Part shown: in pieces, positions 1 to 64,000 of the stretch | Layout: each line of letters opens with the position of its first letter | Position numbering within the stretch: position 1 is the first letter of the stretch | Position numbers and translations under genes: made by a program | DNA from: a virus | Virus record (IMG/VR): IMGVR_UViG_3300043395_003072 | Span: 94,463-158,462 of that record | Length of the DNA: 64,000 bases | Reading direction: 5' to 3' (one strand) | The notes under the pieces: model-generated | The model's input: the letters and a program-made list of their open reading frames with translations, nothing else | What the model was told of the DNA's origin: nothing | Database searches by the model: none

Positions 1-1997
1 GCATCAGGTATCGCTGAAAAATTCTTTGCATAGTATTGAGAGTTAGCTCTTCCTTGTTCAAGAAAGCTTATAATATTTAAATCTACTGCAATATTATCTT
101 TTGCTATGATATTGATCTGAAATTCAGGCTCAATAGATCCTAAAAACTGATGTGTTGGGTATTCTTGTCCAAGGATTGGGATAGAACTAATTATATTTCT
201 TAAACTACCTGATACTGCTGTTATTGCATGCCTAGTCGTTTTTAGATCTTCTTCTGCAATTCCGTATTGCAACATCTCCTCATTTAATATCTCCCTACCA
301 ATAATTGCTTCTAAATCTTCTTTACTAAAATCTAAATTCACTTCACTTATAACTTTTTCTAAAACATTTTCTAGACCTTCAACCCCACTGTATATACTAA
401 AGTTATCATCTATATATTTTTTTAATTCTTTAAAATCATTTGCATAAGTTGTTTTTGTTTTCTCTATTCTTGAACTCGAAGTATTAACACCTCGTATATA
501 ATAATCTACAATTTCTTTTGATGTAGTGATTGAGCTTTCTTCTTGATCAATGAAGCCAATTAAAGTTCCTTTTTTTATATTTGCTCTTGCCCATCCATTT
601 TTAACACGCTCAAAAGCACGCAAGTTAAATACTCTATCCAAGATATTCATTGGGCAGTACATACCTTCAACTTTAAACTCAACATCATTCTTAAACTTTG
701 CTACAAAAAGATTTTCGTCCCAAACTAAAATCTTACCATCTTCAGGACAAAATAAAGGAAATATTGCATATCTATCTGAACCTAATTTTCTTTTATTACC
801 AACTATCAAGTTGGTATCACTTGCACGCTTATAGTAAGGAGTATCTGTTATTGGGTAATAGGTATATTTATTTGCTTCTGTTTCTGGAATAATTGGTATT
901 TCAAAATTTCGCTCATTAGGTTTTAAACTTTCAAAAACAACTTCTTTTGAACTGAACATCTCTGGTTTAATTTCTCCAGAAATGCCTTTTAACAAAATCT
1001 CAAAATTCTCTTTTCTTTTTGCTTGTTTCTTTTCTAAAATATCTTCTGGGCTCACTCCTTCATCGATAATACTTCTTAGGTATTTATAAAATTCTGGAGT
1101 GTATTTTAACAACGCAAAACTTCTAAAATAAAAAACAGTAGTAGAAGATTTAAATAACATCTTCTCAATCAATTCATTCCTGAACTTTAATAAAGCATTA
1201 TCTCTTACTGAATGGAAACCTTCAGTGCCTTGCTCGAATTTACTCTTTACTAAAGAGTATTCATTTAAATTTTTAATTACAATCCCAAAATTTTCTTCTA
1301 AAGAAACTGATTGCAAATAATTAGAATATCTTACGTAGGCTTTAGAATCTTTGGGTTCTGTTACTGCAAACGAAACTATCGGATTTAAAGCACCAGCCTC
1401 TGATTTTAGAGAATTCTCTATTTCTCTAATAGACAAGTTCCCTGACTCTTCTTGTTTTGTGATAGAAATTATATTTTCTTCACCTTCGATACAGCTAAAG
1501 CTAACTCTTTGCTTTTGATCATTTTTTACTAAATCGTACCCCCAATCTTCTACATATCTTAAATTTGCATCATATACTTTTTCATTAAAATATCTAAGAT
1601 CTAACTCAACATTATAACTTCCAATTGAGCTTGGATGATTTATAATGTTGAGTCCCATTACTGTAAAATAAAAAACATCACCATTTGATTTTGTATTATC
1701 TATTGTTTTTTGTATCCATGAATTTTTAATAAAAACAAATGGATTATTTTTAATTTGACAAATAAGTCTATGTAATTGAACTAAACCATCTGGTGGAAAG
1801 GTTAAGTTTATTTGCGCATGATATATGCCATTACCCGATAAAACTTTTGTAGACACTCTAGTCCTTAATGACTTGATTGAATAATTTAAACCTTCTTTAT
1901 GCATAGATATACTTGTTGGAGGAACAAATAAACCTATATCGTTTATCCAAAAGTTTGGGTCAATATTCAAATTAATAATATTATCAAGTCCACGCAT
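1..1997 (-). CDS. Putative baseplate/tail-associated structural protein, 3'-truncated by the window edge
   Basis: ATG at 1997 directly follows the stop of the 3046-aa gene and reads MRGLDNIINLNIDPNFWINDIGLFVPP.... It is absent from the ORF track, consistent with no stop before position 1. Function is inferred from position only. Confidence 0.6.
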   Translation of the reverse strand, partial: MRGLDNIINLNIDPNFWINDIGLFVPPTSISMHKEGLNYSIKSLRTRVSTKVLSGNGIYHAQINLTFPPDGLVQLHRLICQIKNNPFVFIKNSWIQKTIDNTKSNGDVFYFTVMGLNIINHPSSIGSYNVELDLRYFNEKVYDANLRYVEDWGYDLVKNDQKQRVSFSCIEGEENIISITKQEESGNLSIREIENSLKSEAGALNPIVSFAVTEPKDSKAYVRYSNYLQSVSLEENFGIVIKNLNEYSLVKSKFEQGTEGFHSVRDNALLKFRNELIEKMLFKSSTTVFYFRSFALLKYTPEFYKYLRSIIDEGVSPEDILEKKQAKRKENFEILLKGISGEIKPEMFSSKEVVFESLKPNERNFEIPIIPETEANKYTYYPITDTPYYKRASDTNLIVGNKRKLGSDRYAIFPLFCPEDGKILVWDENLFVAKFKNDVEFKVEGMYCPMNILDRVFNLRAFERVKNGWARANIKKGTLIGFIDQEESSITTSKEIVDYYIRGVNTSSSRIEKTKTTYANDFKELKKYIDDNFSIYSGVEGLENVLEKVISEVNLDFSKEDLEAIIGREILNEEMLQYGIAEEDLKTTRHAITAVSGSLRNIISSIPILGQEYPTHQFLGSIEPEFQINIIAKDNIAVDLNIISFLEQGRANSQYYAKNFSAIPD

Positions 1998-1998
1998 A

Positions 1999-4900
1999 TT
2001 AATCCCTTATGGATTTTGTAATATAAGAATTAGAGATAGGCATTCTTCCATCTTGTATACCAAGAAATGCATTGCCTCCAGCGCCAACTACTTTTCTTGC
2101 AGACATCATCGCTTCTGAATAAGTTGGTGCTTCTCCATACATTCTGATTGAAGAGTTTCTAGTTACCATAGTCTCTCCTAAATTGATAGGTCTATCGTAA
2201 GTATTCATAGGTTCTTCAAATCTACTGGGTGCTACATTAGCATGCTCTTTATGGTTCATATTGTAAAGATGACGACCGCCTAGTGACTCTCTCGCTCTCA
2301 TATCAGAAAACTTATTTTCTGCCTCAAGAACTTCAGGAGAATTTTTTACTCCAACTAAGTATCCTGCTCCCATTGCAGCCGCAGCTAAATACCCACCACC
2401 TCTCTTTGAAATAATATCCATATTCATCGCTACAGTCTCTCTAAGGTTCCTTTGAGCATTCATAATTTCTTCAATTCTATCAACATTAATATCTCCGCTG
2501 AATCCACCTTCCATTGAAGAAGCTAAGAGACTCATTACTTGCCTCATTGAGAAAGCATCTCCAGATTCTAACACTTTATGCAGTCTTGAGTTTGATCCTA
2601 AGTTATGCAAGCCTCTTTCTTTTACAGTTCTTGCCATTACATCAAATGTTTCTCTTAAACTATCTCTGTTTAACTGAACGTTATTTAAAGATTCTCTTAG
2701 AGACTTGCTTGCTTCTCCTTCTGGAATATTTAGAAACTCAATATTTCCTAATGTAACGTTGCCTCCTGTTTCGTAAGCAGTTCCCTTAAAAATATTCTGA
2801 TCAAAGAAATTAAATATAGCTTCTCCACTACCAGAACTATAAGAGGTTTTTAGGGCTGATAAGAATTCCACACCAACGTCTGCTGCTACCTGTAAGTGCT
2901 TAGCTTTAATGATCAAAGATTCCTGAGCAACCGCAACTAAAGATGCGCCAGCTCTTAATCTATTGAAATAGGTTCTCATAGCGTCTTCTCCCCCTGCTCC
3001 ACCTTCATCTACTGCTGCTTGAGCTAAGCCCAACATACCTACTTTTATTTGTACGTCTAAGCCACCTACTGACTTAAGAATTCTTTCTTTTTCATATTGA
3101 TCTAATCTGAAATCCATTATGTTTAATGAGCTAGCCCCCATTCTTTCTCCGTAAACATCCATACCTCGACCTAGCTCTTTCATATTGATCAAGAATTCAG
3201 CACCAGTTCTATATAATCCGTGGAAAGACTCAGCGTTGTTTTTGAAACGCTCTCTCATGACATTAGTGGTGTCATGATAGACTTGATATATATCTGCATC
3301 GAAGTCACCAATTGAAAATCTGCTAAAGTCCATACGTGATTCATATTGTAAAAGTTTACCTTTAGCATCATACATTTGTTTGCCTTCTTTAAGTAGATCA
3401 GCTTTCACATCTATCTGAGGAAAATAAATTATACCTCCACCAACGTCTCCATATGTTTGATGGTAACTAAGTCCTCGCATTAACAGCTTATTTATTCCCT
3501 CCCTTACAGTCGTAGTTTGCTCTCCTTCAGCTGTAGTATATTTTATCTGCTTATCACCAAAAGTTTCGTCTAATTTTTTTAAATCTTCAAGTCGTGCAAT
3601 CCTCTTACTCTCTGTTGCTTCTTGTAAAGCCAAAAACAACGAGTTAACTCCACCAACTTTATTCCCAGTAGTTTCTATAAATTTCCTGCCTTCTTGACCT
3701 ACAGCAGCTCTTACAGCTGCATCTTCTTCTGGAGATATCTCGTATTGCCTATTTTTAAAGATTTGCCTTCCATCTATTACTACGGGTTTTCCAGCCTCAT
3801 CTAGCACTGGTGTTTTTCCTTTATTTACATCAGCCATCAACCTACTTAAGTCAGAATCATATAGTTCTTGCAATTGTGCTTTTATACTTGCAAATTCCGC
3901 CCTACTAGCTTCGTACTCTGCTTTAGATGGGAGCGTATCTAAGGATTCTGTAAGTTGTTGTAGTCTTGCTTCTTTCGCTTTCACAACATCATCATATTCT
4001 GTTTGTACAGCAGCTAGCTGAGCGTTTCTCCCCGCTATTAGCTCTTCACGTTTTGCTTTGTAAGCTGCTTTTGCTTGAGCTTGTTCCTCTTTTAAGCTTT
4101 CAAAATGAGCAAAAGCATCATTAACTTGTCCTCTTGCAGCTTCTATTTCTGGACTAGTCATTACTCTTTTAACACTTCCATCTTTATCAGTAATGTCTTT
4201 AAAACTTATTCCGCCTGACATTACTGAACTTAAACTTCTCCTTAGTTCATCTGCTTGTTCTCCTTGAAGATCTCCTCTCAAGACAAAGAATTCAATTACA
4301 TTATTGCTTTTTATTCCTGAGCTTTTGCTTCCTCTTTCAATACGCTTAGCCATGTTCTCTTTGAATGCATTTATTCTGTAACTTTTATTCCTAATAAAGT
4401 CTCCAACCGTAAAAATACCAGCTTCTTTTAGTCCTGCTTTATTATAAAGTCCGTAAAATGCTCCTAGTTGTTTTTCAAAACTTGTGCCTGATTTAAACCT
4501 CTGAGCAAAATCACCTATCGAAACAAGGTCGTCTGCTCTGGGCAAGTTCCTTCTTTCTAATTCAAATAAATCTTCTACTTGTTTATCTACAAAAGACAAT
4601 CTTGCTCGTTCTCTTGCTCTTCTTTCTAATTTTTCTAGCGCACGTTTCTCTTTTGTAGCAACATTACCTCTTCTTTCTTCACTAGCAGCTTCTCTTTGTT
4701 GAAGGTTTTCTTCTTCAACTCCTTCTAATGAACTTAATCTTTGCGCTGCTCTATTTTCAGCTCTAGTTAAATCTGCAACCTTAGCTGCCTTTGCTTCACT
4801 GTCTTCCTCTTTTGCTAAAGCTGCAAGTCTTGCTCTTATATCTCCTAGGCTGCGTCGTCTTTTTTCGATTTCCGTTTTTACTTTAGGCTTTATCTCTCTT

Positions 4901-7900
4901 GTTACTATTCCTGCTTCTCTTTTTTCAATGATAGCTTTTGTTTTAGCAATAAACTCTTTTTCTTTTTTTGTATAAGGAATAACTCTATCGTCGCGAGTTC
5001 TACTTAAAATATCATTTACTTCTCGAACAATGTTTTGATTTACTCTACCTTCTGTAAAAAAAGAAGATGCCAGTCTATATGCTTTGGCTATTTCATCTGA
5101 TAGTTGATATCTTGTTTTTCCTGAAGTGCCTTGTCCAAGTAAATTTAATCTTAACTCTGAGAAAGTTTTACTTAAAGTATCGATTGTTTCGCCTGCTTGC
5201 GTTTGTGTAGTTTCGGCCACTAACTGTCTGCTTGTTTCTATTACATTCTGAAATAAAGCCCCGGAGATAATAGCATTAGTAATCCCAATCCCCTTATACT
5301 CAATGTGTCCGTAACCTTCTATTTCTTGAAAAAAACGCCTACTTGAATCTTCTGGAGATATTTTCATTTCAAGACCAAGAATGCTTCTTAATGTACTTTC
5401 TACTTGTTCAAGATGCTCTCGATTAGTGTCGTATTCTTTTAATTTATTTTGAGCTTTTCTGACAGTTTTCAAAACATCTAAATCTTGAGAATCTGGACCT
5501 CCAGATAAAGTATATCTATCATTCTCTGGTCCATATCCAAAAATGTACTCACCATCACCATGCCTGACTATTGACTTAGTAAAAAGATCAAATACATCTT
5601 CTCCTCCTTTAAAAGTACCTGGAGATTCAGGGTTGAAAATAGGTTCTCTGGCTAAGCCCCTATGTTCCAAATACGATACTTTACCCTCTCCTTTTCCTAC
5701 ATAATAACCTGTAGGCTTTAAATACCCCTTATCTATTAAAAATTCTTCAAACGTATTTCTATATTTTGAATCCCCACTCAAATCTATATAATCAGTTATT
5801 GCTTGCTTGAATAAGGTTTCATTTCCCTTAAATACATCTTCAAAAACATTAAGTTTATTTTTTGTTTTTCGTAGTATAGGATCACCTTGTTGGATCTCGA
5901 ACTTCTTTAAAGTTAATCTTTGTTTAGCTGATTCAAAAGCTTGATTAACTTGATCAACATAACTGCTTCTAGTACTTTCTCCAATTAGTGGTTCAGAACC
6001 TATAATTCTATTTTCACCTAATAAAATATCAGTATCAGTTTTAACAACTTTTCCTTCTGAAGTTAAAAGCTTAGCATTTGAATCTCCATCACTATCAACT
6101 CCCAAGTGCCTTGCATAAGGTTGATTACTAACGCGTTCTAGCCTTAGGTTAGGGACTTGCTTCATTAACCTCGCTAATCTTTCGCGTTGCCTTGTGATAT
6201 AATCTGTTTGGGAATATTGAAGCTCAAGGATTCCACCCCTAATAAAATCTGGGATGTTTTCTCCAAAGCCACTTGAAAAAGGCATTCTAAAACGAATCGA
6301 ATCTAAAATATCTAGACCTTTATTATACCCCAGAGTAGAATCAGTTGGATTTACTCTATATTTTACAGCTGCTTGTTTAACTAAATTATTCACAATATTT
6401 CTTGCATTAATGCGCTTTTCATAAGCTTCTCTTTGTACCCTTTTAAGGTTATCTTTTGCTTGGTCTATTCTTTGTGATGCGCTAGCAAAACGACCCTGAA
6501 CACTTTCTACGACAGCTTTAGCGGCTTTTAGCTCTGTTTCAAATCGCTTAGCGTAACTACCTGTAGCGATATTCCTCTCTGCTCTAGTTCTTGTAGCTAC
6601 AAAGATACTTTCTCCAGCTTTAGTTTTTAAATCTGATTCTTGAATAGAATCCAAAAGTTTACTTTTCTTTTCTATTTGAAAATCTAAGTTCTTTTTTTGA
6701 GGATCTGTATCTTCTAATGCTTTAGCTTCAGTTCGCAAAGCTGCAATTTCTTCAGTCAGCTTAGTTCTTAAAGCTTCTGCATCGCTAGCAAGTCCAACTC
6801 TATAAGTCTCAGTTACAAGTTTAACCCCACCACTTCCATCATCTACATAACCTCCCATAATATCTGCTCTTCTTGCATGAAGAGTTTCTCTTGCTAATCT
6901 TAGTTCCCCATATATTCTTGCTTTTTCTTGATACACTGCAGTTACGTCTCTTATATAACTGTTTGTACCGTCCGTTCTCGACTCTATTTTGTATTCGAAG
7001 CTATTTTCAATTAGCTCACTCCCAACTACCTCATATCTTCCTGTTATTTTATTAAACTTTCTTTTTTCTCTAGTCCTCTGTCTATCTACAATTCTATTTC
7101 CTTCACTATCAGTTTCAAAAATAGTTTTTCCAAGGATTCCATGTAGCTCTGCTTTTCTCTCTTTTAGAGCTACAATTTGTTCGAAGCGACTAAGTTTTGC
7201 TGCTTCATATTCTTCAAAAGAATTAAATTTAAACTTATCTCCATATAAGGTTTTTAATTTTTCATACTTAAGTTGATTCTTTCTTCTCTTTATTTCTGCT
7301 TTTCCTTCATCTGTAAATTTAGTCTCATCATATTCGGGACCGCCTGAAATTAGCTTAATGAACGGATCGTCCTCTCCTTCTAAGAAATCATAGCGCATGA
7401 TCTCCATGCCAGGCATAAAGTGAGCAAAATAAATATTTGGGTTACGCTGTACTGTTGCAAAGATACCTTTCTTTTCTTTATCGTACATTCCAAAATAAAA
7501 GTTGCGCATAGCTTCTGTAGTTCTGCGTTCAATTTCTGCAGCTATTTCAACTTCGTTACCATTAGCAAACTTATCAAATCTTAGTTGACGAGCTGTAGCT
7601 TCTTTGAAAGTAGTCATACTATCTAAAAAGCCTTGGCTATCTTGAAACAGTACATAGCCTCTTTTCTGGTTGAATGCATCAAGCAAACCCTGTCTTATAG
7701 CTGATTGCTCCCCTCCACCTAGCGTTGGAAGTAAAGAAGAACTAGCTGCATCTTTTCCAAAAACAATTCCTTGCCCCATATAAGTCCCTGATCCACTAAT
7801 CCTCCCAGTCAATGCATCTCTAAGAGCATATCCAGAAACCTTTGCAATCGAACCTCTAGCTGCTTTGAATCCGCTTAAAGCGTATCCAAATTTCACATCG

Positions 7901-10900
7901 TTTCCACTACTATCAAACATTCCTGAAATAGATGCATTTAAGTCTGTAATGTATCGTGTGAATTCATTTTCTATATTTATATTGTCTCCGCTTTTTCCTA
8001 CTACGAATCCTTCCAGATTTTCTAAAGTTGAAGCTCCTGGAAGATATATTTTACTTTTTCCACCTGTAATATCTAATATTCTTTTTAGATCCGTTTGATT
8101 AGTAAAAAGCTCTTCCAAATTTAAAATAGATCCAGATGCTCCACCCCTATTTATCAGGAAGTTTTTAACACCTGCTTCATCAGCTCCAAGCCTTATTAAC
8201 TCTTGAGCTTCAGCTCTACTTAGGGATTTTAAGCTTGAGATACCTTTTATTTGATTTTCAAAATCAACATTTCCCATTTGACTTAAACTAAAACTAGTTA
8301 ATTTCATTCCAAGTAAAGCTTCGGGTCTTCCACCAATATTATCTTGGCGAGCCAAAAATGATCCAAGGAACCTAGTAGCACTAGACTCATCTAGCCCAAA
8401 ATTCATTCTCAATGATGAATACAAGTAATTCATAAAGCGCGGTTCTATCTTTGCAAGATTTCTTGCGTAGTCTGTATGTACGCCACCGCTAGAAACATAA
8501 TGCGCAGTAAAAGTAATACCTCTTTTAATCTCTTGCATAGTTTTATTTGAGTTAAGCCTTGCTCCGCTAGCAAGTCTTTGCTGCACGATAGTTTCAAACT
8601 CGCTAGTAGTTAAAAACTTACCAGACCTATCATAAGCCCCTCCGAGTATTCTCCCCACATCAGCCTCAGTTAAACCGTGAGTTTCTGCAAGATTTAAAAC
8701 AGCTTGTACTGAAGCACCCATATATGCTTTCTTACGACCTAAAGCTCCTGCAGAATCAAGACTGGTGTACGCTTCTCCAGTCATTGAATTGATTGCTTTT
8801 AAATAAGCATCGTCGCTTCCGATTAATTTCTTCATCTCAGCTTCATAAAGATTTCTACCGACTCCAAACAACTCAAGAGACCCAGCTATTTGCGAGCTGA
8901 TAAATTGAGGTCCTTTCTTAAGTTGTTCAGTTGTAGTTAACAATGTTTGATTATGTTTCACATTCAAGTCTGTAAAGAAGCTAGATATTTCACTATCACT
9001 CAAACCAGCCTGCTTTAACTTTTGTTGCATTTGTGCTTCTGTAATACCAAAAGTAGTATCTTTTAAGATTGTAGAGAACATCTTAGTTCTATCTAACCTT
9101 TGGACCATCTCACCGCTTATATGTGATCTGGTTCGACCACTCTCAAAAGAGCTTTCAACAATCCCTAATGTGAAATTCATAATTCCTTTTTTTCTAGAGA
9201 TAGCAGCTACATCTTCATCGCTAAGCCCTAAAATAGCTCGACCTTGCCTATCTCCAAATTCTTTAAAGAATTGGTCAACGCTATAGTCCCCCCCCTCTCC
9301 AATTACCAAGAAGGGGTTCTTGGTGCCAACTCTGCTTTTCAAAGTACTAAATAATTTACTTTCAGTTAATCCATCATCATATACAGTCTGATTAATTGAA
9401 GATTTTACTTCTAGTGTCCCTCCAAAGTAAGACATACCTTCACCAAGACCTAAGCCTTGACTTACATTACTACTTAACATTATTGCTCCAAGATTTACTC
9501 CATGAACTCTCGAGGCTGTCTTATTTATACCAATCAAATCTCCACCACTACCTACGCTTGCTATTGTTCTATTCTTACCAAACCTATAACTTTTATCTAC
9601 TCCCACTACTCCTGCACCTAATTCATAACGTCCAACCATCTGAAAGTCACGTGCAGTTTGCTCGTTGATAACTTCATCTATTCTCCCATAAGGAGCCATT
9701 ACATTAAATGCAGATTCATTTGCTCTTGCCATTGTTACATCAGTAAAAGAAAGCGTTTTATTTCTATTAAATGGATCTTCAACTCTTGTTATTATTGGAT
9801 ACCCTGTTCCTCTCACATCTTCTGGGTACATTTGCATTAAGCGCTTAACTAGGTTTTGTTGCATTTCTCCAGGAAAATCTTCTAACCCTGCTATGAGAAA
9901 TCTAGCACTTTGAACGCTTCTTGCAAACTGCATATTTTCTTGAAATTGCTTACTTATTAAAGATACTCCTCTTTCATTTTGTATCTCACTAAAATTTGTG
10001 AACATTCCTCTTGGAGCATCAAGTCCAGGCATTCTTAAGAATTCGTAAAAGTTTTTAATGTCTCGCCTAGACATATTATTTAAACTACCAAAATCACCAA
10101 ACCCCTTAGATACTCTTTGAAAAATATACTCTTCATAAGAGTAAGAACCCTTCCCTGAGTAAAGATTCCCCCCTCTTGCGGAGGTTAAATCTATATTATT
10201 AAATATTTCAGGAGCATTTAATACTCTTTGTGGAGCAATATATCTTGTGCTTAAATTCTCTGTAGCTCTAACAACTACCATTCCATTTCTATCTCTAGAT
10301 AAATAAAGTGGAACTTTTACTGAAGAAGCTTCGTTACCTACTCTTAAATATAAATTTTTAATTCCTGTCTTGTCAGCATTATCTTCGAATCCAAGCAAAC
10401 TTACATTATCTGCTCCACCTGCCATTTTTACATAATTGGCATATCTTGTACGAACTTCATTAACGTCAGCCCCCATATCCTTCAACGTTGCAGCCAACCT
10501 TGAGTCTCCTAACCCTGAAAACTCTTCCATCTTAACTTGTCTCTCTAAGTTAAGAATCGTAGAGCTATCTCTTCCAGATAGAGTGCTTTTTATTTTATCT
10601 AATTGCGCAAACTTTCTTCTAAATTTAGAAAGAAACTTATCGTTGCTAGCAATGTAAGAATTATAAGAGCTTTCAAGTCTATCAATTTGTTCGCTTGTTA
10701 GATTTCCAGTATTATATCCTGATTTTATGATTTCTTTTAAATCACTTGATCCTAATTCTTTTAAAGAATCATAAAGGCTGCCTAGTAGCGCTCTTTTATC
10801 TTCTATTGAAGCATCTGAACTTTCCAATACAGTTCTTATTTGAAGATCGTTTTTAAAATCAGCTAGAGCTTGTGTTTTTGCTGCGTTTTGCAATTCTTGC

Positions 10901-11139
10901 AAAGCCATTGAATCTCTTCTTAAAGAAGAACCTACTCTATTAAATTCACCAGAACCCGTACTGCGGAAAGATCCTATTTTAGAATTTACTTCTTGAACAA
11001 TATTAGAGCCTTGAAAACTTTTATATCCTGCATACCCAAGCGCCCCAACTGTTAAAGCTTCTTTACCTATAGAAGACATCTTTTCTTTTACTTCGCTATT
11101 ATCTTTATTAAATAAGCTTCTTAAAAGTTCACTCGCCAT
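1999..11139 (-). CDS. Giant virion protein, candidate virion-packaged two-barrel RNA polymerase
   Basis: 3046 aa. Contains GDFDADIYQVY (DxDxD Mg-binding loop, nt 3292-3306), an upstream VQRNP motif and a K..STILKD segment resembling the two-lysine barrel. It lies in the tail module after the tape-measure-like gene. Confidence 0.6.
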   Translation of the reverse strand: MASELLRSLFNKDNSEVKEKMSSIGKEALTVGALGYAGYKSFQGSNIVQEVNSKIGSFRSTGSGEFNRVGSSLRRDSMALQELQNAAKTQALADFKNDLQIRTVLESSDASIEDKRALLGSLYDSLKELGSSDLKEIIKSGYNTGNLTSEQIDRLESSYNSYIASNDKFLSKFRRKFAQLDKIKSTLSGRDSSTILNLERQVKMEEFSGLGDSRLAATLKDMGADVNEVRTRYANYVKMAGGADNVSLLGFEDNADKTGIKNLYLRVGNEASSVKVPLYLSRDRNGMVVVRATENLSTRYIAPQRVLNAPEIFNNIDLTSARGGNLYSGKGSYSYEEYIFQRVSKGFGDFGSLNNMSRRDIKNFYEFLRMPGLDAPRGMFTNFSEIQNERGVSLISKQFQENMQFARSVQSARFLIAGLEDFPGEMQQNLVKRLMQMYPEDVRGTGYPIITRVEDPFNRNKTLSFTDVTMARANESAFNVMAPYGRIDEVINEQTARDFQMVGRYELGAGVVGVDKSYRFGKNRTIASVGSGGDLIGINKTASRVHGVNLGAIMLSSNVSQGLGLGEGMSYFGGTLEVKSSINQTVYDDGLTESKLFSTLKSRVGTKNPFLVIGEGGDYSVDQFFKEFGDRQGRAILGLSDEDVAAISRKKGIMNFTLGIVESSFESGRTRSHISGEMVQRLDRTKMFSTILKDTTFGITEAQMQQKLKQAGLSDSEISSFFTDLNVKHNQTLLTTTEQLKKGPQFISSQIAGSLELFGVGRNLYEAEMKKLIGSDDAYLKAINSMTGEAYTSLDSAGALGRKKAYMGASVQAVLNLAETHGLTEADVGRILGGAYDRSGKFLTTSEFETIVQQRLASGARLNSNKTMQEIKRGITFTAHYVSSGGVHTDYARNLAKIEPRFMNYLYSSLRMNFGLDESSATRFLGSFLARQDNIGGRPEALLGMKLTSFSLSQMGNVDFENQIKGISSLKSLSRAEAQELIRLGADEAGVKNFLINRGGASGSILNLEELFTNQTDLKRILDITGGKSKIYLPGASTLENLEGFVVGKSGDNINIENEFTRYITDLNASISGMFDSSGNDVKFGYALSGFKAARGSIAKVSGYALRDALTGRISGSGTYMGQGIVFGKDAASSSLLPTLGGGEQSAIRQGLLDAFNQKRGYVLFQDSQGFLDSMTTFKEATARQLRFDKFANGNEVEIAAEIERRTTEAMRNFYFGMYDKEKKGIFATVQRNPNIYFAHFMPGMEIMRYDFLEGEDDPFIKLISGGPEYDETKFTDEGKAEIKRRKNQLKYEKLKTLYGDKFKFNSFEEYEAAKLSRFEQIVALKERKAELHGILGKTIFETDSEGNRIVDRQRTREKRKFNKITGRYEVVGSELIENSFEYKIESRTDGTNSYIRDVTAVYQEKARIYGELRLARETLHARRADIMGGYVDDGSGGVKLVTETYRVGLASDAEALRTKLTEEIAALRTEAKALEDTDPQKKNLDFQIEKKSKLLDSIQESDLKTKAGESIFVATRTRAERNIATGSYAKRFETELKAAKAVVESVQGRFASASQRIDQAKDNLKRVQREAYEKRINARNIVNNLVKQAAVKYRVNPTDSTLGYNKGLDILDSIRFRMPFSSGFGENIPDFIRGGILELQYSQTDYITRQRERLARLMKQVPNLRLERVSNQPYARHLGVDSDGDSNAKLLTSEGKVVKTDTDILLGENRIIGSEPLIGESTRSSYVDQVNQAFESAKQRLTLKKFEIQQGDPILRKTKNKLNVFEDVFKGNETLFKQAITDYIDLSGDSKYRNTFEEFLIDKGYLKPTGYYVGKGEGKVSYLEHRGLAREPIFNPESPGTFKGGEDVFDLFTKSIVRHGDGEYIFGYGPENDRYTLSGGPDSQDLDVLKTVRKAQNKLKEYDTNREHLEQVESTLRSILGLEMKISPEDSSRRFFQEIEGYGHIEYKGIGITNAIISGALFQNVIETSRQLVAETTQTQAGETIDTLSKTFSELRLNLLGQGTSGKTRYQLSDEIAKAYRLASSFFTEGRVNQNIVREVNDILSRTRDDRVIPYTKKEKEFIAKTKAIIEKREAGIVTREIKPKVKTEIEKRRRSLGDIRARLAALAKEEDSEAKAAKVADLTRAENRAAQRLSSLEGVEEENLQQREAASEERRGNVATKEKRALEKLERRARERARLSFVDKQVEDLFELERRNLPRADDLVSIGDFAQRFKSGTSFEKQLGAFYGLYNKAGLKEAGIFTVGDFIRNKSYRINAFKENMAKRIERGSKSSGIKSNNVIEFFVLRGDLQGEQADELRRSLSSVMSGGISFKDITDKDGSVKRVMTSPEIEAARGQVNDAFAHFESLKEEQAQAKAAYKAKREELIAGRNAQLAAVQTEYDDVVKAKEARLQQLTESLDTLPSKAEYEASRAEFASIKAQLQELYDSDLSRLMADVNKGKTPVLDEAGKPVVIDGRQIFKNRQYEISPEEDAAVRAAVGQEGRKFIETTGNKVGGVNSLFLALQEATESKRIARLEDLKKLDETFGDKQIKYTTAEGEQTTTVREGINKLLMRGLSYHQTYGDVGGGIIYFPQIDVKADLLKEGKQMYDAKGKLLQYESRMDFSRFSIGDFDADIYQVYHDTTNVMRERFKNNAESFHGLYRTGAEFLINMKELGRGMDVYGERMGASSLNIMDFRLDQYEKERILKSVGGLDVQIKVGMLGLAQAAVDEGGAGGEDAMRTYFNRLRAGASLVAVAQESLIIKAKHLQVAADVGVEFLSALKTSYSSGSGEAIFNFFDQNIFKGTAYETGGNVTLGNIEFLNIPEGEASKSLRESLNNVQLNRDSLRETFDVMARTVKERGLHNLGSNSRLHKVLESGDAFSMRQVMSLLASSMEGGFSGDINVDRIEEIMNAQRNLRETVAMNMDIISKRGGGYLAAAAMGAGYLVGVKNSPEVLEAENKFSDMRARESLGGRHLYNMNHKEHANVAPSRFEEPMNTYDRPINLGETMVTRNSSIRMYGEAPTYSEAMMSARKVVGAGGNAFLGIQDGRMPISNSYITKSIRD

Positions 11140-11140
11140 A

Positions 11141-14100
11141 TTATCCTCCTAGTGCTCTTGCAATTAACATTTGCATTTCAGGCATTCTATCATCAGTGTA
11201 ATGTATCTCTGCTCTAGATTGTTCTCCAGTACTAATTCTATTTAATACAATTTTACTTGAATCTAAATCTGATACATAATTGCTATTTCTAATTAAAGCA
11301 TTACGAGTCGCATTTCTATGCATACCACCAGGCTGATACATAAAAAGATCAGCCCCTTCAAGATAAGGTTTTCTTGATACGTTTCTCACTTGAGATTCCC
11401 ACATGTCGTAATCGTGTATTTCTTGACCTGAATTATCTACATATTTGACTTTAATATCTTCTATATCCACATCCTTATGCCAGCCTATCCAATCTACACT
11501 AGGCATTGGTTTATTTCTAAAATACTCTTCCATAAGGTACATTTTCTCTCTCATATACTCTTCATCAATTACTGCCTTATCACTAGATAATAAAGAAACA
11601 TTCTCACCAGAATCTATCCTTGACCATATATTCTGATATAAATGCTTTTGATCTTCAGGTACTAGCTCAAGGATTCTTTCTCTTTCATCTTTTTGAGCAT
11701 TAGCAAAAGCATCAAAAAATCTCTTATCTGCATTTGGTAACGCCAAATAAACAGAAAGTGCATCTCCATTAGGATTCACTCCTGTTCTAGTTCTAGCTGC
11801 TAAACTTATATATCTATTTCTATCTTTTTGGTTTTCAGCTTGCTCTGCTAATTGCATGTATTTCATAAATTGAAGTTTATCAAAATGCTCATTGATTTCT
11901 TCTTTTTTCGTAACATGCATAGGTTTGCTATCAACGCCCATTATTCTCGCTGCTGAATACATTGCTGGCCTGAACCAGTCCCTTATAGGAGAATCCCAGA
12001 AAGGGTTAGCTGTACCGTAAATTCTTTCTGTTTCATAGACTTCTATAGCATCTCTAGTGTGTCCTAGAAGTTTAGAAGCAGGTCTAAAACCACCAGGAAC
12101 TAAATACTCTGCAGCAGATAATCCAGTACGTATTGCACTAGTGCCTTTTTCGTACATATATTGAGTTATATCGGAAGCTATAGGGATTCTAATAGCGTTA
12201 GGGTGTGGCTCATAGTCTCTTGTAGCAGCAAGTCTTTTTTGATGGTTCTCTACAATGTTATCGAGCATTTTAGATTCATGCTCTGTTAAAATTCCAGCAG
12301 CTTTTCTTTCGTAAAGCTCTTGTTGCATTTTAATTGTTTGTCTGCTTTGCGGAGCTACATCAGCTAATATCTTATACTTATGAATTAATGGATAGTCTTC
12401 AGGGTCTAGTCCAGCTACATCAGGATTTAATGCTTCGTACCCTTTACCAGGTAATCTTGCTGAGCCATTAGCTATTGCTCTATAAGGGTCTCCTCGTTTT
12501 AACTTCTCCGGGATATAAGAAGGCATTGAGTTTATTAATGGGTTATAAGCCTCTATTTCTGCTCTTGGTCTTGGGAATAAACGTCTAATTGGCTCTGACA
12601 TAAAACCAAAGCCACCAAGTTCTTTTTCCCAATAATCTCCAATAGAAGAATCCATTGCAGTAGAAGTTGCATACACCGGACTCATCGTTCCTAATACTTC
12701 TCTACCAGTAAAAACTTTTTGTATTATATTTTTTGTATAACCAGTCAAACCTTCTATTTCTCTAAATGCATACTGAATTCTACCAAGTGCAGGCATTCCT
12801 TGATACGGAGAAACTGGTGATCCTGGAGGTATCTCTCCTAACTCAGGAGAAGAACCGTAGCCTTTAATATAAGCTTGCTCCACTTCTCCACTCTCTTGAT
12901 TCAATCTAAAGAGCTCATCTTCATGCATCAGTTTAGGTGGTTTTAATATCTGCCCAATTGTTGATGATAGTAAAGGCCCAAGCACTGGCATATCTTCAAA
13001 AGCTGCACCTGTCATTGGGTAGGGTCTATCTTGATAGTTCTTTTCCTCTAAGTAATAGGTGAAGTTCTTAAGCATGAATCTTGTTATTGGGTTAAAGTTC
13101 TCATAATCTTCCCCCCAAACAGATTTCTCATCAGACTTAGTCATTAACATCTTATAAGCGTGGGGTCTAAAATATGAAGTCTCCCCGCCTTCATAAGGAG
13201 TACCTCCAGCTTCCCACCATCGACCTTTCTTTATCTCTACAAGCTTCTCTCCTTCATATACTGCTTTAAGCTCATCAGGATCCTCCATCATTCCAAAGAA
13301 TGCGCCAGTCATCATTTGGTGTATAAAGGCAGTACCTAATACTAATGCTCCAAATCTTTTAACAATTGGAGCTGCGCTTAATGATTCTGCTACTTCTTCA
13401 TAAGTTTTATTTCTAACAAAACTTCCATCTTTAGCTCTTACATCTTGCTGAACTCCCCCTAGCTTGATATCTACTTCACCTTCAAGGGTAGCTCCAAAAA
13501 AAGAATGCACCATTTCTGCACCAAATATTTCAGTGCGCCTCATCATATTATTAATGAATCCAGATCCTGTTGAATATCTATTATTAATTTCTACGATTTT
13601 ATTTAATAAAGATTTATTTAAATCATTATCTTTATAATACCTTGTGTGAACTTCAGATCTTGTTGCGTGTGTTAATTTATAGTTCGTATCAAGTATTATT
13701 GATTTCAACCTTCCGCTATCTTGCTCATTTAACATTTCCCTTAAAAGCACTTCATTGTCTGAAAAGAAGCTTCTTAACTTTGATCTGGATTCTTTATCTA
13801 GATTATCTAAACTAACATTCTTTATTATAGAATCTAGCGAAGACTGATACCTTTCTAGAAGTTCTGTTTTTATCTGACCTTTCTGTAGTCTTTCTGCAAT
13901 TGGATTATACTTTAAGAATTCTTCTGTATGTTTATCTGCAATTTTCCCAAAACTAATAGCATTAAAAAGTGTTCGCATTTGGATATCTTGTCTTGATCCA
14001 GGCAAAGTCACGGATCCGACGATCCCAAGCCTATTTTCTATTGCTCCATAAACTCCTCTAAAAGCATTATCAAAAGAAGATGAAATTCCTTGCTTTGGTA

Positions 14101-15577
14101 CAGGTTTTCCTTCGGCTCTAGCTTGTTCTCTTAAAAGAAAGTCTTGGCCATAGTTGGTATAAGATAAAGCAGCTGCTCCAAGTCCTAAAAATAATCCAGT
14201 CGTAGTTTCTGTAAATCCAGGGAATAATCCTTCTATTCCCCTCCTGATATAAGACAATCCTGTATATTTTCCAATATAAGAACGCGCTATATCTAAATTT
14301 ACTGCTGTTGTTGCAATACCTTCTTTAATACCTTCATTAAATCCAGGAAGCAACATCTGTACTGCAAATGCTGCAGCCCCTAACTTGGCTGTTCCTTTTA
14401 AATCTTTAGTTGCATTGAAATACATTCCAGCAAGACCAAGGCTTATTCCTGTAGAAGCAACAAGATTTCCAGCAACTCCAAACTTTCTTCTATAGTGATC
14501 TACCGTTTCGAGCCCCATATAAACTGCACCTATTTTAGATGCTTTTAATCCTAACGAAAGAAACTGTTTATAGAATGGTCCTGGCTCTGTTTTTAAAGAT
14601 AAACCCGTATACTCACTAAACCTACCTAGCAGTTTTCCAACTACAGGCATTTGATTAAGCGTAGCATCTATTAATCTATTGTAACGTTGTATACCCGCAG
14701 TCAGTTGGGCTGCAGGTATAGCGGTTCTTCTTTTTAAATCACTTAAACTCTCGAGTTTTCCTCTCACTGATGGAACTAAAGCTAACCTGCTAGAATCTTC
14801 TGTGACCGAATCCACATACATGTTTGCATAGTTAATATCTTTTACATCCAAGTTTTGTAATATAGCTTGAGTTACAGGATTTAATTTAGTACGTGAGCTT
14901 GATGCTTCTAATGCATCAAGAGGTTCGTATGCATAACCTCTGAGCTGTACTGCTACATCATTAGATATTAAAGTTGGCTTTTTTGTTTTAGATGGTTCTA
15001 ACTTTATTTTCTTTTCAATGACTTTTCCTGAATCATCTTCAATTTTTTCAACTGTTTCATCTAGTTCTTCAAAAAATAAACTCCCCCTACCTCTTGCCTC
15101 TATGTCTTGCTCATAAACAAGCCTGTATCTATCTGTATTTATTCTATGACTTATTTGAGCATAAGCTTCATCTCCAATAGTTGCTCTTAAAATATTTTGA
15201 CTATCTTTGTTATTCTTTATAAATCTTGATTCAAATACATATCTCCCAACTTCTTTATTTGGATCTTGTAAAGAAGCAGCTTTTTCTAATTCTAATGCTG
15301 CTGGACTTAATCCTATTGAAGCATACTCTGGAATTCTTAAAGTGTTTAATAGCCCACCAAGCTTTTCATTAAGAATATTTCTTACTTGTTTTTGACCTAT
15401 ATCATATACACTATATTCGCTTCCTTGCGAATAAGCTTTAGAAGCTAAATAGCGCCCACCAAAGTACAAACCACCATAAGGCAACAAGGACATTCCAGCT
15501 TCTACTAAAGGGTGCATTTCTGGCTCTTGTTGAAGTGCAGAGTAGTATACCCCGCCTTGTCCTTGCTGAGTATACAT
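11141..15577 (-). CDS. Tape-measure-like / ejected virion protein
   Basis: 1478 aa, helical-looking, with several Gly/Ala-rich hydrophobic segments. It follows the tube and chaperone-like genes. Confidence 0.5.
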   Translation of the reverse strand: MYTQQGQGGVYYSALQQEPEMHPLVEAGMSLLPYGGLYFGGRYLASKAYSQGSEYSVYDIGQKQVRNILNEKLGGLLNTLRIPEYASIGLSPAALELEKAASLQDPNKEVGRYVFESRFIKNNKDSQNILRATIGDEAYAQISHRINTDRYRLVYEQDIEARGRGSLFFEELDETVEKIEDDSGKVIEKKIKLEPSKTKKPTLISNDVAVQLRGYAYEPLDALEASSSRTKLNPVTQAILQNLDVKDINYANMYVDSVTEDSSRLALVPSVRGKLESLSDLKRRTAIPAAQLTAGIQRYNRLIDATLNQMPVVGKLLGRFSEYTGLSLKTEPGPFYKQFLSLGLKASKIGAVYMGLETVDHYRRKFGVAGNLVASTGISLGLAGMYFNATKDLKGTAKLGAAAFAVQMLLPGFNEGIKEGIATTAVNLDIARSYIGKYTGLSYIRRGIEGLFPGFTETTTGLFLGLGAAALSYTNYGQDFLLREQARAEGKPVPKQGISSSFDNAFRGVYGAIENRLGIVGSVTLPGSRQDIQMRTLFNAISFGKIADKHTEEFLKYNPIAERLQKGQIKTELLERYQSSLDSIIKNVSLDNLDKESRSKLRSFFSDNEVLLREMLNEQDSGRLKSIILDTNYKLTHATRSEVHTRYYKDNDLNKSLLNKIVEINNRYSTGSGFINNMMRRTEIFGAEMVHSFFGATLEGEVDIKLGGVQQDVRAKDGSFVRNKTYEEVAESLSAAPIVKRFGALVLGTAFIHQMMTGAFFGMMEDPDELKAVYEGEKLVEIKKGRWWEAGGTPYEGGETSYFRPHAYKMLMTKSDEKSVWGEDYENFNPITRFMLKNFTYYLEEKNYQDRPYPMTGAAFEDMPVLGPLLSSTIGQILKPPKLMHEDELFRLNQESGEVEQAYIKGYGSSPELGEIPPGSPVSPYQGMPALGRIQYAFREIEGLTGYTKNIIQKVFTGREVLGTMSPVYATSTAMDSSIGDYWEKELGGFGFMSEPIRRLFPRPRAEIEAYNPLINSMPSYIPEKLKRGDPYRAIANGSARLPGKGYEALNPDVAGLDPEDYPLIHKYKILADVAPQSRQTIKMQQELYERKAAGILTEHESKMLDNIVENHQKRLAATRDYEPHPNAIRIPIASDITQYMYEKGTSAIRTGLSAAEYLVPGGFRPASKLLGHTRDAIEVYETERIYGTANPFWDSPIRDWFRPAMYSAARIMGVDSKPMHVTKKEEINEHFDKLQFMKYMQLAEQAENQKDRNRYISLAARTRTGVNPNGDALSVYLALPNADKRFFDAFANAQKDERERILELVPEDQKHLYQNIWSRIDSGENVSLLSSDKAVIDEEYMREKMYLMEEYFRNKPMPSVDWIGWHKDVDIEDIKVKYVDNSGQEIHDYDMWESQVRNVSRKPYLEGADLFMYQPGGMHRNATRNALIRNSNYVSDLDSSKIVLNRISTGEQSRAEIHYTDDRMPEMQMLIARALGG

Positions 15578-15580
15578 TTA

Positions 15581-16294
15581 TTAACCTTTCTTTCTTGCGT
15601 CTAGCTTTCTCGCCATTGCTTCTTTAGATAACCTAGCTCGCTCTTCTTCTATGAATCTTTGCTGAGCTTCTTGCACTTCCCAATATCCGAGCTGCTGTTC
15701 TTCATACATAGGATTAAAAGCTACTTCTTGTTGAGGCTTTTCTTTTTTCTTTTCCTCAACAACTGCAGTTTCTTCTATCTTTCCGTAAAGCTCTTCATAA
15801 ATCTTTTTAAGATCCATTCTTTGGTAACCAGGTACACTTTTACTTAACTTGTTCTCAGCTGATACAAAGTTAGATATAAACTGTTTCTCGGTCATCTCTT
15901 CTATATCTTTAGGAACCATAGAGGAGAAGGCATAGAATATAGTGCTTTTCATATGTTCGTATAGAGAGTCCGGAGACTTCTCTTGTCTTTCTTTTGCTAT
16001 TTCTAGTAAGAATTCTTCACCACTTTTAGCTCCTGATAATTCAAATATTAAACCACCAGTAGATATGATATATCCAGCTGGGATATTTTTATTTAAAAGC
16101 TCTACTTCACCAAGAAAACAAATATTAAAAACTTCTTCATAAATAAAAAAAGGCGGGATCTTGCCTGCCTTAATTAACTTATTAAAGAAGTTAAACTCTT
16201 TTATTTTTAAGAGTTTAAAATCAAAACTTAAATAATCATCAAATACTATTCTATAGAGCTCAGAATTTAATTCTAAAGCTCTTGTTAATTTCAT
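15581..16294 (-). CDS. Putative tail assembly chaperone
   Basis: 237 aa, between the tube genes and the tape-measure-like gene; overlaps the upstream stop. Confidence 0.4.
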   Translation of the reverse strand: MKLTRALELNSELYRIVFDDYLSFDFKLLKIKEFNFFNKLIKAGKIPPFFIYEEVFNICFLGEVELLNKNIPAGYIISTGGLIFELSGAKSGEEFLLEIAKERQEKSPDSLYEHMKSTIFYAFSSMVPKDIEEMTEKQFISNFVSAENKLSKSVPGYQRMDLKKIYEELYGKIEETAVVEEKKKEKPQQEVAFNPMYEEQQLGYWEVQEAQQRFIEEERARLSKEAMARKLDARKKG

Positions 16295-17181
16295 AGCTGA
16301 GTCGTTAATAGCATCGCTTGTTGAGGTGTTAAGAAGCCGCTATTAAGTAGTATCATCTGATACAGAGAATCTAGCACTCCAGCCTTACAATACTCAAGCC
16401 AGTTATTATTGAGGCTAGGATAGAGTACGCAATACATTACCACTTTCTCTTTAAGCTTCTCCTCTACTTCATCAGCATCCTCGCTTTCACGAAGCTTATT
16501 CATTAGCTCTTTAATCTTCTTCCATTCGCTTCTAGTGAGATGGTGATATACATATACTTCGCCTTCTCCAAAAGCCATTACATGAATACCTGTCCTCCCA
16601 TAACGATCTTTCCACGCTTGGATAGTATCGTATGAAGGAGGATTAGGTTCTTGAGCAAGTAGCTCCATAATTTGGTCTCTAACTACAAATGGCTCTTGTC
16701 TTGGAGTTTCTTGAACTACTGGAGCTGGGGGAGGAGCTGGAGGAGCTTTCTTTCTTTCAATTTCATTAGAAAGTTTATTAAGCTCTGCATCTAAATCAAT
16801 CATAGGTTCTACCTTTTCAATAGGTTTAATTAGCTGCTCAATTATAGTCTTGGGCTCTTCAACTATAGGAGCCTCAATAGGCTTTAGCAACTCTTTTTTT
16901 GCTTCTAAAGCTTGTTGCCTTTTTCTTTCTCTGCGATACTTTGGAGCGTTTAATAACTCTTCAGTTTCTCTTTTTTTTTGAGCCTCAAGTTCTATTGCCC
17001 TTACTTCTTCTTCAATAGCTTTTACTTCTTGATCCATAGGAATAAAAGCAGAAGGAGGCAATGACTTGATAATAGAATCTGCACTAGGAGATTTTCTTTT
17101 AAGTGCATTAAGAGCTTTTTCTGAAACAGGGCTTCCAAACATTACTAAGTTGTCATCTAGTTTTCTGCCTTCAAATCCCAT
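16291..17181 (-). CDS. Putative tail assembly chaperone
   Basis: 296 aa. Charged N-terminus, C-terminal IQAWKDRYG...VYVYHHLTRSEWK...CVLYP...SGF pattern as seen in myophage tail chaperones; consistent position. Confidence 0.5.
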   Translation of the reverse strand: MGFEGRKLDDNLVMFGSPVSEKALNALKRKSPSADSIIKSLPPSAFIPMDQEVKAIEEEVRAIELEAQKKRETEELLNAPKYRRERKRQQALEAKKELLKPIEAPIVEEPKTIIEQLIKPIEKVEPMIDLDAELNKLSNEIERKKAPPAPPPAPVVQETPRQEPFVVRDQIMELLAQEPNPPSYDTIQAWKDRYGRTGIHVMAFGEGEVYVYHHLTRSEWKKIKELMNKLRESEDADEVEEKLKEKVVMYCVLYPSLNNNWLEYCKAGVLDSLYQMILLNSGFLTPQQAMLLTTQL

Positions 17182-17182
17182 A

Positions 17183-17611
17183 TTATCTTACTCCATTTAT
17201 TAAGTTTCTTCCAATAAAAGAATATTCCTCAAGAATTACCTGCTCGCTTATTTGAATAGTTTGACCCATTGATACAAGAAAGCAACTTTGAATTATTCTG
17301 CTTTTTGATTTATCATTTCCAAATATTATACTTATATCAAATTTTGGCAATAAAAAATTGCTATTAGCACTATTGTCACCACCTAAAAGATTAATTATAT
17401 AGTTTGGCTCAGTATAGTTGATTACAAAATTTCCTTGAATTATTTCTCTTCCAGGAAGCATAGCGTCAAAACTAGTCGAGCCATAACCATATATTGGTTG
17501 CTGACTATTCTGAAGAGAATAAGATATACCCGCGCACTCTATCAATTTATTATTATTGACTTCTATATAAGTATTGGCACCTGAAAAATATTGATAGTTG
17601 CTAAAATTCAT
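17183..17611 (-). CDS. Tail tube-like protein (paralogue 3)
   Basis: 142 aa. Shares YFSGAN / ISYS.Q..QPIYGYGS / G.EIIQG / LPKFDI motifs with the 19234-20193 product. Confidence 0.65.
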   Translation of the reverse strand: MNFSNYQYFSGANTYIEVNNNKLIECAGISYSLQNSQQPIYGYGSTSFDAMLPGREIIQGNFVINYTEPNYIINLLGGDNSANSNFLLPKFDISIIFGNDKSKSRIIQSCFLVSMGQTIQISEQVILEEYSFIGRNLINGVR

Positions 17612-19161
17612 TTACTTTCTCCAAATAAGTAATCTGTTAAACCACGGCGTTTTCCAACATTTATCTCTTCTTCAACGTTTCCAACATTTATTCTTTCTAC
17701 AATATTTTCTGCTCCACTTGATATTGTGTACGCTTCTTTTATTGTTTCTTCAGTGTCTGTTTTTGACGCCCTAAACATTGCTACATCTTCCGCTACAAAC
17801 TGAATTACAACTTCCGTTACCATGTCGTTTACCGAAGTAACAATACTTTCTCCAGTTATCTCAATACCCTTAATGATCATAGAAGCTCCACCGAAGTTAT
17901 TTTCTTTCTCGTTATAAACTTCTGTTTGATATCTTAACATCAAATTAAATTTGCTTATCAAACTGCTTAGTTTTGAAGTACCAAAAAAAGATGTGTTAAT
18001 TTTTCCTGTCAAACTCCCTCTTCCTTTTTCTTGATCTAATGAATAGTAATAGTAATTCAAATCAATATTTGACGGATCTTTTGCTATTAAACTTCTTAAT
18101 GGATGATCTTCAATAATTAAAAATACCATAGTTCCAGCAATAGTTCTTATTGCTTTTGTAAAGCCTGAAACCCCTACATGCCCAAGTCTTCTAACTGGAG
18201 CCTTTGCATCATGTATTGATACTGAGATTGTTGCTAAAGAACTTAAGCGCACAGGACTATTTAACCATTTAAATAAAATTTCGTCTTTATAACTCTCGTC
18301 AACTATATCACTTTTTATCAATTTTTCTTCTTTTATTTCTTTCATTTCCATAAATTTTCCATACTGTGTTTTATAAACTTTAAGTTTATAATCGTAAACT
18401 TTAATGTCACTATCATACTTTTCTTTATCTATTTTATATTTTTCTAAATTAGCTAAATGGTTAGCTAGTAATATATTATATGCTATAACCTCTGCATCAT
18501 AAAGAAGTTGCATGTCTAGATTGTAAACGAGTATTAAATCATTTGCACTTTCAAAAAGAAAAGATCGAATATCACCTTCTAGTAAACTCTTACTTTGATC
18601 AACAAAATCTTTTCCTTCTGGACCTAAAGATTCTCGAGCTGCTATTAATAAATTCAAAAATTGATCTATAATGTTTACATAATCATTTAACTCAGTATCA
18701 TCTGCCAACCCATCAACTTCACTAAAATATGTATTTTTTATATAATCTGGTTTAAAACTACTTAAAGTTAAACTAATTAAATCTTCTATTTGTTCTTTTT
18801 GTGCCTGGCTAAGACTTCCATCATTATTAGGATCAGAGGGTAAATTTAATATTTCATCTATTTTATTTAAAATAGTATTAGATATATTATTTAACTCATC
18901 ATTATTAGGGAGGTAATTTAATGCTTTTAAAACCGGTGGATCTTTTCCTAACTCCCCTGGATCTAAAGGTTCTGTTGGTGGCGCTGGCTTTATAGGCTCT
19001 TCCATGTTAGGATATCTTTTTTCATATCTTGTTACAGTTTCAAAATATTCAATAGTTTTAGTTTTTTTTCTTTTACTCGCTTCTTCGTATATCTTGTCTG
19101 TACCTTCAAACCAAGCATACGCTTTGCAGTCAGCTCCTGAGTATGAATAAGTATATGTCAT
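17608..19161 (-). CDS. Tail tube-like protein with a large insertion (paralogue 2)
   Basis: 517 aa. N-terminal YSYSGAD and C-terminal KAPVRRLG..GFTKAIRTIAGTM match the tube paralogue, separated by about 280 residues of Pro-rich and helical sequence. Confidence 0.6.
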   Translation of the reverse strand: MTYTYSYSGADCKAYAWFEGTDKIYEEASKRKKTKTIEYFETVTRYEKRYPNMEEPIKPAPPTEPLDPGELGKDPPVLKALNYLPNNDELNNISNTILNKIDEILNLPSDPNNDGSLSQAQKEQIEDLISLTLSSFKPDYIKNTYFSEVDGLADDTELNDYVNIIDQFLNLLIAARESLGPEGKDFVDQSKSLLEGDIRSFLFESANDLILVYNLDMQLLYDAEVIAYNILLANHLANLEKYKIDKEKYDSDIKVYDYKLKVYKTQYGKFMEMKEIKEEKLIKSDIVDESYKDEILFKWLNSPVRLSSLATISVSIHDAKAPVRRLGHVGVSGFTKAIRTIAGTMVFLIIEDHPLRSLIAKDPSNIDLNYYYYSLDQEKGRGSLTGKINTSFFGTSKLSSLISKFNLMLRYQTEVYNEKENNFGGASMIIKGIEITGESIVTSVNDMVTEVVIQFVAEDVAMFRASKTDTEETIKEAYTISSGAENIVERINVGNVEEEINVGKRRGLTDYLFGESK

Positions 19162-19179
19162 TTTGCTTTCCTCCTAATG

Positions 19180-19200
19180 AAAAAGGGGCTTACGCCCCTT
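19180..19200 (-). terminator. Intrinsic terminator after the major tube gene
   Basis: Minus strand reads AAGGGGC-GTAA-GCCCCTT-TTT: a GC stem, GNRA loop and U tract. Confidence 0.7.
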
Positions 19201-19233
19201 CAATTACATTTTATATTTTATATAACTTATTAA

Positions 19234-20193
19234 TCAAATTCTTTGACGAACCCAATCAACCGCCCCATCGATAGCAATGCTTGCGGCATCAATTGCACTG
19301 TCTACGCGTCCGCCTATAGTTTGTTGAGCAGAGCTCGGTTGTGTTTCTACTTGTGCTTGCTGAACTTCAGAGTAGCCACTAGCGCCCTTTAAACCACTTC
19401 CATTTCTATTGCTACTACCATTATTCCAATTATAAAGCTGTTCACGTGCTGAATGGCCACCAATTTGCATATCAAAAGTTCTCCAAGGAAGAATTGTGCG
19501 GCACACATAAGTCATTTGGTTTTCAATTACGATATCATCAATCGAGAAACCAGAACCCTCATTAAGAATCTCACAACCATATAAACGCATTTGAGCCGAT
19601 TGGCCATATTCATTAACTGCAAGAATTGTTATATCAAAAGGAAGTATTTGATCTACATAAAATACAGGGGCAATAGCATAGTTATTACCAACCTGGTTAA
19701 CATCATATGTTCCTCCAACTTGTAATCTCTGATACGCTCCGCTTGCAGTTGCACCACTTTCTCCAATTTTACCCTCGTTATTATTTAAAGTAGATCCAAA
19801 CTGAGCGCCTCCAACATTTACTAATGCTACTGAAGTGTCGGTCTCGTTGTTAACATTTCCAAGTGCTTTTGTATCAGCTGCTCTATCTTTTCCATTTCCA
19901 ACTTGAGCAAACACTTCATCCTTGTCTCCCAGGTATTTCTCTCCAGTAAATACTGGAGACATTAAGATGTGAGTATCAAGCATTAGTGAAATCATAGTAC
20001 CAGCAATACCACGCTTACCGCGAGAGTAAGAGATTGGATCTACTGAGCCCATGACGTAGATAGGAGCTTTCTCACGCTGAATAGCATAAGACAAAGCTTG
20101 CATTGATCCAGCTTGCTTGCCGTTGATAATTACACGAATATCAACGCCAGAATAAGATGTATAAGTTCTAGAAAGATCTAGTGAAGTTGCCAT
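19234..20193 (-). CDS. Major tail tube protein
   Basis: 319 aa, immediately downstream of the sheath. Contains REKAPIYVMGS..SRGKRGIAGT and LPFDITI..NEYG motifs and is followed by a terminator. Confidence 0.75.
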   Translation of the reverse strand: MATSLDLSRTYTSYSGVDIRVIINGKQAGSMQALSYAIQREKAPIYVMGSVDPISYSRGKRGIAGTMISLMLDTHILMSPVFTGEKYLGDKDEVFAQVGNGKDRAADTKALGNVNNETDTSVALVNVGGAQFGSTLNNNEGKIGESGATASGAYQRLQVGGTYDVNQVGNNYAIAPVFYVDQILPFDITILAVNEYGQSAQMRLYGCEILNEGSGFSIDDIVIENQMTYVCRTILPWRTFDMQIGGHSAREQLYNWNNGSSNRNGSGLKGASGYSEVQQAQVETQPSSAQQTIGGRVDSAIDAASIAIDGAVDWVRQRI

Positions 20194-20222
20194 GTTTCTT
20201 TATCCTTTATAATTAGCGTTGA

Positions 20223-22766
20223 TTAAGCTGCAGGAGGTGCAAGAGTAATATCGATTGTAACAGCCTCGATGGAGAGAGGAGGTACAAAAGTAACCGATGC
20301 ACGAAGCACGCCGTTAATACGATCAAGCTGAGATGCCGTCAGGTTCACTGTGATTGACTGTGCATATCCAGCAATAACCATAGCTCTCATCTGACCATCA
20401 ATGCTTGAACGCAATGAAGCGATTTGCTCATCACGATAAGCAGTACCAATTACGCTATTGCAAAGCCCTCTCAGGCGAGCGATGATTGCGTTTGCAGATA
20501 GAATTGAAGATACCTTTGAGTAATCGGAAGTGCGTAGCGCTGCAGTGTAAATTGAAGAGATCACGCCAGTCTGATCAACCATACAAACTCTTAGAGCTGC
20601 AAGGTTATCAAGTACTGCGCGAGGTGTACGCTGCTGAGGAGTGAAGCCTGTGATTCTGCCTCTTACTGGGCCTATAGGCTCTGTTCCAGGAGCAAGGTTG
20701 GCAAGGATAGCGGCGATAAGAGGTCCAGCTGAACCAAACTTAGAACCTTGCTGAGTTGGGATTAGCTGCCTGCCACGCTGGCCAGGGAATAGAGTCTTGG
20801 GATCAGGAGTAAATCCATAAGCTCCTACGACGACTACATGCTTGCCAAGATCGATAGGATTGCCTGAACGATCAAGTGCTTCATCTTGGTCATCAATGCC
20901 GTAAGGAGTTTGGTTAGGGAGACTATCGCCATTGGTGAGGATGATACCACCGAAAGCAGCACCATCACGATAATCAACTGCGCCAGCAAGTAACTTGGTT
21001 CCAAGCACCCCAGTACCATTTTTAGTTACCTTAATAGCGCCATCTGCCTGAACAGTGTAAGTTGCAGGATCTCCAGCCCAAGTAGCAACACCGCTAGCAG
21101 AAGCAGGTGCGGGGCTTGTAGGAACGATAGCGATAGTCTGAGAATAGTTTGTTGAAGCGCGATAAGCAGCAGTGGCAGCCTGGTGCAAGAATGACACTTC
21201 GCGAACTTCCTCAGCAGAAGCAACTAGCTCGACAGAGCTCTCGGCTCCATCAGAAGGGAAGCTCATTAGGCGTAGTGTTACAGCCTCAGGTACGAGCTCG
21301 CCAGTTAAAGCAAAGTGACCATAAACAAAAGGATCATTGTTTACGCGCTCTGGGCTGGCAAGTAGATAATCAGAAACAGCTCTGCTTGCGCCAATTAGTG
21401 AGGGGCGAAGGCGAACGGTAGAATCTAGGCCATTAGTAAGCACTCCTCCGATGATGCTCATTGAGCAGAAAGGGGTCTCTACAAGAAGCGCATCCTCACC
21501 TTCAGAAGGAGCGTTCAAAGTTACGTGACACTCAATCATACCCTTGTCATTAGGGAAGCACTCGATTGCAGTCTCAGCTCCAGCAACAGCATGGAAGTGA
21601 ATCTCAACCATGTTGAGTAGATCGCCTACGAGCTTCTGGTCAGCGCTAAAGCTATAAGAGATTCCATCATGGGTATAGTTGCCTACGTTAGCTGCTGCAA
21701 AAGGATCTTTGCGACCAAACATATACATGTAAGGGAGTCCATTAAATTGAAACTTCCAGAAATAACCAAGTTTATGCTTAGCCCAATCTAGAACTTCCTG
21801 AAGGCTGCTTGAAGCACTAAGCTCTACAGCAGCTGTATCAGCATAGCACTTCTCACAATAAATGAAATCTACATTCTCAAACTCAAGCTTCTCATAACCA
21901 GCTTCATTCGCAGCATAACGCTCGCAATGATCAAGATACTCTTTGGCAGAACCATCAATCTTGCTAACTGTAATTGCTGGATCTGCATCTGCGAGGCTTA
22001 CGACTGTTCTGCTAAACATATCAACTAGCTCTAGTTGGCTAGCCAGGCTAGTTGTGCTATTGAGATTTCCAACGTTAGAAAGTAAGAAAGACGACTGACT
22101 TGATAATACGCTAAGATCAGAGTCAGAGAATCCATCAGAAAGTCTATCGGCTACTGCGAAAGCATCCTTAGTATAAAGAACGTAACCAGTAGGAACATTT
22201 AGCTCTACGCTGAATACTGAGTCGCCATCAATCCTGATTAGTCTCTCAGAGTCAAAAACTACGAAAGGTCTCTCTCCCTTACGATTGCCAGAGTAAATAA
22301 TTACGCGCTGACGGACCAGGTTACCTTCTTCGAAAGGAAGAAATACCGCCTTAAGTCCTTCAAGAGTATTGATGATACCCCTGGCACTATCAGCCTCTTG
22401 TACTGGAAGAGGTTGAATATTAACAAGAGTATCAAGTTCAAAAGAGCCAGGGATAGCTTGTTTAATTTGAACATGGAAAGGCTTTGCGCCAATGCGAGAA
22501 ACTGAAATGTTTGCAAAAGGATTGCTTTGCTTTGCAGCAGTAACCACTTGCATGATTTCTGAACGGCTATCAAACTCTTCTACTGTCGAAGTAGCGTTTG
22601 TTACGCGGAAAACTTCTTTAGCCAAACCGCTTAAAGCAGTTGCTTGAGCATGAATGCGTAATCCAACTGCAGGATCTGCAGGTAGATTTCTACGCATGTT
22701 GTTATCATTGTAGGTGGTAGTGATTTCACCAGCAATGTTACTCAACGTAAGGTTTGTATATGGCAT
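20223..22766 (-). CDS. Tail sheath protein
   Basis: 847 aa. The C-terminus is sheath-like (I...LR..C...IG....; LRASVTFVPPLSIEAVTIDITL) and the gene precedes the tube gene. Confidence 0.8.
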   Translation of the reverse strand: MPYTNLTLSNIAGEITTTYNDNNMRRNLPADPAVGLRIHAQATALSGLAKEVFRVTNATSTVEEFDSRSEIMQVVTAAKQSNPFANISVSRIGAKPFHVQIKQAIPGSFELDTLVNIQPLPVQEADSARGIINTLEGLKAVFLPFEEGNLVRQRVIIYSGNRKGERPFVVFDSERLIRIDGDSVFSVELNVPTGYVLYTKDAFAVADRLSDGFSDSDLSVLSSQSSFLLSNVGNLNSTTSLASQLELVDMFSRTVVSLADADPAITVSKIDGSAKEYLDHCERYAANEAGYEKLEFENVDFIYCEKCYADTAAVELSASSSLQEVLDWAKHKLGYFWKFQFNGLPYMYMFGRKDPFAAANVGNYTHDGISYSFSADQKLVGDLLNMVEIHFHAVAGAETAIECFPNDKGMIECHVTLNAPSEGEDALLVETPFCSMSIIGGVLTNGLDSTVRLRPSLIGASRAVSDYLLASPERVNNDPFVYGHFALTGELVPEAVTLRLMSFPSDGAESSVELVASAEEVREVSFLHQAATAAYRASTNYSQTIAIVPTSPAPASASGVATWAGDPATYTVQADGAIKVTKNGTGVLGTKLLAGAVDYRDGAAFGGIILTNGDSLPNQTPYGIDDQDEALDRSGNPIDLGKHVVVVGAYGFTPDPKTLFPGQRGRQLIPTQQGSKFGSAGPLIAAILANLAPGTEPIGPVRGRITGFTPQQRTPRAVLDNLAALRVCMVDQTGVISSIYTAALRTSDYSKVSSILSANAIIARLRGLCNSVIGTAYRDEQIASLRSSIDGQMRAMVIAGYAQSITVNLTASQLDRINGVLRASVTFVPPLSIEAVTIDITLAPPAA

Positions 22767-22785
22767 TTAAATCTCCTATTAAGGA

Positions 22786-23505
22786 TTAAGAATTAGGTAA
22801 TATTCCGATATCAACTAGGATTGTTCTAATGATTGAATCTGCTTTTGCATCAAACTCTCTGAATCTTAAAAAGAATCTGAGAGGTCTACTAAATAGTCTT
22901 TGTCCGCTAATTGTTTCAAATTTATCTTCCATTCTTTCTTTAAAGAAAAAACGTTCAGCTCCACGTACTTCATATGCAAATGCAGAATTTATTAATAACT
23001 TTTCTAACCATATTGCACGTTTATTTGCAAGTTTATTAGACAAAGCCCAACAATTTAATTCTATTACATGATCAACAGGTCTACTTTCAACTGTTATTAC
23101 TTTATTAGGTAAACCAGGGCGCATTTCTTGATGTGAATAAGTTGCTTTCCTATGGGGTCTTGAAACACCTTTAGTATCCATCATACCAGGTTTTCTCTCT
23201 ACTACTTTGAATGATATAACTTCATTTCCATAAATAGAGATATCTTCTGGTGGGTACTCCTCTACTACTTTAATTAAAGCTGTTTCATCAACACCTTCTC
23301 TTAATTGAGCATCTTGTACTAGCTTTTGAGTTATTGAGAAAAACAAATCTAATGTCATTGGCTCCGTATTAGGAAGGAATGTACTAGCTATATTTACATT
23401 GTATGGATTGCCTATAGTGAATTCATTTAATACTAAATTGTTTAGTATCTCCCCATTACTATCTACTACATTGATAATTACAGTTTCTTGTAAATTTCTA
23501 GCCAT
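22786..23505 (-). CDS. Putative tail terminator/completion protein
   Basis: 239 aa, immediately upstream of the sheath; DHVIELNCWA.SNK.A pattern. Confidence 0.5.
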   Translation of the reverse strand: MARNLQETVIINVVDSNGEILNNLVLNEFTIGNPYNVNIASTFLPNTEPMTLDLFFSITQKLVQDAQLREGVDETALIKVVEEYPPEDISIYGNEVISFKVVERKPGMMDTKGVSRPHRKATYSHQEMRPGLPNKVITVESRPVDHVIELNCWALSNKLANKRAIWLEKLLINSAFAYEVRGAERFFFKERMEDKFETISGQRLFSRPLRFFLRFREFDAKADSIIRTILVDIGILPNS

Positions 23506-23507
23506 CT

Positions 23508-24062
23508 TTATCTTCTCTCTCTAATAGAATTAAACTCTTTACAATATACAGCAATATACTCAACACGACCATTATCTGCTCTATATTTTTGTATACTTTC
23601 TGGTCTATAGATCTTTTCTCTTTTATAAGGTATTATAAGATTTCCTTCTAAATCAAGACTCAATTCTACGATTTTATCATTATATGATATTTTTTCGTCA
23701 TATCTTAGATAAAAGATCTTATAGTCAGTAGCAAGATTACCAGGTCTATAATCCTCAATCTTATCAGCTTTACCTCCTACTGATCCGCTAAGAGTAGAAT
23801 AACATCTAGTAAATCTCTCGTTCCAAATGAAACCTTCTCCTAGACAATATTTGCATTGGTTTTCTTGGTCAGGCTCATCAGTTAACTTTGAACTACAAGC
23901 GCATTTTATTTTCTTTCCAGAAACATCAATAGCTGTTTCTCTTATTAAAGCTAAATGATTATGAGGCATATTATTATTCGCCCCATAAACTAGCTCATCA
24001 AATTCTTTTCTAAGATCAAGCTCTCTAGTCCCAGGGCGTTGTCTTCGAATAGGAGGGATCAT
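23508..24062 (-). CDS. Putative head closure/neck protein
   Basis: 184 aa. Contains CxC...CxxCxGxG and a C-terminal R.DNGRVEY; lies in the neck position. Confidence 0.55.
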   Translation of the reverse strand: MIPPIRRQRPGTRELDLRKEFDELVYGANNNMPHNHLALIRETAIDVSGKKIKCACSSKLTDEPDQENQCKYCLGEGFIWNERFTRCYSTLSGSVGGKADKIEDYRPGNLATDYKIFYLRYDEKISYNDKIVELSLDLEGNLIIPYKREKIYRPESIQKYRADNGRVEYIAVYCKEFNSIRERR

Positions 24063-25135
24063 TATCTGCCTCCTCTTTGAACTCTAGTAACTGAGGAATA
24101 ATAGTATTCATTCCATCCAGAGTATCCATGCTTGTACTTCTTCTCTCCATGAGCTCTATACATAGAGTTTTGAGTAGGTTGCAAGAATGGTTCGTTCCAT
24201 GGGTCGTGCCATTCTCTTGAGCGTTGATTCTTATCAGCTCGCTTATCTCCTTTAAGGGCTGAAGTGGGACCGAGCCCTTGACCAGGTACAATACAACCAC
24301 CTGCATTGACCACTCTCCACCACTCATCTCTCTCTGCTTTTAACTCATCTATTAGTTGCTTAAGATTAAAATCTAAGCTTCCTCCATTTTGAATTAATAA
24401 ATCTCCAAGTTGCTTTTGCTTTCCTGAACTTGGAGATGATGCTCCTACTGGCATGCTAAATAACTTGATAGCCGCGTCAAACATTACAAATCTTGTTCTA
24501 GCAAAGAGATATCTCTCTGATGTTGGGCGTACCCCAGTTATATTATCAGCTTCTAAAGAGGACCAATGTATTGCTAGAGCGAGAGTATCATCACGTACTA
24601 AATCTACCCAATTACCCATTTCCATACGAAGCATTTCTGTTGAACAATAAAAAGGATTATATTCCGTTGAAAATGAATAAAAGAGATCACTATTTAAAGA
24701 AATTCCATCTTCGCTTGATATTTCTTTAAACAATTTAACCACTATTAATGAATTAAAATCTAAACCACAATCAGCTGCACTAATTACCGGATTATTAATT
24801 ACTTTTATATCTTTTTCAAAAACAATTGCTTCACCATTAATTGATACAAGCCAACTCTCTTTCCAATCACCAAGTATCGGAAAGCTAGTTTCATAATAAT
24901 AGAAACCTAAATCTACTCTTACAGGATCAATGTCTAAGATTACTGTTCCATCAGGTCTTGTTAGAAAAACATTTAATTCTGCTGGGTCAATTAGTTCTCC
25001 ACAAGAATCTTTAAATAACATCTTTGATTTATATGTTTTGTTTAAAACATAACAATCGCATTTTACTTTTGTTGTTTTTCTAGGTACTTGTGTTGGATTT
25101 GCACAAGAGCTATTTCCATTTGAGCAATTTGACAT
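24062..25135 (-). CDS. Putative head-tail adaptor with an N-terminal Ig-like domain
   Basis: 357 aa. N-terminus is beta-rich (RVDLGFYYYE...GDWKESW); KQKQLGDLLI resembles adaptor motifs; consistent position. Confidence 0.5.
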   Translation of the reverse strand: MSNCSNGNSSCANPTQVPRKTTKVKCDCYVLNKTYKSKMLFKDSCGELIDPAELNVFLTRPDGTVILDIDPVRVDLGFYYYETSFPILGDWKESWLVSINGEAIVFEKDIKVINNPVISAADCGLDFNSLIVVKLFKEISSEDGISLNSDLFYSFSTEYNPFYCSTEMLRMEMGNWVDLVRDDTLALAIHWSSLEADNITGVRPTSERYLFARTRFVMFDAAIKLFSMPVGASSPSSGKQKQLGDLLIQNGGSLDFNLKQLIDELKAERDEWWRVVNAGGCIVPGQGLGPTSALKGDKRADKNQRSREWHDPWNEPFLQPTQNSMYRAHGEKKYKHGYSGWNEYYYSSVTRVQRGGR

Positions 25136-25146
25136 CTTATTTCTCC

Positions 25147-26328
25147 TTATAGCTCTAATATTATTTTGTTATCTTCTACTGATATTATTTTAAATACTTT
25201 ACGCTCTCTATCAGATCTAGTTCCATTTGGACCATCAAAGGTTCCGCTAACTGGATAAGATAATAACTCAACGCTCGACTGAGTTATTGTAGATGCATCT
25301 AGATTTTTGTTAAACTCAATAACTATTTGTTTCAAACCAAGATCAACATTAATTGCGCCATCATAAGGGGTGATTGATACTACTCTTAATTCTTCTGGAT
25401 TTACTACGCCTCCAGGTAATTGAGGAATCAGGCTTTCATCTACTCCTATTGGACTTGTAGAAGTATACTCTGGATACACATAAATTGAATCTGTACCAGT
25501 TTTAAAATTAATCAAATAAGAATTAACAAGCTTAACCTTACTGTAGCATTTAATAGTAAAGCTTTCATTTAAACTAAAACTTGATTGCTCAAACTTTACC
25601 ATCACTCCTCTATCGCAACTTCTCCACCTTTGTACGCATCTACTTAATCTCTGAGAGTAATACGCTTGGGCAGGTGCAGGTTCCACCTCATCACTAAACC
25701 ACCAAACATATTTAGCTTCAGAGCCAACTCCTGCTGTAACTATCTTTATATTTAAAGTAGCTAGTTGCTCATTGTTTTTAGGCTCGTAACTTCCATAACT
25801 AGATACTCTTGTCTCTAAGACTCCAAGCTTACTAGGTGAATAAATGGTTCTTTCAGTTATGCATTTGTTCTTTGATATAGGCACTAGTACGTCTGGAAGA
25901 CCATCTATATTCTCAATATTTGAACCAACCAAGAATAATGAATAGCTTGTATTTTCTTTTAAAGGCTCCTTAGGAGTTACCTTTATAAGAGTTCTTATCT
26001 CGCTTCTATCTATTAGATTGACTCCTTCTTCAAAAGATACAGGTGTAGTGTCTAGTACTGTAAGCTCTTCAAACTCACACTCTACAAAACCTTTAAATCC
26101 TGGAGATCTAAGAAAATAAGGATTCTCTCCACTAGAAGCGTTAATCCATAAAGAGTTATTGGGCCCCGAAGTTCTATCAAAGTCAGGCCCATATACAATT
26201 ACAGATTCTTTTACCGACTTTAAATCTACTGCATTATCAAATGCTAAATAGAACTGCTGCCCAATAGGAAATTGAGTTTCATTGTTCTGAGGGAAGCTCA
26301 GGTCTGCTAGTAGTTGTATCGCCATCAC
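25147..26328 (-). CDS. Ig-like (Big_5/SbsA-type) domain virion protein
   Basis: 393 aa with two Ig-like signatures: VTPKEPLKENTSYSL and VVSITPYDGAINV...IVIEFNKNLD. Confidence 0.6.
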   Translation of the reverse strand: MMAIQLLADLSFPQNNETQFPIGQQFYLAFDNAVDLKSVKESVIVYGPDFDRTSGPNNSLWINASSGENPYFLRSPGFKGFVECEFEELTVLDTTPVSFEEGVNLIDRSEIRTLIKVTPKEPLKENTSYSLFLVGSNIENIDGLPDVLVPISKNKCITERTIYSPSKLGVLETRVSSYGSYEPKNNEQLATLNIKIVTAGVGSEAKYVWWFSDEVEPAPAQAYYSQRLSRCVQRWRSCDRGVMVKFEQSSFSLNESFTIKCYSKVKLVNSYLINFKTGTDSIYVYPEYTSTSPIGVDESLIPQLPGGVVNPEELRVVSITPYDGAINVDLGLKQIVIEFNKNLDASTITQSSVELLSYPVSGTFDGPNGTRSDRERKVFKIISVEDNKIILEL

Positions 26329-26470
26329 TGTCCTCTTCGTTTCGTTTTATTTTGATGAATTCGCCTTCATCTTCTATAGTAAATTTATTATAAATTTCAT
26401 CATCTGCATATTTAAAGTTTTCTTTGATATAAATCTCTAAATCAGTTGGTTCTGTTTTAAAAAATCCCAT
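26279..26470 (-). CDS. Small hypothetical protein
   Basis: AAGGAG Shine-Dalgarno upstream of ATG 26470 (MGFFKTE...), a shorter start than in the ORF track. Confidence 0.5.
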   Translation of the reverse strand: MGFFKTEPTDLEIYIKENFKYADDEIYNKFTIEDEGEFIKIKRNEEDSDGDTTTSRPELPSEQ

Positions 26471-26488
26471 AAATAGCTCCTTAAAATA

Positions 26489-26518
26489 ATAAAGGCAGAT
26501 ATTGCTACCTGCCTTTAT
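26489..26518 (-). terminator. Terminator-like hairpin after the major capsid gene
   Basis: Minus strand ATAAAGGCAGG-TA-GCAA-TA-TCTGCCTTTAT followed by a T-rich run. A second hairpin, GACCTTC/GAAGGTC, lies just upstream. Confidence 0.6.
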
Positions 26519-26560
26519 ATTATATTTTGTTGACCTTCGCAAGGAAGGTCTTGCTAATTA

Positions 26561-27898
26561 TCAGAGGTTAGCGCGAACAGCAGCCTCAGTGAGATCAGCA
26601 ATATCGCTAGGAGCAGCATCGATTGAGCCATCCCAGCGGTTCTCAGCGCGCTTGACGTTCTTGAAGACGCCAACGCCTTGACCCTCATGAGCAACAGCAA
26701 AGCCGTAACGCTCACGGATCTTGACCTTGACAGTCTCAGTGTTCTCATCGCGCCACTCAACAGTAGTAGCCTCCTCGTCAACGAGGTGGAAACCAACGTT
26801 ACCTGAAGAGAGAAGGAAGATATCGCCAGTCTCTGACTCAGGATCGTAGGGGCAGAGAGGAGATACAATGATACGGAAGTTAAAGGGGAAGTAGCTGGGG
26901 AGCTTAGGAGCAGAGGTCATCATCTGACTACGCTCAAGGTTACCAGTTACAGACTCACCTGAAGCTCCAACACCAGAAGTACCAATGCCGCGAGGGTTGA
27001 CAACGCGAGTGCCCATTGTAGGACCGCGTGAACCCATTGAGCCATTGCTGTAAGGAGCAAGAGGACCGGGATCGCCAGTGTAGGGATTGAAGATTGAGCC
27101 GCCACCATGAGCAAGCATCATTGTACGGAGTACAGGATCTTGAACAAAGGTGTAGTAGAAGAGGGGGTGCATAAGTAGGGTGTCAGGAGTGAAACCCTCC
27201 TCGCTCATGTGAGCCATTGCACGCATGAGGTTCTCCATGGTTAGAGAGCCATTAGCGACAAGCTGACCACCAACAAGGCCACGACCGCTGCAAACGCCAT
27301 AGATTGACTGCGCAGGATTGAGGTTGTCAAAGAGTGAAGTGCCGAGTTGCTTGAGGAAAGCAACAGCCTTCTGCTCCTTGTGACGAACGAGAGCAGCGCC
27401 CATGAGCTCGAGGTTCTTGGCCATGATATCGAAAGTGCTGTAACGGAGAGCCTCATCGGTGAAGCTTGCAGCGATACCGCTCTTACCGATATAAGCAGTG
27501 CTTACAGCGCCACCCATCTGGAAGCTTACCTCAGGGTAAGTACCAGACTCTTGCACGTCGCCAGCGTAAACAGCGCCCATTGCGCCAGCAAGGATCTGAG
27601 TATTGAGACCCTTAGCAGCTACGCGAGTAAAGAGGGGTGTGATGGTGAGCATAGGCTCTACGGGCTCACGAATAAGGATCTCCATTGACTCCTGAAGGAA
27701 AGGAGTAATCTCTGAAGAAGAGATTGCATCACGATTCTTGGGAGAGATGGTATTCGCAAAAGACTCCCAACTTACAGATTGCTCTGAGTCAGGAAGCTCA
27801 CCGCGATTACGAATCATGTCTGCGAGATAACGAGCAGCAGCCTTGCGTGAACTAGGAAGCTGAAGCTCCATGCCGTCAGTTAGCTTTAATGTAGCCAT
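26561..27898 (-). CDS. Major capsid protein (HK97 fold)
   Basis: 445 aa. Contains K.G.A..FTDEALRYS.FD, PDTLLMHP and KIRERYGFAV motifs, has strongly biased codons, and lies downstream of the protease gene. Confidence 0.88.
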   Translation of the reverse strand: MATLKLTDGMELQLPSSRKAAARYLADMIRNRGELPDSEQSVSWESFANTISPKNRDAISSSEITPFLQESMEILIREPVEPMLTITPLFTRVAAKGLNTQILAGAMGAVYAGDVQESGTYPEVSFQMGGAVSTAYIGKSGIAASFTDEALRYSTFDIMAKNLELMGAALVRHKEQKAVAFLKQLGTSLFDNLNPAQSIYGVCSGRGLVGGQLVANGSLTMENLMRAMAHMSEEGFTPDTLLMHPLFYYTFVQDPVLRTMMLAHGGGSIFNPYTGDPGPLAPYSNGSMGSRGPTMGTRVVNPRGIGTSGVGASGESVTGNLERSQMMTSAPKLPSYFPFNFRIIVSPLCPYDPESETGDIFLLSSGNVGFHLVDEEATTVEWRDENTETVKVKIRERYGFAVAHEGQGVGVFKNVKRAENRWDGSIDAAPSDIADLTEAAVRANL

Positions 27899-27932
27899 AT
27901 TATATTAATCCTTTTTGTATAATTCTAATATA

Positions 27933-29201
27933 TTATTGGAGCTTGACGTTGATGACAGCGATCTCGTCAGCAACGGTCTCACCAAAGTGAGCAGGGAAAG
28001 TGATGAGGTCAGAGAAGCCACCAGTTGCGCTACCAGGCATCTTGGCAGTAGCATCGAACTCATCGCCATCCCAACCAGTACGAACGCGCTCAAGGTGACC
28101 ACGAGGCTCCTTGAACATTGCAAGCAGACGACCCACTACGAGGTGATCAGCATGATCCTCATCGCTAGCAACTACGAAGTTGCTCATCGCGTCGAAGCTT
28201 ACGAAATCGCCAGGACGACCATCGCCAACGAACATCACCATACGCTCCTGAGAAGAAGCTGCAAGGGTATAATCAAACACTGAGAAGCCAGTGAGTCCAG
28301 TAGGAAGCCCATTGCCACCTTGCTCCCAAAGGAGAATGATTCCAGCGTCAGCATCAAGAGTCCAATCGCCAAGCTTAGCAAGTAAACTAACATCTGCACG
28401 ATGACGAGTAGAAGCCATTCCGCTCACAGTCACAGGGGTGCGTGAAGTGTGTGAAGCGACCTTGCCAAGTCTGAGATCATAACCAACAACATTGTCGCCA
28501 GAAGCAATGAGTCCAGCATAGCGAGGCATTGCTGAGAGCTCCGCTGAGGTAAGAAGTGTTGCTGCGCCAACAAGTACAGTAGTAGCTTCCTCAGCACAAA
28601 CGTGAGCAGCCTTCATCTGGATATCAGTGAAGAACTGAATTAGATGCTGCTTCTGATAGTTGGTGAAGTGAAGGTTTGCAGGATCGTCACCAGCCCAGAC
28701 AAATACGTCATAGGCAAGGATACCTACAGGAGCAGAAATGAATGCGCGAGCAATTGCCTTTGCGCCAGCAAGATCATCAGCAGCCTCATCAAAAGAAGTA
28801 CCTGCCCAACCAGAAGCCTTCACTGCAGTTGCAAAGTCCTCAAGGCTTACAGTGTCAGCAGCTGTAACGAATGCGCCAGTACGAATATCAATTACGCGAG
28901 CAGCAACATCGTTAGCAGTATACTCAAGAATTGTGTCCGCAAGTGCGCCAGCATCAAGGCAACGACGGAGAAGCCCTGAAGGAACAACTCTGCCAGCGCC
29001 GTCAAGGCTTACAACCTTGCCAGAAGACATAACAAAGTAATCCTTGCTACGCTCATTCTGCCAAAGTACGGGAAGCCAAGCAGCAGGCTTCCACTCGCCG
29101 TGAGGAACTGAAGCGTTCATCTGCACGACGTTATTGGGTGTTAAGTGATCCATTAGATCAGTACGGGTCTTGAAACGACTCTGGAAGCGACTAATAGCCA
29201 T
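27933..29201 (-). CDS. Putative head decoration/minor capsid protein
   Basis: 422 aa between the protease and the major capsid gene, with the same high-expression codon bias. Confidence 0.55.
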   Translation of the reverse strand: MAISRFQSRFKTRTDLMDHLTPNNVVQMNASVPHGEWKPAAWLPVLWQNERSKDYFVMSSGKVVSLDGAGRVVPSGLLRRCLDAGALADTILEYTANDVAARVIDIRTGAFVTAADTVSLEDFATAVKASGWAGTSFDEAADDLAGAKAIARAFISAPVGILAYDVFVWAGDDPANLHFTNYQKQHLIQFFTDIQMKAAHVCAEEATTVLVGAATLLTSAELSAMPRYAGLIASGDNVVGYDLRLGKVASHTSRTPVTVSGMASTRHRADVSLLAKLGDWTLDADAGIILLWEQGGNGLPTGLTGFSVFDYTLAASSQERMVMFVGDGRPGDFVSFDAMSNFVVASDEDHADHLVVGRLLAMFKEPRGHLERVRTGWDGDEFDATAKMPGSATGGFSDLITFPAHFGETVADEIAVINVKLQ

Positions 29202-29235
29202 ATTTATTCTCCTAAAAGATTAAATCTTTTTTCTA

Positions 29236-31920
29236 TTAAAAATTCTTAGGATTAAAGCCACGGGGTAGGTATTTGGCTTGAGTTGAGAACCAATTGTCTG
29301 CGAACTCTTCACCATCTTTATTTAGGATATTTCTATAAGTATCTAGAACTTTTTTCTCATAAGCTCCCAGATTATCATCTAGGCTCTTAGTTGTAATAAC
29401 AGTTGTATCTTCAGTAACTACTTTTTCTTCTTGTGCATGATTAGAAGGATTCTCTACTTTTTTGTCAAGAATATTATTAGATACAGGATTATTGTTAATT
29501 TCAAGTTCATTTACAATATTATTATCTACAATATCAATTTTTTCTTCTGTTTTATTATCAGAAGCCTTAACAAGATGATTTAGCAGTTCTTTGAATTGAT
29601 TTGCAAGATTATCATACTTAGCTTGCAATTCTTCGAAACGAACATCAAGTGAATCCTTACTCTCAGAAGACTCACAGCTCATTCTAGAAGCCTTCTTATT
29701 TACGCAAGCCATGATCTTAGCTTTGGTTGCATCAGAAGCCTTAGCTCTGCCAATCAAACGCTTAGCTGCAGTTACATGTGCGCAATCAGGGATGGGGAAG
29801 CTTCTGTTGGGTCCGCAGAAGGAAGACTCAGGTAATGAGTTGCGCTTCTCTGCCGAGAGCATTGCATCCATCTCAATTGTTAAGGCTTGTAATGCAAGAT
29901 CAAGAATTTCCCAATCGATATCATCATCGACAACAACTTCAGAATCTTCCATATCAGGAGCTTCATCGAATTGAGCTTGCTGAGCCTCTGTAGGCTCATC
30001 AGCTACTTCAAGAAGATCCTCATTACCTTCTACTTGAATATCTAGCTCTTCGTTATCCATGTTCTTCTCCTTCTTCGCAGAACTCTTTTTAGGATGCCCT
30101 GCTGGTAATAGATCATTATCTACGGTGTATTTAGGGTTAGATGGTCTTCCACTAGCTACTAGCTTCAAGAACGCATTTACTCTAGCTACACCCCAACCAG
30201 AACGAGACATTCCAGGTCTATGTGTACTTGAGAATGCGCCGGCTCCTCTACGATATACAGCCTTGAGCATACCGAGAGAAACCTTCTTGCCTTTCTCACT
30301 GCCATGCTTTTCATTGTGAGCTTTAGCTTTCTCTTTCAGAGAGTTAAGCACAGAGCCAACTTCGATCTTTCCAGAAGCTTTAGAAGCAGAGCCTTCAGCA
30401 TTAACCTTAGAGCCTTTGATTCTCTCGGAGGGCTTAGCTGGAGTCTTAGCTCCTTTCCCTTCAGGGGAGGAGCGAGAAGCGTCTTGGCTTAATGACTCAG
30501 TTTGGGCTGAGTCATTTGCGGCGCTGATCTTGATTGCCCAGTCAACTCCGGTAGTTCCTCCCCAGCCGAGCCAAGCTACGTAGCCTCTATCCTTCCAAGG
30601 CTCACTCTTGTACTCAGGAGCGACTACAGCGTTCTTCCTGTGCCTGTTAAACGCTGCCATGCGTTTAACTGTCGACAAGCCAATCTCAGCTTTGCTAGCC
30701 AGTTGTCTGGCTCGGGCCCAGCCAACCGGCGTCATTCCCTTAACTTCGGAGCCGTACTTAGCTTTCCAGTCGAGTACCTGTTGAGCATTCCCTTTTGCCC
30801 CGGCGGGGACTTTAAAGGTTTTCTCATCTTCGATCAGCCCTGTCAAGGAAAAAATCTCTTCCGTCTCCAGAAAATCTTTTTCCATGCTTCCAGAGTAAGT
30901 TACTTTAATAACCATTCTCTCTTTGCCTGAGCTTTGTTGAACATATGTCTCTCCATTCTCATGGAGCTCCATCATGTTTTGATCACTCAGAGCCATAGAG
31001 TGGTCATACTTTACTTCATCTTCTTTTTCTTCGCTGGAGCTTTCTTCTTCTTTGGTGGCATCATGGGTGCGTTCTTGGTTTGCTTGTAAGCCATTTTGAT
31101 CTCCTGTATCAAATAGTGAATCGGTTAGAATGATTTCTTGTAGATTATCTCTCTTGGTATCTTGAGTATTATCAAGAGAGTCTGTGATTTCCATTGCTAG
31201 GACTTGTGATAGATCATCAGCAGGGGTATTAACAATACTACCCTCAAGAACAATGAAGTCTCCTGTAATGAATACACAGGTTTCTCCATCGTATTGTTCG
31301 CCATGTCTATGCTCACAAATTCCGTCTGTAGCCCAGTCGTTGTCACAAATAGAGCATACGTGGCGGTTAGTAGTGCTGCCTGCGCTAAAAGTAAGATAGC
31401 GACCATCAAGAAACTTTTTAATCGCGTCTTCATCTGTGATATTTGCCTGCACTCTCATGCGACCTAAGCCGGGCCACTTCTTATCATTTAAAAGGTTATT
31501 CTTCTTTAAAGACTGATAGATCCTCTTAGGATTGTCTTCAATAAAAGCGTTCCTAAAATCAACAAAAGAATCTTGGCTACTAAAGAACTGCTCTAACCCG
31601 TCAGTAGTCTCTTGCCAAACACCAGATACAAAACGACCTACAGGCTCGCTATGTTGATCATGGTTCTTTAAGATTGGCTTTGGATAGGGGTTAGTAAGAG
31701 AGTCAATACCTCTCTGTTGTCCTTGAGTAGAATAAACTCTGTTATTGATCTTTCTACCTGAATGAGAGAGATCATAAGTTACAAGCAAACCTTTTCCTTG
31801 AGTATAAGCTCTAGTAAGAAGAGAATCCGTTAAGACAATCTTCTGCTCTTTATCTAAAGTTAAAATTCGTTCATCTGGATTGATTTGAATGTAATCATTA
31901 TATTTAATAATTTTAGACAT
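29236..31920 (-). CDS. Prohead protease/scaffold with inserted accessory domains
   Basis: 894 aa. Contains PILKNHD, KFLDGRYLTFSAG..CSIC and EGSIVNTPAD (HK97-type maturation protease motifs) and an acidic/coiled-coil C-terminus. Confidence 0.8.
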   Translation of the reverse strand: MSKIIKYNDYIQINPDERILTLDKEQKIVLTDSLLTRAYTQGKGLLVTYDLSHSGRKINNRVYSTQGQQRGIDSLTNPYPKPILKNHDQHSEPVGRFVSGVWQETTDGLEQFFSSQDSFVDFRNAFIEDNPKRIYQSLKKNNLLNDKKWPGLGRMRVQANITDEDAIKKFLDGRYLTFSAGSTTNRHVCSICDNDWATDGICEHRHGEQYDGETCVFITGDFIVLEGSIVNTPADDLSQVLAMEITDSLDNTQDTKRDNLQEIILTDSLFDTGDQNGLQANQERTHDATKEEESSSEEKEDEVKYDHSMALSDQNMMELHENGETYVQQSSGKERMVIKVTYSGSMEKDFLETEEIFSLTGLIEDEKTFKVPAGAKGNAQQVLDWKAKYGSEVKGMTPVGWARARQLASKAEIGLSTVKRMAAFNRHRKNAVVAPEYKSEPWKDRGYVAWLGWGGTTGVDWAIKISAANDSAQTESLSQDASRSSPEGKGAKTPAKPSERIKGSKVNAEGSASKASGKIEVGSVLNSLKEKAKAHNEKHGSEKGKKVSLGMLKAVYRRGAGAFSSTHRPGMSRSGWGVARVNAFLKLVASGRPSNPKYTVDNDLLPAGHPKKSSAKKEKNMDNEELDIQVEGNEDLLEVADEPTEAQQAQFDEAPDMEDSEVVVDDDIDWEILDLALQALTIEMDAMLSAEKRNSLPESSFCGPNRSFPIPDCAHVTAAKRLIGRAKASDATKAKIMACVNKKASRMSCESSESKDSLDVRFEELQAKYDNLANQFKELLNHLVKASDNKTEEKIDIVDNNIVNELEINNNPVSNNILDKKVENPSNHAQEEKVVTEDTTVITTKSLDDNLGAYEKKVLDTYRNILNKDGEEFADNWFSTQAKYLPRGFNPKNF

Positions 31921-31953
31921 GAATTAACCTCTTTTGTATTTAAAATAAATTAT

Positions 31954-33612
31954 TTATTTATTTATTTCAAGATTATGCAAAAGATCAAGTATATTTTTTC
32001 CAGATTCAATTTCTTTAAATAAAGATTCAACATCTGAGTTATATTTTGGAGCTAATCTCTCTCCATTTTGATTAGCAGGTCTTGATCTATTATTAGATAA
32101 GTTCCTAGCCCCTTGAGGCTCTCCAGGTTTAGCTCCTCTAGTCTCTCTAGAAACATTCATTGCTTGAGCCTCTTCTTTAGCAACACCTTCCTTAGTAATA
32201 GCTGAGGTTGGTGATTCTGCTAAGGCTTGTGAGCTTGCTGTGAATGCGCCCATAGTTTTTAATAAAGCTAATGGCTCCTGATAAAGCTTAAAGTAAGTTA
32301 AGTCTCTATCTGCATCCTCTACTGGTTGTTCTCCTAAACGCTTACGAGCTTCTTTCTCACCAATGAGATTGTTAAGCCAAAGCTGAATAGTCTGGTTCTC
32401 ATCTTTAGCGCGCTCTTCTTTATCTACAGTACCAAATCTAATATAAACCATCTTCTCTGGATTGGTTAAAGCATCATCATAACCGCCTTCTAGCAAAAGC
32501 TCATTAACCACGTAAGTCTCAATAAAAGTCTTAACATTCTTCTGTAAAGCTTCTACATCTTGAGTTGCTATCTTAGATAAAGTATTTGCAGTGCTTCTAT
32601 TAGCCATATCACCTTCGCCCATATCTATAGGCGATACTCCAAGCCCTGCATAAACTCTCTTCTTAAAGTAATCTAAGTAATCTTTGATATCTAATGCTTT
32701 ACCCTGTGCACCTACTACTTCAATATTATGTCTATGGTCAGATACAAATACGCCTCCAGAAGGCATATACTCGATTGTCTGCTTAACTAAGTCAGACTCC
32801 TTAATACCATCAGGACTATAACGCTCAGGCATATTATCGTTACCAACCTTGTAATGAAACAAAGGATGCAAGTTACTATCAATCATATTCTCAATAGACT
32901 CTTCCATCCTTCTAAGCAAAGCTAAATCTTCTAGTACTGGAAGTATCTCTGGAGTCCCCATAGTGAACCCAGGTTTTCTATTAGTATAGAAGTGAATAAC
33001 ATCTTCAGGAGAGAACTCTTTCCACTCACCAGTATTAGGTTGCTCTTGCATTACTTTCTTGATCTCGCCATTCCTCTTAATCTTAAACCAAAGATTCTCA
33101 AATGGCAGAATATAGTAACCTGCAACTGGATCTAAAGCAGCCCCATCTAGCTGTCTAATTTTGCCTGTAGATGCATCTTTACTACGCACCTTTACCCAGG
33201 CACAGTTAGAGTATCTAATGAGATCGTGGGCCAAATCAGACATCAATAAATCAAAGGGCTGACCAGAGACCAACTCGATCTCTTTAATCCTGCGCTTAAT
33301 ATAATCAACAGTCTCTCTGTCATTACCTACGAACTCCCAACCTGCTAAAACAAAGCGCTGTACTTTCTTTTGAATAGCTTTGAACAAGAAAGCATCAGTA
33401 TCTTGAGCTATTTGAATTTCAGTTAAGTCGTACTCAGGCTTGAACCAATTACCTCTATGTCTATCTGCATAAGGCATAGACCTAGCATTGATTCGCTTGA
33501 CGCGCACCCCAGAGATTCTTTCTGCATTAATAGGCTTGTTTCTATCCTGGAGTATAATCTCTCTACTATCTGATAGAACCTTTAAAGCTTCACTAATTAA
33601 TAAATTGTTCAT
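31954..33612 (-). CDS. Portal protein
   Basis: 552 aa. Contains FSPEDVIHF...G.P...P, RVYAGLGVS...G..NRSTA and EARKRLG; lies upstream of the protease. Confidence 0.82.
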   Translation of the reverse strand: MNNLLISEALKVLSDSREIILQDRNKPINAERISGVRVKRINARSMPYADRHRGNWFKPEYDLTEIQIAQDTDAFLFKAIQKKVQRFVLAGWEFVGNDRETVDYIKRRIKEIELVSGQPFDLLMSDLAHDLIRYSNCAWVKVRSKDASTGKIRQLDGAALDPVAGYYILPFENLWFKIKRNGEIKKVMQEQPNTGEWKEFSPEDVIHFYTNRKPGFTMGTPEILPVLEDLALLRRMEESIENMIDSNLHPLFHYKVGNDNMPERYSPDGIKESDLVKQTIEYMPSGGVFVSDHRHNIEVVGAQGKALDIKDYLDYFKKRVYAGLGVSPIDMGEGDMANRSTANTLSKIATQDVEALQKNVKTFIETYVVNELLLEGGYDDALTNPEKMVYIRFGTVDKEERAKDENQTIQLWLNNLIGEKEARKRLGEQPVEDADRDLTYFKLYQEPLALLKTMGAFTASSQALAESPTSAITKEGVAKEEAQAMNVSRETRGAKPGEPQGARNLSNNRSRPANQNGERLAPKYNSDVESLFKEIESGKNILDLLHNLEINK

Positions 33613-36600
33613 CTAGTTCCCCCATTGATAGCTTCTGATGTTTCTTGCCTAACTTGATTACCATCCCTAGATACTTGATCATTTAATTGATTTAACTCTC
33701 CACCTAATCTTTGAGTTTGCAATATAGTTTCAAGTATTCTTGGATCTTCTCTTTGTATTTGAGTTTGATTTCTTCTAGGTTGATCAGTTGGTGGATTGGC
33801 TGCTCTCTGTATACTTGGTGTAGGACTTACAGATTTATAAGTAATTCTGAAGTTATTTGCAGTGTTATTTGTCATTTCTTCATCATAAAACAAATTAAAT
33901 CTATCATTATTACTAAATACTACTTTAAAAGCAGGTATTTCACTATAAATATAAAAAATATTTTTATGTCTTATGCCGTCGTCTATAACTTCTTCTTTTT
34001 TAAAGAAATCATCTTTTATATAACTACTAAAATTTATATCTGAAAATATATCAATTATATTTTTAAAATTAACATTAAGTTCAATAGATGCTAAAGTATC
34101 CAATCTTTTAATAATCCTAATGTAATTTGCATACTTTCTGTTGCTTACTAAGAAATACAAATGAGATGCATTGTCTAGTATGTCTAGTTTAAAAGACTGA
34201 TTCTTCTCTCTAAATACAACTTCAGTTAAATAACTAGCCAAACCTTCAGTTATTACTCGTAAGCTACCTACAGTAAAAGCTTTCTCTACAAGCAGTGATT
34301 GTAGAAAAGCCCCAATGTAAGAACTTCCTTCTGCAAAGAAAATACCTTTATAATTTTTATAAAAGTCATAAAGCTCTAAAACAAAATTATTTATAAATGT
34401 TGGATAGTCTACTTCGTCTGCAATATTTATTTGAGGTTTTAACTCATAAAATTCAATATGCTCTTTGTAATTTTTACCTCCAGTAAAAACCCCAGACTCA
34501 TAAAAAGTAGCAATATCTTCGTAATCTAATAATGTTAATATCCATCTAGCTAAATAGAAAAAACGATATTGATCAGCATCTAAACTAGTTAGGCTTTTAC
34601 TAGTAAGTAATGCATGATCTATTGATTCTGAATCTTCAAATAAAGCTTCTTTGTCTGGAAAGTTCCTATTTCTCACAAAGAAGTTCGTACCCATAGATTG
34701 CAAAACATGTATATGCTCATGAAACAGCGTAGAGAAAAGCTTATTGAATGTGAATTGATAGTTCTCATTATATGAATCTATTTGTTCGAATTGCATTACA
34801 AACTGACTCGGATTAATTCTGTCAGTAATTATTTTCTCAGTATATAGCTGAGTATCTTCAAATTCTCTATTTGTAATGTAGCCTATACAGTGGAAATCAG
34901 AATCTAACCAATTCTCATTCTTATTGTTAAATTGAACCTCTATTACTGATTCTTCGTCTTGTCCCCTTTTTACTCTTGCTGCTACATTGTCTTCTATTGG
35001 ATCACTATCAGTAGAATCTTCTCTTGTTTTTATTATTAAATTTCTAGGTAATTTAAAATCTACTTCGTATTTATTTGAAATTTGGTTTTCATAATCATCC
35101 AAAACATAATTGTAATAATACTTTAAAAAGAAATCTTTATTCTTAAATCTTTTTAAAATAAAACTGTCTAGAGAATAACCAAAGAAAGCTGATACGAAGA
35201 AATGCCTTAATCCTTCAAGTGGTAATGTTACTACTCCATCGCTTAAAGATATTTGTTTAAATGATATTGAATGCTTTTTTAAATAATCATCCATCACAGT
35301 TCTAGAGTTTGGAATTAACTCTCCAGCTTCTTCATCTTTTATATAAAAGACCCTAACTCTAGATTCCTCATTAGTAATCAAATTTTCTTCTTCAAGTTTT
35401 TTAAATATACCTTTTTCTAATTTTAAACTTGTTCTTGGTGTTTCTTGTTTAAGAACATTTTGTAGCTTTTTAGCTAATTTATATTTTATAAAAGGAATTG
35501 CTGAATTTAATAAACTTTGTGGAGAAAAATTACCAATAACAAAATTATTACCTTCTATTTTATAAAAGTTATTTATGTTTTTTAATAAATTGATTAAGTC
35601 TAAAGCTTTTAATTTATTAAAGAAGTTATCTATAACAAAGTTGCCTTGATCCTCTTTTAAGAAATTACTAAAGTTTAAATCATAAAAAGGTGAGTTGGGA
35701 TTGAACAAAACAAACTCACTATCTGGATCATTATTAAGCTTACTAGCTTTTGGCCAGTACTCTGAGTTTGGTTTATTTTCTTCTGACTCCTCTTTGTAGA
35801 AGTTTAATGGATAATTTAGCTGCCTCTCATTTACTTCTGAGATTGCATCTAAGTTTATAAAATCAATAGATACTTCTTCTTCTTTTTCTCTTAAGAAGAT
35901 TTCGTTTTCTATATTTTGAAATAAAGGGTAATCATTCCAAGTCAAAGAGTCATAGTTAAAATTATTAATAATAATATCTTCTGGTGACTCTTTCTTAATA
36001 GTCTTCCAGTGTATTGCTGAATATTCTTTCTCTATGTAAACCCTTACTTCTTCATTTGGTTTTACAGTTCCTAAAATATTTTTTATTTCACTACTATTAT
36101 TTATTCCAAATATCTTATCTCTAGTAAGTACTGAAATTAAGTTTTCAAACCAAGCTTTTGCTGAATCTGATTGGCTTTTTGGAACCTTTAAAACTATAAC
36201 AGTAACGTTAGTCTTAATAGGTTGTAGCGGTTTCCTATCTCCGCCGACTAAATTGTCTACTTTTATTTCAGTAATAGTTTCTACTTTAGGAATCTGTTCT
36301 GTCACGTAAAGAACTCTAGCTCTTTCTGCTAACTCTTTTGCTTTTTTATTTTTATATTCATCATCTAATCGGAAATAAGCTTCTTCTACAAAGCGCTCTA
36401 CATTTGCCATTTCATTGGCAGTCATAATACCATTAAGTCTCTCTTCTTGATCTGCTCTATAGATTCTATCTATCTCCCTACCTCTTTCTTTCCACTCGCT
36501 TACTTGCCCTACTAGACCTGTTGCAGCAGGGGTTAATTTCTCCATATATGTTTTTACATTCCCTGGACTATAAGGGTTTATTTGGGCTCCTATACTTTGA

Positions 36601-36641
36601 ATGTTTTCAAATGTATTACTAATTCGACGTATAGATGCCAT
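33609..36641 (-). CDS. Large protein with a zincin (gluzincin-like) metallopeptidase motif
   Basis: 1010 aa. TLFHEHIHVLQ (HExxH) with a downstream TEGLASY. Very AT-rich. Confidence 0.55.
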   Translation of the reverse strand: MASIRRISNTFENIQSIGAQINPYSPGNVKTYMEKLTPAATGLVGQVSEWKERGREIDRIYRADQEERLNGIMTANEMANVERFVEEAYFRLDDEYKNKKAKELAERARVLYVTEQIPKVETITEIKVDNLVGGDRKPLQPIKTNVTVIVLKVPKSQSDSAKAWFENLISVLTRDKIFGINNSSEIKNILGTVKPNEEVRVYIEKEYSAIHWKTIKKESPEDIIINNFNYDSLTWNDYPLFQNIENEIFLREKEEEVSIDFINLDAISEVNERQLNYPLNFYKEESEENKPNSEYWPKASKLNNDPDSEFVLFNPNSPFYDLNFSNFLKEDQGNFVIDNFFNKLKALDLINLLKNINNFYKIEGNNFVIGNFSPQSLLNSAIPFIKYKLAKKLQNVLKQETPRTSLKLEKGIFKKLEEENLITNEESRVRVFYIKDEEAGELIPNSRTVMDDYLKKHSISFKQISLSDGVVTLPLEGLRHFFVSAFFGYSLDSFILKRFKNKDFFLKYYYNYVLDDYENQISNKYEVDFKLPRNLIIKTREDSTDSDPIEDNVAARVKRGQDEESVIEVQFNNKNENWLDSDFHCIGYITNREFEDTQLYTEKIITDRINPSQFVMQFEQIDSYNENYQFTFNKLFSTLFHEHIHVLQSMGTNFFVRNRNFPDKEALFEDSESIDHALLTSKSLTSLDADQYRFFYLARWILTLLDYEDIATFYESGVFTGGKNYKEHIEFYELKPQINIADEVDYPTFINNFVLELYDFYKNYKGIFFAEGSSYIGAFLQSLLVEKAFTVGSLRVITEGLASYLTEVVFREKNQSFKLDILDNASHLYFLVSNRKYANYIRIIKRLDTLASIELNVNFKNIIDIFSDINFSSYIKDDFFKKEEVIDDGIRHKNIFYIYSEIPAFKVVFSNNDRFNLFYDEEMTNNTANNFRITYKSVSPTPSIQRAANPPTDQPRRNQTQIQREDPRILETILQTQRLGGELNQLNDQVSRDGNQVRQETSEAINGGTR

Positions 36642-39447
36642 TCAATATCCCCTCATAAATTGAATCTAGATTCGTATCATTAACTACCAGGTGATTAGCT
36701 ACATCCTGGCAATCGTTTAAATCTATCTTAATTAAGTTATTAGCATCTATAATAGCTACTTCATCCGGATTTAAAGTAAATACAGAGCCATTTGAATTAT
36801 CAAAAGATAGTGTGTCTTTTGATTGATTCAATTTAACTTCAGTACCAGGCTTTGTTTTCTCAATAATAGATTTAAATACTTCTTGGTTTTCTTTAATCTT
36901 TTTACAATTCGAAAGCCCATTAGTTATTAATTCCCAAACAGCTCTTAATAATCTAATTAGATGCAAGAGATTCTTTATTTCTCCAAGCAAAGAGATCTCA
37001 AGATTAGCGAACTCTCCCAAGAAAGCTTCGAAGCCTTTAAATGTAGCAATGATGTTATTTACCTGAGATTGTATATAGTTCTTTAATTCATCAAGCTTAG
37101 TAACTACTACTTTCTCTATGTTACTAAAAAACTGAGTTACTTGAGCGTCTGACTTTCTTAAAGCTGCGATAATATCACTACTCTTCTGACCTCCAAAGAT
37201 TTTATAATCTCCTTCTACGTAATTAGAAGAGATATCTAAGCCATATTTACCTAGTAAGAAATCAGCAAGATTCCAGCGATCACCTTCAGCAGTGCTTTGA
37301 AGATTTAAGTTAGCAGGATTTCTATTTAGTCCTAGGCGTTCTCTACGATAATACTCGTCTATTAGTGGGCCTCCATAAACACGCTCACCCATCATAAAGT
37401 CTCTATCTACAGTTCTAGGCGTTTGATTTGCTGCGTTCTGAGCAGTGCCAAGTATAGAAGCCGCCTGTCCTCTATCACCATAATCTCTTGGGTTTACACT
37501 TAGTCTTAAATCTGCCTTCTTAACTGTACTTCTATAAATCATTGGTCTAACTTTTATCTTCATCTGTTCGGAGATAACTTGTTTCTTTCTCTTCTCTGCC
37601 AGATCTAATAAAGATTGCTTTGCTGTTGAATCTGTAACTAAGCCAGCCTGCCTTACATATGCTAAATAAAGTGCGTCCTTTTCAGCTATAGCTATCGCTC
37701 CTTGCTTATAAGCATCATAGTCAGGAACTTTTCTGACTGTATCTTCAGCAACTAACTCTATTTTAGCTTTATTCTGAACTACTGGGTCGCTAAGAGTTTC
37801 TATTAATTCAGATTCTCTTCCAGCTAATTCATGTAATCTTTTCTCAGCATCATACACTCTCTTTGCTGCAGCTTCTCTAGCGCTATACATTACTTCTAAA
37901 TCATTCAGCTCTCTCTCTATCTCCGCTGGAGGAAGTCCTGCATTCAAGATAGTATTGAGAGTCTCTCCACTCTGTTCAGCTAACCAGCTTAGAAATAATA
38001 ATTTAAAATTCTCAAAGCTAATATACTTCAACTCATCATAGCTTAAACTATTAAGCACTGTTGCTACGTTAACAGCAGGCGTTGGGTTTGAAGCCATGTC
38101 TAAAAATTCACTACTACTCATGTAATTTAACAAGCCTACTTCGCTTCTCCCAATACGTCCGACTACTTGCTCTCCTGACTGTCCAGCATATATATTCCTG
38201 TCAATAAGGTCTTTTACCCAAATAATAAAATCAACTAAAAGTTTGACCCATTGATTATCTACTTCAACCTTTTGGTTCTCCGTATAATCTTTTAAGAAAT
38301 TATAATCGTTCGTAGCAGTTATTAATTCCTTAAGAGCTTCATAGATTTTTGCATCTAAAGATTTCAATTCAGACTCATAGGAATCTACTACTCCTAAGGT
38401 CTCAAATAATCTTCTACCAGCTAAGAATGCTTTATAACCTGCATCTGTAATCTTATTAATTAGCTTAGTGCCTTCTTCTAGTATCTTCAGTTGACTTCTA
38501 TAAAGAGAAGCCAACGCTTGAAGCGTTGTAGATACGGCGTTTCTTATACAATCAATAAAGGGGAATATTAATCTAGGAATATTCTCTACAAAAGAAACAA
38601 GACTACCTACTATTGTTTTAATAATAGGTCCAAGTACTATGCTAGGATCTAATCTAAACTTTAATAGATCTGCAGAGTATTTAATAAATAGTGTCGGTAA
38701 CAGTAGGTTCAAGCCTTTTAAGTTTGCTGGACAAAGCAAATTCTCTCCAAAAGAAATTGCAAAGTTACAAACGTATTTCATTAGCTCAAGAGGATTCATA
38801 TCTAAATCTATTTGCTTAAGAAGATCTTTGATTTTATTAATCATCTTCCCAAGATCAAATAAAAACTCTAATGCTGGAGATATGAACTCTAGCTTGATAT
38901 CAATAAAACAATTGAAACATTTCTCTAAGCCAAAGTTTTGATTTCCAAATACTTTTCCATCTTCACCAAACAACCAAGTATCTAAAGTCTTACTTACTTT
39001 TAAACCTGCATTTGCATTAACACCATTAGTAAATCTTTTCTTATAAAATACTTCTGCTGGCTTATCATTAAATAAATTAAAATCTGATTTAGATCTTTCT
39101 TCATTAACAAAAAAATCTACTTCTTCTTGACGCTTGCCATCTATGTCTGTGATTGAGCAATCAGCATAGCTATTGTTAATAAATATCTCTTTAAATGTTT
39201 TTTCTTTTTTATTGTCTACTTCGTTTTTTATTTCAGCTAAAGGTTGAACTAAGTTTTCTAGAGTATTGTTACTAGCAACTACTGCCGCGCTCAATCCTCT
39301 TTGTAATTCTATAAGTACAGGCAAATAACTAATAGATGAGTTAATATCAATTTCATCTAATGAAGAGTTACTTAAAGACTTAATCAAGCCTTCTTCATAA
39401 GCTCTAATTAGCTGATCAATATCAATTAACAATAGATCTTCGTTCAT
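36619..39447 (-). CDS. Hypothetical helical/coiled-coil protein
   Basis: 942-aa ORF coupled to its neighbours; no motif recognised. Confidence 0.6.
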   Translation of the reverse strand: MNEDLLLIDIDQLIRAYEEGLIKSLSNSSLDEIDINSSISYLPVLIELQRGLSAAVVASNNTLENLVQPLAEIKNEVDNKKEKTFKEIFINNSYADCSITDIDGKRQEEVDFFVNEERSKSDFNLFNDKPAEVFYKKRFTNGVNANAGLKVSKTLDTWLFGEDGKVFGNQNFGLEKCFNCFIDIKLEFISPALEFLFDLGKMINKIKDLLKQIDLDMNPLELMKYVCNFAISFGENLLCPANLKGLNLLLPTLFIKYSADLLKFRLDPSIVLGPIIKTIVGSLVSFVENIPRLIFPFIDCIRNAVSTTLQALASLYRSQLKILEEGTKLINKITDAGYKAFLAGRRLFETLGVVDSYESELKSLDAKIYEALKELITATNDYNFLKDYTENQKVEVDNQWVKLLVDFIIWVKDLIDRNIYAGQSGEQVVGRIGRSEVGLLNYMSSSEFLDMASNPTPAVNVATVLNSLSYDELKYISFENFKLLFLSWLAEQSGETLNTILNAGLPPAEIERELNDLEVMYSAREAAAKRVYDAEKRLHELAGRESELIETLSDPVVQNKAKIELVAEDTVRKVPDYDAYKQGAIAIAEKDALYLAYVRQAGLVTDSTAKQSLLDLAEKRKKQVISEQMKIKVRPMIYRSTVKKADLRLSVNPRDYGDRGQAASILGTAQNAANQTPRTVDRDFMMGERVYGGPLIDEYYRRERLGLNRNPANLNLQSTAEGDRWNLADFLLGKYGLDISSNYVEGDYKIFGGQKSSDIIAALRKSDAQVTQFFSNIEKVVVTKLDELKNYIQSQVNNIIATFKGFEAFLGEFANLEISLLGEIKNLLHLIRLLRAVWELITNGLSNCKKIKENQEVFKSIIEKTKPGTEVKLNQSKDTLSFDNSNGSVFTLNPDEVAIIDANNLIKIDLNDCQDVANHLVVNDTNLDSIYEGILNGIYTSN

Positions 39448-39737
39448 TGGCCCACATCTTTGTATTTATTGCGTTTATTTCTAGGCTTACTTAGATTCTC
39501 TTTATACTCTATTGCTTGATTGATAGCTTCTTCTGAGAAGGTATCAATGCTAGTCTCATCTATAGGTATCCCTAATGCTTTAAAGAGTAAGAAGGTTTGT
39601 ACTAGTGATTCTCTTAAATCATTCCTGTGCACAAAGTCTCTAGCAATCTTTTTATATAATCTTTCATATAATTCTTCTAGTTCATTATCATCTTTTTCAT
39701 AATCATTATCTTCTCTATTTAAAAGATTCTTTAACAT
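39444..39737 (-). CDS. Hypothetical protein
   Basis: 97 aa, with start/stop overlaps to its neighbours. Confidence 0.6.
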   Translation of the reverse strand: MLKNLLNREDNDYEKDDNELEELYERLYKKIARDFVHRNDLRESLVQTFLLFKALGIPIDETSIDTFSEEAINQAIEYKENLSKPRNKRNKYKDVGQ

Positions 39738-40225
39738 TATTTATAAAGCTCCGAGATAAGATCGTTTGCTTCTTTATACTGAATTTCTTTTCGCATTTCT
39801 AAAAGCATTATGTAGTCTTCATAAGTGATACTAGTTTTATTACCACCAAAAACTGCATTAGCATGTCTTTTTAGCGCAGTGTTTTTACTAATGTCGTGAG
39901 TATACTTATGTGGAGACTTTGTTGCTAAGTTATCAATTTCATCTTTTTTATTCTTCAGCTGATTAATTATATCAACAGCTTCTTTTTTCAAAGACTCTAA
40001 TTTCTTTTTAACTGCATTTACCTCCGCCTTGGTAAAAGCAATACTAGGGTTCTCTCTAGCTTTCTTTAATAATAAAGCTAATTCTAAATCAGTATATTCA
40101 ATATTTTCTTCAATAGAATCTTTTACACTTTGCATTTCTTCTTTAGAAGAAGAGATGCTTTTGAATAGATTTCTATTTTCTCTATTTAATTTATTTAAAT
40201 AAAGATCATCAAAGAATTTACTCAT
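39737..40225 (-). CDS. Hypothetical protein
   Basis: 162 aa, with start/stop overlaps to its neighbours. Confidence 0.6.
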   Translation of the reverse strand: MSKFFDDLYLNKLNRENRNLFKSISSSKEEMQSVKDSIEENIEYTDLELALLLKKARENPSIAFTKAEVNAVKKKLESLKKEAVDIINQLKNKKDEIDNLATKSPHKYTHDISKNTALKRHANAVFGGNKTSITYEDYIMLLEMRKEIQYKEANDLISELYK

Positions 40226-40653
40226 TAAATATCACCTATAACTCTTTTAACAAAAGTTAGTTTAAGGTTTATATCGTTTTTAACTTTGGGGCTTTCATGT
40301 CCAGGGCAATATATCCTTACCCATATAGGTATAGCTGTCTCTGTATTAGCTACTAAGTTATTACCTAGCCCTGGTAAATCACAAGCCGAATTAATTAAAA
40401 CTTCTCCCCACTCTTTATCAGTAGGCTGCTCCTCGCCGTATCTTAGCTTAACTGACCAGCCTGTGCTTGAGAATAAATCTCCTTCAATAAGCTCAGGCAT
40501 CTCAGGTTTAATTTTAAGATTCGTATAGTAGAACTCAGAAGAGTAATTTCTTATATAGATTTTCTCTTCATGAGCGCCGCCAGTAAAACCATTATGAGAA
40601 CTCATTAATTCAGTTAATGGCTCTAGTTCTGAATTCAAAATAACTAAGCTCAT
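40225..40653 (-). CDS. Hypothetical beta-rich protein (possibly structural)
   Basis: 142 aa, operon-coupled; IYIRN and PIWVRI strands. Confidence 0.55.
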   Translation of the reverse strand: MSLVILNSELEPLTELMSSHNGFTGGAHEEKIYIRNYSSEFYYTNLKIKPEMPELIEGDLFSSTGWSVKLRYGEEQPTDKEWGEVLINSACDLPGLGNNLVANTETAIPIWVRIYCPGHESPKVKNDINLKLTFVKRVIGDI

Positions 40654-41876
40654 ATCTTGTTTCCTCTGTTTTTATTAAACCCACTACTATGGTCATTTCT
40701 TCTACCAGTAAATGGAACTCCAGCTAACGCCGCACCAGATACGGTCATTATTCTCATATTTGTTCCCATATTACCTTTATCTTTACTAGTCAACATTTTT
40801 TGCGCATAACTTGCTCCGATACCTCTCCCTTTTACTTCATCTGGTGTCATTTTTCCAATTGCATTTAAAGCTTGAGTTCTCACTGATTCGGCTGCTTGTC
40901 CCAGCACTGCAGATCTATGCTGTTGAAGTACTAGGTCTTCATTACCTGCTTTAACGGAGAGTGATAAACTATCATCGGATCCAGCAAAATAATCTTTAAG
41001 TTTCGGTTGGTTTATATCTCCTCCTGCATGTAATTCTCCGTATTCGCCAGTTCTAATTTCTCCAATTGTCTTTCCATCAAGCTCTCCAAGTTTTATTTCT
41101 CTTAATTCTGCTTGTGCTGCAACTGCTGGTTTATTAACTAAAGCACCATAAGCGTCTTCTCCCATAAGCTTTTTCATCATTCCTACTTCAATATCTCCCA
41201 TTGATTGCTGAACCATCCTTCCCGCTCCTCTTAATCCTACTGCAGCTAAAGCTCCAACTCCAGCACCAGATTCAAACTCTCCTCCTGCTGCGTAGTTAAC
41301 TAATCCACCTAAAGCCCCAGCAGTAGCTAACATCCCTACTTCTTGGCCTAAAGTTTTATCTTCTAAACTAAAAAGATTAGTTAATGGTGAAGTTGCTCTT
41401 GTTTGACCAGCTCTACTGTATCCTGAAAATAACTCTCCAGTCTCATTAAGATTTCTTGCCATATCTTCGAAAGAACCAAGAGTCCCGTAATTCCCTTCTT
41501 TTTGAGAAGCTAAAAAATTATCTCTAGCTTTAGTAATATTTGCAAATTCAACATCAGATAAATCTCTTCCTGCAGCAGTATTTAGTTCAGATCTGAGATT
41601 TGTCGCATCGTACCCACTCCCAAGACTATTTTTAAGTGCCGCATTAGTTGCATTTTGTTGCGCATCACTTAATCCCGAAATCAATCTTCCACCCATTACA
41701 CTTGTGAAATCATCCATAGCTCTTGTAACATTTTCGCTACCCGCTCTTATTGCTGCACCTGATCCAAGAACAGCATTACCAATAACATCTGGAGTTATTG
41801 AAGTTACAGCATTGTAACCAGATTCTATTGCAGCTTTAGCTCCACTCATTTTAGCTAAAAGTTTTGCTATACTCAT
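40650..41876 (-). CDS. Gly/Ala-rich protein, possible ejection/inner-core protein
   Basis: 408 aa with GxxxG-rich hydrophobic segments; function is inferred. Confidence 0.45.
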   Translation of the reverse strand: MSIAKLLAKMSGAKAAIESGYNAVTSITPDVIGNAVLGSGAAIRAGSENVTRAMDDFTSVMGGRLISGLSDAQQNATNAALKNSLGSGYDATNLRSELNTAAGRDLSDVEFANITKARDNFLASQKEGNYGTLGSFEDMARNLNETGELFSGYSRAGQTRATSPLTNLFSLEDKTLGQEVGMLATAGALGGLVNYAAGGEFESGAGVGALAAVGLRGAGRMVQQSMGDIEVGMMKKLMGEDAYGALVNKPAVAAQAELREIKLGELDGKTIGEIRTGEYGELHAGGDINQPKLKDYFAGSDDSLSLSVKAGNEDLVLQQHRSAVLGQAAESVRTQALNAIGKMTPDEVKGRGIGASYAQKMLTSKDKGNMGTNMRIMTVSGAALAGVPFTGRRNDHSSGFNKNRGNKI

Positions 41877-41879
41877 GTG

Positions 41880-43997
41880 TTATTTCCAACTTCTAGAAGC
41901 GCGTTTTCCAAAATGGCCTCTTTTTTGTGCGTGTTGAATTTCACTTATAGGAGTCATTCCTCTACTAGTATTATGATACTTATTGATTCCATCTAATATA
42001 ATGCTTTTGGATTTTTCAGGATCTTTTTCTACGTTTTGTCTACTAATCTCTAATAAGTGATATAAACCAGGAACGCCTTCTTTTTTATTCTTATCAAATA
42101 AAGCGGAGGCTTCATCTTGCTTTGCTAGTTTATTAATAGCCTCTAACTTATGAAATGTAGGTACTGAAGGAAACATATGCTTACCTGAGTAAACTGATTC
42201 TTCTAGTACTAAGGCTCCTAAAGCTAACATAAATGCGTCAAGCCTGTGGTCTCCTACAAGTTCGTTTTGCTTACCATATATAGGCTTATTATTTTGGGCG
42301 TTATATTTCTCTATTACATAATTAAAGAACTGGTCTGTTAATGTCTTGTCAGTTACAGGATATTTAAACAAATTCTCTTGTAAAATTCTAGTAGCGTTCT
42401 CTACTAAGAAATGTTTCCCTGTTTTCTTTATATCTTCGTTAGTTACAGGATCTTTTAGAATTACATTCGATGAGAAGTTAAAAGCTTTTAATCTATCGTA
42501 GATCTTAACAGCTTCTTCCTCCATAGGAGTTTTGTTCTGCTTGCTTCTAAGAGCATAAGACTCCCATTTAATATCTTCTATAATAGTATGCCCATAGCCC
42601 TCGTCAGCATATATATAATCTGGCCGCCATTTATAATTGAGATTCATTAACTCTTTAATCCATCTCTTAGCAGAGAACTCAGAAGATGGAACGTTTACAG
42701 CATCTAAGCCAATCCAAACTTTATCTTGTGGAAAATATCCAACAACATAAAACTCAGTACCTGCGTTTTTATTCCAGTCTATACCTATAGCCTTGATACA
42801 GTCGTTAACAGAGCGCAGCCCTAACTTCTTTTGCAGAACATTTAACTCTGCAGCATCATCATAGCTGTAATCTAGCCTTGCATGGTTTATCCAATTCTTC
42901 TTGAAAACACCTTTCTCATCATCAGTAAATACAGCCATATATTCTGACATAAAAGACTCAGGTGTAGAATCTCTTATAATATCAGCTTTGATCTGCTCCC
43001 AGAAAGGCAAGATAGAAGTAGGTAAATGATCTGATTTGAAATCAGAACGCTTTTGAGTCCACTCGTGAAACTTGCCTTTCTCTCCGATAGGCGTAGAGGT
43101 GGCAATTAATATCGTATCTGGAGTAGTAGCAAGTATAGGGTTAATCACCTTAGTTAATACTTCTTCTGGAATCATATCCATCTCGTCTAGATAAACTACA
43201 TTCGCAGAGAAACCACGCATAGTACCACCACCAGAACCATCTTGCCTTACACCTATACCTGATACGAATCCTTGAATTAAACCGCCATTCTTAAACTCCA
43301 TCTTAAATGTAGGAGTCTTAATATATAAACTGTCTCCAGTACCAGAAATTACTTCTTGTCTAAGCTCTACATTTCTTTTTAGAAGCTTTTCCATTTCTTC
43401 AAAGATGTTAGTTAGCTGAGCCTGATAAGGAGTAACTACCATTATAGAAGGCCCAAGATAAACAATATTACCTTGCGAGTCACGACCTCTATCTAGCTTC
43501 ATGTTAAACGCGTAATAAATAAGCTTTAGAGCCATGGCAAAGCTCTTACCTGCACGACGCCCTTCAAGTATAGCAATACGCTTACTAGTGCACCTTATTT
43601 GCTCTTTCTGATAGCTTCTAATAAACCACTTAGAGTCTTCATCGCTAAAACCAAACATGAGCTCGCACCAAGTAACAGGATCGATAGAAGCTTTTAGCAA
43701 CTTAGTGGCGTGCTCTTGAGTCATGCCTGTTTTTTCAGACAGCTCTTCTATCTTAGAAGCAGCCCCATCAGGCAATTTCCTAGCAACAAAATTACATTTA
43801 ATAGTATTTTCGCCATATTTATAATGTTGCCTAATCTGGCAATTGATACAACCTCTAGTTGTATCCATATTTATCTTATCTTTAAAGTAATCCAATATTT
43901 CTTCAGAAGCTTTTGCATCTGGATTTTGATGCTCAACTCCATACTCATTTACAGTGTAAAGTTCTTCTTGAATTAAAGCTCTAATCTTTGGGTGCAT
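41880..43997 (-). CDS. terL: Terminase large subunit
   Basis: Contains YQ (Q motif), GRRAGKS Walker A, VYLDEMD Walker B, TSTP motif III, and nuclease motifs IGIDWN and DHRLDA. Confidence 0.93.
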   Translation of the reverse strand: MHPKIRALIQEELYTVNEYGVEHQNPDAKASEEILDYFKDKINMDTTRGCINCQIRQHYKYGENTIKCNFVARKLPDGAASKIEELSEKTGMTQEHATKLLKASIDPVTWCELMFGFSDEDSKWFIRSYQKEQIRCTSKRIAILEGRRAGKSFAMALKLIYYAFNMKLDRGRDSQGNIVYLGPSIMVVTPYQAQLTNIFEEMEKLLKRNVELRQEVISGTGDSLYIKTPTFKMEFKNGGLIQGFVSGIGVRQDGSGGGTMRGFSANVVYLDEMDMIPEEVLTKVINPILATTPDTILIATSTPIGEKGKFHEWTQKRSDFKSDHLPTSILPFWEQIKADIIRDSTPESFMSEYMAVFTDDEKGVFKKNWINHARLDYSYDDAAELNVLQKKLGLRSVNDCIKAIGIDWNKNAGTEFYVVGYFPQDKVWIGLDAVNVPSSEFSAKRWIKELMNLNYKWRPDYIYADEGYGHTIIEDIKWESYALRSKQNKTPMEEEAVKIYDRLKAFNFSSNVILKDPVTNEDIKKTGKHFLVENATRILQENLFKYPVTDKTLTDQFFNYVIEKYNAQNNKPIYGKQNELVGDHRLDAFMLALGALVLEESVYSGKHMFPSVPTFHKLEAINKLAKQDEASALFDKNKKEGVPGLYHLLEISRQNVEKDPEKSKSIILDGINKYHNTSRGMTPISEIQHAQKRGHFGKRASRSWK

Positions 43998-43998
43998 A

Positions 43999-45084
43999 TT
44001 AGTATCTCTTATAGTGGCTAAACATATCTCTATTCATATGTACTATATTAGCTTCTTGACCAAAAGCACTTCTTGCATTCATATGAGACTTATTCATTGC
44101 TTGTAGTGCGCGCTCTCTCATTGTTACTGCATTCTGAGTAAAGAATGCAGCAGTATCTCCTGCATAATTTAAACCCTTATTTCTTTGAGCCCTAGCGAAT
44201 CCACCTTCCACCATTGCATAAGTGCTCGAAACTACTTCTTTCATTGCATAAATTCCCGCACCCGCTATTGCTAAACCTGCTAAGCTTGAACCAATATTTG
44301 CACCTACCGCAGCACCCCCAGCAGCACCAAAAATATAACCGAACATTCCAGTTATATTTTCATTTAAAATTTCCATTCCTACATAGTTATTTACTACTGA
44401 AGCAGCGCCACTCAAAAAAGCCGATCCAGCAGTAGCGCCAATACTTGCTGCTGTATGAGCAACCATTATACTCGATGCTCTAGCAAGCAAAGGCATTCTT
44501 GCATACGGTCCAGTTAAACCAGCTGCATATTGATAAGACATAGCTGTTCCAGTATTAACTTTTAAAAACTTATCAGCTTTTGCTCTATCAATAATATCTC
44601 CACCAACTACAGTCGCATTCATTGCAGAATAGTTTGCGAAAGCATCTCTTACTAAATATCCCGGAAGCCCTTGTACGCCTTCTTCTGCAACAGCTTGAAT
44701 TCCAAAGACAGCAGATAATGCTAAAGGAAGCGCTACGCTTAGTTTGCTACCCTGAATAATTCCTCCAGGAATTAAATTAGAGCCTACTGCCGTAGAGTAA
44801 TTTCCTGGCAAATTAGCTTCAAATTTTAAAGGGTTACTAAATAATCCGGTGCCATTTGACGGCATTATATTTGTAACACCAAACTTCGCTTGTCTAGATA
44901 AATTGGAAAAATTTTGATCACTAAATACAGCGCCAAAACCTAAGTTTCCAACAATTTTTTCAGCACCTACCGCATAAAAAGCGCCAGATAGAGCTCGCTC
45001 TCCAAGCATCTTTCTAGTAAGCATTGCCGCTCCAGTACCTTCTGCAACAGCAGCTCCATTCTCAAGTAAAGATATCATATCCAT
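43999..45084 (-). CDS. Gly/Ala-rich membrane-like protein, possible ejection protein
   Basis: 361 aa with glycine-zipper-like hydrophobic helices (FGAAGGAAVGANIG). Confidence 0.45.
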   Translation of the reverse strand: MDMISLLENGAAVAEGTGAAMLTRKMLGERALSGAFYAVGAEKIVGNLGFGAVFSDQNFSNLSRQAKFGVTNIMPSNGTGLFSNPLKFEANLPGNYSTAVGSNLIPGGIIQGSKLSVALPLALSAVFGIQAVAEEGVQGLPGYLVRDAFANYSAMNATVVGGDIIDRAKADKFLKVNTGTAMSYQYAAGLTGPYARMPLLARASSIMVAHTAASIGATAGSAFLSGAASVVNNYVGMEILNENITGMFGYIFGAAGGAAVGANIGSSLAGLAIAGAGIYAMKEVVSSTYAMVEGGFARAQRNKGLNYAGDTAAFFTQNAVTMRERALQAMNKSHMNARSAFGQEANIVHMNRDMFSHYKRY

Positions 45085-45086
45085 AA

Positions 45087-48000
45087 TTACATCCTATGAT
45101 GGCCAATTGGAGAGTTAAATTGATTACGCAATGCGCTTTGCTGCATAGCCGCCATTGTTTGTTTTCTTTTAAAAGATTCAATTTCTCTTATTTTAGCTTC
45201 TGTAGACTTTTGATTCATTTCTGACTCATATACAGAATCAGAAGTAATCAACTTAGCCATCTCTACATTGTTTTGATTTACATTTCCAACCTTCATCTTC
45301 TCAGTTAATCTATCGGAACCTCGAGTCCTCATAAGTCTGCCGATCTCATACTTTTGCTGATCAAGTACACTTGTTATAGAATTGCTAGGTTGTCCGTAAG
45401 TCTCCAGATTCATTGCTGAGAATTTAGGATCGTCTGCAAATGGCTTCTCAAGACTACCTATCTTCTTACCTAGAATCTCTAATTCTTCTTTATTTATATA
45501 GCCTTGTCTTTGAGCTTTGTTCATTTCTGCAAACATGCTCATCATATTACTACTATTAACTACTTTAGCGGGATCATTTAACATGTTAAAGGTTACTGTT
45601 TGTCCACTAACTTTTGTTATCTCTTTATAAGCTTGGAAATAAGCCTCTGACCACATTCCCTTCTTAGCTTCATAAGCTTGCTCTTCAGCTATTTCAAAAG
45701 CTTTTTGGTCATATATAGGCTGCTTACCTTTACCCTTATAAGGAAGATAAGCAGCAGCGCCTCTCTTTAATAATTCTAAGTTCAAGTTTTTACCATCTAC
45801 ATAAACAACACCTACTTGACGACCATAAGTCATATCTCCCGGCTCAGTTACTACTTTCACTTCCTTAGCGTTGGCTAATAATTCTTGAGCTATCTGCTTC
45901 GCAGCTTCTGCATATGGCTGAGCAGCTCTATATTCGTGAGCAGTTTCTGGAGCATCTATACCTGCTAAGCGGAACTTAGCTTGACCAGTAGTACCCATAA
46001 ATTTATTCAATGGATCAATAATTCCACCATCTCTATTCACAGTAATAGTGTCTGCATCTTCTACTGTGATTTGTGTAGGATCAATACTATACTCTATTAA
46101 GTTTTTACCTTTAAGAGATGAATACCTTTCTGGATTAACTGGATTTCCCATAGTTACTAGGCTTGGTTGTTCTATAGAGAATCCATATTGTTTTCTAAAA
46201 GCAGAGTCTATGTGTTTCTTAAAGAAAAGCCCTATATCTCCTTCTTCAGAAAAGTGCCTTAACATAAACTGTCTATTAATATAATTCTGACGCTCTCTCC
46301 TTAAATTATGATCTTCAAGTACAGAGGAAGAATAACCCATACCTTGGTAAGGGGAACCGAAGTCTGTATTCAGTTTACGCATGAAAGCAGCCACACCAGA
46401 TTCTGACATACCTTCTATAGTGTTTCCATATTTTATATTTAAGTCTGCTTTATAGGCTTCTTCGCTTCCGTACTCTTGAGCCTTAACATTCAAGAATTGC
46501 TCATAAGTAGGAGTTAGCAAACTTTTACTAGCTTGTCTTTCTGGAGTAGCTGCCCCAAAACCAGCTAAACCTAAAACAAGCCCGACATAACCTCTCTTTG
46601 GAATACTACTTATAATCTCTCCTAAGTTTCTAATACTTGGCGCTTCGGGCATTGAAATAGCTTGCGCTGGATTAGTTCTTGGTACTAGTGGCACTTCTGC
46701 TTGCGCTATAACAGTAGGACTTGTTGTCGGCGTTACGGTTGGTATTGTTTCTGGTACTGGAGCTTCTGGTTCACCAAAGCTAACTCTTATTGCATTTTTA
46801 AGAAAATCACTTAAAGAACGACCTCTCCTCTGTCTTTGATTTAATTTCGCGCCTCTAGTTATTCTTCCACTTCCAGTTTTTAAAACTACTGCTTGAGCTT
46901 TAATAGTAGCGTCAAACTCTGCTTGATAAGTTCCAGCAGCACCAAATCTTCTTTCAAATACTTCAATCTGTTTACTTGCAGATTCTGAATACTCGCTACC
47001 TATCCTGCTTAGCTCGCCTCGGTTCTCTGGAAGCAACTCTCCGCTACTACCAAAAAGCCCTGAGATTCTTGGTATTATCTCGTCAAGTATTCTTCCCCTA
47101 TCAGCGCTGGCATAATCATCTAACCCTCTCATATTTTCAATAAACTTATCTAAAGTAAATATCTTAGTACTTTGAGAAGCGGCTATAGGTGTTGCTTCTG
47201 TAACTGCAAGCCCACCAACTTCTCTTGCTTGCTGTACTACCCCCAATCCAGGCTTATATTCTTTTACATTAAAGAATCCACGCTCTGCTAAATCTACTAA
47301 GTCACGACCAGCTCGTTGCCTATACAAGACATCTATTAAAGAATCATCTGAACCTGAAACTCGTTTAGTTAAAGCTTGAAAGGCTCCTGCATATTGTTGC
47401 GCTTCGTAGTAAGCCCCTCGACCTTGAGTCGCCTCATCTATCAACCTTCTCCCAACTTCTGTATCTTTGCTTACTTCGTCTATGGCCTGCAAGTGCTTTA
47501 AACCTTCAGATAATACAATCTTTTCAGAAATAGCTGTATCTGCAAAGCCTGCGTGAAGCTCTTTTGTGTCTGTTAAGTATTTAAACGCATCTTTTTCACC
47601 ACGTCCCACAGCTGCTGCATACGAATAAAGTCTAGCCTGAACTTCTACACCAAGCGCTGCTGGCTTAGAAACATTAGTAATCAATCCTTGTTTAATAAGC
47701 ATAGACTGTTGAGTTCTGGCTATATCTAATACGTCTCTTACATCGCCTTCTTTTGTATGCTTAATTAAAGCTTCATACATCCCAGACCAATCACCACTCT
47801 TTTGGGCCAATGCTCTTGCTCTTGAAAACTCTACTCCAGTAACGAAGAATGGTTTACCTGTACTAACTGAAATACCTCCAGTAGTTCCGAAGAATGGGTT
47901 CTTTGTTTGAAGCTTCTCAGTTCTGCCTGCATTCAGTGCTTCTATTTCTTTTTCATAGCGCCCATACTGATAGCCTCTAACAAAGTCTGACTCATCAATA

Positions 48001-49034
48001 GCTTCTAAGTTTTTACTTGCTCTATCTGCATTTAAAGCTTCAAATGCTTCTTTTGAGTAAGCATCTATATGCCCGCCAAACTCACCTGATTCGAAGCTAG
48101 CGTTAGCAATCCAAGTAACCTTACCTCTTAATAACTTAGGTAACTCATCCTGCAATATCTTTCTGATACTAAACCCCTGTTTTAATTCTAAGTTTTCTCC
48201 TTGTTTTCCAAAATAAGTTTCTGAATCATAACCCGCTGCTTCTACTTGAGCTATAAGTTGTTGCTTACTAACGTTTTGTAAATTTATAGCATTAAATAAT
48301 GCTCTTTTATGAATTACATCTTGGCTCAAAGCTTCACCACTACTATCTACTCCTACTTTCGCTTTTATAAGCTTAGCTTCATCTTCTACCATTTGGACAG
48401 CTTGGAACTTATCAGTACGAATCATCTCGTCTTCAATAGCTGATTTTAACACCGGATCTTTTCTAATAGCTTCTACCAGCTTGTCAGTATTCCCCCCTGC
48501 ATAACTTCCATAAACTGTAGGATTCCTTAAAGCCATTTGTCTTAAAGTATCACTATATTTTATTTCTCTAAAAGTAGCATCCCCGAGATTACTATCTAAA
48601 ACCGAACCTCTAGATTTATAAGCAGCCTCACCTAACTTAGGTTCTACACCTAACAAAGCATTAGACGTCGGTACAAACATTGTAGTTTTAGCAGATTGAT
48701 AATCGTGCACAGCAATCTGTGTAATACTATCTCTACCCAACCTACCTGTAGTTTCAATATCTAATAATACTGAATTCTTCAATATCTCTGCTGCATTACC
48801 AAAAGCAGAACCAGATATTGGAGTTCTAGTATTAGTTTTAGGATCAAATACAGTTACAGATTGTACTTCTCTACCTTGTCTTAGATACAAATTATATACA
48901 GTATCATCTGCAATTTCTTTTGGAGCTAATCTAAAAGTCTCAGTAACCGTTTGCCCATTTGGCAACTTAACTACATATTCTATTTCTTTATACGTATCTC
49001 CAGTATTTATAAAAGTAAAATGCTTATTCTTCAT
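45087..49034 (-). CDS. Fusion of a DEDDh exonuclease-like domain and a thermonuclease (SNase) domain
   Basis: 1315 aa. N-terminal LLDIETTG / ANASFE / LHAGFAD; C-terminal VEDADTI, RLAGIDAPE and YGRQVGVVYVDGKNLNLELLKRG (SNase signature). Confidence 0.75.
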   Translation of the reverse strand: MKNKHFTFINTGDTYKEIEYVVKLPNGQTVTETFRLAPKEIADDTVYNLYLRQGREVQSVTVFDPKTNTRTPISGSAFGNAAEILKNSVLLDIETTGRLGRDSITQIAVHDYQSAKTTMFVPTSNALLGVEPKLGEAAYKSRGSVLDSNLGDATFREIKYSDTLRQMALRNPTVYGSYAGGNTDKLVEAIRKDPVLKSAIEDEMIRTDKFQAVQMVEDEAKLIKAKVGVDSSGEALSQDVIHKRALFNAINLQNVSKQQLIAQVEAAGYDSETYFGKQGENLELKQGFSIRKILQDELPKLLRGKVTWIANASFESGEFGGHIDAYSKEAFEALNADRASKNLEAIDESDFVRGYQYGRYEKEIEALNAGRTEKLQTKNPFFGTTGGISVSTGKPFFVTGVEFSRARALAQKSGDWSGMYEALIKHTKEGDVRDVLDIARTQQSMLIKQGLITNVSKPAALGVEVQARLYSYAAAVGRGEKDAFKYLTDTKELHAGFADTAISEKIVLSEGLKHLQAIDEVSKDTEVGRRLIDEATQGRGAYYEAQQYAGAFQALTKRVSGSDDSLIDVLYRQRAGRDLVDLAERGFFNVKEYKPGLGVVQQAREVGGLAVTEATPIAASQSTKIFTLDKFIENMRGLDDYASADRGRILDEIIPRISGLFGSSGELLPENRGELSRIGSEYSESASKQIEVFERRFGAAGTYQAEFDATIKAQAVVLKTGSGRITRGAKLNQRQRRGRSLSDFLKNAIRVSFGEPEAPVPETIPTVTPTTSPTVIAQAEVPLVPRTNPAQAISMPEAPSIRNLGEIISSIPKRGYVGLVLGLAGFGAATPERQASKSLLTPTYEQFLNVKAQEYGSEEAYKADLNIKYGNTIEGMSESGVAAFMRKLNTDFGSPYQGMGYSSSVLEDHNLRRERQNYINRQFMLRHFSEEGDIGLFFKKHIDSAFRKQYGFSIEQPSLVTMGNPVNPERYSSLKGKNLIEYSIDPTQITVEDADTITVNRDGGIIDPLNKFMGTTGQAKFRLAGIDAPETAHEYRAAQPYAEAAKQIAQELLANAKEVKVVTEPGDMTYGRQVGVVYVDGKNLNLELLKRGAAAYLPYKGKGKQPIYDQKAFEIAEEQAYEAKKGMWSEAYFQAYKEITKVSGQTVTFNMLNDPAKVVNSSNMMSMFAEMNKAQRQGYINKEELEILGKKIGSLEKPFADDPKFSAMNLETYGQPSNSITSVLDQQKYEIGRLMRTRGSDRLTEKMKVGNVNQNNVEMAKLITSDSVYESEMNQKSTEAKIREIESFKRKQTMAAMQQSALRNQFNSPIGHHRM

Positions 49035-49731
49035 CTATCAAAATCTCTTTTGGTAATAACTTCTTTGAGTCAACCTCGTATAAAGCCTGCCTCAACATAG
49101 ATATTTCCTCCAGAACTCTAGAGTTGTTATTATTCTCTTGAATCTTGGCCATCATCTTAGCCTTAGATTCTCTAGTCTCCACTAACTTCTCTAACCAGCG
49201 TTCCCTGCGGCGCTCTAATTTATCAATCATATCTACTACAGGGTGCAACTTAGTAGTCTCAGCTTTCTCACCATTCTCATTAAAAGCTACCACATCACTA
49301 ATAAGAAAATCTCTACCTTCTCCTTTTTTATCTCCATTAGATAAAATCAAAACGCATCTATTCTTATACAAATCAATTAAAGATAATTCATTAACAATAC
49401 TCATCTCTACAGGATTACTAGGGTCTACATTTAAATAACTAATATAGTCTATTAATTTTTGTTCAACAAAAACAGTCTCCATAATACATTCTCTACCAAT
49501 AGGATAATCACTCTCTTCTCCTAATACTAAAGCGCCATTTACATCTCTCTCTGGTATAGGACATTTATTAATAAAAGGACACTTCTTACATCCCATACAC
49601 ATAATAGGAGAAGAAGTATAAACTCCATTCTTATAGTGATTAGACTTAGCTACAATCCTAGCTGCTTTCTCTGGAGGTAGAGAGTTCAAGTATTCATTAT
49701 GAGTGCCGCCGAAGAATTTAATAAGATCCAT
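49024..49731 (-). CDS. Putative terminase small subunit
   Basis: First gene of the operon. AGGAG Shine-Dalgarno precedes ATG 49731. Cys cluster followed by helical LHPVVD..DKLERRR..LEKL; function is inferred. Confidence 0.45.
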   Translation of the reverse strand: MDLIKFFGGTHNEYLNSLPPEKAARIVAKSNHYKNGVYTSSPIMCMGCKKCPFINKCPIPERDVNGALVLGEESDYPIGRECIMETVFVEQKLIDYISYLNVDPSNPVEMSIVNELSLIDLYKNRCVLILSNGDKKGEGRDFLISDVVAFNENGEKAETTKLHPVVDMIDKLERRRERWLEKLVETRESKAKMMAKIQENNNNSRVLEEISMLRQALYEVDSKKLLPKEILIDEE

Positions 49732-49824
49732 ATATAACTCCTGAAAATATATAATAAAAAATTTAAAATAAATAATAACATAAATCAATAATTAAATTTC
49801 TAAAAAGACCCCGGGGGTGAATTG

Positions 49825-49924
49825 AAAATATTTGGGAGTAAGAGAGCGCGAGAAAGTATAAAAAATATTTGGGAAAAAGCTGTTACCTATGACGGCAATT
49901 AGAAAAATATAAAAAATATTTGGG
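49825..49924. repeat. Three direct repeats AAAATATTTGGG in the divergent intergenic junction
   Basis: Exact copies at 49825-49836, 49862-49873 and 49913-49924. Copies 2 and 3 extend upstream to AGAAA..TATAAAAAATATTTGGG. Confidence 0.75.
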
Positions 49925-50021
49925 GGTGTTATTTTTATAGTGGTTGGCACGATCCAAAAGATCCGTGCCCACCCGGGGGGAGTAAGCCCCTGGCCGCTGT
50001 GGCCTATAGCTTGAACACACC

Positions 50022-50387
50022 GTGGGTATGCCCCACAGAAAGTTCTGTGATCACATCATGATCAAGAACAAGCTCGAGAGTATTAACAACAATCCCTGGA
50101 ACTTCCGCAAGGTCTTCAAGATCGAGTGGTGTAACCGCAATGAGGGCGTCTCTGGTTGGGCTTCGGCCCCTGCCAACATCCCTGACTTCAACGGCAGCAC
50201 CGACGACCATGAGGACTTGGGTATCATCCTCGCCCTCCAGCGCCACTATGGCACTGCGCAGGTCGACGGGATGTATGTCTCGCCTATGACGGCCCGTTGG
50301 GCCGAGGCGTGCACGGTGGGTTTCGTGGTGGATGGGTGGCGCTACGGGCAGGCCTTCGGGCTCGCCTGGCGCGTCCGCGTCCGCTGA
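50022..50387 (+). CDS. Hypothetical protein (first plus-strand gene; start uncertain)
   Basis: GC3-rich codon bias like its neighbours; ends at the start of the repeated spacer. Confidence 0.6.
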   Translation: MGMPHRKFCDHIMIKNKLESINNNPWNFRKVFKIEWCNRNEGVSGWASAPANIPDFNGSTDDHEDLGIILALQRHYGTAQVDGMYVSPMTARWAEACTVGFVVDGWRYGQAFGLAWRVRVR

Positions 50388-50498
50388 GTCGCTGTTGTCT
50401 GATCTCTAGCCGCTTAGGCGGCTCAAAAATAAAGTCCTAGGGTCACCATACCTAGGCCGAAACGCCGTGAGGCGTCCGGGGAAAGCCCCGCTGATGAG
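50381..50498 (+). repeat. ~115-bp intergenic repeat, copy 1 (copy 2 at 51758-51872)
   Basis: Near-identical run CCGCTGAGTCG.TGTTGTCTG...CTAGCCGCTTAGGCGGCTCAAAAATAAAGTCCTAGG...GCTGATGAG. Confidence 0.9.
50434..50498 (+). ncRNA. Hammerhead ribozyme HH1 (type II-like permutation)
   Basis: Hairpin CCUAGG/CCUAGG, then CC-GAAA (50459), stem III CGCC-GUGA-GGCG, UC (predicted cut after 50476), stem I CGGGG-AAAG-CCCCG, CUGAUGA-G. Confidence 0.88.
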
Positions 50499-50620
50499 AA
50501 TTCACTTGTCAGAATGCCCTTTGCAACAGGACACACACGACCATCATAGCAGCTATCAAGCTGTGTCGTGCAGTGTATGAGACTGGGCTCACCTCCCTCC
50601 CGTGCAAAAAGGAGAATCCA

Positions 50621-50881
50621 ATGCACAATCAGTTTGATCCAGAGAATCGCCAGTGGTGCGGGGAGTGGCCCATCGTGGCCATCCCCGCACCTGAGCCTGA
50701 GCCCACCCCCGAGCCCACGCCTGACCCTGAGCCTGGTATGGTCACGCGTGTTGAGCGCGTGGCCCAGGAAGGGCTTTCTATTGGTGAGATGATTGCTGAG
50801 GGGGTCTCCCTATGGACGCTTGCGTCTTGGGGGATTGCCATCATTGCGAACCTCGCTCGAAAGTTCCGTAAGAAGAACTAA
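50621..50881 (+). CDS. Small protein with a Pro/Glu repeat and a C-terminal hydrophobic helix
   Basis: AAGGAG Shine-Dalgarno before ATG 50621. Contains PEPEPTPEPTPDPEP and ends LWTLASWGIAIIANLARKFRKKN. Confidence 0.65.
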   Translation: MHNQFDPENRQWCGEWPIVAIPAPEPEPTPEPTPDPEPGMVTRVERVAQEGLSIGEMIAEGVSLWTLASWGIAIIANLARKFRKKN

Positions 50882-50886
50882 GAGCA

Positions 50887-51006
50887 CCGCTGCCAGGTGT
50901 AACTCCTGGCGAAACGACTTCCTCTCGCTTCAAGTGAGAGGTTTGCTGTGAGGTGGAATCACAGCTGTAATAGTTGTCAGGGCTTAGCCCTCTGACGATC
51001 CAGCGG
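50887..51006 (+). ncRNA. Hammerhead ribozyme HH2 (variant with branched stem III and an outer closing stem)
   Basis: GCCAGG/CCUGGC hairpin, GAAA (50911), stem III CGACU/AGUUG enclosing two hairpins, GUC (cut after 50978), stem I AGGGC-UUA-GCCCU, CUGACGA. Flanks CCGCU/AGCGG pair. Confidence 0.75.
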
Positions 51007-51224
51007 GGTCCAATCAGCATTCTTTGCTCCAAATACCTGCGTTTGTTTGCTTTTCGTTAAAAGCAGGGATATGGGAGTCACACCCATTGCAAGTGGCCAC
51101 TCCTTTCTGAGTCGTAGTCCAGTCGCTACTTATGCGGCGGTACAGTTGATGCCTCAATCAACCCTGTTACTCTGAAATCAGGTTAAAATTCAGAATCTAC
51201 TAATACGCATAAAAGGAGTATCCT

Positions 51225-51764
51225 ATGCGTAATCTTGTGAAGATGATCCTCGTGAACAACCTCCTCGTCTCTGAGACCCAGGTCACCCAGGGGCTCTTCG
51301 AGGAGGTGATGGGGTGGAACCCCACTCGCAAGGTCAGCCGCTTCTCGCCCCCCACGCCTCACCGCTGTGTAAGGGACGTGTCGTGGTTTCAGTGCGTACG
51401 CTTCTGCAACAAGCTGAGCGACCTTGAGGGGTTGCAGCGAGCTTATTTGCTTGATGAGACTGCAGAGGTAGCCTTTACAATTGAGGGTGCCAATGGCTAC
51501 AGGTTGCCCACAGCAGCCGAGGCCAAGGTCTTCGCCAACAAACTCCTCGTAGCAGTTGCCAATAGGAACTCAGAGTTCCTTCTGGATGTGCATAATCACC
51601 GCCTCAATGACCTTGGCCTCAAGGGCGTGGGTAGTTCATGGGAGTGGACTATCCAAGATGCGGATAGAAAGTTAGATAAAATTGCCACCTGCGACTCTGA
51701 GGCCAGAGGGTGGTTTATGGGTGGTTCAGTGGCGGTGACCTTCCGGGTCGTCCGCTCCCGCTGA
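51225..51764 (+). CDS. FGE-sulfatase (formylglycine-generating enzyme-like, C-type lectin fold) domain protein
   Basis: Contains ETQVTQGLF..VMG.NP, VSWFQCVRFCNKLS..EGL, GYRLPTAAE, WEW and FRVVR; AAGGAG Shine-Dalgarno. Confidence 0.8.
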   Translation: MRNLVKMILVNNLLVSETQVTQGLFEEVMGWNPTRKVSRFSPPTPHRCVRDVSWFQCVRFCNKLSDLEGLQRAYLLDETAEVAFTIEGANGYRLPTAAEAKVFANKLLVAVANRNSEFLLDVHNHRLNDLGLKGVGSSWEWTIQDADRKLDKIATCDSEARGWFMGGSVAVTFRVVRSR

Positions 51765-51808
51765 GTCGTTGTTGTCTGGTCTAGCCGCTTAGGCGGCTCA
51801 AAAATAAA

Positions 51809-51872
51809 GTCCTAGGGTCACCATACCTAGGCCGAAACGCCGTGAGGCGTCCGGGGAAGCCCTGCTGATGAG
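51809..51872 (+). ncRNA. Hammerhead ribozyme HH3
   Basis: Same layout as HH1. GAAA at 51834, GUC cut after 51851, stem I CGGGG-AAG-CCCUG (G-U wobble), CUGAUGAG. Confidence 0.88.
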
Positions 51873-51945
51873 CACCCGCACATAAACGTTACAGGCTGCG
51901 TTTACTGTGAACCTTCCAAGCCTAAAGAGGAGGAGTTCCTCAAAA

Positions 51946-52626
51946 GTGAAAGGCTGCGACTTTACTGCAGCCGAGAAGTGTCCCGTGTTCGTGGGAGACA
52001 TCCACGCTCGTCCAGAGCTGTTGGAAGCCGTCCTCCGCGATTACGGGGATTTGAGGGTCATCCTGCTAGGTGATATCCTCGACGGCCCCGGTGGGGCTCG
52101 TGGCTCTGCTGAGCTTGTCAAGATGGCGCGTAAAAACGCCGTTGAGATGGTGCTCGGCAACCATGAGCTGTATCCGATCTTCGCCACAAGCCGGCAACAG
52201 CTGGCCCAGTGGTGGGGTGAGGATCCTCATGGGAAGACCGCCGAGAGGATCTGGCAGGAGTGGATGGCGATCCACTCTCTCCTTGATGATGAGGACATGG
52301 CATGGCTTCGGTCGTGCCCCCTCTATCTGAGAGGCGAGGGCTGGATTGCCGTTCACGCAAAGACCCTTCCCATCCTTCCTGCCCAGTACGTGACTGGTGC
52401 TCCGACCCAAGCTCAGATCGAGCTTGTGGATCACACGGAGAGCACCCCGTTCTGGGCTGAGGCGTACGATGGCCGTTTCGGCCATGCGTACTTTGGGCAT
52501 ACCCGCCTTTCCAAGGTGGGGCGCGCCCAGTGGCCTCATGCGACCCTGCTCGACTGGGACGCAAAGAAGGATGGTACCTGTGGGGTGTGTGTGCTCGGCG
52601 GCACACCCCACGCGCTTCTCGGCTAA
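51946..52626 (+). CDS. Calcineurin-like metallophosphoesterase (PPP / lambda-phosphatase / ApaH-like)
   Basis: Contains GDIH, GDILDG, GNHE, VHA and FGHT motifs. GTG start at 51946 follows AGGAGG. Confidence 0.85.
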   Translation: MKGCDFTAAEKCPVFVGDIHARPELLEAVLRDYGDLRVILLGDILDGPGGARGSAELVKMARKNAVEMVLGNHELYPIFATSRQQLAQWWGEDPHGKTAERIWQEWMAIHSLLDDEDMAWLRSCPLYLRGEGWIAVHAKTLPILPAQYVTGAPTQAQIELVDHTESTPFWAEAYDGRFGHAYFGHTRLSKVGRAQWPHATLLDWDAKKDGTCGVCVLGGTPHALLG

Positions 52627-52729
52627 CGCCGAGTTCCCGAACCCTTAAGCTTTTGGGTTAATAAAGCAACAGCCCGACCCCCTAGAGTGGTCACTTCCTG
52701 AGCATGAAGGAAAAAACTGCTCACCAAAC

Positions 52730-52812
52730 CCTAGGGTTCACCATACCTAGGTCGAAACCATGCTGGGGGGGTTACACCCCCAGGCATGGTCCGGGGAAGC
52801 CCCGCTGATGAG
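52730..52812 (+). ncRNA. Hammerhead ribozyme HH4
   Basis: CCUAGG hairpin, UC-GAAA (52754), long stem III CCAUGC-UGGGGG...CCCCCA-G-GCAUGG, GUC cut after 52791, stem I CGGGG-AAG-CCCCG, CUGAUGAG. Confidence 0.88.
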
Positions 52813-52860
52813 TCAAGCTCACAGATTAAAAAACAAACCGCGCACACAAGGAGAATTCCA

Positions 52861-53556
52861 ATGCGCAACCTCATCGTCACCGCCCTCGCGATCCGCGAGT
52901 TCACCCCCACCGCCCCCATTGCTTGCTCCCTCGCCCTCCCTGCCCACACCGATACCACCACCATCGTGGAGCCCCCTGCCCCCGACATGGCGCCCATCTC
53001 TACCCCGCCGCTCATCGACATCTCGATGGGCAACATCGTAGAGCAGATGCGGGCCTTTGACCCGCCGCTCTGGGTGCGTCCCGGGGTGGCGGGGTTTAGG
53101 GTGGTGTGGGGTGAGGTCACGCCCCCAGTCCCCCTCGAGGTGGAGGTCGGGGGTGTTGGGGGTTGCCTCCCTCACGTGGCGGGGGTGTGGGACGGGAAGC
53201 GGATCAGGGTAGCCACGTGGGGGAAGAAGGGGAACAAACAGTTCCACCGCGGCGGACTGGAGGGCACGATAGTGCATGAATTTGCCCACGTACTTCAATG
53301 GTATGGGGCCGGCAACAGCATCGGTGATTGGTACTATACCAACCACCACGATGAGCAATCCCACTTGTTCAAGAAGTGGGAAAGTGTCTTGTCCCCGTTC
53401 TACGCGGGGTCGCACGAGGCGGAAAGCACCGCCGAAGTGTTCAGGGTGTTAAAGGGGTACCGTTCCGATGAGGAGTGGGAGAACAACTCCCAACTCCTGA
53501 AGGAATGGGAAGGTTTCCTTAGGGGGAACGAAGTGTTCAAGCACTTCTTCCCCTAG
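52861..53556 (+). CDS. Putative zinc metallopeptidase
   Basis: TIVHEFAHVL (HExxH) with a downstream Y.....E.TAE; AAGGAG Shine-Dalgarno before ATG 52861. Confidence 0.65.
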   Translation: MRNLIVTALAIREFTPTAPIACSLALPAHTDTTTIVEPPAPDMAPISTPPLIDISMGNIVEQMRAFDPPLWVRPGVAGFRVVWGEVTPPVPLEVEVGGVGGCLPHVAGVWDGKRIRVATWGKKGNKQFHRGGLEGTIVHEFAHVLQWYGAGNSIGDWYYTNHHDEQSHLFKKWESVLSPFYAGSHEAESTAEVFRVLKGYRSDEEWENNSQLLKEWEGFLRGNEVFKHFFP

Positions 53557-53589
53557 TCTTCCGACCTGAAGAGGTCATTAAATATACTA

Positions 53590-53660
53590 GTCCTGGGGTC
53601 ACCATACCCAGGCCGAAACGCCTCCCTTTTGGGGGCGTCCCGGGAAGCCCGGCTGATGAG
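53590..53660 (+). ncRNA. Hammerhead ribozyme HH5
   Basis: Covarying hairpin CCUGGG/CCCAGG, CC-GAAA (53615), stem III CGCCUCC/GGGGGCG, GUC cut after 53639, covarying stem I CCGGG-AAG-CCCGG, CUGAUGAG. Confidence 0.9.
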
Positions 53661-53714
53661 AGTTGTAATTCAGCACTCCTTCAGATTCAACCCACCTGCA
53701 TACAGGAGAATCCT

Positions 53715-55007
53715 ATGCAGACTAAGTCCTCGGCGGCTACCACCGCCCGCCCTAACACCCCCACCCTCCGCGACGCGGAGCAGGCCGCGCTCGCCCGGTG
53801 GAGGGCGCTGCCCACCACCACCGCCACCACCCCCACCACCCCCACCCAGGCCGCCGCGCTGCCCCCCGCTGCGCCGTCCACGGAGACCACCATGACCATG
53901 GCACAGATCGTTGGTCGCATCACCCTCAAGGTGAGCGCCAAGGAGCGCCCCGCCCGCCTCGCCCCGCCCCAGCGTGCCACCCGCCGCACCCCCCTCACCC
54001 GCGCCGCCCTCGCCACCACTCTCCCCATGCTCGAGACGCGCTACGAGCGCGTTGCGGGCACCCTGCGCCTCAACGACAAAGGGGGTGTCGTTTCGCGCCA
54101 CCCCGCTCTCACCCCCTGGGTGACTTTCGACCCGCAGTCGCGGGATTACAGCATCGATCGCTACATCGACGGCCCCGGGCTCCTCGCCCTCAGCCGCAAG
54201 GTGGGCGCCAAGGTGGTGTTCGCCAACGCCACCTTTACCGCCCTCGCCGCCCTTACCCCTGAGCAGCGCGCCCTGCGCCGCGCCGCCCGCCGCGTCGCCC
54301 GCCGCACCGAGGCCGAGCGCCTCGACGCCGAGCGCACCGCCCACGCCCTCGCCGCCGCCCACGCCCGCGCCGCCGCCCTCGAGGAGGAGGCCCAGCGCCG
54401 CGCCGAGCGCGCCCTGGCCCGCAACACCCTCAAGGCGGAGCGCACCGCCCTCGCCCTCGACCTCGCCGGCGAGATGGGCGTGACCACCGCCGCCGCCCGC
54501 CGCGCCCTCCTCGACGCGGACTGGAGCATAGAGGACGCGCGCAACGCCCTTGAGCTCGCCGCCATGAAGGCCGAGGAGCGCAAGGAGCGCAAGGAGGAGC
54601 GCAAGGAGGCCGCCGACGCCCTCGCCGCGGCCCCCGCGAAGGTAAAGACCGCCCTGAAGGGCATCGCGAATCAGGCCCTCAAGGGCCGCATCGCCCTGGT
54701 CCTCGACAGCCTCAAGGGCCGCCTGCTCGGGGTGGCCCTCAAGGCAGCCCTCGCCGCCGCCGCCACCACCCCCGACGCCAACACCACCCTCACCACCGAC
54801 CGCCTCCAGTGCATCATCGCCAGCGCTGTCGACGAGGAGCGCATCCGCCGCGATCTCGCGGTGGAGCGCAAGCTCAAGATGAAGGCGGCCATCAAGGCGC
54901 GCAGCGAGGAGGTCACCAACCTCTTCGCCCGCGCCAAGGGGGGCGACAAGGGTGTGCCTCAGGCACTCACCCTCGCCATCACCCTCGCCCGCAAGGTGCG
55001 TGGCTAA
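53715..55007 (+). CDS. Ala/Arg-rich protein with a UBA/EF-Ts-N-like helical domain
   Basis: 430 aa with an AGGAG Shine-Dalgarno. EMGVTTAAARRALLDADWSIEDARNAL matches the UBA-like pattern. Codons are extremely C-ending. Confidence 0.6.
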   Translation: MQTKSSAATTARPNTPTLRDAEQAALARWRALPTTTATTPTTPTQAAALPPAAPSTETTMTMAQIVGRITLKVSAKERPARLAPPQRATRRTPLTRAALATTLPMLETRYERVAGTLRLNDKGGVVSRHPALTPWVTFDPQSRDYSIDRYIDGPGLLALSRKVGAKVVFANATFTALAALTPEQRALRRAARRVARRTEAERLDAERTAHALAAAHARAAALEEEAQRRAERALARNTLKAERTALALDLAGEMGVTTAAARRALLDADWSIEDARNALELAAMKAEERKERKEERKEAADALAAAPAKVKTALKGIANQALKGRIALVLDSLKGRLLGVALKAALAAAATTPDANTTLTTDRLQCIIASAVDEERIRRDLAVERKLKMKAAIKARSEEVTNLFARAKGGDKGVPQALTLAITLARKVRG

Positions 55008-55008
55008 G

Positions 55009-58000
55009 ATGTCTGCTGAGAACAACAGCAACATCACCGCCACCCCCGCCAACGAGCAGGAGAGCACGATGACCACCACCACCACCACCACTACCGCCGC
55101 CCCGGCCACTCCCGCCACCGAGCAGGAGCAGGTTGTGCACACGGACAACGTCACCCTCCCCAAGGCCACCCCGTGGGATGCTTCCTTCCTTGAGGCTATC
55201 AAGGACCGGGACTTCCCTGAGGCGTTTAAGACCTTGGTGCTGGCGCACTTCAAGGAGCGCCAGCTGCACCCCATGTTGTGCTGGGGCCACCATTCCACCA
55301 AGCAGCTTGAGGAGTTCATCTCCAACCAGTTGCCCTTGGACAGCGCCTTGCGCGCGTTCCAGCTGGACACCTGGGGCAGCCGCAGCTTCATTGGGCGGCA
55401 CTTTTCGCCGCTCTTCAAGGCTCGCTGGGAGTCCCTCAAGAAGAGCCAGGAGGAGGAGGAGATGGCTGAGATCGAGCGCCTCAACAAGCTGGAGGAGGTT
55501 AAGCAGGCCGAGCGTGACGCCGATAAGGCCCAGCGCAAGGCTGAGCGTGAGGCTCAGCGTGAGGCCGAGAAGGCTCAGCGCAAGGCTCAGCGTGAGGCTC
55601 AGCGTGAGGCCGAGAAGGCTCCCAAGAAGCCTTGGAGGAATGTGCCAAACCTCCACCTCGACCGCACCGAGCTGTCCACCTACACGGTGGAGCAGCTCAA
55701 GGCTCTGGCGGTCATCAACGCGACCGCCCTCCTTGTGCAGATCGACAGCACCCTCAGCCTCAAGCTTGTGCAGACTGAGGATGGCTTGGTCATGCCCGAG
55801 AGTCCTGCGAAGCCCACGCAGATCATGAAGGGCTTCGGGACCGCCAAGAAGGCGGACCTCATCAAGCTCCTCAACTGGATGGGCTCAGGCGACATGAGCA
55901 TGCGCCCGGCAGGAGCCACCAGTGACCTCGTCAAGGCGGTTGCCCAAAACTACCGCCCTGAGGAGGAGAAGCCGGAGGAGTCCCTCGCTGAGGTGATGGT
56001 GATCGGGAAGGCCGAGAGGCAGGAGAGCGCGAAGGCCAAGAGGCGTCGCCGCGAAAGCATTGTGCAGCTTGAGGAGGCCATCAAGGCTTTCCCCGCGCAG
56101 GCTGACGCCATCAAGCCCATCAAGGAGATGGTCTCGGCGGGCGGGGATACCCCGACCCACATTGACCTCGAGCAGGTTGACCGCGCCAGCAAGGCGTTGG
56201 AGGGTAACACCCTGGAGCAGGTCAGCTCTCAGGTGGGAGCCACCTACTGCCTGACGCTCCAGGTCTACCCGACCAACGAGCGCACCGCTCATGGCGATGG
56301 CAACCATGCCCAGGTCATGAAGGTGGCCTTGGTGCCCAGTGTCGCCTGGCGCCAAGGTGCCAGCTTCTTGGTCAACCAGTTTAACAACTGGATTGGCCTT
56401 GAGCAGAACCAGGACTTGGCGAAGAAGCTCAATGCCAAGCCGTTTAAGGTCGAGGTGGACGATTTCATTTTCGTCCAAAACAAGACCGACGAGAACGGCA
56501 ACGAGTCCGCCATCCCTGAGCTCAACAGGGTATTGACGAAGCTCGGGTATTTGGCGGTCACGCCGGGCTTCTGGCTCAAGAAGAACCACCCCTACTGCGC
56601 GTGGATCAAGAGCGTTTTCAAGACGAACTTGGTTGTGCGTGGGCGTGCCCGCAGCATCGCTACCACCCCGTATCAGGCTCAGCTGTCTTTCCAGCTTGAG
56701 CGTGATGCCGAGGGCAATGTCATTGGTGTGAGCAACACCCCGGTGTTCGTCGCCGACCTCACGAAGTACGGCCATGTGGGTCTTGATGGTAGCAATATCA
56801 TCAGCAAGAACCTCATGGGTACGGGGTGGACGCCGGGGGTTGTCGCGCAGATTCGCCTGCACACCAACCCCTACATCGCCCAGTCGTACGGCGTGCAGGG
56901 CAAGGGGCTGGCTCGCGCCCACAATGCCTGGGCGGTGCACACCCAGAGCGGGTGGGTCATTAAGACCGACTTCTATGCGAAGAAGTCGATCATTGACCAG
57001 GACGACAACCTCTCCCCCGCCGAGAAGGAGAGCGCCATCAAGGCGTTGAAGGCAGAGTACCTGCCCGCAATCATCCTTCACTATGACAACGTGAAGGGCG
57101 CGGGCTCGAAGGAGCTCGAGAAGGCGGTCAAGGGCAAGACCACCCTCTTGAACCTCAACCAGTGGGGCATGGAGGATGGTTATGAGTCTGCCCTCTTCGG
57201 TGGGGTGATCGCCGAGGATTACCGCGGTCAGAGCACCACGAGCTGGCAGAACGGCCAGCTCTACAGCCCCGAGGTGCTCGACGCCAACAAGGCCTACATC
57301 CACAAGCTCCTCGACACTGCCTTCAAGAAGCTGGCGGTTTCGGGAGAGAGTGCACTCTCCGATGTTGAGGGGTTTGATGTTGGCCTGCGGCAGCTTATCG
57401 CTGCCCAGCAGGCTAGCAACCACAAGTGGGTGACGTCGGTTGCTTTTGGTGCAAACCAGAAGTGGCCCACGTTCTACTGCGAGCAGATGGATATGCCCGC
57501 AGGCTTTGTGGTCGCAGGCTCCAAGATCGGTGGGAAGGCTGACAAGCTGGCAATCACTGGCCAGCCTCAGCTCTACCACCAGTGCTTGGTGGTCGCCAAC
57601 CGTCTCAGCTGGGACGATGTCAACGCCGTCATCGAGCACCTTGATGGCGAAAAGGTCACCCTCACTGAGCTCCAGGTTAAGTGGCTGGCAGCTTGGGGTA
57701 AGATGGGGGTGTCCGATGATGATATCCTCCATCGCCTTCGCTGGATGGCTGGTGGCTTCGTGCCCAATGGCACTGAGTCGCTGATCTGGGTCTCTACTGT
57801 AGACCAGAAAACCATGCAGCGAGATTCGGACGGTGACCGCCTCTTGGTGCTTTGGGATAAGGATATGATTAAGCTTGTTGAGGATCACAACAAGTCGATC
57901 GAGGCCCTCCTTAAGCCCCACCTGGAGGTGGACAGGAAGACCGCTCTGGATGGCGACCAGAAGTACAAGGACTTGGCCAATGGCGATTGGGGCAACCCAG

Positions 58001-61000
58001 ATATCGCTGAGGAGGCCAATGAGTACATCTGCGCGCCAAACGCAGGTCAGGGGCCCACGGGCGAGTTGGTTAACGCCAACAGCGCTGTGTTGAACCACTT
58101 TGTGTGGCAGCAGGTCAACGGCACCTGGCAGCCCGAGTCAGACAAGATGCACCACATCTTGAAGCTTTACGGTTTCATGTGCCTCTTGATCCAATGCTCC
58201 ATTGACCGCCAGAAAAAGGTCTGGGCGGTCCCGGCTCTGTGCCAGTGGCTGGCGCTGGACTTATATAGTGGAGAGATCACGTCCTACGAAACCCTTGCTC
58301 CTGGTGTGGAGAAGTACAGCTTCTTCATTCAGACTAAGAGCGGCGACAAGTCCATCCGCGAGATCCCTGTGCGTACCGGCTACGCCGATATGTTCAACAG
58401 GAGCATCATCAAGCCTTGGTTGGCAATGATGATCAACTTGGTGAATGCCAAGAGCACCTGTTTGAACGACACCACTGGGGCTTCTTTCCAGAAGGTGTTT
58501 AAGGATGTCGCTCAGGCGTTCTTGGACTCCTCGAACAACCCTGGCGGGTTTGACTGGGCGGCGATCGCTCAGGCAATCGGTGCGCAGGTCTCGGCCGAGG
58601 AGCTCAAGAGCAAGTGGGTTTTCCCCGACGAGCTCTACAGCTTTAAGGATCAGGCCTCGCTCTACGTGCCTGTTCCCAAGGCTGCCCCGGGGATCAAGTG
58701 GCTCACCACCAAGGCCACCGAGGTCTACTCGGGCTGGCGGAAGGAGAAGGGTATTTCCAACTACCCCTCCAGGCAGCTCTTCTTGAAGTTGAGCGGCCTG
58801 ACTGCCGACTGGATGGCAAAGCCCAATGCCCACTTTGGCGACGATTCCAGCGCGCTGGACTTCGTCAGGGAGTTCTCGAGCATGATGGCCCGTTCTGTCG
58901 CACAGAACCTGGCTAGCGTCGCCAACAGCGAGATCAAGCAGGGGCGCGGCGGCGACACCGCCCGAGAGGCGTTGAAGGAGATCCGTGCCGCGTTGACTGT
59001 CTTTGATGTGTACCACCCCGTCAGCAAGCTTATCAAGTATGCTGTGGGGAGGGACGCCAAGCCGGCCAACGTGAGCATGGCCTGTCTCGGTCTCATCCGT
59101 ATGTGGACCAAGTCTTGGTTGACCTCAGCGGCGACAAACTCCCTGATCGAGTACTTCTCTGTACTTAATCTTTACGGGCAGATCGACGCCAACTTCGACT
59201 GGTCTGTCCAGGAGGAGACTGAAGCGACTCGGTCCGTGAAGGAGGAGGTCACCCCCATTGAGGTCGCGAAGAACGTTCTTCGCAACTTGGAGGTGGTCTG
59301 CAACGAGGAGAATAAAACCCTCCTCATGCAGATGATCGATGACGTCAATAGCGACGTCAGCCTTGCCACCCTTGTGGAGAAGAACCGCCTTGCCGCTCAG
59401 CTTCACGAGTACAGCATCGCGGCTGAGCCCACTGGTGCCGAGCGCATCCTCACCGAGTGGTTGCCTGCGCTGGAGCTGGCCCAGGACAACATCGATATGG
59501 CCACAGAGAGGCGTGAGCTTTTCCTGGATGATAGCATATTCCAGGACTTCTGTGGTCTTGTCGGGGATCCCAGCATCGTCACCGAGAGGGCGTTCCTGGA
59601 TTTTGCCCAGAGGAAGATCCTTCCCGTGTTGAGCAGGAAGCTGCTCAGCCTGACGAAGAGCCAGGCCAACCTGGCGAACCAGGCTGACACCTGCATGCTC
59701 AACTGGTACCGCCTTGTGGCGAACCAGGCGGGGTGGGACGCCACGAAGCTTGTGAATAATCTCGCAGGCTTCACCAAGCTGTACCTGCCGCACATGCTCC
59801 CTCGCACCCGCGAGATTGTGGATCTCATGACCCCCTTTGTGCAGGCCTATCGCACGAAGGTGTGGATCCTTGACATGTACGGCAAGGTCGGGTCTCTTGG
59901 TACGAGCGATCCGCAGGTCCACAATCAGCGGATGGTGACCATGGTCGAGGAGGCGGTCTTCAACATGAAGCACGTCTTCGACCCCACCAGTGGCACTCTC
60001 CGCAAGGAGAAGACGATCAAGAGTCGTCCCGAGGTGGCAGTGAGCCCGGCGCTTCGTGCCAAGTTCACCTGGGAGCTCCTTTCTGAGGGGCTTAGCCATT
60101 ACGGTCTCCACACCACTCGGCGCCCGGCGTTCATCGATACCAAGGATGGTAAGAAGATGATCGTCACTCGCACCGACCGGTGGGTTTACATGGACTCCAA
60201 GATGCCCCGCAACTTGGACATCCTGAATAAGGCCTGCGAGCAGGGTCTGGTCATCGGCCACATCTTCAACCCTGACTGGTTGAAGGTGATGTTGGAGTCG
60301 GTCAAAAACCAGCTCAATGTCCCGGAGCTCTCGGCTGATGAGAAGGTGAACCTCGAGGCGAAGAAAGACGTGCTTGAGTACGCTCTCGCAGACGTGCTTA
60401 GCATGTACGTCATTGAGGACACCTCCCCTCGCACCCACGAGAGGCAGCTACTCGGCTCGCTGGCCTTCCCTGCCTGGTACGGTGGTCGGGATAAGTGCTT
60501 CCAGCACACCCCCTTTGACAGCTACCGCACCAGCGCTCACCGCTCGGTGTGGCGCTTCATCATGAGCGTCATGCCCTTGCAGGCTGAGTTTCAGGACAAG
60601 GCAGAGCTCTACGACCGCCTGACTGGCTGCCAGACGCTTAACGCGTCGAACAGACGTGGGTTTGCGGTCAGTGAGAACACTGACTGGGTGAACGCCCTCA
60701 GCACCAGCTCTTGGGGTACGAGCACGGCCAACTCGGGCTACTCCCGGGCTCCTCGGGACTTCAACACCACCCCCGGCGACATGTTCATCAATGGAACTTG
60801 GTCGAAGCCCAATCGCAGCCCTGCTGCGGAGAACCTCGGGATGCTCGACATCCAGGTCGGGAACATCTCGTTCCAGATGAGGACCGACGCTTACGTCTCT
60901 AATGCGGGCTGCACCTTCCAGGTCAGCTCTCGCTCCAGGGAAGATTCGGAGAACTGGGTCGAGAATGCCCCCTCCGGGTTTGGGGAGTCCAAGGGAATCC

Positions 61001-61368
61001 GCGAGATGACCATCATGGCGATGAGGTCGAATGTGGTGACTGGCCGCATCAACGGCCTTGAGGTGAGCAACATTGTTGCTCAGCGCATCGCGGAGCTCCG
61101 TTACCAGGACATCAAGGGCTGCGTGGTCTCCGAGGTGGACTTCGAGAAGTTCAAGACGGAGGCGATCATCGGCTGCTGGGGTGCCACAAACGCCCTCGAC
61201 AGCATCGTCGTCTCCAAGATGTCTGACGACAGCACCTGGGGTCGCTTCAGCGCTAAGACGAGCACGGCCTGGCGCGACTTTGCCAAGGGCAACAATAGGA
61301 GCTTCAAGATCCTGCCCCCGGTGAGCTCGCGCTTTTACCAGCTCCTCTTCGCCGCGAAGGGTAACTGA
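55009..61368 (+). CDS. Single-subunit two-barrel RNA polymerase (YonO / cellular RdRP-like)
   Basis: Ordered motifs DGSNIIS, QIR...KG, RDSDGDRLLVLWD (57823-57837), GELVN and SIDRQK mirror the cRdRP motifs DG.G.IS, FQIR..G.KG, DLDGD...V.WD, G.I.N and AVD.AK. Start is ATG 55009, or 55069 which has a Shine-Dalgarno. Confidence 0.8.
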   Translation: MSAENNSNITATPANEQESTMTTTTTTTTAAPATPATEQEQVVHTDNVTLPKATPWDASFLEAIKDRDFPEAFKTLVLAHFKERQLHPMLCWGHHSTKQLEEFISNQLPLDSALRAFQLDTWGSRSFIGRHFSPLFKARWESLKKSQEEEEMAEIERLNKLEEVKQAERDADKAQRKAEREAQREAEKAQRKAQREAQREAEKAPKKPWRNVPNLHLDRTELSTYTVEQLKALAVINATALLVQIDSTLSLKLVQTEDGLVMPESPAKPTQIMKGFGTAKKADLIKLLNWMGSGDMSMRPAGATSDLVKAVAQNYRPEEEKPEESLAEVMVIGKAERQESAKAKRRRRESIVQLEEAIKAFPAQADAIKPIKEMVSAGGDTPTHIDLEQVDRASKALEGNTLEQVSSQVGATYCLTLQVYPTNERTAHGDGNHAQVMKVALVPSVAWRQGASFLVNQFNNWIGLEQNQDLAKKLNAKPFKVEVDDFIFVQNKTDENGNESAIPELNRVLTKLGYLAVTPGFWLKKNHPYCAWIKSVFKTNLVVRGRARSIATTPYQAQLSFQLERDAEGNVIGVSNTPVFVADLTKYGHVGLDGSNIISKNLMGTGWTPGVVAQIRLHTNPYIAQSYGVQGKGLARAHNAWAVHTQSGWVIKTDFYAKKSIIDQDDNLSPAEKESAIKALKAEYLPAIILHYDNVKGAGSKELEKAVKGKTTLLNLNQWGMEDGYESALFGGVIAEDYRGQSTTSWQNGQLYSPEVLDANKAYIHKLLDTAFKKLAVSGESALSDVEGFDVGLRQLIAAQQASNHKWVTSVAFGANQKWPTFYCEQMDMPAGFVVAGSKIGGKADKLAITGQPQLYHQCLVVANRLSWDDVNAVIEHLDGEKVTLTELQVKWLAAWGKMGVSDDDILHRLRWMAGGFVPNGTESLIWVSTVDQKTMQRDSDGDRLLVLWDKDMIKLVEDHNKSIEALLKPHLEVDRKTALDGDQKYKDLANGDWGNPDIAEEANEYICAPNAGQGPTGELVNANSAVLNHFVWQQVNGTWQPESDKMHHILKLYGFMCLLIQCSIDRQKKVWAVPALCQWLALDLYSGEITSYETLAPGVEKYSFFIQTKSGDKSIREIPVRTGYADMFNRSIIKPWLAMMINLVNAKSTCLNDTTGASFQKVFKDVAQAFLDSSNNPGGFDWAAIAQAIGAQVSAEELKSKWVFPDELYSFKDQASLYVPVPKAAPGIKWLTTKATEVYSGWRKEKGISNYPSRQLFLKLSGLTADWMAKPNAHFGDDSSALDFVREFSSMMARSVAQNLASVANSEIKQGRGGDTAREALKEIRAALTVFDVYHPVSKLIKYAVGRDAKPANVSMACLGLIRMWTKSWLTSAATNSLIEYFSVLNLYGQIDANFDWSVQEETEATRSVKEEVTPIEVAKNVLRNLEVVCNEENKTLLMQMIDDVNSDVSLATLVEKNRLAAQLHEYSIAAEPTGAERILTEWLPALELAQDNIDMATERRELFLDDSIFQDFCGLVGDPSIVTERAFLDFAQRKILPVLSRKLLSLTKSQANLANQADTCMLNWYRLVANQAGWDATKLVNNLAGFTKLYLPHMLPRTREIVDLMTPFVQAYRTKVWILDMYGKVGSLGTSDPQVHNQRMVTMVEEAVFNMKHVFDPTSGTLRKEKTIKSRPEVAVSPALRAKFTWELLSEGLSHYGLHTTRRPAFIDTKDGKKMIVTRTDRWVYMDSKMPRNLDILNKACEQGLVIGHIFNPDWLKVMLESVKNQLNVPELSADEKVNLEAKKDVLEYALADVLSMYVIEDTSPRTHERQLLGSLAFPAWYGGRDKCFQHTPFDSYRTSAHRSVWRFIMSVMPLQAEFQDKAELYDRLTGCQTLNASNRRGFAVSENTDWVNALSTSSWGTSTANSGYSRAPRDFNTTPGDMFINGTWSKPNRSPAAENLGMLDIQVGNISFQMRTDAYVSNAGCTFQVSSRSREDSENWVENAPSGFGESKGIREMTIMAMRSNVVTGRINGLEVSNIVAQRIAELRYQDIKGCVVSEVDFEKFKTEAIIGCWGATNALDSIVVSKMSDDSTWGRFSAKTSTAWRDFAKGNNRSFKILPPVSSRFYQLLFAAKGN
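55525..55620 (+). repeat. In-frame 45-bp tandem duplication in the polymerase N-terminus
   Basis: Two near-identical units (55525-55569 and 55570-55614) encoding KAQRKA(E/Q)REAQREAE. Confidence 0.85.
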
Positions 61369-61370
61369 GC

Positions 61371-62150
61371 ATGGAGATCAAGAGCATGAACTCTGTCCTG
61401 GCCCTCCTCCCGGCCTCTGACCGGAAGAACTTCGTCGCGAAGCTGATGAAGCTTAGCGTCGATGCGACGGAGCTGTGCAACTTCCTCAACCTCTTTCCTG
61501 AGGATGAGCGCGTCGAGGCTCTGAGCAGCTTCCTTGACGGGCAGGTGGAGAAGCCCGCTTCGGCTGGCAACACCACCTACAACGGCACCGTTAACCGGTA
61601 CGAGATCTCTGGCGGTAGCAATAACCGTATCGAGATCTCGTACGCTGGTGGCGGGTATGCCCGGCAGAGCTCCTCCACCTCAACGCCCAAGCAGGCTGCT
61701 GACCGCAGCGCTTGGAACGTCAAGGGTGAGCTCGTCTACCTCAAGGATGAGTGGGTGAGCGTCATCAAGAGCCTCATCGGCGACGGGAAGGCTCTCAACC
61801 TCTCCGCCGTTGAGGGCCTGAAGTTCTTGGCCGCCCACAAGGGTGAGGTCTGGGGTTCGATCAACCCGAGCAACTTCATGTATGTGTCGCAGGCCGCTAC
61901 CAGCATTGATGGCTTGGTTTGCGTTCCTCACACGGATGTGAAGTACGCTTCCGGTCCCGCCTGCTTCCTCACCATGAAGGCGGAGCTCTATGATGCTGCC
62001 AAGGCTGCTGGCTTGATCGTGGGCGGGGACAGCGTTGCTTCTCCGGCTGCGCCGGCCCCCAGCGCTGCTGCTCCCGCAACCAAGCCCGCCTCCGATCCCG
62101 TAGCTTCGGTGCAGAACTCTCAGGACCTCAACCTCGGTACTGCCTGGTAG
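61371..62150 (+). CDS. Hypothetical protein coupled to the RNA polymerase gene
   Basis: 259 aa, starts 2 nt after the polymerase stop, has the same codon bias and an Ala/Pro-rich tail. Confidence 0.7.
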   Translation: MEIKSMNSVLALLPASDRKNFVAKLMKLSVDATELCNFLNLFPEDERVEALSSFLDGQVEKPASAGNTTYNGTVNRYEISGGSNNRIEISYAGGGYARQSSSTSTPKQAADRSAWNVKGELVYLKDEWVSVIKSLIGDGKALNLSAVEGLKFLAAHKGEVWGSINPSNFMYVSQAATSIDGLVCVPHTDVKYASGPACFLTMKAELYDAAKAAGLIVGGDSVASPAAPAPSAAAPATKPASDPVASVQNSQDLNLGTAW

Positions 62151-62156
62151 ATCTAA

Positions 62157-62268
62157 ACTGAGCTGACTCGGCACTCCTTTCGAGGGGTGCCGAAATGGCC
62201 TCAGCTTCGGCTGAGGCCATCGGGGACTAAGTCCCCCTGACGACCCGCTTGCGGGGAGTCAGCTCAGT
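62157..62268 (+). ncRNA. Hammerhead ribozyme HH6 (five-way junction variant)
   Basis: 13-bp outer stem ACUGAGCUGACUC/GAGUCAGCUCAGU; hairpin GGCACUCCU-UUCG-AGGGGUGCC; GAAA (62192); stem III UGGCCUCAGC-UUCG-GCUGAGGCCA; AUC cut after 62221; stem I GGGGAC-UAA-GUCCCC; CUGACGA; hairpin CCCG-CUUG-CGGG. Confidence 0.8.
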
Positions 62269-62525
62269 CTTCTTTTAACTTATGGCTTTTCTGATTCGAA
62301 GCACAAAATGCAGCATCGACACTCCGCCACCGCTCCGCGGTGAGAGTGTTGCTACGCAACACTCCGCCACAGCCTCCGGCCGTGGCGTGCGTAGCGCCAC
62401 GGGCGCTACGGCAGCTGTGCCACAGGCAACAGACATACATTGTATGTCGATGGCGTCGTTGATGACAGAACGGCGCCACTGCAAGGACTCTCCTTGTAGT
62501 GCCAAGTCTCTTGAAAGGAGCACCT

Positions 62526-62849
62526 ATGTCAAACTCAGCTAACACCCCCGCAACTGCCGAGGACCTCCTGAAGGCCAAGGTGCTCTCCGCCGCGGCGACG
62601 CTCACCCAGATGGGCGCCAAGGTGAACACTAGGATGGACGAGCGTGAGACCGCTAACGGCTTGACTCGGTACTTCCAGTTCGAGACTAGCCTCGCCTCAA
62701 TCGCCACCCTGGATGCGGCCCTCCTTGAGGGTTTGCTGGTCACCGTGACCGTAGCGGCCTACCAAGGCAGCTACACCGGCAAGGAGGCCCTTGAGAAGAC
62801 AGCGGCTACCTCCGCTGCAAACGCGTTTGCCAATTTTGGCAAGCGCTAA
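62526..62849 (+). CDS. Hypothetical protein
   Basis: AAAGGAG Shine-Dalgarno before ATG 62526; 107 aa with GC3-rich codons. Confidence 0.7.
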   Translation: MSNSANTPATAEDLLKAKVLSAAATLTQMGAKVNTRMDERETANGLTRYFQFETSLASIATLDAALLEGLLVTVTVAAYQGSYTGKEALEKTAATSAANAFANFGKR

Positions 62850-62857
62850 GAAGCGGC

Positions 62858-64000
62858 CGTCCCACCACCATGGGGACGTTAATTGTCATGGTTTTCTCGT
62901 TTTGTTTCCTTTTAAGGAGACGAGACGAGACGAGGAAAGCGTGCAATGCACACCTCGTAAAAAAAGTGGAATACCGTCGTGACGGAAGCCGTAAGGCTCG
63001 AGTCGCCTGTCGAGCTGTCTCCTGGGCAGCGAAACGGAAATGCCCACCAGTGGCAGGCCGAAGCGTGCTCCCGCTTCGGTCAATCTGGCCTCCTGCTCGC
63101 CGTGCAGGAGGGTCATCTGGCTAGACTATAGCCAGCATGATTAACCAAGGAGGCCCACCGAGTGGGACTTCGGCGAACCACTTAGTGGGCCTCGAAACCC
63201 TTTACCAGGAGGGGAGACTTCGGTCTGAATCCTGGTCCTCTGTAGCCGTGCAGGGGAGTCACTTCATCAGTGATCGAACGAGGGCCCACTTAAGTGGGAC
63301 TACGGCAACCACCTCGGTGGGCCCTCAGCTGTGCTGTCACACAGGATAAAAAACGGCAGGGTCCCCTCCAGGGGGACTTAAATAAAAACTGGCGGTGGTC
63401 TACCTGTATCGGTAGAGAAGCTGATTGCGCACCTAAGGGAACGAAAGGTGTGCGCCCAACAAGTGGGTACTCTCAACGCAAGTTGAGAGGGAACTGAATC
63501 AACGACTATACTAGTTATGTCGCTGATTGAAAGGATCGAGGGAGCTAAAGCTGTGCACAGCTATGCCCTGATGAACGAGGAGTAATTAACCTCAAGTAGT
63601 CGAAGTTGAGAGCCGCGCTGATGAGCGGCGAGACAACAGTCTGGAAAACTGTTGTCTTATACCCGTGGTTGATGGGCATCAAGTGGGGAGGATTTCTAAG
63701 TGCATGCTACTCCAAAGCATTGCTTAGTGAATATCTCCCTGCTGGAGGTGGGGTGTTTTGACACCTCACCTTTGGGCTCGCCAGTATCTAAACTGGCTGA
63801 GACTTGTGGCAGCGCGAACGCGAGCCCAAGCTAACCAAATCAACCTGGATGGAGACCTAAAAATCTCCTGTCGACGCCCTCATTGAGACGCCTCCACGTG
63901 GCGAGGGTGGAGCCCAGCGAAAGCTGCGGTACTAAGTCTCTGCATCGGGTGATCTTCGCAGAAGGTCATCTAGGTGCAACCGCGCAGGACGGATTTCCTG
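62858..64000 (+). ncRNA. Candidate large structured non-coding RNA (continues past the window end)
   Basis: About 1.15 kb with no ORF showing a Shine-Dalgarno site and the local codon bias. Nearly continuous hairpins, UNCG/GNRA loops and pseudoknots. Strand inferred from G-U pairs, tetraloops and context. Confidence 0.6.

Follow-up and report, generated by a model that had tools for sequence, protein, structure and literature searches.

The window analysed here, a 64,000-nucleotide stretch of a viral genome (positions 94,463 to 158,462 of IMG/VR record IMGVR_UViG_3300043395_003072), carries on its minus strand, at positions 1999–11139, a real open reading frame of 3,046 aa, P0001. Its product was originally predicted to be a second, probably virion-packaged RNA polymerase (RNAP) with a DFDAD loop and a large insertion. 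Two questions are raised by this locus, namely whether P0001 is an RNAP and whether it travels in the phage particle. On the evidence presented below, P0001 is likely to be a single-chain, two-barrel RNAP of the cellular type, and its gene occupies the tape-measure slot of a 0305phi8-36-type phage with a contractile tail. It is read as an RNAP on the basis of motif conservation, fold likeness, a split barrel and its position in the tail module. The sequence is very divergent from the cellular RNAP core, and the host phage is uncultured.

Conservation of the catalytic motifs

The motifs that had been noticed originally are present. VQRNP (aa 1230–1234, nt 7438–7452) lies 1,380 residues upstream of GDFDAD (aa 2611–2616), and VGGLDV (aa 2691) and IIKAKH (aa 2743) follow the latter. 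A lone DxDxD is unremarkable in P0001, where 0.54 occurrences are expected from composition and D[FYW]DxD arises in 76 of 2,000 shuffles. The signal resides in the conservation of the motifs across homologues, and not in a single occurrence of DxDxD.

An exhaustive profile search yielded 108 cluster representatives (clustered at 50% identity), all of them metagenomic. Among the 65 full-length homologues, the R and the P of R-x-P are each found in 65, as is K-x-F, and the three Asp residues are kept in 65, 64 and 65, respectively. It is apparent that R-x-P, the Asp triad and K-x-F-x4-K are held in 64–65 of 65 members despite a mean identity of approximately 20%; conservation of the triad in homologues was a check that had been set beforehand, and the outcome that would have refuted the prediction did not arise. 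The fourth position of DFDxD is mostly G or A. DFDGD is common, and distant members bear the canonical DFDGD, DYDGD or DWDGD.

P0001 itself has Ala where NADFDGD has a universal Gly, and the loop of its close homologue P0004 reads DFVAD. Both departures would suit a tape-measure or ejection protein built on an exapted, catalytically dead RNAP-like scaffold, in which the conserved residues serve DNA binding or assembly. Retention of all three motifs in 64–65 of 65 members at about 20% identity argues against that explanation, since conservation of this kind is expected of an active site and not of a scaffold, and it is considered quite unlikely. A DSDGD sequence at aa 1682, which is closer to R-x-P, was evaluated as the true catalytic loop and rejected; it is missing from all homologues, even one that is 64% identical.

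Domain layout and predicted structure

Sequence-level searches linked P0001 to no RNAP family, whether by Pfam, PHROGs, PDB profile search or hhalign against P23-45 gp96 and the window's second giant ORF. The whole protein had no match in Pfam or PHROGs. When 42 family members were submitted to Pfam singly, only scattered single matches were returned, with RNA_pol_Rpb1_4 (one member, E 0.053) below the cut-off and the only match to the tape-measure domain TMP_3 at E 0.009 and 16 bits against a cut-off of 41; no tape-measure domain of Pfam attained its cut-off. Searches of PDB sequences with profiles from 9- and 42-sequence alignments gave coiled-coil or designed-repeat noise only. The hhalign comparisons of the family profile with gp96 residues 1–1200 and with the second giant ORF, and of A1 with 0305phi8-36 gp146, were not significant, and tblastn of the C-terminal part of P0001 found no match in 50,697 phage records.

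AlphaFold models were confident despite the absence of sequence matches. They were built from alignments of 48 and 57 sequences. A likeness to multisubunit β subunits, absent from the original prediction, was found for the first 1,100 aa. In Foldseek comparisons with the PDB neither model was matched at E ≤ 0.001; the weaker rows were mostly β subunits for the N-terminal model and noise for the C-terminal model.

The domains that follow are all encoded on the minus strand. The first 221 residues (10477–11139) are mostly helical over the modelled part (aa 100–183) and matched no known fold. They precede a β-like module, aa 222–1117 (7789–10476), defined as the span aligning to the second-largest RNAP subunits. 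Secondary structure and conservation place within it a cluster of β-strands, aa ~545–700 (9040–9507), that is taken as the second barrel, DPBB-B. This cluster contains the family-invariant K686-x-F688-x4-K693 (nt 9061–9084), and the alignments of the single-chain RNAPs QDE-1, gp62 and gp96 to model 1 begin at it. The module has conserved basic residues that are read as facing the active site, as in a β-type barrel, and we infer that its lysines are the counterparts of β K1065 and K1073.

The catalytic, β′-type double-psi β-barrel, DPBB-A, is divided. Its N-terminal half, aa 1112–1257 (7369–7806), comprises the strand SGSGTYMGQGIVFG and a strand that ends in the invariant R1232-N-P1234 (nt 7438–7446). 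Its C-terminal half, aa 2563–2625 (3265–3453), comprises the strand GGGIIYFP and the putative metal-binding loop D2612-F-D2614-A-D2616 (nt 3292–3306), so that the DxDxD loop is preceded by [RK]-x-P. Between the two lies an insertion of 1,305 aa (aa 1258–2562, 3454–7368), which is poorly conserved and of variable length across the family.

The full barrel was modelled in a homologue only, and the evidence from P0001 itself is a two-chain docking. When its barrel halves (aa 1105–1260 and 2560–2890) were supplied as separate chains they docked with an ipSAE of 0.66, compared with 0.00 for the best control; 58 of 80 solved complexes attain this mark, as against 2 of 110 mismatched pairs. The docking runs share at least 68% of contacts, with a partner pLDDT of at least 67, and the interface sets strands 1116–1130 and 1226–1250 against 2568–2575 and 2605–2625. 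A double-psi barrel is among the features of the models, and the predicted split bears out the original placement of the insertion within the barrel that carries DxDxD.

Beyond the barrel, largest-subunit alignments and conservation delimit a β′-like helical region, aa 2626–2880 (2500–3264), in which the conserved K2684-E2685, VGGLDV and QESLIIKAKH (aa 2739–2748) are situated. Past the Asp loop, where a two-barrel RNAP would have its bridge helix and trigger loop, the helices are long and conserved, and the largest-subunit alignments run about 260 residues beyond the loop, as far as model residue ~1036 (P0001 ~aa 2880). The C-terminal region, aa 2881–3046 (2002–2499), begins with a Gly/Ala-rich hydrophobic stretch (aa 2914–2932, modelled with low confidence in a homologue) and ends in a tail of ~110 aa that is, besides the catalytic motifs, the best-conserved stretch of the family. 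Membrane helices were not called in the Gly/Ala-rich stretches, since the 19-residue Kyte–Doolittle mean never reaches 1.3 in P0001.

Two barrels would also be compatible with another activity, such as RNA-dependent RNA synthesis of the QDE-1 kind, a primase-like function or DNA synthesis as by PolD, but this is regarded as very improbable. QDE-1 is among the proteins whose alignments begin at DPBB-B, and it has no sequence relation to P0001; the top 50 matches of the N-terminal model were multisubunit β subunits only, with neither QDE-1 nor the crAss-like gp66 among them.

The insertion and the tail module

The distance from R-x-P to DxDxD is about 35 aa in multisubunit RNAPs, in contrast to 110 to 1,493 aa in the P0001 family. 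The family median is 144 aa, and most members are nearly without an insert. A single loop of the barrel takes inserts of between roughly 75 and 1,450 aa, a range that constitutes an extreme natural test of double-psi barrel folding, and natural short-insert members, such as the 1,814-aa P0018, are on offer for biochemistry. The variable middle, together with a highly conserved C-terminal tail like that of tape measures, is what a catalytically dead tape-measure protein might display, but members that nearly lack the insert would make poor rulers.

The insertion had been described as charged coiled-coil sequence, and this holds for part of it. Long charged, Gly/Pro-poor stretches are found at about aa 1450–1600, 2000–2200 and 2300–2400; they alternate with Gly/Pro-rich, globular-looking stretches at about aa 1600–1700 and 1800–1950. 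Judged by composition, the insertion is helical only in part. An ESM Atlas shape search, and an Atlas feature search with the insertion, returned nothing usable.

The genes around P0001 are arranged in the order sheath-like, tube-like, tube paralogue, two chaperone-sized genes, gp145 homologue, P0001 and lysin-like. A single nucleotide separates P0001 from the stop of P0115, the 1,478-aa gene upstream (11141–15577, minus strand), and another separates its end from the start of the lysin-like gene. P0115 is the gp145 homologue (BLASTP 6e–24); it has several hydrophobic stretches and is not part of the polymerase. The same gene order is found in Bacillus phage 0305phi8-36, and synteny with that phage and with three metagenomic relatives identifies the P0001 position as a tape-measure locus.

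In 0305phi8-36 the slot past the chaperonins and gp145, and ahead of the giant lysin gp147, is filled by gp146, a 'hypothetical tape measure protein' whose length (2,537 aa) is comparable and which mass spectrometry detected in virions. The extreme C-termini of gp146 and P0001 are weakly, but not significantly, alike. Unlike P0001, gp146 is without the DFDGD and R-x-P pair, and the two are not detectably homologous, with no significant profile match. That the slot is a tape-measure slot, and that its occupant in 0305phi8-36 has no polymerase motif, are the remaining points in favour of a dead scaffold. A DIETTG exonuclease-like motif was observed in gp146 by eye, where Pfam gave no match.

From the tail-module position and the gp146 slot, P0001 is probably packaged in the virion as a polymerase. 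It would be made late, alongside the tail, and carried in the particle; its ejection by way of the tail would accompany or precede that of the DNA, and it would then start rifampicin-independent transcription of the first genes. The β-like module (aa ~222–1117) would contribute the second barrel with K-x-F-x4-K, and aa 1112–1257 and 2563–2625 would jointly build the β′-like catalytic barrel with R-x-P and the Asp triad; the 1,305-aa lineage-variable insertion would exit and re-enter that barrel between two strands. The first targets would probably lie in the GC-rich block that encodes the YonO-like second RNAP candidate.

An active RNAP could alternatively be made late for use in the cell, for example on late or very late genes, and have come to lie in the tail operon by chance. 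The folded core far exceeds the tail-tube lumen, and, according to a published survey, a phage may have two RNAPs and package neither (PMC10770324). This explanation is nevertheless judged unlikely. The 1-nt gaps on either side, to P0115 and to the lysin-like gene, and an order kept across relatives, are not suggestive of chance; 0305phi8-36 has a virion protein in the same slot; and an enzyme that first appears together with the tail proteins could not drive the cycle in time unless it were carried over. The giant RNAPs of N4 and P23-45 are, moreover, ejected (PMC10770324).

In a packaged polymerase the insertion may have a further role, in setting length or in forming a conduit. A more specific version, which is doubtful, is that a tail-length ruler or conduit is threaded through the catalytic barrel and that activation of the polymerase is mechanically coupled to infection. 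The protein would be stretched in the tail, with the halves of the active-site barrel up to about 100–200 nm apart and the enzyme off; upon ejection the insertion would collapse, the barrel would close and transcription would begin. If this were true, the repeated expansions of one barrel loop, seen in two or more sublineages, would be a means of adjusting the length of the tail that leaves the enzyme untouched.

Relation to known polymerases and the second RNAP candidate

Coliphage N4 provides a functional analogy only. Its virion RNAP, gp50, is a polymerase within a giant virion protein (about 3,500 aa) that is ejected and transcribes the early genes; it adopts the right-hand fold of T7-like enzymes in place of two barrels, and its phage is a podovirus.

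The virion RNAPs of crAss-like phages were originally offered as the comparison, and they are not the best one. The gp66 protein of phi14:2 (PDB 6VR4) has no sequence relation to P0001, and it derives from another virion type and another gene neighbourhood. The closest known system is the tape-measure-fused, two-barrel virion RNAP gp96 of Thermus phage P23-45 (also P74-26, G20c and TSP4; PDB 8H2M and 8H2N; Chaban et al. 2024, PMC10770324). P23-45 pairs gp96 with a second, non-virion RNAP; this transcribes early and middle genes, and the late genes are left to the host enzyme (PMC10770324). The original assignment of late genes to the second, synthesised RNAP of the P0001 phage is conjectural.

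There are marked differences between the two. By hhalign, gp96 belongs to a different sequence family. Its phage has a long non-contractile tail, whereas P0001 is accompanied by genes for a sheath and a tube of the 0305phi8-36 type. In gp96 an N-terminal polymerase unit of 1,200 aa is followed by a tape measure of ~3,800 aa with metallopeptidase and membrane domains. In P0001 the polymerase takes up both ends of the chain, barrel A encloses the variable part, Pfam detects no peptidase domain, and only ~165 aa follow the polymerase-like region, without a long C-terminal tape measure of the gp96 type. The β-like module gives a better and longer alignment to multisubunit β subunits than to gp96. 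The multisubunit β and β′ enzymes (Rpb2/Rpb1 and the split non-virion RNAPs of PhiKZ and AR9) consist of two or more chains, in contrast to the one of P0001; no Pfam RNA_pol domain was significant in the P0001 family, and no partner subunits were identified.

The strategy of a virion RNAP in a tail slot has been published so far for one Thermus phage group only, and P23-45 (2024), with its first-acting RNAP fused to the tail tape measure, is the one studied precedent. The P0001 family, which is separate and large, places a β-β′-like single chain in the tape-measure slot of contractile-tail phages. A separate family in the same slot suggests that tail-delivered polymerases are recurrent and not a curiosity. 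A published survey required [RK]xP within 20–100 aa of DxDxD (PMC10770324). The P0001 family evades both this filter and Pfam, so surveys of phage transcription undercount such enzymes.

A second single-chain RNAP had also been predicted, and the giant ORF at 54952–61368 (plus strand) is consistent with it. This ORF, a candidate YonO-like RNAP, has DSDGD, and an orthologue with DNDGD is kept in a related complete genome. It had no tblastn match in 50,697 phage records and was unmatched in a 137-kb IMG/VR relative (87% complete), a result that, given the divergence, is not evidence of absence. With P0001, the YonO-like second enzyme and the GC-rich block, the phage has the look of a cascade of two polymerases that is complete in itself, and it is worth isolating. 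The GC-rich block is punctuated by ribozymes, and a triple AAAATATTTGGG motif (49825–49924 of the window) is situated ahead of it.

Conservation of the polymerase motifs

The core of the original prediction for the target protein P0001, that of a single-chain, two-barrel RNA polymerase (RNAP) with a giant insertion in its catalytic barrel and a gene in the tail module, is supported by motif conservation and by three independent fold tests; the activity of P0001, its packaging, the division of labour between the phage's enzymes and the role of the insert are what we infer. P0001 is the 3,046-aa product of an ORF at 1999-11139 (-), and the motifs were located on its sequence at the predicted places: VQRNP, the R-x-P motif, at aa 1230, GDFDAD, the Asp motif, at aa 2611-2616, VGGLDV at aa 2691 and IIKAKH at aa 2743. 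The Asp motif by itself is no proof, since chance alone predicts 0.54 occurrences of DxDxD in a protein of this size and a second copy (DSDGD, aa 1682), which lacks conservation, is present.

No match to P0001 was found in Pfam or PHROGs. A word-indexed search yielded eight full-length relatives of 30-64% identity. When the last 500 aa served as the query of an exhaustive profile search, 108 cluster representatives were recovered, of which 73 had E <= 1e-10. Conservation was counted in an alignment of 65 family members, each of at least 1,600 aa. It is apparent that the three Asp residues, whose conservation across homologues the original prediction had put forward as a check, are retained (65, 64 and 65 of the 65 members, respectively). 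R-x-P never varies in its R and P, and K-x-F-x4-K (K686, F688 and K693 in P0001) is essentially invariant. At position 4 of the Asp motif, the subgroup that includes P0001 has A and remoter members have G (DFDGD, DYDGD, DWDGD and others). The middle Asp is missing from a close homologue, P0004, which has DFVAD in place of DFDAD at aa ~2340; either an error in sequencing or inactivation of this copy could account for the loss.

Predicted folds and the insertion

Folding was performed in two pieces, because the insert (aa 1258-2562) makes P0001 too long for folding across the barrel. The model of P0001 residues 100-1262 (57 sequences; pLDDT 89.5, pTM 0.85) was compared with 48,161 chains, and the best nine were all second-largest RNAP subunits: plastid PEP beta (10.3), ASFV RPB2 (9.3), Pol I A135 (9.1), vaccinia Rpo132 (9.0), PhiKZ beta-like (8.8), Xanthomonas beta (8.8), AR9 (8.4), Pol III (8.3) and Pol IV (7.8). 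These alignments comprised 250 to 445 residues, spanning model residues ~123-1018. Foldseek with the same model returned weak rows, likewise mostly beta subunits. As modelled, P0001 is one chain with a beta-like front and a beta'-like rear.

Residues 615-1814 of P0018, a natural short-insert homologue of 1,814 aa, were also modelled (48 aligned sequences; pLDDT 79, pTM 0.78); Foldseek with this model returned noise. The model contains, in order, a strand with R-x-P at its end (617-624), a following strand (632-640), a helical excursion of ~75 aa at the insertion site (649-724), three further strands, the Asp loop (767-771) and a last strand (772-777). This order places the insertion between strands of the catalytic barrel, where it had originally been proposed to lie.

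The barrel of P0001 itself was examined by docking aa 1105-1260 and aa 2560-2890 as separate chains, with 63 aligned sequences each. The halves gave an ipSAE of 0.66 (runs 0.63, 0.70 and 0.66), versus 0.00 in all three controls. Of 80 solved complexes 58 attained this value, as did 2 of 110 mismatched pairs; these counts apply only roughly here because custom alignments were used. Contact agreement among the runs was at least 68% and partner pLDDT at least 67. Confident contacts joined strands 1116-1130 and 1226-1250 to 2568-2575 and 2605-2625; DFDAD lies in 2605-2625. The docking supports, but does not prove, the predicted closing of the two halves into one domain.

Within the 65-member alignment, the spacing from R-x-P to the first Asp ranges from 110 to 1,493 aa (median 144). 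At least two sublineages, whose motifs are of the QRNP and FRNP types, have long insertions. The insertion is thus genuine, and it varies at a single fixed site. In P0003, a 46%-identical homologue, Pfam clearly identifies a DNA-binding helix-hairpin-helix motif (HHH_3, E 8e-15) within the insertion, at aa 1475-1525, so that at least some inserts are predicted to hold a nucleic-acid-binding element; P0001 has no HHH_3 match in Pfam.

The tail-module slot and known virion polymerases

The window's portal is most like those of Bacillus phage 0305phi8-36, Acinetobacter ME3 and Moorella MTATph1 (31-37% identity). Downstream of a sheath-like gene lie, in order, two 0305phi8-36 tube-family genes (phrog_9206), two chaperone-sized genes, a homologue, 1,478 aa long, of the 0305phi8-36 virion protein gp145 (11141-15577 (-); BLASTP 6e-24, colinear segments), the P0001 gene and a gene matching a gp147-type lysin profile. 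The order is kept in three metagenomic relatives, in which the gp145-like gene is nearly constant (1,459-1,478 aa) and the neighbouring polymerase-like gene varies from 1,814 to 3,046 aa, a spread of more than 1,000 aa. The 0305phi8-36 protein that occupies the slot between gp145 and gp147 is gp146; it bears the annotation "hypothetical tape measure protein" and has been found in virions. Given this tail-module position, in the slot of a virion protein, P0001 may reasonably be taken to be packaged. gp146 has no Asp motif, and its profile match to the P0001 family is not significant.

Two features of these neighbours were observed in passing. gp146 (L002:6624-14237, in the 0305phi8-36 locus) contains, by eye, DIETTG, typical of DnaQ-like exonucleases, with no Pfam match; the slot may hold different nucleic-acid enzymes by lineage. 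The gp145 homologue of the window has several Gly/Ala-rich hydrophobic stretches.

P0001 belongs to a kind of enzyme known since 2024. In Thermus phage P23-45, the tape measure gp96 (5,002 aa) begins with a two-barrel RNAP (DFDGD at 779-783), a virion enzyme that transcribes pre-early genes, one of which encodes another two-barrel RNAP that is not a virion enzyme (Chaban et al. 2024, PMC10770324). P0001 embodies the same idea in a different form: the sequences are unrelated, its lineage has a contractile tail, unlike that of gp96, its variable part lies within the catalytic barrel rather than after the enzyme, and its beta-like module looks closer to multisubunit beta than to gp96. The genome survey of that study sought [RK]xP 20-100 aa from DxDxD, a spacing found in no P0001 family member, and 0305phi8-36-type phages and tape measures are absent from the listing in its supplement (PMC10770324). 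The family is sizeable, and no paper describing it was found in the literature searched.

The second enzyme and a candidate start signal

A YonO-like single-chain enzyme has been described in 0305phi8-36 (Iyer et al. 2021, PMC7824862); that description fits the window's second giant ORF, a YonO-like RNAP candidate of 2,138 aa (54952-61368 (+); DSDGD at aa 958), and not P0001, to which this ORF has no profile similarity. One complete IMG/VR relative, of 161.8 kb, has a P0001-family member, 42% identical in its C-terminal part, together with a 2,179-aa ORF (locus L010; DNDGD at aa 929) colinear with the second ORF (E 8e-8 and 5e-7). The enzyme pair is thus kept in at least one relative. The G+C content around the 2,179-aa ORF is above that of its surroundings (46% vs ~35%).

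The window, the terminal 64 kb of a 158,462-bp record, carries late genes on the minus strand from 1 to 49.8 kb (AT-rich, ~35% GC) and a plus-strand block of 55-68% GC from ~50 kb on. The 158-kb genome contains exactly three copies of the 12-mer AAAATATTTGGG, all within 100 bp (49825-49924), in the AT-rich gap between these blocks and oriented toward the GC-rich one. The 12-mer forms the core of the AT-rich motif TATAAAAAATATTTGGG, of which three tandem copies, two exact and one degenerate, lie at 49820-49924 (+). These copies may serve as the early block's start signal, and AAAATATTTGGG is a candidate signal for the first-acting polymerase, whichever that is; it could equally be a host-type promoter.

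The rise in G+C content at 50001-64000, from ~35% to 55-68%, is abrupt and lies inside a single phage genome, and both strands of this region contain many spurious overlapping ORFs. The late block includes, directly upstream of the terminase, a gene at 45087-49034 (-) for a 1,315-aa protein with a staphylococcal-nuclease (SNase) domain at aa 1020-1130 (Pfam, E 6e-22).

Follow-up and report, generated by a model that had tools for sequence, protein, structure and literature searches.

Gene punctuation by tandem hammerhead ribozymes was proposed and tested in prophages in 2011, and three of those clusters cleave (Perreault 2011; PMC3088659). They share with the locus analysed here several sense-strand hammerheads between genes, variable gene content and a proposed processing into single-gene mRNAs; the present set differs in that its phage is large and tailed and encodes a two-barrel polymerase, in its 6–7 copies and in its variant build, the ribozymes here being predicted from sequence. 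Canonical type II arrays were also found in the Streptomyces phages R4 (8 in 7 kb), Paedore (6) and Wentworth (3 passing the filter). Type II hammerheads (GSC, RF02276) have the block order GAAA/site/CUGANGA, an invariant core and closed stems I and III, all shared by the present copies, together with an open stem II of 3–5 bp and a loop I mostly matching the 3′ tail. A pseudoknot-containing hammerhead was reportedly described by Weinberg in 2015, and we take the Rfam RAGATH-1-hammerhead (RF03152) to be the same variant. In the pseudoknot-containing form, a pseudoknot and an extra stem-loop on helix I replace helix II (PMC11300833). The SGC, CSG and GCS non-circularly permuted hammerheads belong to a scheme which assumes that CUGANGA lies at most 1–2 nt from the adjacent stem strands (Eckert 2023; PMC10085705).

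The window, a 64,000-nt stretch of a viral genome, was searched on both strands of positions 50001–62400 with a descriptor requiring at least 5 bp in each of stems I and III. Six matches (H1 to H6) were detected on the + strand and none on the − strand; 1000 dinucleotide shuffles of the region yielded a mean of 0.002 matches and a maximum of 1. All six demonstrated the order GAAA, stem III, NUC, stem I, CUGAYGA, and CUGANGA, GAAA and NUH with an A15.1–U16.1 pair were present in 6/6. Stems I and III covary, both sides changing at 3/5 and 2/4 pairs. The order, the cut sites and the compensatory changes reported in an earlier sequence-only reading were all recovered; the Rfam check that it suggested missed all six copies at the cut-offs (best 26 bits vs 37 for RF02276). 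RF02276 gave weak scores to three copies, and H5 was the sole Hammerhead_II match of the window scan (25.8 bits, sub-cut-off). Descriptors for type I and type III hammerheads gave no match in the genome, and the RF03152 model returned nothing there at E ≤ 10. That reading counted six copies; the set is larger, with a seventh core (H7) in the overlapping assembly L002, which is 99.98% identical and bridges the 2.15-kb gap from the window end to the genome start. These are predicted ribozymes, which would cleave themselves at the six NUC sites.

The cores had been called complete, which holds only with a 5′ hairpin standing in for helix II. The strand 3′ of CUGAYGA can form 1 bp with the strand before GAAA in H1, H3, H4 and H5 and 0 bp in H2 and H6, and open stem II measured 0–2 bp across the present build compared to 3–5 bp in 17 canonical type II copies. 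A conserved hairpin just 5′ of GAAA occupies the helix II place, ending 0–2 nt before GAAA in 34/34 copies, and its base is closed in two ways. Form A (H1, H3, H4, H5) retains the single G10.1–C11.1 pair, and beyond a nick the helix is carried on by the hairpin. Form B (H2, H6) has a base other than G next to CUGANGA on its 3′ side, where additional helices intervene: a hairpin G pairs with C11.1, and the helices P0 and P4 lie between A9 and 10.1. A G–C pair is available in 6/6, within a nicked helix (form A) or from an unlinked strand (form B), and we infer that this pair stacks on A9–G12. A further strand able to pair with the core, here called the anti-core, lies on its 3′ side, where UCAG was observed in 21/29 copies compared to 2.8 expected. 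The predicted ribozymes and their neighbouring genes are as follows.

50022–50387, + strand: ORF of no family, first of the + cluster, upstream of H1
50434–50512, + strand: H1, form A, predicted cut after 50476
50434–50457, + strand: H1 helix-II hairpin, followed by C11.1 at 50458 and GAAA at 50459
50477–50512, + strand: H1 3′ parts (stem I 50477–50490, core 50491–50497, G10.1 50498, anti-core 50505–50512)
50621–50881, + strand: 86-aa ORF between H1 and H2, its L046 homologue 79% identical
50887–51006, + strand: H2, form B, predicted cut after 50978, stem III branched; homologues L034b, L038c and L001c
50887–50891 with 51002–51006, + strand: H2 outer helix P0
50892–50910, + strand: H2 helix-II hairpin, closed by G–C11.1
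50992–50998, + strand: H2 core, next base U
51225–51764, + strand: protein with an FGE-sulfatase-like domain, between H2 and H3 (Pfam E 1e-4, narrowly short of the cut-off)
51809–51894, + strand: H3, form A, predicted cut after 51851, anti-core weak and distant
51946–52626, + strand: calcineurin-like metallophosphoesterase between H3 and H4
52728–52824, + strand: H4, form A, predicted cut after 52791
52861–53556, + strand: 231-aa ORF with HEXXH motif, no family, between H4 and H5
53590–53673, + strand: H5, form A, predicted cut after 53639
53715–55007, + strand: 430-aa protein, UBA/EF-Ts-N-like helical bundle at residues 235–300 (predicted models, TM 0.7–0.85)
55009–61368, + strand: single-chain two-barrel RNA polymerase of about 2120 aa, DxDGD motif invariant
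61371–62150, + strand: 259-aa gene after the polymerase
62157–62268, + strand: H6, form B, five-way junction, predicted cut after 62221; homologues H7 (L002), L001d, L013a and L052b
62157–62169 with 62256–62268, + strand: H6 outer helix P0, 13 bp
62170–62191, + strand: H6 helix-II hairpin
62237–62243, + strand: H6 core
62244–62255, + strand: H6 hairpin P4, immediately 3′ of A9
63876–63940, + strand: HDV-like double-pseudoknot ribozyme candidate (RF02682 E 0.024, below cut-off)

Successive predicted cuts are 502, 873, 940, 848 and 8582 nt apart, exactly the RNA sizes given earlier. For the ORF that ends at 53556, a start at 52861 behind an RBS is the most probable, in which case H4 would leave it uncut.

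Across the 17 aligned form A copies, 97.9% of alignment cells were paired and 8 pairs changed on both sides; 0/500 shuffles reached this pairing and all slid controls were lower. The −2:11.2 pair was G–C in 10 copies and A–U in 4, and in H4 A–U replaces G–C. Eight form B copies carried U or C after A9, and C11.1 paired with the hairpin G in 8/8 in a constrained model, counts which overstate independence since the copies are related and represent about four lineages. Covariation is seen in P0 and P4 when L013a is compared with L052b, and in helix II when H6 is compared with L001d. A tertiary contact between stems I and II is required for fast hammerhead cleavage. Kissing of loops I and II by Watson-Crick pairs looked plausible by eye but was not supported, cognate pairs being no better than permuted ones (P 0.37); form A shows conserved loop sequences, and the contact test covered Watson-Crick pairing only. 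Type II copies commonly, though not universally, have loop I pseudoknotted with the 3′ tail; this is lacking here, as loop I has 3–4 nt in all six. A published active example with a 1-bp stem II depended on a pseudoknot, which a loop I of 3–4 nt cannot form.

The copies could be ordinary type II hammerheads with a stem II of 0–1 bp; the 5′ hairpin and anti-core would then be unrelated end-protecting structures outside the catalytic fold. Their sequence order and the weak RF02276 scores fit this, a 1-bp stem II and a U10.1–U11.1 mismatch are both known to be active, and the loop-loop complementarity was not found. We nevertheless regard it as unlikely, given that the hairpin always lies 0–2 nt from GAAA with a covarying 11.2 pair, that in form B C11.1 belongs to the hairpin and P4 pairs the base following A9, and that neither the hairpin nor the form B features occur in canonical copies. 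The present copies also differ from type II in their short loop I and anti-core, in having no full open stem II formed by the termini, and in none reaching the Rfam cut-off. Our preferred reading is that they are probably functional hammerheads of type II order and variant build, which cut the + strand RNA of the polymerase block between genes.

Compared to the Eckert permutations (PMC10085705), the present copies also represent a natural rewiring of connectivity with the core kept. Form A obeys that scheme's block C rule (A9 to N10.1), whereas H2 and H6 break it: in form B one or two helices part A9 from 10.1, and there is no core pseudoknot. With the pseudoknot hammerhead (PMC11300833) they share a helix II cut to G10.1–C11.1 and the substitution of another helix; in that variant, however, G10.1–C11.1 closes the loop after A9, and the present copies neither match RF03152 nor place a helix IV pseudoknot in lieu of helix II. 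We tentatively suggest a natural hammerhead topology beyond the six recognised permutations, with three closed hairpins and a chain that enters and exits at the helix II base (for form B, between A9 and 10.1), together with a built-in anti-core rendering cutting irreversible or limited in time and a 5′ decoy freeing that anti-core; it may mark a large aquatic phage family using ribozymes and terminators interchangeably as gene punctuation. Literature searches found no description of this topology, the Weinberg 2015 and Perreault Dataset S1 alignments lying outside the comparison. The array layout has been known since 2011 and is ordinary by itself; what looks new is the build, namely the upstream hairpin arm and the anti-core. 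If form B cleaves, a stated rule of hammerhead architecture would be broken, and a class of natural ribozymes would have been missed by descriptor and Rfam searches because no copy reaches the cut-off.

The anti-core base opposite N7 mostly tracks changes at N7, and the RNAalifold consensus includes the anti-core pairing, which was found in 0/17 canonical type II copies and is weak in H2, H3 and L001c. A minus-strand partner ribozyme was rejected as the source of UCAG because no minus-strand core was found. In the minimum-energy fold of H1, H4 and H5 the core is paired. The modelled cost of a core-ready fold rose by about 3–8 kcal/mol after +20 nt in the form A copies H4, L001a, L012b and L038a/b and fell to 0.4–2.3 kcal/mol in H6 and H7, and anti-core hairpins came to about −5 to −9 kcal/mol, secondary-structure energies that leave tertiary folding out of account. 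By these energies the hairpins could hold form A largely off, and cutting may be partial or time-limited. Many copies carry an upstream CUGA-like decoy able to take the anti-core. The earlier reading left out the anti-core strand and the 13-bp outer helix of H6, both of which bear on its model.

These observations, namely the anti-core conservation and energies, the paired core in H1, H4 and H5 and the decoys, would also suit regulated switches, with the anti-core as default off, cutting upon polymerase pausing, ribosome or protein binding or transcription by one phage polymerase, and conditions setting polycistronic versus cut forms. That appears quite unlikely: H2 and H3 have little anti-core, P0 shields H6, the copies showed no conserved site for a ligand or protein, and a purely post-cleavage role accounts for the same conservation. 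Either way, the anti-core is a concrete, mutable element for asking whether phage ribozymes serve fixed processing or tuned, partial cutting.

Under the preferred reading, the 5′ hairpin would stack at the usual helix II place, and the usual G12/G8 chemistry would cut after NUC to leave 2′,3′-cyclic phosphate and 5′-OH ends. In form A each helix would be a hairpin inside one product, with the products joined by 1 bp only, and they are therefore proposed to part at once. After the cut, the anti-core would pair with CUGANGA and block re-ligation; the new 5′ end would be two stacked hairpins with no free base, and the 3′ end two hairpins too. As the form A anti-core would compete as soon as it is transcribed, cutting is proposed to be largely co-transcriptional and may be incomplete. 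In H6-type form B, P0 would keep the anti-core off the core, yet tether the products; the 13-bp outer helix of H6 is modelled to leave both still joined after the cut. The outcome would be gene-sized mRNAs with protected ends, and the repeated spacers would double as exchange points for gene cassettes. The best model is fast, irreversible cutting with double-hairpin ends, in which a kinetic window may make cutting partial. A ribozyme with separating products and double-hairpin ends could serve as an insulator part.

RtcB joins ends of the chemistry that hammerhead cleavage leaves. A role of the cuts in re-ligating or circularising gene-sized RNAs, via the ribozyme or host RtcB, would suit this end chemistry and the 13 bp holding the H6 products together but is highly improbable, as RtcB was not found in the assembled genome, form A products share 1 bp, the anti-core would dismantle the core, and spliced or circular products were looked for and none found by Perreault 2011 (PMC3088659).

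Copies were found beside polymerases down to 31% identity, and a gene of similar size to the 259-aa gene comes after the polymerase in every relative. The nearest folds to the polymerase were P74-26 gp62, P23-45 gp64 and QDE-1; by sequence it had no match in the PDB, and no relatives were found in cultured phages, IMG/VR or a JGI pattern scan. The DNA examined of L010, L011, L015 and L054 contained no such core, and L011 had terminator-like hairpins in the corresponding spacers. Scanned for sigma-70 promoters and terminators, the cluster showed no excess over shuffles, and therefore neither internal promoters nor a single transcript was supported. The genes between ribozymes vary among relatives, the H3 flank is 94% identical to that of H1 across 127 nt, and in L046 the similarity to the window stops just past the ribozyme, followed by a polymerase of ~22% identity. 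These three observations would fit motifs that persist chiefly as repeated ends of cassettes, through recombination or selfishness, with cleavage incidental or lost in some copies, but we consider this very unlikely: the core is invariant while the stems show covariation and stem III is exchanged freely, and forms A and B share that core despite their unlike sequences, pointing to selection for catalysis.

The early transcript of T7 is processed by a protein, RNase III, which leaves 5′-monophosphate and 3′-OH ends. The sequence-only reading had proposed a protein-free mRNA processing system in its place, with 5′-OH mRNAs that would resist RNase E/J; the comparison is an analogy only, both cases punctuating a multi-gene RNA that includes a phage polymerase gene. 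The likeliest role is that a polycistronic RNA is processed to pieces of about gene size, in line with the terminator-like hairpins in the matching spacers of L011, but since the idea was published and tested in 2011 (PMC3088659), the system is not new. Polynucleobacter, the label of L038 and L046, names a bin and is no indication of the host. One aquatic metatranscriptome contained 5% of the words. The HDV-like candidate downstream of H6 ends a ~1-kb non-coding stretch.

The window forms the terminal part of a 158,462-nt virus record, the minus strand of which carries terminase, major head and tail sheath genes. At ~49.9 kb the coding strand switched and the G+C content rose from ~35% to ~60%; from the gene layout, we infer that the plus-strand block is 'early'. 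Its RNA polymerase (~2120 aa) was a single-chain, two-barrel enzyme with an invariant DxDGD motif, and the nearest folds were P74-26 gp62, P23-45 gp64, and QDE-1. All six hammerhead cores described in the sequence-only reading were found, and its cut sites and fragment sizes were exact on recheck. A strict descriptor yielded six matches on the plus strand and none on the minus strand (shuffles, 0.002). When searched against Rfam, the six motifs were scored, but every score fell under the cut-off. The features were as follows (H1 to H6, hammerheads, each with the last nucleotide before the predicted cut):

plus strand, block: five small genes, a UBA-like protein (by predicted models), the RNA polymerase, a 259-aa gene
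50476, plus strand: H1, form A
50978, plus strand: H2, form B
51851, plus strand: H3, form A
51946-52626, plus strand: calcineurin-like phosphoesterase, inside the hammerhead array
52791, plus strand: H4, form A
53639, plus strand: H5, form A
62221, plus strand: H6, form B

Certain enzymes of the calcineurin-like fold open 2',3'-cyclic phosphates. An overlapping assembly (L002) bridged the 2.15-kb gap that separates the window end from the start of the genome; this gap contained two tRNAs and a seventh hammerhead, H7, which was of form B (L002 9915-10066, plus strand) with a three-way branched stem III. The virus record is likely to be a circular permutation that lacks part of the genome.

In the canonical type II hammerhead, the strand 3' of CUGANGA pairs with the strand 5' of GAAA. 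Among 17 canonical copies taken from phages of Streptomyces, this open stem II measured 3-5 bp; in the family studied here it measured 0-2 bp, and a stable hairpin always ended 0-2 nt 5' of GAAA. In form A, a G invariably followed A9, and the base lying two positions 5' of that hairpin's stem covaried with 11.2 (G-C in 10, A-U in 4; 3 unpaired as aligned, with other bulge lengths on inspection), so C11.1 is left for G10.1. Helix II of form A is thus predicted to be one native pair, extended across the nick by the 5' hairpin. The whole form A structure was 97.9% paired with eight two-sided changes, above all shuffles and slid controls, these counts being inflated by the kinship of the sequences. 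In form B (H2, H6, H7 and copies L001c, L001d, L034b, L038c, and L052a from relatives), U or C followed A9, C11.1 and G closed the 5' hairpin, and an outer helix (P0) lay between A9 and 10.1, where H6-type copies added a further hairpin, P4. Copies L013a and L052b formed the same five-way junction with different sequence and compensatory changes.

A strand complementary to the core (the anti-core) was located 8-30 nt 3' of it. Of 29 distinct copies, 21 had UCAG exactly, where 2.8 were expected; the anti-core was absent from all 17 canonical type II copies. The base opposite N7 mostly tracked N7, and the RNAalifold consensus contained the anti-core hairpin. Constrained folds in which the core was left free cost more after anti-core transcription in most form A copies but less in H6 and H7, where P0, a helix with a core-like 5' strand, sequesters the anti-core. 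For H1, H4, H5, and H6, the 3' product folded into stem I and one further hairpin, and the 5' base was not free; H2 and H3 were less clear. Interest centres on the variant build and the anti-core: as conserved structure they are well supported, as catalysts they are candidates.

Ribozymes punctuating the gene cluster, the headline of the sequence-only reading, are a real feature, but the arrangement was already known: prophages carry multiple hammerheads flanking single genes, processing into single-gene mRNAs was proposed, and three clusters were cleaved (Perreault 2011, PMC3088659); a 2019 review restated the idea as unproven. Since these prophage arrays and that of Streptomyces phage R4 (7 kb of small genes holding eight canonical type II motifs) share its arrangement, the window array would work alike and belongs to this group. 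The motifs themselves, by their predicted pairing, fall outside canonical type II as defined by open stem II, and outside pseudoknot (PK) hammerheads, which also replace helix II but in another way, and non-circular forms; the RAGATH-1 model gave no match. According to Eckert 2023 (PMC10085705), CUGANGA and the stems next to it lie at most 1-2 nt apart in all known alignments, a rule broken by form B with its helices between A9 and 10.1. Unannotated canonical type II arrays lay between small genes of the cultured phages R4 (L048, NC_019414; 8), Paedore (L049; 6), and Wentworth (L047; at least 3), several copies having one additional U 3' of CUGANGA. No mention of these arrays was found in the literature searched, and they offer a ready test system.

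Using polymerase homologues and DNA patterns, 34 copies were collected. The relative L001 (polymerase 60% identical) carried four, in the corresponding spacers; five each were present in L029 and L046, four in L012 (polymerase 31% identical), two in L052, and one each in L013 and L055. None was seen in the sequence examined from L010, L011, L015, and L054 (the flank of L014 being too short for a call), and presence was scattered over the polymerase tree. In L011, four corresponding spacers carried hairpins that resembled terminators and had U runs, so it seems that ribozymes and terminators can stand in for one another as punctuation. A conserved hairpin element bearing CUGACGA, 5' of the polymerase gene, was shared by L010 (~55-110) and L011 (~1500-1560) and fitted none of the hammerhead orders tried.

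The hammerhead spacers also appear to behave as exchange points. The flanks of H1 and H3 were 94% identical, and cassette genes varied from relative to relative. In L046, the structural genes of which were close to those of the window phage, similarity ended just 3' of a ribozyme; the polymerase that came next was ~22% identical. Near-identical upstream DNA preceding very distant polymerase genes (L046 12248-19216, ~22% identity; L052 vs L055, different clades) suggests whole-gene swaps of the polymerase among close phages.

Most of H1-H6 are likely to cleave; the purpose is less certain. We lean toward a model in which cleavage would occur co-transcriptionally or shortly afterwards by standard hammerhead chemistry, form A products would separate immediately, and the anti-core would then lock the core, giving RNAs of gene size, whose 5'-OH and cyclic-phosphate ends would each be shielded by two hairpins. 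The model has weak points: no tertiary contact was identified in the copies, form A could be kept inactive by the anti-core, and the H6 products would stay tethered by 13 bp.

Beyond the array, window 62850-63875 (plus strand) was a structured stretch of ~1 kb that appeared to be non-coding and matched no Rfam family, and a long gene-free stretch occupied the same place in L001, L010-L013, L015, and L052. At the 3' end of the ~1-kb stretch, a candidate HDV-like ribozyme (63876-63940, plus strand), with P1 (6 bp), P1.1, P2, P3, and P4 all pairable, would cut; similar motifs occurred in L012 (11288), L013 (~9950), and L015 (9261). The spacer 3' of the gene for the polymerase's partner carried ACTCCG at 62321 and 62361, repeated there in every relative checked (L001, L010-L013, L015, L052, L054, and L055); the motif may serve as a phage promoter or a binding site.

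What the first reader, a model, noticed from the sequence alone, without database searches (positions are those of the whole stretch)
50434..53660. Unusual hammerhead permutation: a one-base-pair stem II next to a 5' hairpin with a conserved GUCACCAUA loop
Seen: in HH1, HH3, HH4 and HH5 the sequence after CUGAUGA-G differs between copies and does not consistently pair with the 5' side. Only G10.1-C11.1 can form, and a 6-bp hairpin sits one nucleotide before it. The hairpin stem covaries, but its loop G(U)UCACCAUA and the stem I loop (A)AAG are conserved. Established: fast natural hammerheads use loop I-loop II tertiary contacts. Inference: the 5' hairpin acts as a surrogate stem II and its loop docks on loop I, so all three helices are closed and the strand break is effectively at the core. 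Short and multistem stem II variants of type II hammerheads have been reported, so novelty needs checking.
Basis: partly seen in the sequence, partly recalled or inferred. Interest (0 to 1): 0.8.

Follow-up and report, generated by a model that had tools for sequence, protein, structure and literature searches.

The report
Phage hammerheads with nicked stem II
A large uncultured phage separates its early genes with self-cutting hammerhead RNAs whose chain is opened beside or inside the catalytic core rather than at a loop, a layout I did not find in Rfam or the papers I could read; most copies also carry a short tail that folds back and blocks the core.

Summary
Six complete type II-order hammerhead cores lie in window 50.4-62.3 kb (shuffles give 0-1); a seventh falls in an assembly gap. 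Three refinements. (1) The hairpin is not set off by a free base: position 11.2 pairs with the base two before the hairpin (G-C 13/15, A-U 4/4). Stem II is therefore continuous and nicked between G10.1 and 10.2, and its loop fits the known R...A loop-2 motif (19/19). (2) HH2, HH6 and relatives (class B) go further: the 5' hairpin supplies G10.1 itself and helices are inserted after A9, which Eckert 2023 says no known hammerhead alignment shows. (3) The 3' tail pairs back onto CUGAnGAG in 16/19 copies against 0/18 ordinary type II controls. Loop-loop docking is only hinted at, and cleavage is untested. Likely role: near-irreversible cutting of a long early transcript into hairpin-capped pieces. 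Rfam RF02276 is not reached (26 bits, cut-off 37). This scan noted the six ribozymes before, and hammerhead arrays in other phages. Weinberg 2015 could not be read.

The parts
50434..50498 (+). HH1, class A hammerhead: G10.2 at 50434, bulged U 50435, hairpin arms 50436-50441 and 50451-50456, loop II 50442-50450, C11.1 50458, GAAA 50459, cut after 50476, stem I 50477-50490, core 50491-50497, G10.1 50498
   Evidence: model R1 87.5 bits, training member
50505..50512 (+). HH1 anti-core strand, 8 bp with core 50491-50498
   Evidence: p 0.01; 3' product z -3.9
50887..51006 (+). HH2, class B1: closing helix P0 50887-50891 with 51002-51006, hairpin II 50892-50910 supplying its own G10.1-C11.1, branched stem III, cut after 50978, core 50992-50998 followed by U
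   Evidence: homologues L258, L303, L261/L374, L411
51809..51872 (+). HH3, class A; duplicate of the HH1 cassette up to G10.1; cut after 51851; no anti-core tail
   Evidence: Rfam RF02276 26 bits
52728..52812 (+). HH4, class A with A10.2-U11.2 and a 10-nt loop II; cut after 52791
   Evidence: 71 bits with model R1, in whose training set it was not
52817..52824 (+). HH4 anti-core strand
   Evidence: (p 0.019)
53590..53660 (+). HH5, class A with a G-C for A-U change in the hairpin; cut after 53639
   Evidence: RF02276 25.8 bits
53670..53684 (+). HH5 anti-core candidates (UCAG at 53670 and 53681)
   Evidence: (p 0.07, not significant alone)
62158..62267 (+). HH6, class B2 (outside the given coordinates): P0 62158-62169 with 62256-62267, hairpin II 62170-62191 with its own G10.1-C11.1, cut after AUC 62221, core 62237-62243 followed directly by hairpin IV 62244-62255
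   Evidence: the MFE equals the active secondary structure with a free core, z -9.5; covarying homologues L374, L413, L417
50022..50387 (+). small ORF upstream of HH1; C-terminus resembles that of ORF 51225
50621..50881 (+). small ORF between HH1 and HH2, no family assigned
51225..51764 (+). FGE-sulfatase-like ORF between HH2 and HH3 (below the Pfam cut-off)
   Evidence: PF03781 E 1.4e-4
51907..52626 (+). metallophosphoesterase ORF between HH3 and HH4 (start codon uncertain)
   Evidence: PF00149 E 5.6e-6, phrog_246
52861..53556 (+). ORF between HH4 and HH5; HExxH motif seen by eye, no family hit
54952..61368 (+). about 2100-aa protein of unknown function, used as lineage marker

Best explanation
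These are functional hammerhead ribozymes in type II (G-S-C) order, circularly permuted so that the chain ends leave through the 10.x strand of stem II instead of through loop II. All three helices are local hairpins that can fold in 5'-to-3' order as the RNA is made. In class A the 3' end contributes one base, G10.1, which pairs with C11.1 and stacks across a nick on a 7-bp bulged hairpin made wholly from 5' sequence. In class B the hairpin supplies G10.1 too, and the A9-G10.1 bond is replaced by a short linker plus closing helix (B1) or by two abutting helices (B2). Shown: the cores, the helices, the register, the covariation and the complementarity of the tail. Inferred: self-cleavage after NUH; a peripheral contact between the loop II region and loop I; that class A cuts mainly co-transcriptionally, in the interval before the anti-core strand 6-25 nt downstream is made; and that the anti-core hairpin then locks the 3' product, prevents religation and gives the downstream mRNA a double-hairpin 5' end. 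Role (inferred): cutting a polycistronic early transcript into gene-sized pieces of separate stability.
For: Cores complete and intergenic, one per spacer. 19 class A sequences keep 99.3% of cells paired, with 6 pairs changed on both sides and far better pairing than slid controls (that test ignores relatedness). 10.2-11.2 covaries, A-U 4/4 and G-C 13/15 (Fisher p 2.6e-4, sequences related). G after A9 is present in every class A copy, including those found by patterns that did not ask for it. L004 was found by a pattern without the hairpin yet has it, in a phage whose marker protein is 26% identical. Loop II is G...A in 19/19, matching the RNnA motif of 22 of 27 natural hammerheads (PMC2632901). 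Class B: canonical stem II is 0 bp in 8 of 13 (the 13 include L122), and C11.1 pairs with the 5' G at probability 0.78-1.0 in all 12 class B copies. Four B2 copies have zero-spacer junctions with covarying helices. G10.1 N7 and the A9 phosphate, the metal site, are both kept. Anti-core 16/19 against 0/18 controls, with the partner adjusting to N7. A 1-bp stem II is known to be active (PMC3088659 Fig. 4), and clustered phage hammerheads are known to cut.
Against: No cleavage data. The anti-core hairpin (about -5 to -10 kcal/mol) puts C3-A6 in pairs at equilibrium in most class A copies, so a fully transcribed precursor may be largely inactive. Loop I has no 5' U, and stem II (8 steps) is long beside a 5-bp stem I compared with viroid hammerheads (own knowledge). 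All copies come from one phage lineage with internal duplication, so effective independence is about four lineages. HH2 can also form a canonical stem II starting with a U.C mismatch, and its MFE partly buries the core.
Confidence: 0.72

Rival explanations
1. Ordinary minimal type II hammerheads with a 1-bp stem II; the 5' hairpin is only a 3'-end protector for the upstream mRNA and plays no part in catalysis.
For: 1-bp stem II is known. Another hairpin already lies further upstream, so the spacers are rich in protective hairpins. No clear loop-loop pairing in the window's copies (score 3).
Against: A protective hairpin needs no fixed register, covarying pair next to C11.1 or invariant G...A loop. 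The known 1-bp example needs a loop I-tail pseudoknot, absent here. It cannot explain class B, where C11.1 is inside the hairpin.
Confidence: 0.13
2. Class A is a switch that is off by default: the anti-core tail keeps the ribozyme inactive unless a pause, protein or antisense RNA holds the tail back, so cleavage is regulated or partial.
For: P(core paired) 0.74-1.0 in full-length folds of 17 of the 19 class A copies; it jumps when about 16 nt beyond A9 are present in HH1. HH3 lacks the tail, so copies could differ in output.
Against: In B2 the same anti-core strand is held away by P0 in the precursor and the core is free (P 0.05-0.24 in three of four), which points to a post-cleavage role. 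No upstream anti-anti-core was found in class A. This rival shares the nicked-stem architecture and differs only in timing.
Confidence: 0.3
3. In class A, G10.1 comes from the 5' side as in class B (the G two before the hairpin pairs with C11.1 over a U.C mismatch), as the MFE suggests.
For: ViennaRNA MFE draws this pair in 12 of 19 copies.
Against: That base is A whenever 11.2 is U, and C or U in two copies, so it tracks 11.2 and not the invariant C11.1; the G after A9 is invariant.
Confidence: 0.06
4. Class B copies are decayed or misfolded hammerheads, not active variants.
For: They lack G after A9, one of the most conserved positions; no such form is in the alignments described in PMC10085705.
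Against: All core bases are intact and stems I, II, III, IV and P0 covary across phages with 62% and about 33% marker identity. A decayed copy with a broken core exists for contrast (L239:3291).
Confidence: 0.15

Closest known systems
Type II hammerhead ribozyme, Rfam RF02276 (Perreault et al. 2011, PMC3088659)
   Same: Block order GAAA, cleavage site, CUGAnGA; full core; clustered between small phage genes; one natural example with a 1-bp stem II.
   Different: There stem II is open with no loop, and the tertiary contact is a loop I-3' tail pseudoknot. Here loop II is kept, the opening is in the 10.x strand, no such pseudoknot exists, and the tail pairs with the core. Score 26 bits against cut-off 37; 7 ordinary motifs in the control loci pass.
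Pseudoknot (PK) hammerhead (Weinberg 2015; structure in Zhan et al. 2024, PMC11300833)
   Same: Single G10.1-C11.1 pair, with the rest of helix II replaced by a helix formed with another part of the chain.
   Different: There the loop of helix II pairs with an extra stem-loop attached to helix I (pistol-like). Here the helix is a plain hairpin 5' of GAAA, with no pseudoknot.
Non-circular permutations SGC, CSG, GCS (Eckert et al. 2023, PMC10085705)
   Same: Rearranged connectivity around an unchanged core.
   Different: Order here is the ordinary GSC. That paper assumes the block stem I-CUGAnGA-stem II is never interrupted by more than 1-2 nt; class B interrupts it with one or two helices.
Viroid and satellite hammerheads with loop 1-loop 2 contact (Dufour et al. 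2009, PMC2632901)
   Same: Loop 2 motif RNnA met by class A in 19/19.
   Different: Loop 1 motif UNmYN is not met; loop II is 9-10 nt instead of the usual 4-6.

Membership tests
Hammerhead ribozyme (class) | Core CUGAnGA and GAAA with NUH site | tested here: met
   All six window copies
Hammerhead ribozyme (class) | Stems I and III flanking the core, with covariation | tested here: met
   changes on both sides in stems I and III
Hammerhead ribozyme (class) | 10.1-11.1 pair stacked on G12.A9 | tested here: met
   Class A through the 3' G; class B through the 5' G; stacking itself is inferred
Hammerhead ribozyme (class) | Site-specific self-cleavage | not testable with these tools
   Only one RNA run, held as contigs, was available
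Type II hammerhead RF02276 | Order G-S-C with stems I and III closed | tested here: met
Type II hammerhead RF02276 | Stem II open, without a loop, formed between 5' and 3' ends | tested here: not met
   0-1 bp between the ends; loop II present in a 5' hairpin
Type II hammerhead RF02276 | Loop I-3' tail pseudoknot (majority feature) | tested here: not met
   3-4-nt loop I; tails share no complement to it and pair with the core instead (by inspection)
Type II hammerhead RF02276 | Gathering score 37 bits | tested here: not met
   26 bits at best; no class A or B homologue passes in the four loci searched, 7 ordinary motifs in control loci do
PK hammerhead | Loop of helix II pairs with stem-loop IV attached to helix I | tested here: not met
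   No closed loop on the 1-bp stem; different connectivity
Non-circular permutations (SGC, CSG, GCS) | Block order other than CGS, GSC, SCG | tested here: not met
   Order is GSC
Loop 1-loop 2 motif hammerheads | Loop 2 RNnA | tested here: met
   19/19 class A
Loop 1-loop 2 motif hammerheads | Loop 1 UNmYN with 5' U | tested here: not met
   AAG 12, AAAG 7
Loop 1-loop 2 motif hammerheads | Physical loop-loop contact | tested here: inconclusive
   Own-pair complementarity exceeds swapped pairs (p 0.005-0.015), but loop borders were chosen after inspection and the window's class A scores low

The most novel reading that the evidence does not exclude
A natural family of active hammerheads permuted at a new point, the catalytic core itself: the A9-G10.1 bond is replaced by a crossover into a nicked helix (hairpin IV stacked on P0), with a graded series of nick positions (after A9, after G10.1, after 10.4) in one phage lineage, and a built-in core-blocking strand that makes cleavage one-way or time-limited.
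Probability: 0.55. Interest if true: 0.82.

Novelty: new variant of a known kind. Interest (0 to 1): 0.7.

Why it matters
Hammerhead permutations have been catalogued on the assumption that CUGAnGA runs straight into stem II (PMC10085705). Class B would break that rule, and Rfam gathering-score searches miss both classes, so similar ribozymes are probably uncounted. A ribozyme needing one base, or none, of specific 3' pairing and releasing its products at once would be useful for making defined RNA ends. The anti-core tail, present in some copies and absent in HH3, gives a natural matched pair for testing what phage hammerheads are for, which is still open.

Tried and rejected
Rfam at gathering level found nothing in the window. 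A hairpin-loop-first pattern in viral contigs gave chance hits only; the palindrome pattern recovered only L004; class B patterns in viral contigs gave none or chance hits. Protein-based locus searches in viral contigs were empty. Six short contigs of distant relatives showed no type II core; they are fragments, so this is not absence. A long-range anti-anti-core in class A was sought and not found. A per-sequence shuffle test of the 5' hairpin is weak on its own (4/19 at p<0.05); the evidence is its fixed register. Product hold-together energies did not separate the classes cleanly. RNA run X1 is held as contigs and covers no ribozyme, so it says nothing about cleavage. No sigma-70 promoter or terminator match lies at the class A hairpins. 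R-scape was not available. Weinberg 2015, de la Pena 2010, Lunse 2017 and Perreault's Dataset S1 were not held, so novelty was not checked against their alignments.
Full report
Setting. The window is the last 64 kb of a 158,462-nt virus record. An almost identical contig joins its end to its start across about 2.1 kb that the record lacks, so the genome is circular, about 160 kb. From about 50 kb the + strand carries a GC-rich module of small genes and a 2100-aa protein without family. A descriptor finds six complete type II-order hammerhead cores, all on the + strand, each in a spacer between genes; shuffles give 0 or 1. A seventh lies in the missing stretch (L413:9953). Rfam does not report them at gathering level; HH3 and HH5 reach 26 bits with RF02276, cut-off 37.

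Checking the observation. In HH1, HH3, HH4 and HH5 the base after CUGAUGA is G and the next base does not pair with 11.2; a 6-bp hairpin ends two bases before GAAA. All of this holds. HH1 and HH3 are one duplicated cassette, identical except for a few bases from the upstream stop codon to exactly G10.1, so the four copies are thin evidence by themselves.

Homologues. Patterns that asked only for the core and the AAG loop, not for the hairpin, were run on viral, metagenome and genome collections, and relatives were fetched through the marker protein. This gave 19 distinct class A sequences, 12 class B sequences, one intermediate (L122) and 18 ordinary type II hammerheads that serve as controls. 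The carriers range from about 80-95% DNA identity to a 123-kb phage with 26% marker identity. One contig sits in a Polynucleobacter MAG; it is probably a mis-binned phage, so I draw no host from it. A covariance model from 18 copies scores the left-out HH4 at 71 bits and ordinary type II motifs at 34 or less.

Class A anatomy. Canonical stem II is 1 bp in 18/19 against 2-5 bp in controls. The base two before the hairpin is A in all four copies with U11.2 and G in 13 of 15 with C11.2; the base between is always U or C. Hence 11.2 is paired across a bulge, and the 11.x strand is paired without a break from C11.1 to the loop. The opposite strand is nicked between G10.1, which comes from the 3' end, and 10.2, which comes from the 5' end. 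In L122 four pairs come from the 3' end and three from the hairpin, with the same loop ends: the nick has slid. Loop II is invariant at G1, U2 and the final UA. A 5' purine with a 3' A is the loop-2 signature of 22 of 27 natural hammerheads. Loop I is AAG or AAAG and lacks the U that normally pairs with that A, so the classical contact cannot be assumed. Across subfamilies each loop II is more complementary to its own loop I than to swapped ones (p 0.005-0.015; 4 bp in L376, 3 bp in L413), but I set the loop borders after looking and the window's copies score low. Docking of loop I adenines into the invariant C-G pairs of the hairpin is an alternative. The contact remains inference.

Class B. 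In HH2 and HH6 the hairpin ends at C11.1, closed by a 5' G, and A9 is followed by U or C. Folding pairs C11.1 with that 5' G at probability 0.78-1.0 in all 12. B1 (HH2 type) has a 3-nt linker and a closing helix. B2 (HH6, L374, L413, L417) has hairpin IV directly after A9, then P0, then G10.1, with no unpaired base at any step and different sequences in each helix. For HH6 and L374 the MFE is this active secondary structure with a free core (z -9.5 and -5.9); for L413 it is the same except that the 3-bp stem III base is left open (z -7.7). The two ends at the nick of a stacked IV/P0 helix lie side by side and could stand in for the A9-G10.1 bond (inference). The metal ligands, G10.1 N7 and the A9 phosphate, are retained. 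[quoted passage not shown] Caveat: HH2 could alternatively use its tail for a canonical stem II with a U.C first mismatch; L261, L411 and most B2 copies cannot.

The tail. The class A tail does not pair upstream (1/19) but pairs with its own core: 16/19 copies beat shuffles of the same tail, against 0/18 controls; UCAG occurs within 33 nt in 15/19 against 0/18. The partner follows N7: A or G opposite U, G opposite C, a bulge for A in two copies and U opposite A in L376. In HH1 the core becomes paired once about 16 nt past A9 exist. In B2 the same strand is the 3' side of P0, whose 5' side mimics the core, so the precursor is free to cut and the 3' product alone refolds onto its core. I read this as a post-cleavage lock that in class A also limits cutting to a short co-transcriptional window; a regulated switch is the main rival. 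HH3 lacks the tail.

Mechanism and role. Standard hammerhead chemistry after NUH is inferred from the intact core. Products are joined by one base pair in class A and should part at once; each ends in hairpins. Cutting long phage transcripts into gene-sized pieces is the role proposed, and cleavage shown, for clustered hammerheads in PMC3088659; it is untested here.

Comparison and verdict. It works like a hammerhead and has type II order, but fails three features of RF02276. It is not the PK hammerhead and not a non-circular permutation. Nine literature searches found no description of this layout, but Weinberg 2015 and three other sources were not available, and a 2026 paper notes that variants with additional helices have been reported. 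Verdict: real; new variant of a known kind; interest 0.7, resting mainly on class B and the anti-core strand.

Noticed in passing
window 63876-63941 (+): HDV-like ribozyme by eye: 6-bp P1 starting with G.U, P2, P3 with a 7-nt loop, P4, and a C followed by UAA; Rfam RF02682 19 bits, below cut-off. A relative has a 35.5-bit match at L419:8665-8741.
   Followed up: partly
window 63185-63509: ORF-poor, hairpin-rich stretch with two similar modules (63153-63195, 63283-63325); relatives at roughly 92-97% identity stand at word depth 200-560 in an aquatic metatranscriptome. No Rfam match; possibly an unknown abundant RNA.
   Followed up: partly
L413:9368-11515: About 2.1 kb missing from the window's record between its end and its start; holds a seventh hammerhead (9953) and two tRNA genes (11203, 11339).
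   Followed up: yes
L239:3291-3406: Near-duplicate of the class B ribozyme at L239:2682 with a broken core (U4 to C), a likely decayed copy.
   Followed up: partly
L376:2500-2570: Candidate type III hammerhead in the distant relative G001, beside its nicked-stem forms.
   Followed up: no
window 53563-53576: The hairpin upstream of HH5 holds a core-like CUGAAGAG in its loop and 3' arm, also seen in L162, L237 and L411; no second hammerhead could be built from it and no significant pairing was found.
   Followed up: partly
window 50434-50458 against PMC3088659 Table S1: The class A hairpin shares 11 leading bases and its 3' arm with a hairpin read from primers for Agrobacterium hammerheads, where it appears to precede CUGAUGA as stem I; coincidence or shared origin, not checked.
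   Followed up: no
G002:C11 (L303, L404, L405): A 28.5-kb contig 78-89% identical to this phage is filed in an uncultured Polynucleobacter MAG; probably mis-binned, though a host link is possible.
   Followed up: no
window 49700-50000 and 52000-64000: An AT-rich spacer with promoter-like sites separates the minus-strand genes (GC 0.32-0.43) from the plus-strand module (GC 0.58-0.65).
   Followed up: no

What the first reader, a model, noticed from the sequence alone, without database searches (positions are those of the whole stretch)
62157..62268. Hammerhead core embedded in a five-way junction with no contiguous stem II
Seen: after CUGACGA comes a separate hairpin (CCCG-CUUG-CGGG) and then a perfect 13-bp outer stem. 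The C before GAAA closes its own 5' hairpin with a G. The 10.1-11.1 G-C pair therefore comes from a strand not linked to A9; two extra helices are inserted between A9 and G10.1. Two stems are capped by UUCG loops. Inference: a distinct hammerhead topology. The outer stem would also hold the two cleavage products together, favouring religation or tethering of adjacent mRNAs.
Basis: partly seen in the sequence, partly recalled or inferred. Interest (0 to 1): 0.8.

Follow-up and report, generated by a model that had tools for sequence, protein, structure and literature searches.

The report
Five-way hammerhead ribozyme in freshwater phage
A small self-cutting RNA (hammerhead ribozyme) in a freshwater phage has two extra helices inserted at a backbone link that is unbroken in the hammerheads described in the papers I could read; related phages keep this layout, so it is probably a working new variant that splits one long message in two.

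Summary
Observation confirmed. 62157-62268 folds as described (z -9) and holds all consensus hammerhead core bases in type II order, with a predicted cut after C62221. The base after A9 is C, so G10.1 must come from the 5' hairpin. A 4-bp hairpin and a 13-bp outer stem sit between A9 and G10.1 as a gapless four-helix junction.

An orthologue keeps all 37 shared pairs (5 double changes, none broken). Five more copies in four more distant phage contigs' lineages have the same gapless geometry with different sequences, and related four-way forms exist. Rfam misses this copy. A 2023 paper states that no known hammerhead has more than 1-2 nt inserted here.

The element is one of six hammerheads in a G+C-rich block encoding a QDE-1-like RNA polymerase. 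Most relatives have a terminator-like hairpin at this position, so it probably splits the message.

The tether/religation idea is weak: the long outer stem is specific to this copy. Its 3' arm can instead pair with the core CUGAC, as a downstream tract does in 18 of 20 family members. Cleavage is untested. The scan noted other core-insertion hammerheads on other DNA (not checked).

The parts
62157..62169 (+). Outer stem (P0), 5' arm; contains a CUGAC copy that mimics the catalytic core strand
   Evidence: covaries in relatives
62170..62191 (+). Stand-alone stem II hairpin; G62170 = G10.1, C62191 = C11.1
   Evidence: G-C closure on 11.1 in all five-way and four-way members
62192..62194 (+). Core G12 A13 A14
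   Evidence: sequence
62195..62220 (+). Stem III, 11 bp, starting with A15.1-U16.1, C(UUCG)G loop
   Evidence: 2 double changes, 1 single
62221..62221 (+). C17; predicted cut between 62221 and 62222 (AUC triplet; AUA in the orthologue)
   Evidence: hammerhead numbering
62222..62236 (+). Stem I hairpin, 6 bp, 3-nt loop; becomes the 5'-OH end of the 3' product
   Evidence: 2 double changes
62237..62243 (+). Core C3-A9 (CUGACGA)
62244..62255 (+). Inserted hairpin H4, 4 bp with G(CUUG)C loop; identical in the orthologue; a 10-12-nt hairpin in all five-way members
62256..62268 (+). Outer stem 3' arm; 62258-62262 (GUCAG) can alternatively pair with core CUGAC ('anti-core')
55009..61368 (+). 2119-aa ORF, QDE-1/RdRP-like single-chain RNA polymerase, upstream in the same operon
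   Evidence: DxDGD motif invariant; model pLDDT 55; top 12 Foldseek hits are QDE-1, best E 3.5e-5, TM about 0.2
61371..62150 (+). 259-aa ORF of unknown function; its stop lies 6 nt before the ribozyme
62321..62525 (+). Conserved multi-hairpin leader starting ACUCCGC, ahead of the 107-aa ORF 62526-62849; freed by the cut
50887..51006 (+). Sibling four-way form: 5-bp outer stem, G-C-closed 5' hairpin, 3-nt linker after A9 (no G), branched stem III; cut after 50978
50434..50498 (+). Sibling hammerhead, 1-bp stem II class (G after A9); cut after 50476
51809..51872 (+). Sibling hammerhead, 1-bp stem II class; cut after 51851
52728..52812 (+). Sibling hammerhead, 1-bp stem II class; cut after 52791
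53590..53660 (+). Sibling hammerhead, 1-bp stem II class; cut after 53639

Best explanation
This is an active, type II-ordered hammerhead ribozyme whose helix II is a separate upstream hairpin. SHOWN (sequence and comparison): complete core; G10.1-C11.1 closes the 5' hairpin; hairpin H4 and the outer stem are inserted between A9 and G10.1 with no unpaired bases; the layout is conserved with compensatory changes. INFERRED: the A9.G12 pair, H4, the outer stem and stem II form a four-helix junction in which stem II stacks on the core as usual and H4 stacks on the outer stem. Stems II, III and I fold as local hairpins in transcription order, the outer stem clamps the core, and the RNA cuts after C62221. 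This separates the polymerase plus 259-aa message (3' end: two hairpins and a cyclic phosphate) from the downstream leader and 107-aa gene (5'-OH hairpin end), doing the job that a terminator-like hairpin appears to do at this site in relatives. After the cut, core CUGAC can take over the 3' arm of the outer stem. That would help release the 5' product, make religation unlikely and give the new 5' end two adjacent helices.
For: Fold and shuffles. Orthologue L120/L130: 37 of 37 pairs kept, 5 changed on both sides, 2 on one side; slid controls pair 40-48% with 0 double changes; core unchanged; C17 changes only to the allowed A. Same gapless five-way geometry with different stem sequences in L125, L126, L134, L139 and L138. 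Four-way forms with no G after A9 and no H4 (window 50887, L134:7717, L139:2030, weaker L120:1753) leave the 5' hairpin as the only candidate helix II. A natural 1-nt insertion at exactly A9/G10.1 is tolerated in the CChMVd (+) hammerhead (PMC1636495). Clustered hammerheads between phage genes cleave in vitro and in vivo (PMC3088659). A hairpin plus U-tract sits at the orthologous position in L122/L131/L132, L123, L125, L126, L133, L143, L144 and L145, against a hammerhead in the window, L120 and L138. The 3' product pairs CUGA downstream with probability above 0.5 in 18 of 20 members (mean 0.85 against 0.45 in shuffles).
Against: No cleavage data. Only one independent orthologue has this exact sequence type (16 of 500 shuffles reach the score, the ceiling for two sequences). 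In the five distant five-way members the base after A9 is G, so a one-step branch migration gives a conventional 1-2-bp stem II; they support the junction but not the broken A9-G10.1 link. Secondary-structure energies, which omit tertiary contacts, favour core-sequestered folds in most members, including the orthologue (core-compatible probability 0.01 there, 0.50 here). No loop I pseudoknot or UNmYN loop is present to supply the usual tertiary contact. No promoter was identified (at chance level). Family members were picked by my own core descriptor, so core conservation across them is circular.
Confidence: 0.62

Rival explanations
1. Active hammerhead, but H4 (directly after A9) stacks on the A9.G12 pair as the functional helix II and the 5' hairpin swings out. 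The effective break is then between 11.1 and G12.
For: H4 is identical in the orthologue while the 5' hairpin varies. In distant members H4 starts with a G-C pair that could serve as 10.1-11.1.
Against: Here H4 starts with C-G, the inverse of the conserved pair. Four-way members have no H4 at all. The 5' hairpin closes G-C on the base before GAAA in every five-way and four-way member.
Confidence: 0.1
2. A regulated or partly silent ribozyme: the anti-core pairing is an OFF state of the precursor. Only a fraction of transcripts is cut, set by folding kinetics, pausing or a trans factor, which tunes read-through from the polymerase operon.
For: Anti-core pairing is conserved. The OFF fold is the predicted MFE for the orthologue and most siblings. 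During elongation of this copy CUGAC is transiently paired when about 25 nt from C3 have emerged, then freed by the full outer stem.
Against: In this copy the full 13-bp outer stem restores an open core (unpaired probability 0.95). No ligand or regulator is evident. The same pairing is equally explained as a post-cleavage cap.
Confidence: 0.13
3. One reading: the outer stem keeps both products together so that they religate or stay tethered as adjacent mRNAs.
For: 13-bp perfect stem; predicted net binding of the products -11.2 kcal/mol in this copy.
Against: Only -2.3 kcal/mol in the orthologue; outer stems of 5-10 bp, or none, in other members. The 3' arm has an intramolecular competitor. Religation would only rebuild the precursor. 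Perreault et al. looked for spliced or circular products of clustered phage hammerheads and found none.
Confidence: 0.08
4. A catalytically dead or non-catalytic structured spacer, derived from a hammerhead and kept as an end-stabilising or terminator-like element.
For: No Rfam hammerhead hit. The block-C rule is broken. A U-rich tract follows the outer stem in this copy.
Against: All core bases are intact. The cleavage-site base changes only within the allowed set, all stems covary, and the U-tract is absent in the orthologue.
Confidence: 0.07

Closest known systems
Type II hammerhead ribozymes of phages and prophages (Rfam RF02276; Perreault et al. 2011, PMC3088659)
   Same: Same core consensus, same 5'-3' order (GAAA, cut site, CUGANGA), stems I and III closed by loops, clustered between phage genes, proposed to split polycistronic messages.
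   Different: Stem II is not formed by the strand after A9; two helices are inserted there. There is no loop I pseudoknot with the tail. RF02276 gives three siblings 18-26 bits (cut-off 37) and no hit to this copy.
CChMVd (+) hammerhead with an extra A between A9 and G10.1 (De la Pena and Flores 2001, as cited in PMC1636495)
   Same: Insertion at the same backbone link, and still active.
   Different: One nucleotide there. Here a 12-nt hairpin, a helix and both RNA ends are inserted, so A9 and G10.1 end up on different cleavage products.
Non-circularly permuted hammerheads, types SGC and CSG (Eckert et al. 2023, PMC10085705)
   Same: Conserved core with rearranged connectivity; missed by standard descriptors.
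   Different: Those reorder three intact blocks and create pseudoknots. This keeps the type II block order (GSC) and has no pseudoknot, but interrupts 'block C', which that paper assumes cannot be interrupted.
Pseudoknot (PK) hammerhead, Rfam RF03152 RAGATH-1, crystal structure in PMC11300833
   Same: Helix II is replaced by a differently connected helix while the mechanism stays hammerhead-like.
   Different: There the strand between CUGANGA and GAAA pairs with a hairpin loop. Here there is no pseudoknot, and no RF03152 hit at E up to 10.
Natural hairpin ribozyme four-way junction (works-like analogy; PMC3672286 abstract, and own knowledge)
   Same: A four-helix junction beside the active site that may act as a folding scaffold.
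   Different: Different catalytic class; the scaffold role here is inferred only.

Membership tests
Hammerhead ribozyme (class) | Core consensus C3 U4 G5 A6 N7 G8 A9, G12 A13 A14 A15.1, U16.1 H17 | tested here: met
   consensus as listed in PMC3088659 methods
Hammerhead ribozyme (class) | Paired 1.1-2.1 and A15.1-U16.1 next to the core; stems I and III | tested here: met
   6-bp and 11-bp stems with covariation
Hammerhead ribozyme (class) | A 10.1-11.1 pair (usually G-C) adjacent to G12 | tested here: met
   G62170-C62191, supplied by the 5' hairpin
Hammerhead ribozyme (class) | Site-specific self-cleavage after H17 giving 2',3'-cyclic phosphate and 5'-OH | not testable with these tools
Type II hammerhead (RF02276) | Order GAAA, cut site, CUGANGA; stems I and III looped, ends at stem II | tested here: met
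Type II hammerhead (RF02276) | Three-way junction; strand after A9 directly forms stem II (block C intact, at most 1-2 nt inserted) | tested here: not met
   0 conventional pairs; 12-nt hairpin plus outer stem inserted; rule quoted
Type II hammerhead (RF02276) | Pseudoknot of 4 or more bp between loop I and the tail (majority feature) | tested here: not met
   loop I is 3 nt and differs in the orthologue
Type II hammerhead (RF02276) | Covariance-model score at or above 37 bits | tested here: not met
   no hit for this copy at E up to 10
Non-circular permutations (SGC, CSG, GCS) | Block order other than CGS, GSC, SCG, with two pseudoknots | tested here: not met
   order is G-S-C, nested helices only
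PK hammerhead (RF03152) | Helix II replaced by a loop pseudoknot; model hit | tested here: not met

The most novel reading that the evidence does not exclude
The A9-G10.1 link is a fourth natural break point of the hammerhead. In these phages the ribozyme is built from two halves (stem II hairpin, GAAA and stem III on one product; stem I and CUGANGA on the other) that share no core-adjacent base pair. An outer stem that mimics the core toggles it by strand displacement. Halves from different spacers could then dock on each other, letting the six-ribozyme block switch, shuffle or circularise single-gene RNAs next to a QDE-1-like polymerase.
Probability: 0.1. Interest if true: 0.85.

Novelty: new variant of a known kind. 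Interest (0 to 1): 0.6.

Why it matters
Hammerhead descriptors and the published permutation scheme assume that CUGANGA runs straight into stem II. A natural, covarying family that inserts whole helices there would be invisible to Rfam and to those searches, so the natural hammerhead count may be too low. It would also show that the A9-G10.1 backbone link is dispensable. The family shows apparent intermediates (1-bp stem II, branch-migrating junction, no G after A9), which suggest a route for topology change. It offers a new insertion site for aptamers. The swap between ribozyme and terminator-like hairpin at one orthologous site, and the conserved anti-core pairing, give a direct test of the open question of what phage hammerheads do.

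Tried and rejected
Rfam at gathering and E-value thresholds: no hammerhead hit for this copy. BLAST against deposited phages: nothing. Loose core patterns in IMG/VR: chance matches only; L137 lacks a stem III and was set aside. The exact core-plus-H4 pattern in GTDB genomes gave 27 matches, none with a hammerhead around it. Protein searches in viral and genome collections found no relatives. Promoter and terminator consensus scans were at chance level. Pfam, PHROGs and PDB sequence searches did not name the flanking ORFs. Coding explanation: no ORF of 40 aa or more spans the element. Rolling-circle RNA replicon: no minus-strand cores, and the block lies in a tailed dsDNA phage contig (terminase, major head and tail sheath hits). 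A search for a circularly permuted form gave mostly ordinary or chance hits and one unresolved group. Weinberg et al. 2015 could not be read, and subscription papers are not searched, so novelty is bounded by the held library. The maximum-likelihood tree did not finish; a FastTree tree was used instead, with no clade test.

Full report
OBSERVATION. The element is present as described. The + strand 62157-62268 folds into five helices around one junction, as both MFE and centroid (-78.1 kcal/mol; z -9.0). In hammerhead numbering it runs: outer stem 5' arm 62157-62169; a 9-bp hairpin 62170-62191 closed by G-C; G12 A13 A14; stem III (11 bp) from A15.1 to U16.1; C17 at 62221; stem I (6 bp); C3-A9 at 62237-62243; a 4-bp hairpin H4; and the outer stem 3' arm. 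The base after A9 is C and the base before GAAA is C, so a conventional stem II has no pair. It lies 6 nt after a stop codon and no ORF spans it. Rfam finds nothing. RF02276 gives sub-threshold hits only to three sibling ribozymes, and RF03152 gives none.

CONTEXT. The window is the end of a 158-kb virus contig with terminase, major head and tail sheath genes. Near-identical DNA occurs in freshwater metagenomes. From about 49,900 to the end, G+C rises from about 0.35 to about 0.6. This block holds six hammerhead cores, all on the coding strand and all between genes. The rest of the genome and 1000 shuffles hold none (the one at 50887 was a lead from note e1-5633076 that I then verified). The block's 2119-aa ORF has an invariant DxDGD motif, and its low-confidence model matches QDE-1 and other two-barrel RNA polymerases. 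Relatives of this gene often lie on contigs of about 14.4 kb, which would fit a long terminal repeat of early genes. That is an inference, not tested.

HOMOLOGUES. The closest relative (L120 = L130; polymerase about 60% identical) has the element at the same place. [quoted passage not shown] Slid controls pair only 40-48%. The core and H4 are unchanged, C17 becomes A, and the outer stem is 8 bp. With two sequences this is the strongest pattern obtainable but still thin.

More distant phages carry the same gapless geometry at other spacers, with different stem sequences. L125, L126, L134, L139 and L138:1719 have outer stems of 7-10 bp and a 10-11-nt hairpin after A9. Tail shuffles reproduce this in 0-15 of 5000 trials. 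L123 has one junction mismatch. In these members the base after A9 is G, so a one-step branch migration gives a conventional 1-2-bp stem II capped by a four-way junction; they prove the junction, not the broken link.

The broken link is forced by the finding, by its orthologue and by four-way forms. These have a 5-bp outer stem, a 3-nt linker starting with U and no H4 (window 50887; L134:7717; L139:2030; weaker L120:1753). A third class (four window copies, two in L120, three in L138) keeps G after A9, with a 5' hairpin stacked beyond a 1-2-bp stem II. The three classes read as a series, though their order in time was not tested.

HOW IT MOST LIKELY WORKS. Shown: core, stems and conserved geometry. 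Inferred: the sheared A9.G12 pair, H4, the outer stem and stem II meet without unpaired bases. By the usual behaviour of four-helix junctions (own knowledge), stem II can stack on the core as in any hammerhead while H4 stacks on the outer stem. The A9/G10.1 link already tolerates one extra base in the CChMVd (+) ribozyme (PMC1636495). The three catalytic helices are local hairpins that form in transcription order, and the outer stem then clamps the core. The cut after C62221 separates the polymerase operon from a conserved multi-hairpin leader starting at 62321 and a 107-aa gene. At this same position L122/L131/L132, L123, L125, L126, L133, L143, L144 and L145 have a hairpin followed by a U-tract, L121 has an A+U-rich version and the L134/L140 group has neither. 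The window, L120 and L138 have a hammerhead. On a FastTree tree of the polymerase the ribozyme-bearing phages fall in two branches with different architectures (no clade test). This supports a message-separating role, as proposed for clustered prophage hammerheads (PMC3088659).

The 5' arm of the outer stem contains CUGAC, a copy of the core strand, so the 3' arm can pair with either. In the 3' product, core CUGA pairs with a downstream tract with probability above 0.5 in 18 of 20 family members, including those with no outer stem (mean 0.85 against 0.45 in shuffled tails; 14 of 20 individually at or below 0.05; members are related, so this is not a p-value). This helix sits directly against stem I. 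It could cap the new 5'-OH end and block religation (my preferred reading), or act as an OFF state of the precursor. Energies without tertiary contacts favour core-sequestered folds in most members; this copy is the exception. The tether idea holds only for this copy: net product binding is -11.2 kcal/mol here and -2.3 in the orthologue.

COMPARISON. It works like a type II hammerhead. It meets the class core features that can be tested by sequence, but it fails three RF02276 features: three-way junction with an intact block C, loop I pseudoknot and model score. I therefore do not file it as an RF02276 member. Eckert et al. [quoted passage not shown] This element keeps the type II order but breaks that block. 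It is not a PK hammerhead. Eight literature searches of the held library found no description of this architecture. Subscription papers and Weinberg 2015 were not readable. This scan has noted other hammerheads with helices inserted in or near the core on other DNA (e1-5336321, e1-818069, e1-5321206, e1-5344182). One of them, with three hairpins in place of stem II, could be a circular permutation of the same junction. I could not check it, and these notes are leads, not support.

VERDICT. A real, selected structure and a new variant of a known kind. About 0.85 that it self-cleaves at C62221; 0.62 for the full best explanation. Interest 0.6: surprising to a ribozyme specialist and cheap to test, but within a well-known class, untested at the bench, and with the strictly broken link resting on a few independent lineages.

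Noticed in passing
window 50434-53660: Four sibling hammerheads with a 1-bp stem II and a 5' hairpin with a conserved 9-10-nt loop. The pair at 11.2 covaries (G-C or A-U) across a bulged pyrimidine; the same class occurs in L120 and L138.
   Followed up: partly
window 62321-62525: Conserved multi-hairpin leader starting ACUCCGC in every relative examined. ACUCC repeats, some in loops, resemble an anti-Shine-Dalgarno sequence. No Rfam match.
   Followed up: partly
window 55009-61368: Single-chain RNA polymerase of the QDE-1/RdRP-like fold; about 35 relatives at 50% clustering; no Pfam hit.
   Followed up: partly
window 49900-64000 and G000:C1:1-4500: G+C-rich block of about 14 kb in an A+T-rich genome. 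Relatives often assemble as 14.3-14.8-kb contigs, suggesting a long terminal repeat of early genes.
   Followed up: partly
window 62850-64000: More than 1.1 kb without a clear gene and densely structured; only the first 130 nt match L120 by BLAST. A GUGCG at about 63450 recalls a group II intron 5' end but Rfam gives no such hit.
   Followed up: no
L123:11577, L125:10883, L134:20411: Loop I is a GAAA tetraloop and stem II has an asymmetric internal loop after tandem C-G pairs, resembling a GNRA receptor (from memory); a candidate tertiary contact.
   Followed up: no
L176, L184, L187, L188 (IMG/VR): Conserved hammerhead-like core with a GUC..GAC hairpin after A9 followed by a G-C-closed hairpin before GAAA. 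Stems I and III are weak or unclear; possibly another permutation of the same insertion.
   Followed up: partly
window 62219-62221: The AUC triplet is described as essentially absent from natural hammerheads in PMC1636495 (2006); the orthologue has AUA.
   Followed up: no
window 50405-50483 and 51780-51858: 79-nt identical repeat (hairpin, A-rich linker and ribozyme 5' half) behind unrelated genes.
   Followed up: no
L121, L122, L131-L133, L143-L145: Relatives with the same polymerase block in which my descriptor found no hammerhead, so the ribozymes are not essential to the block (some contigs are partial).
   Followed up: partly
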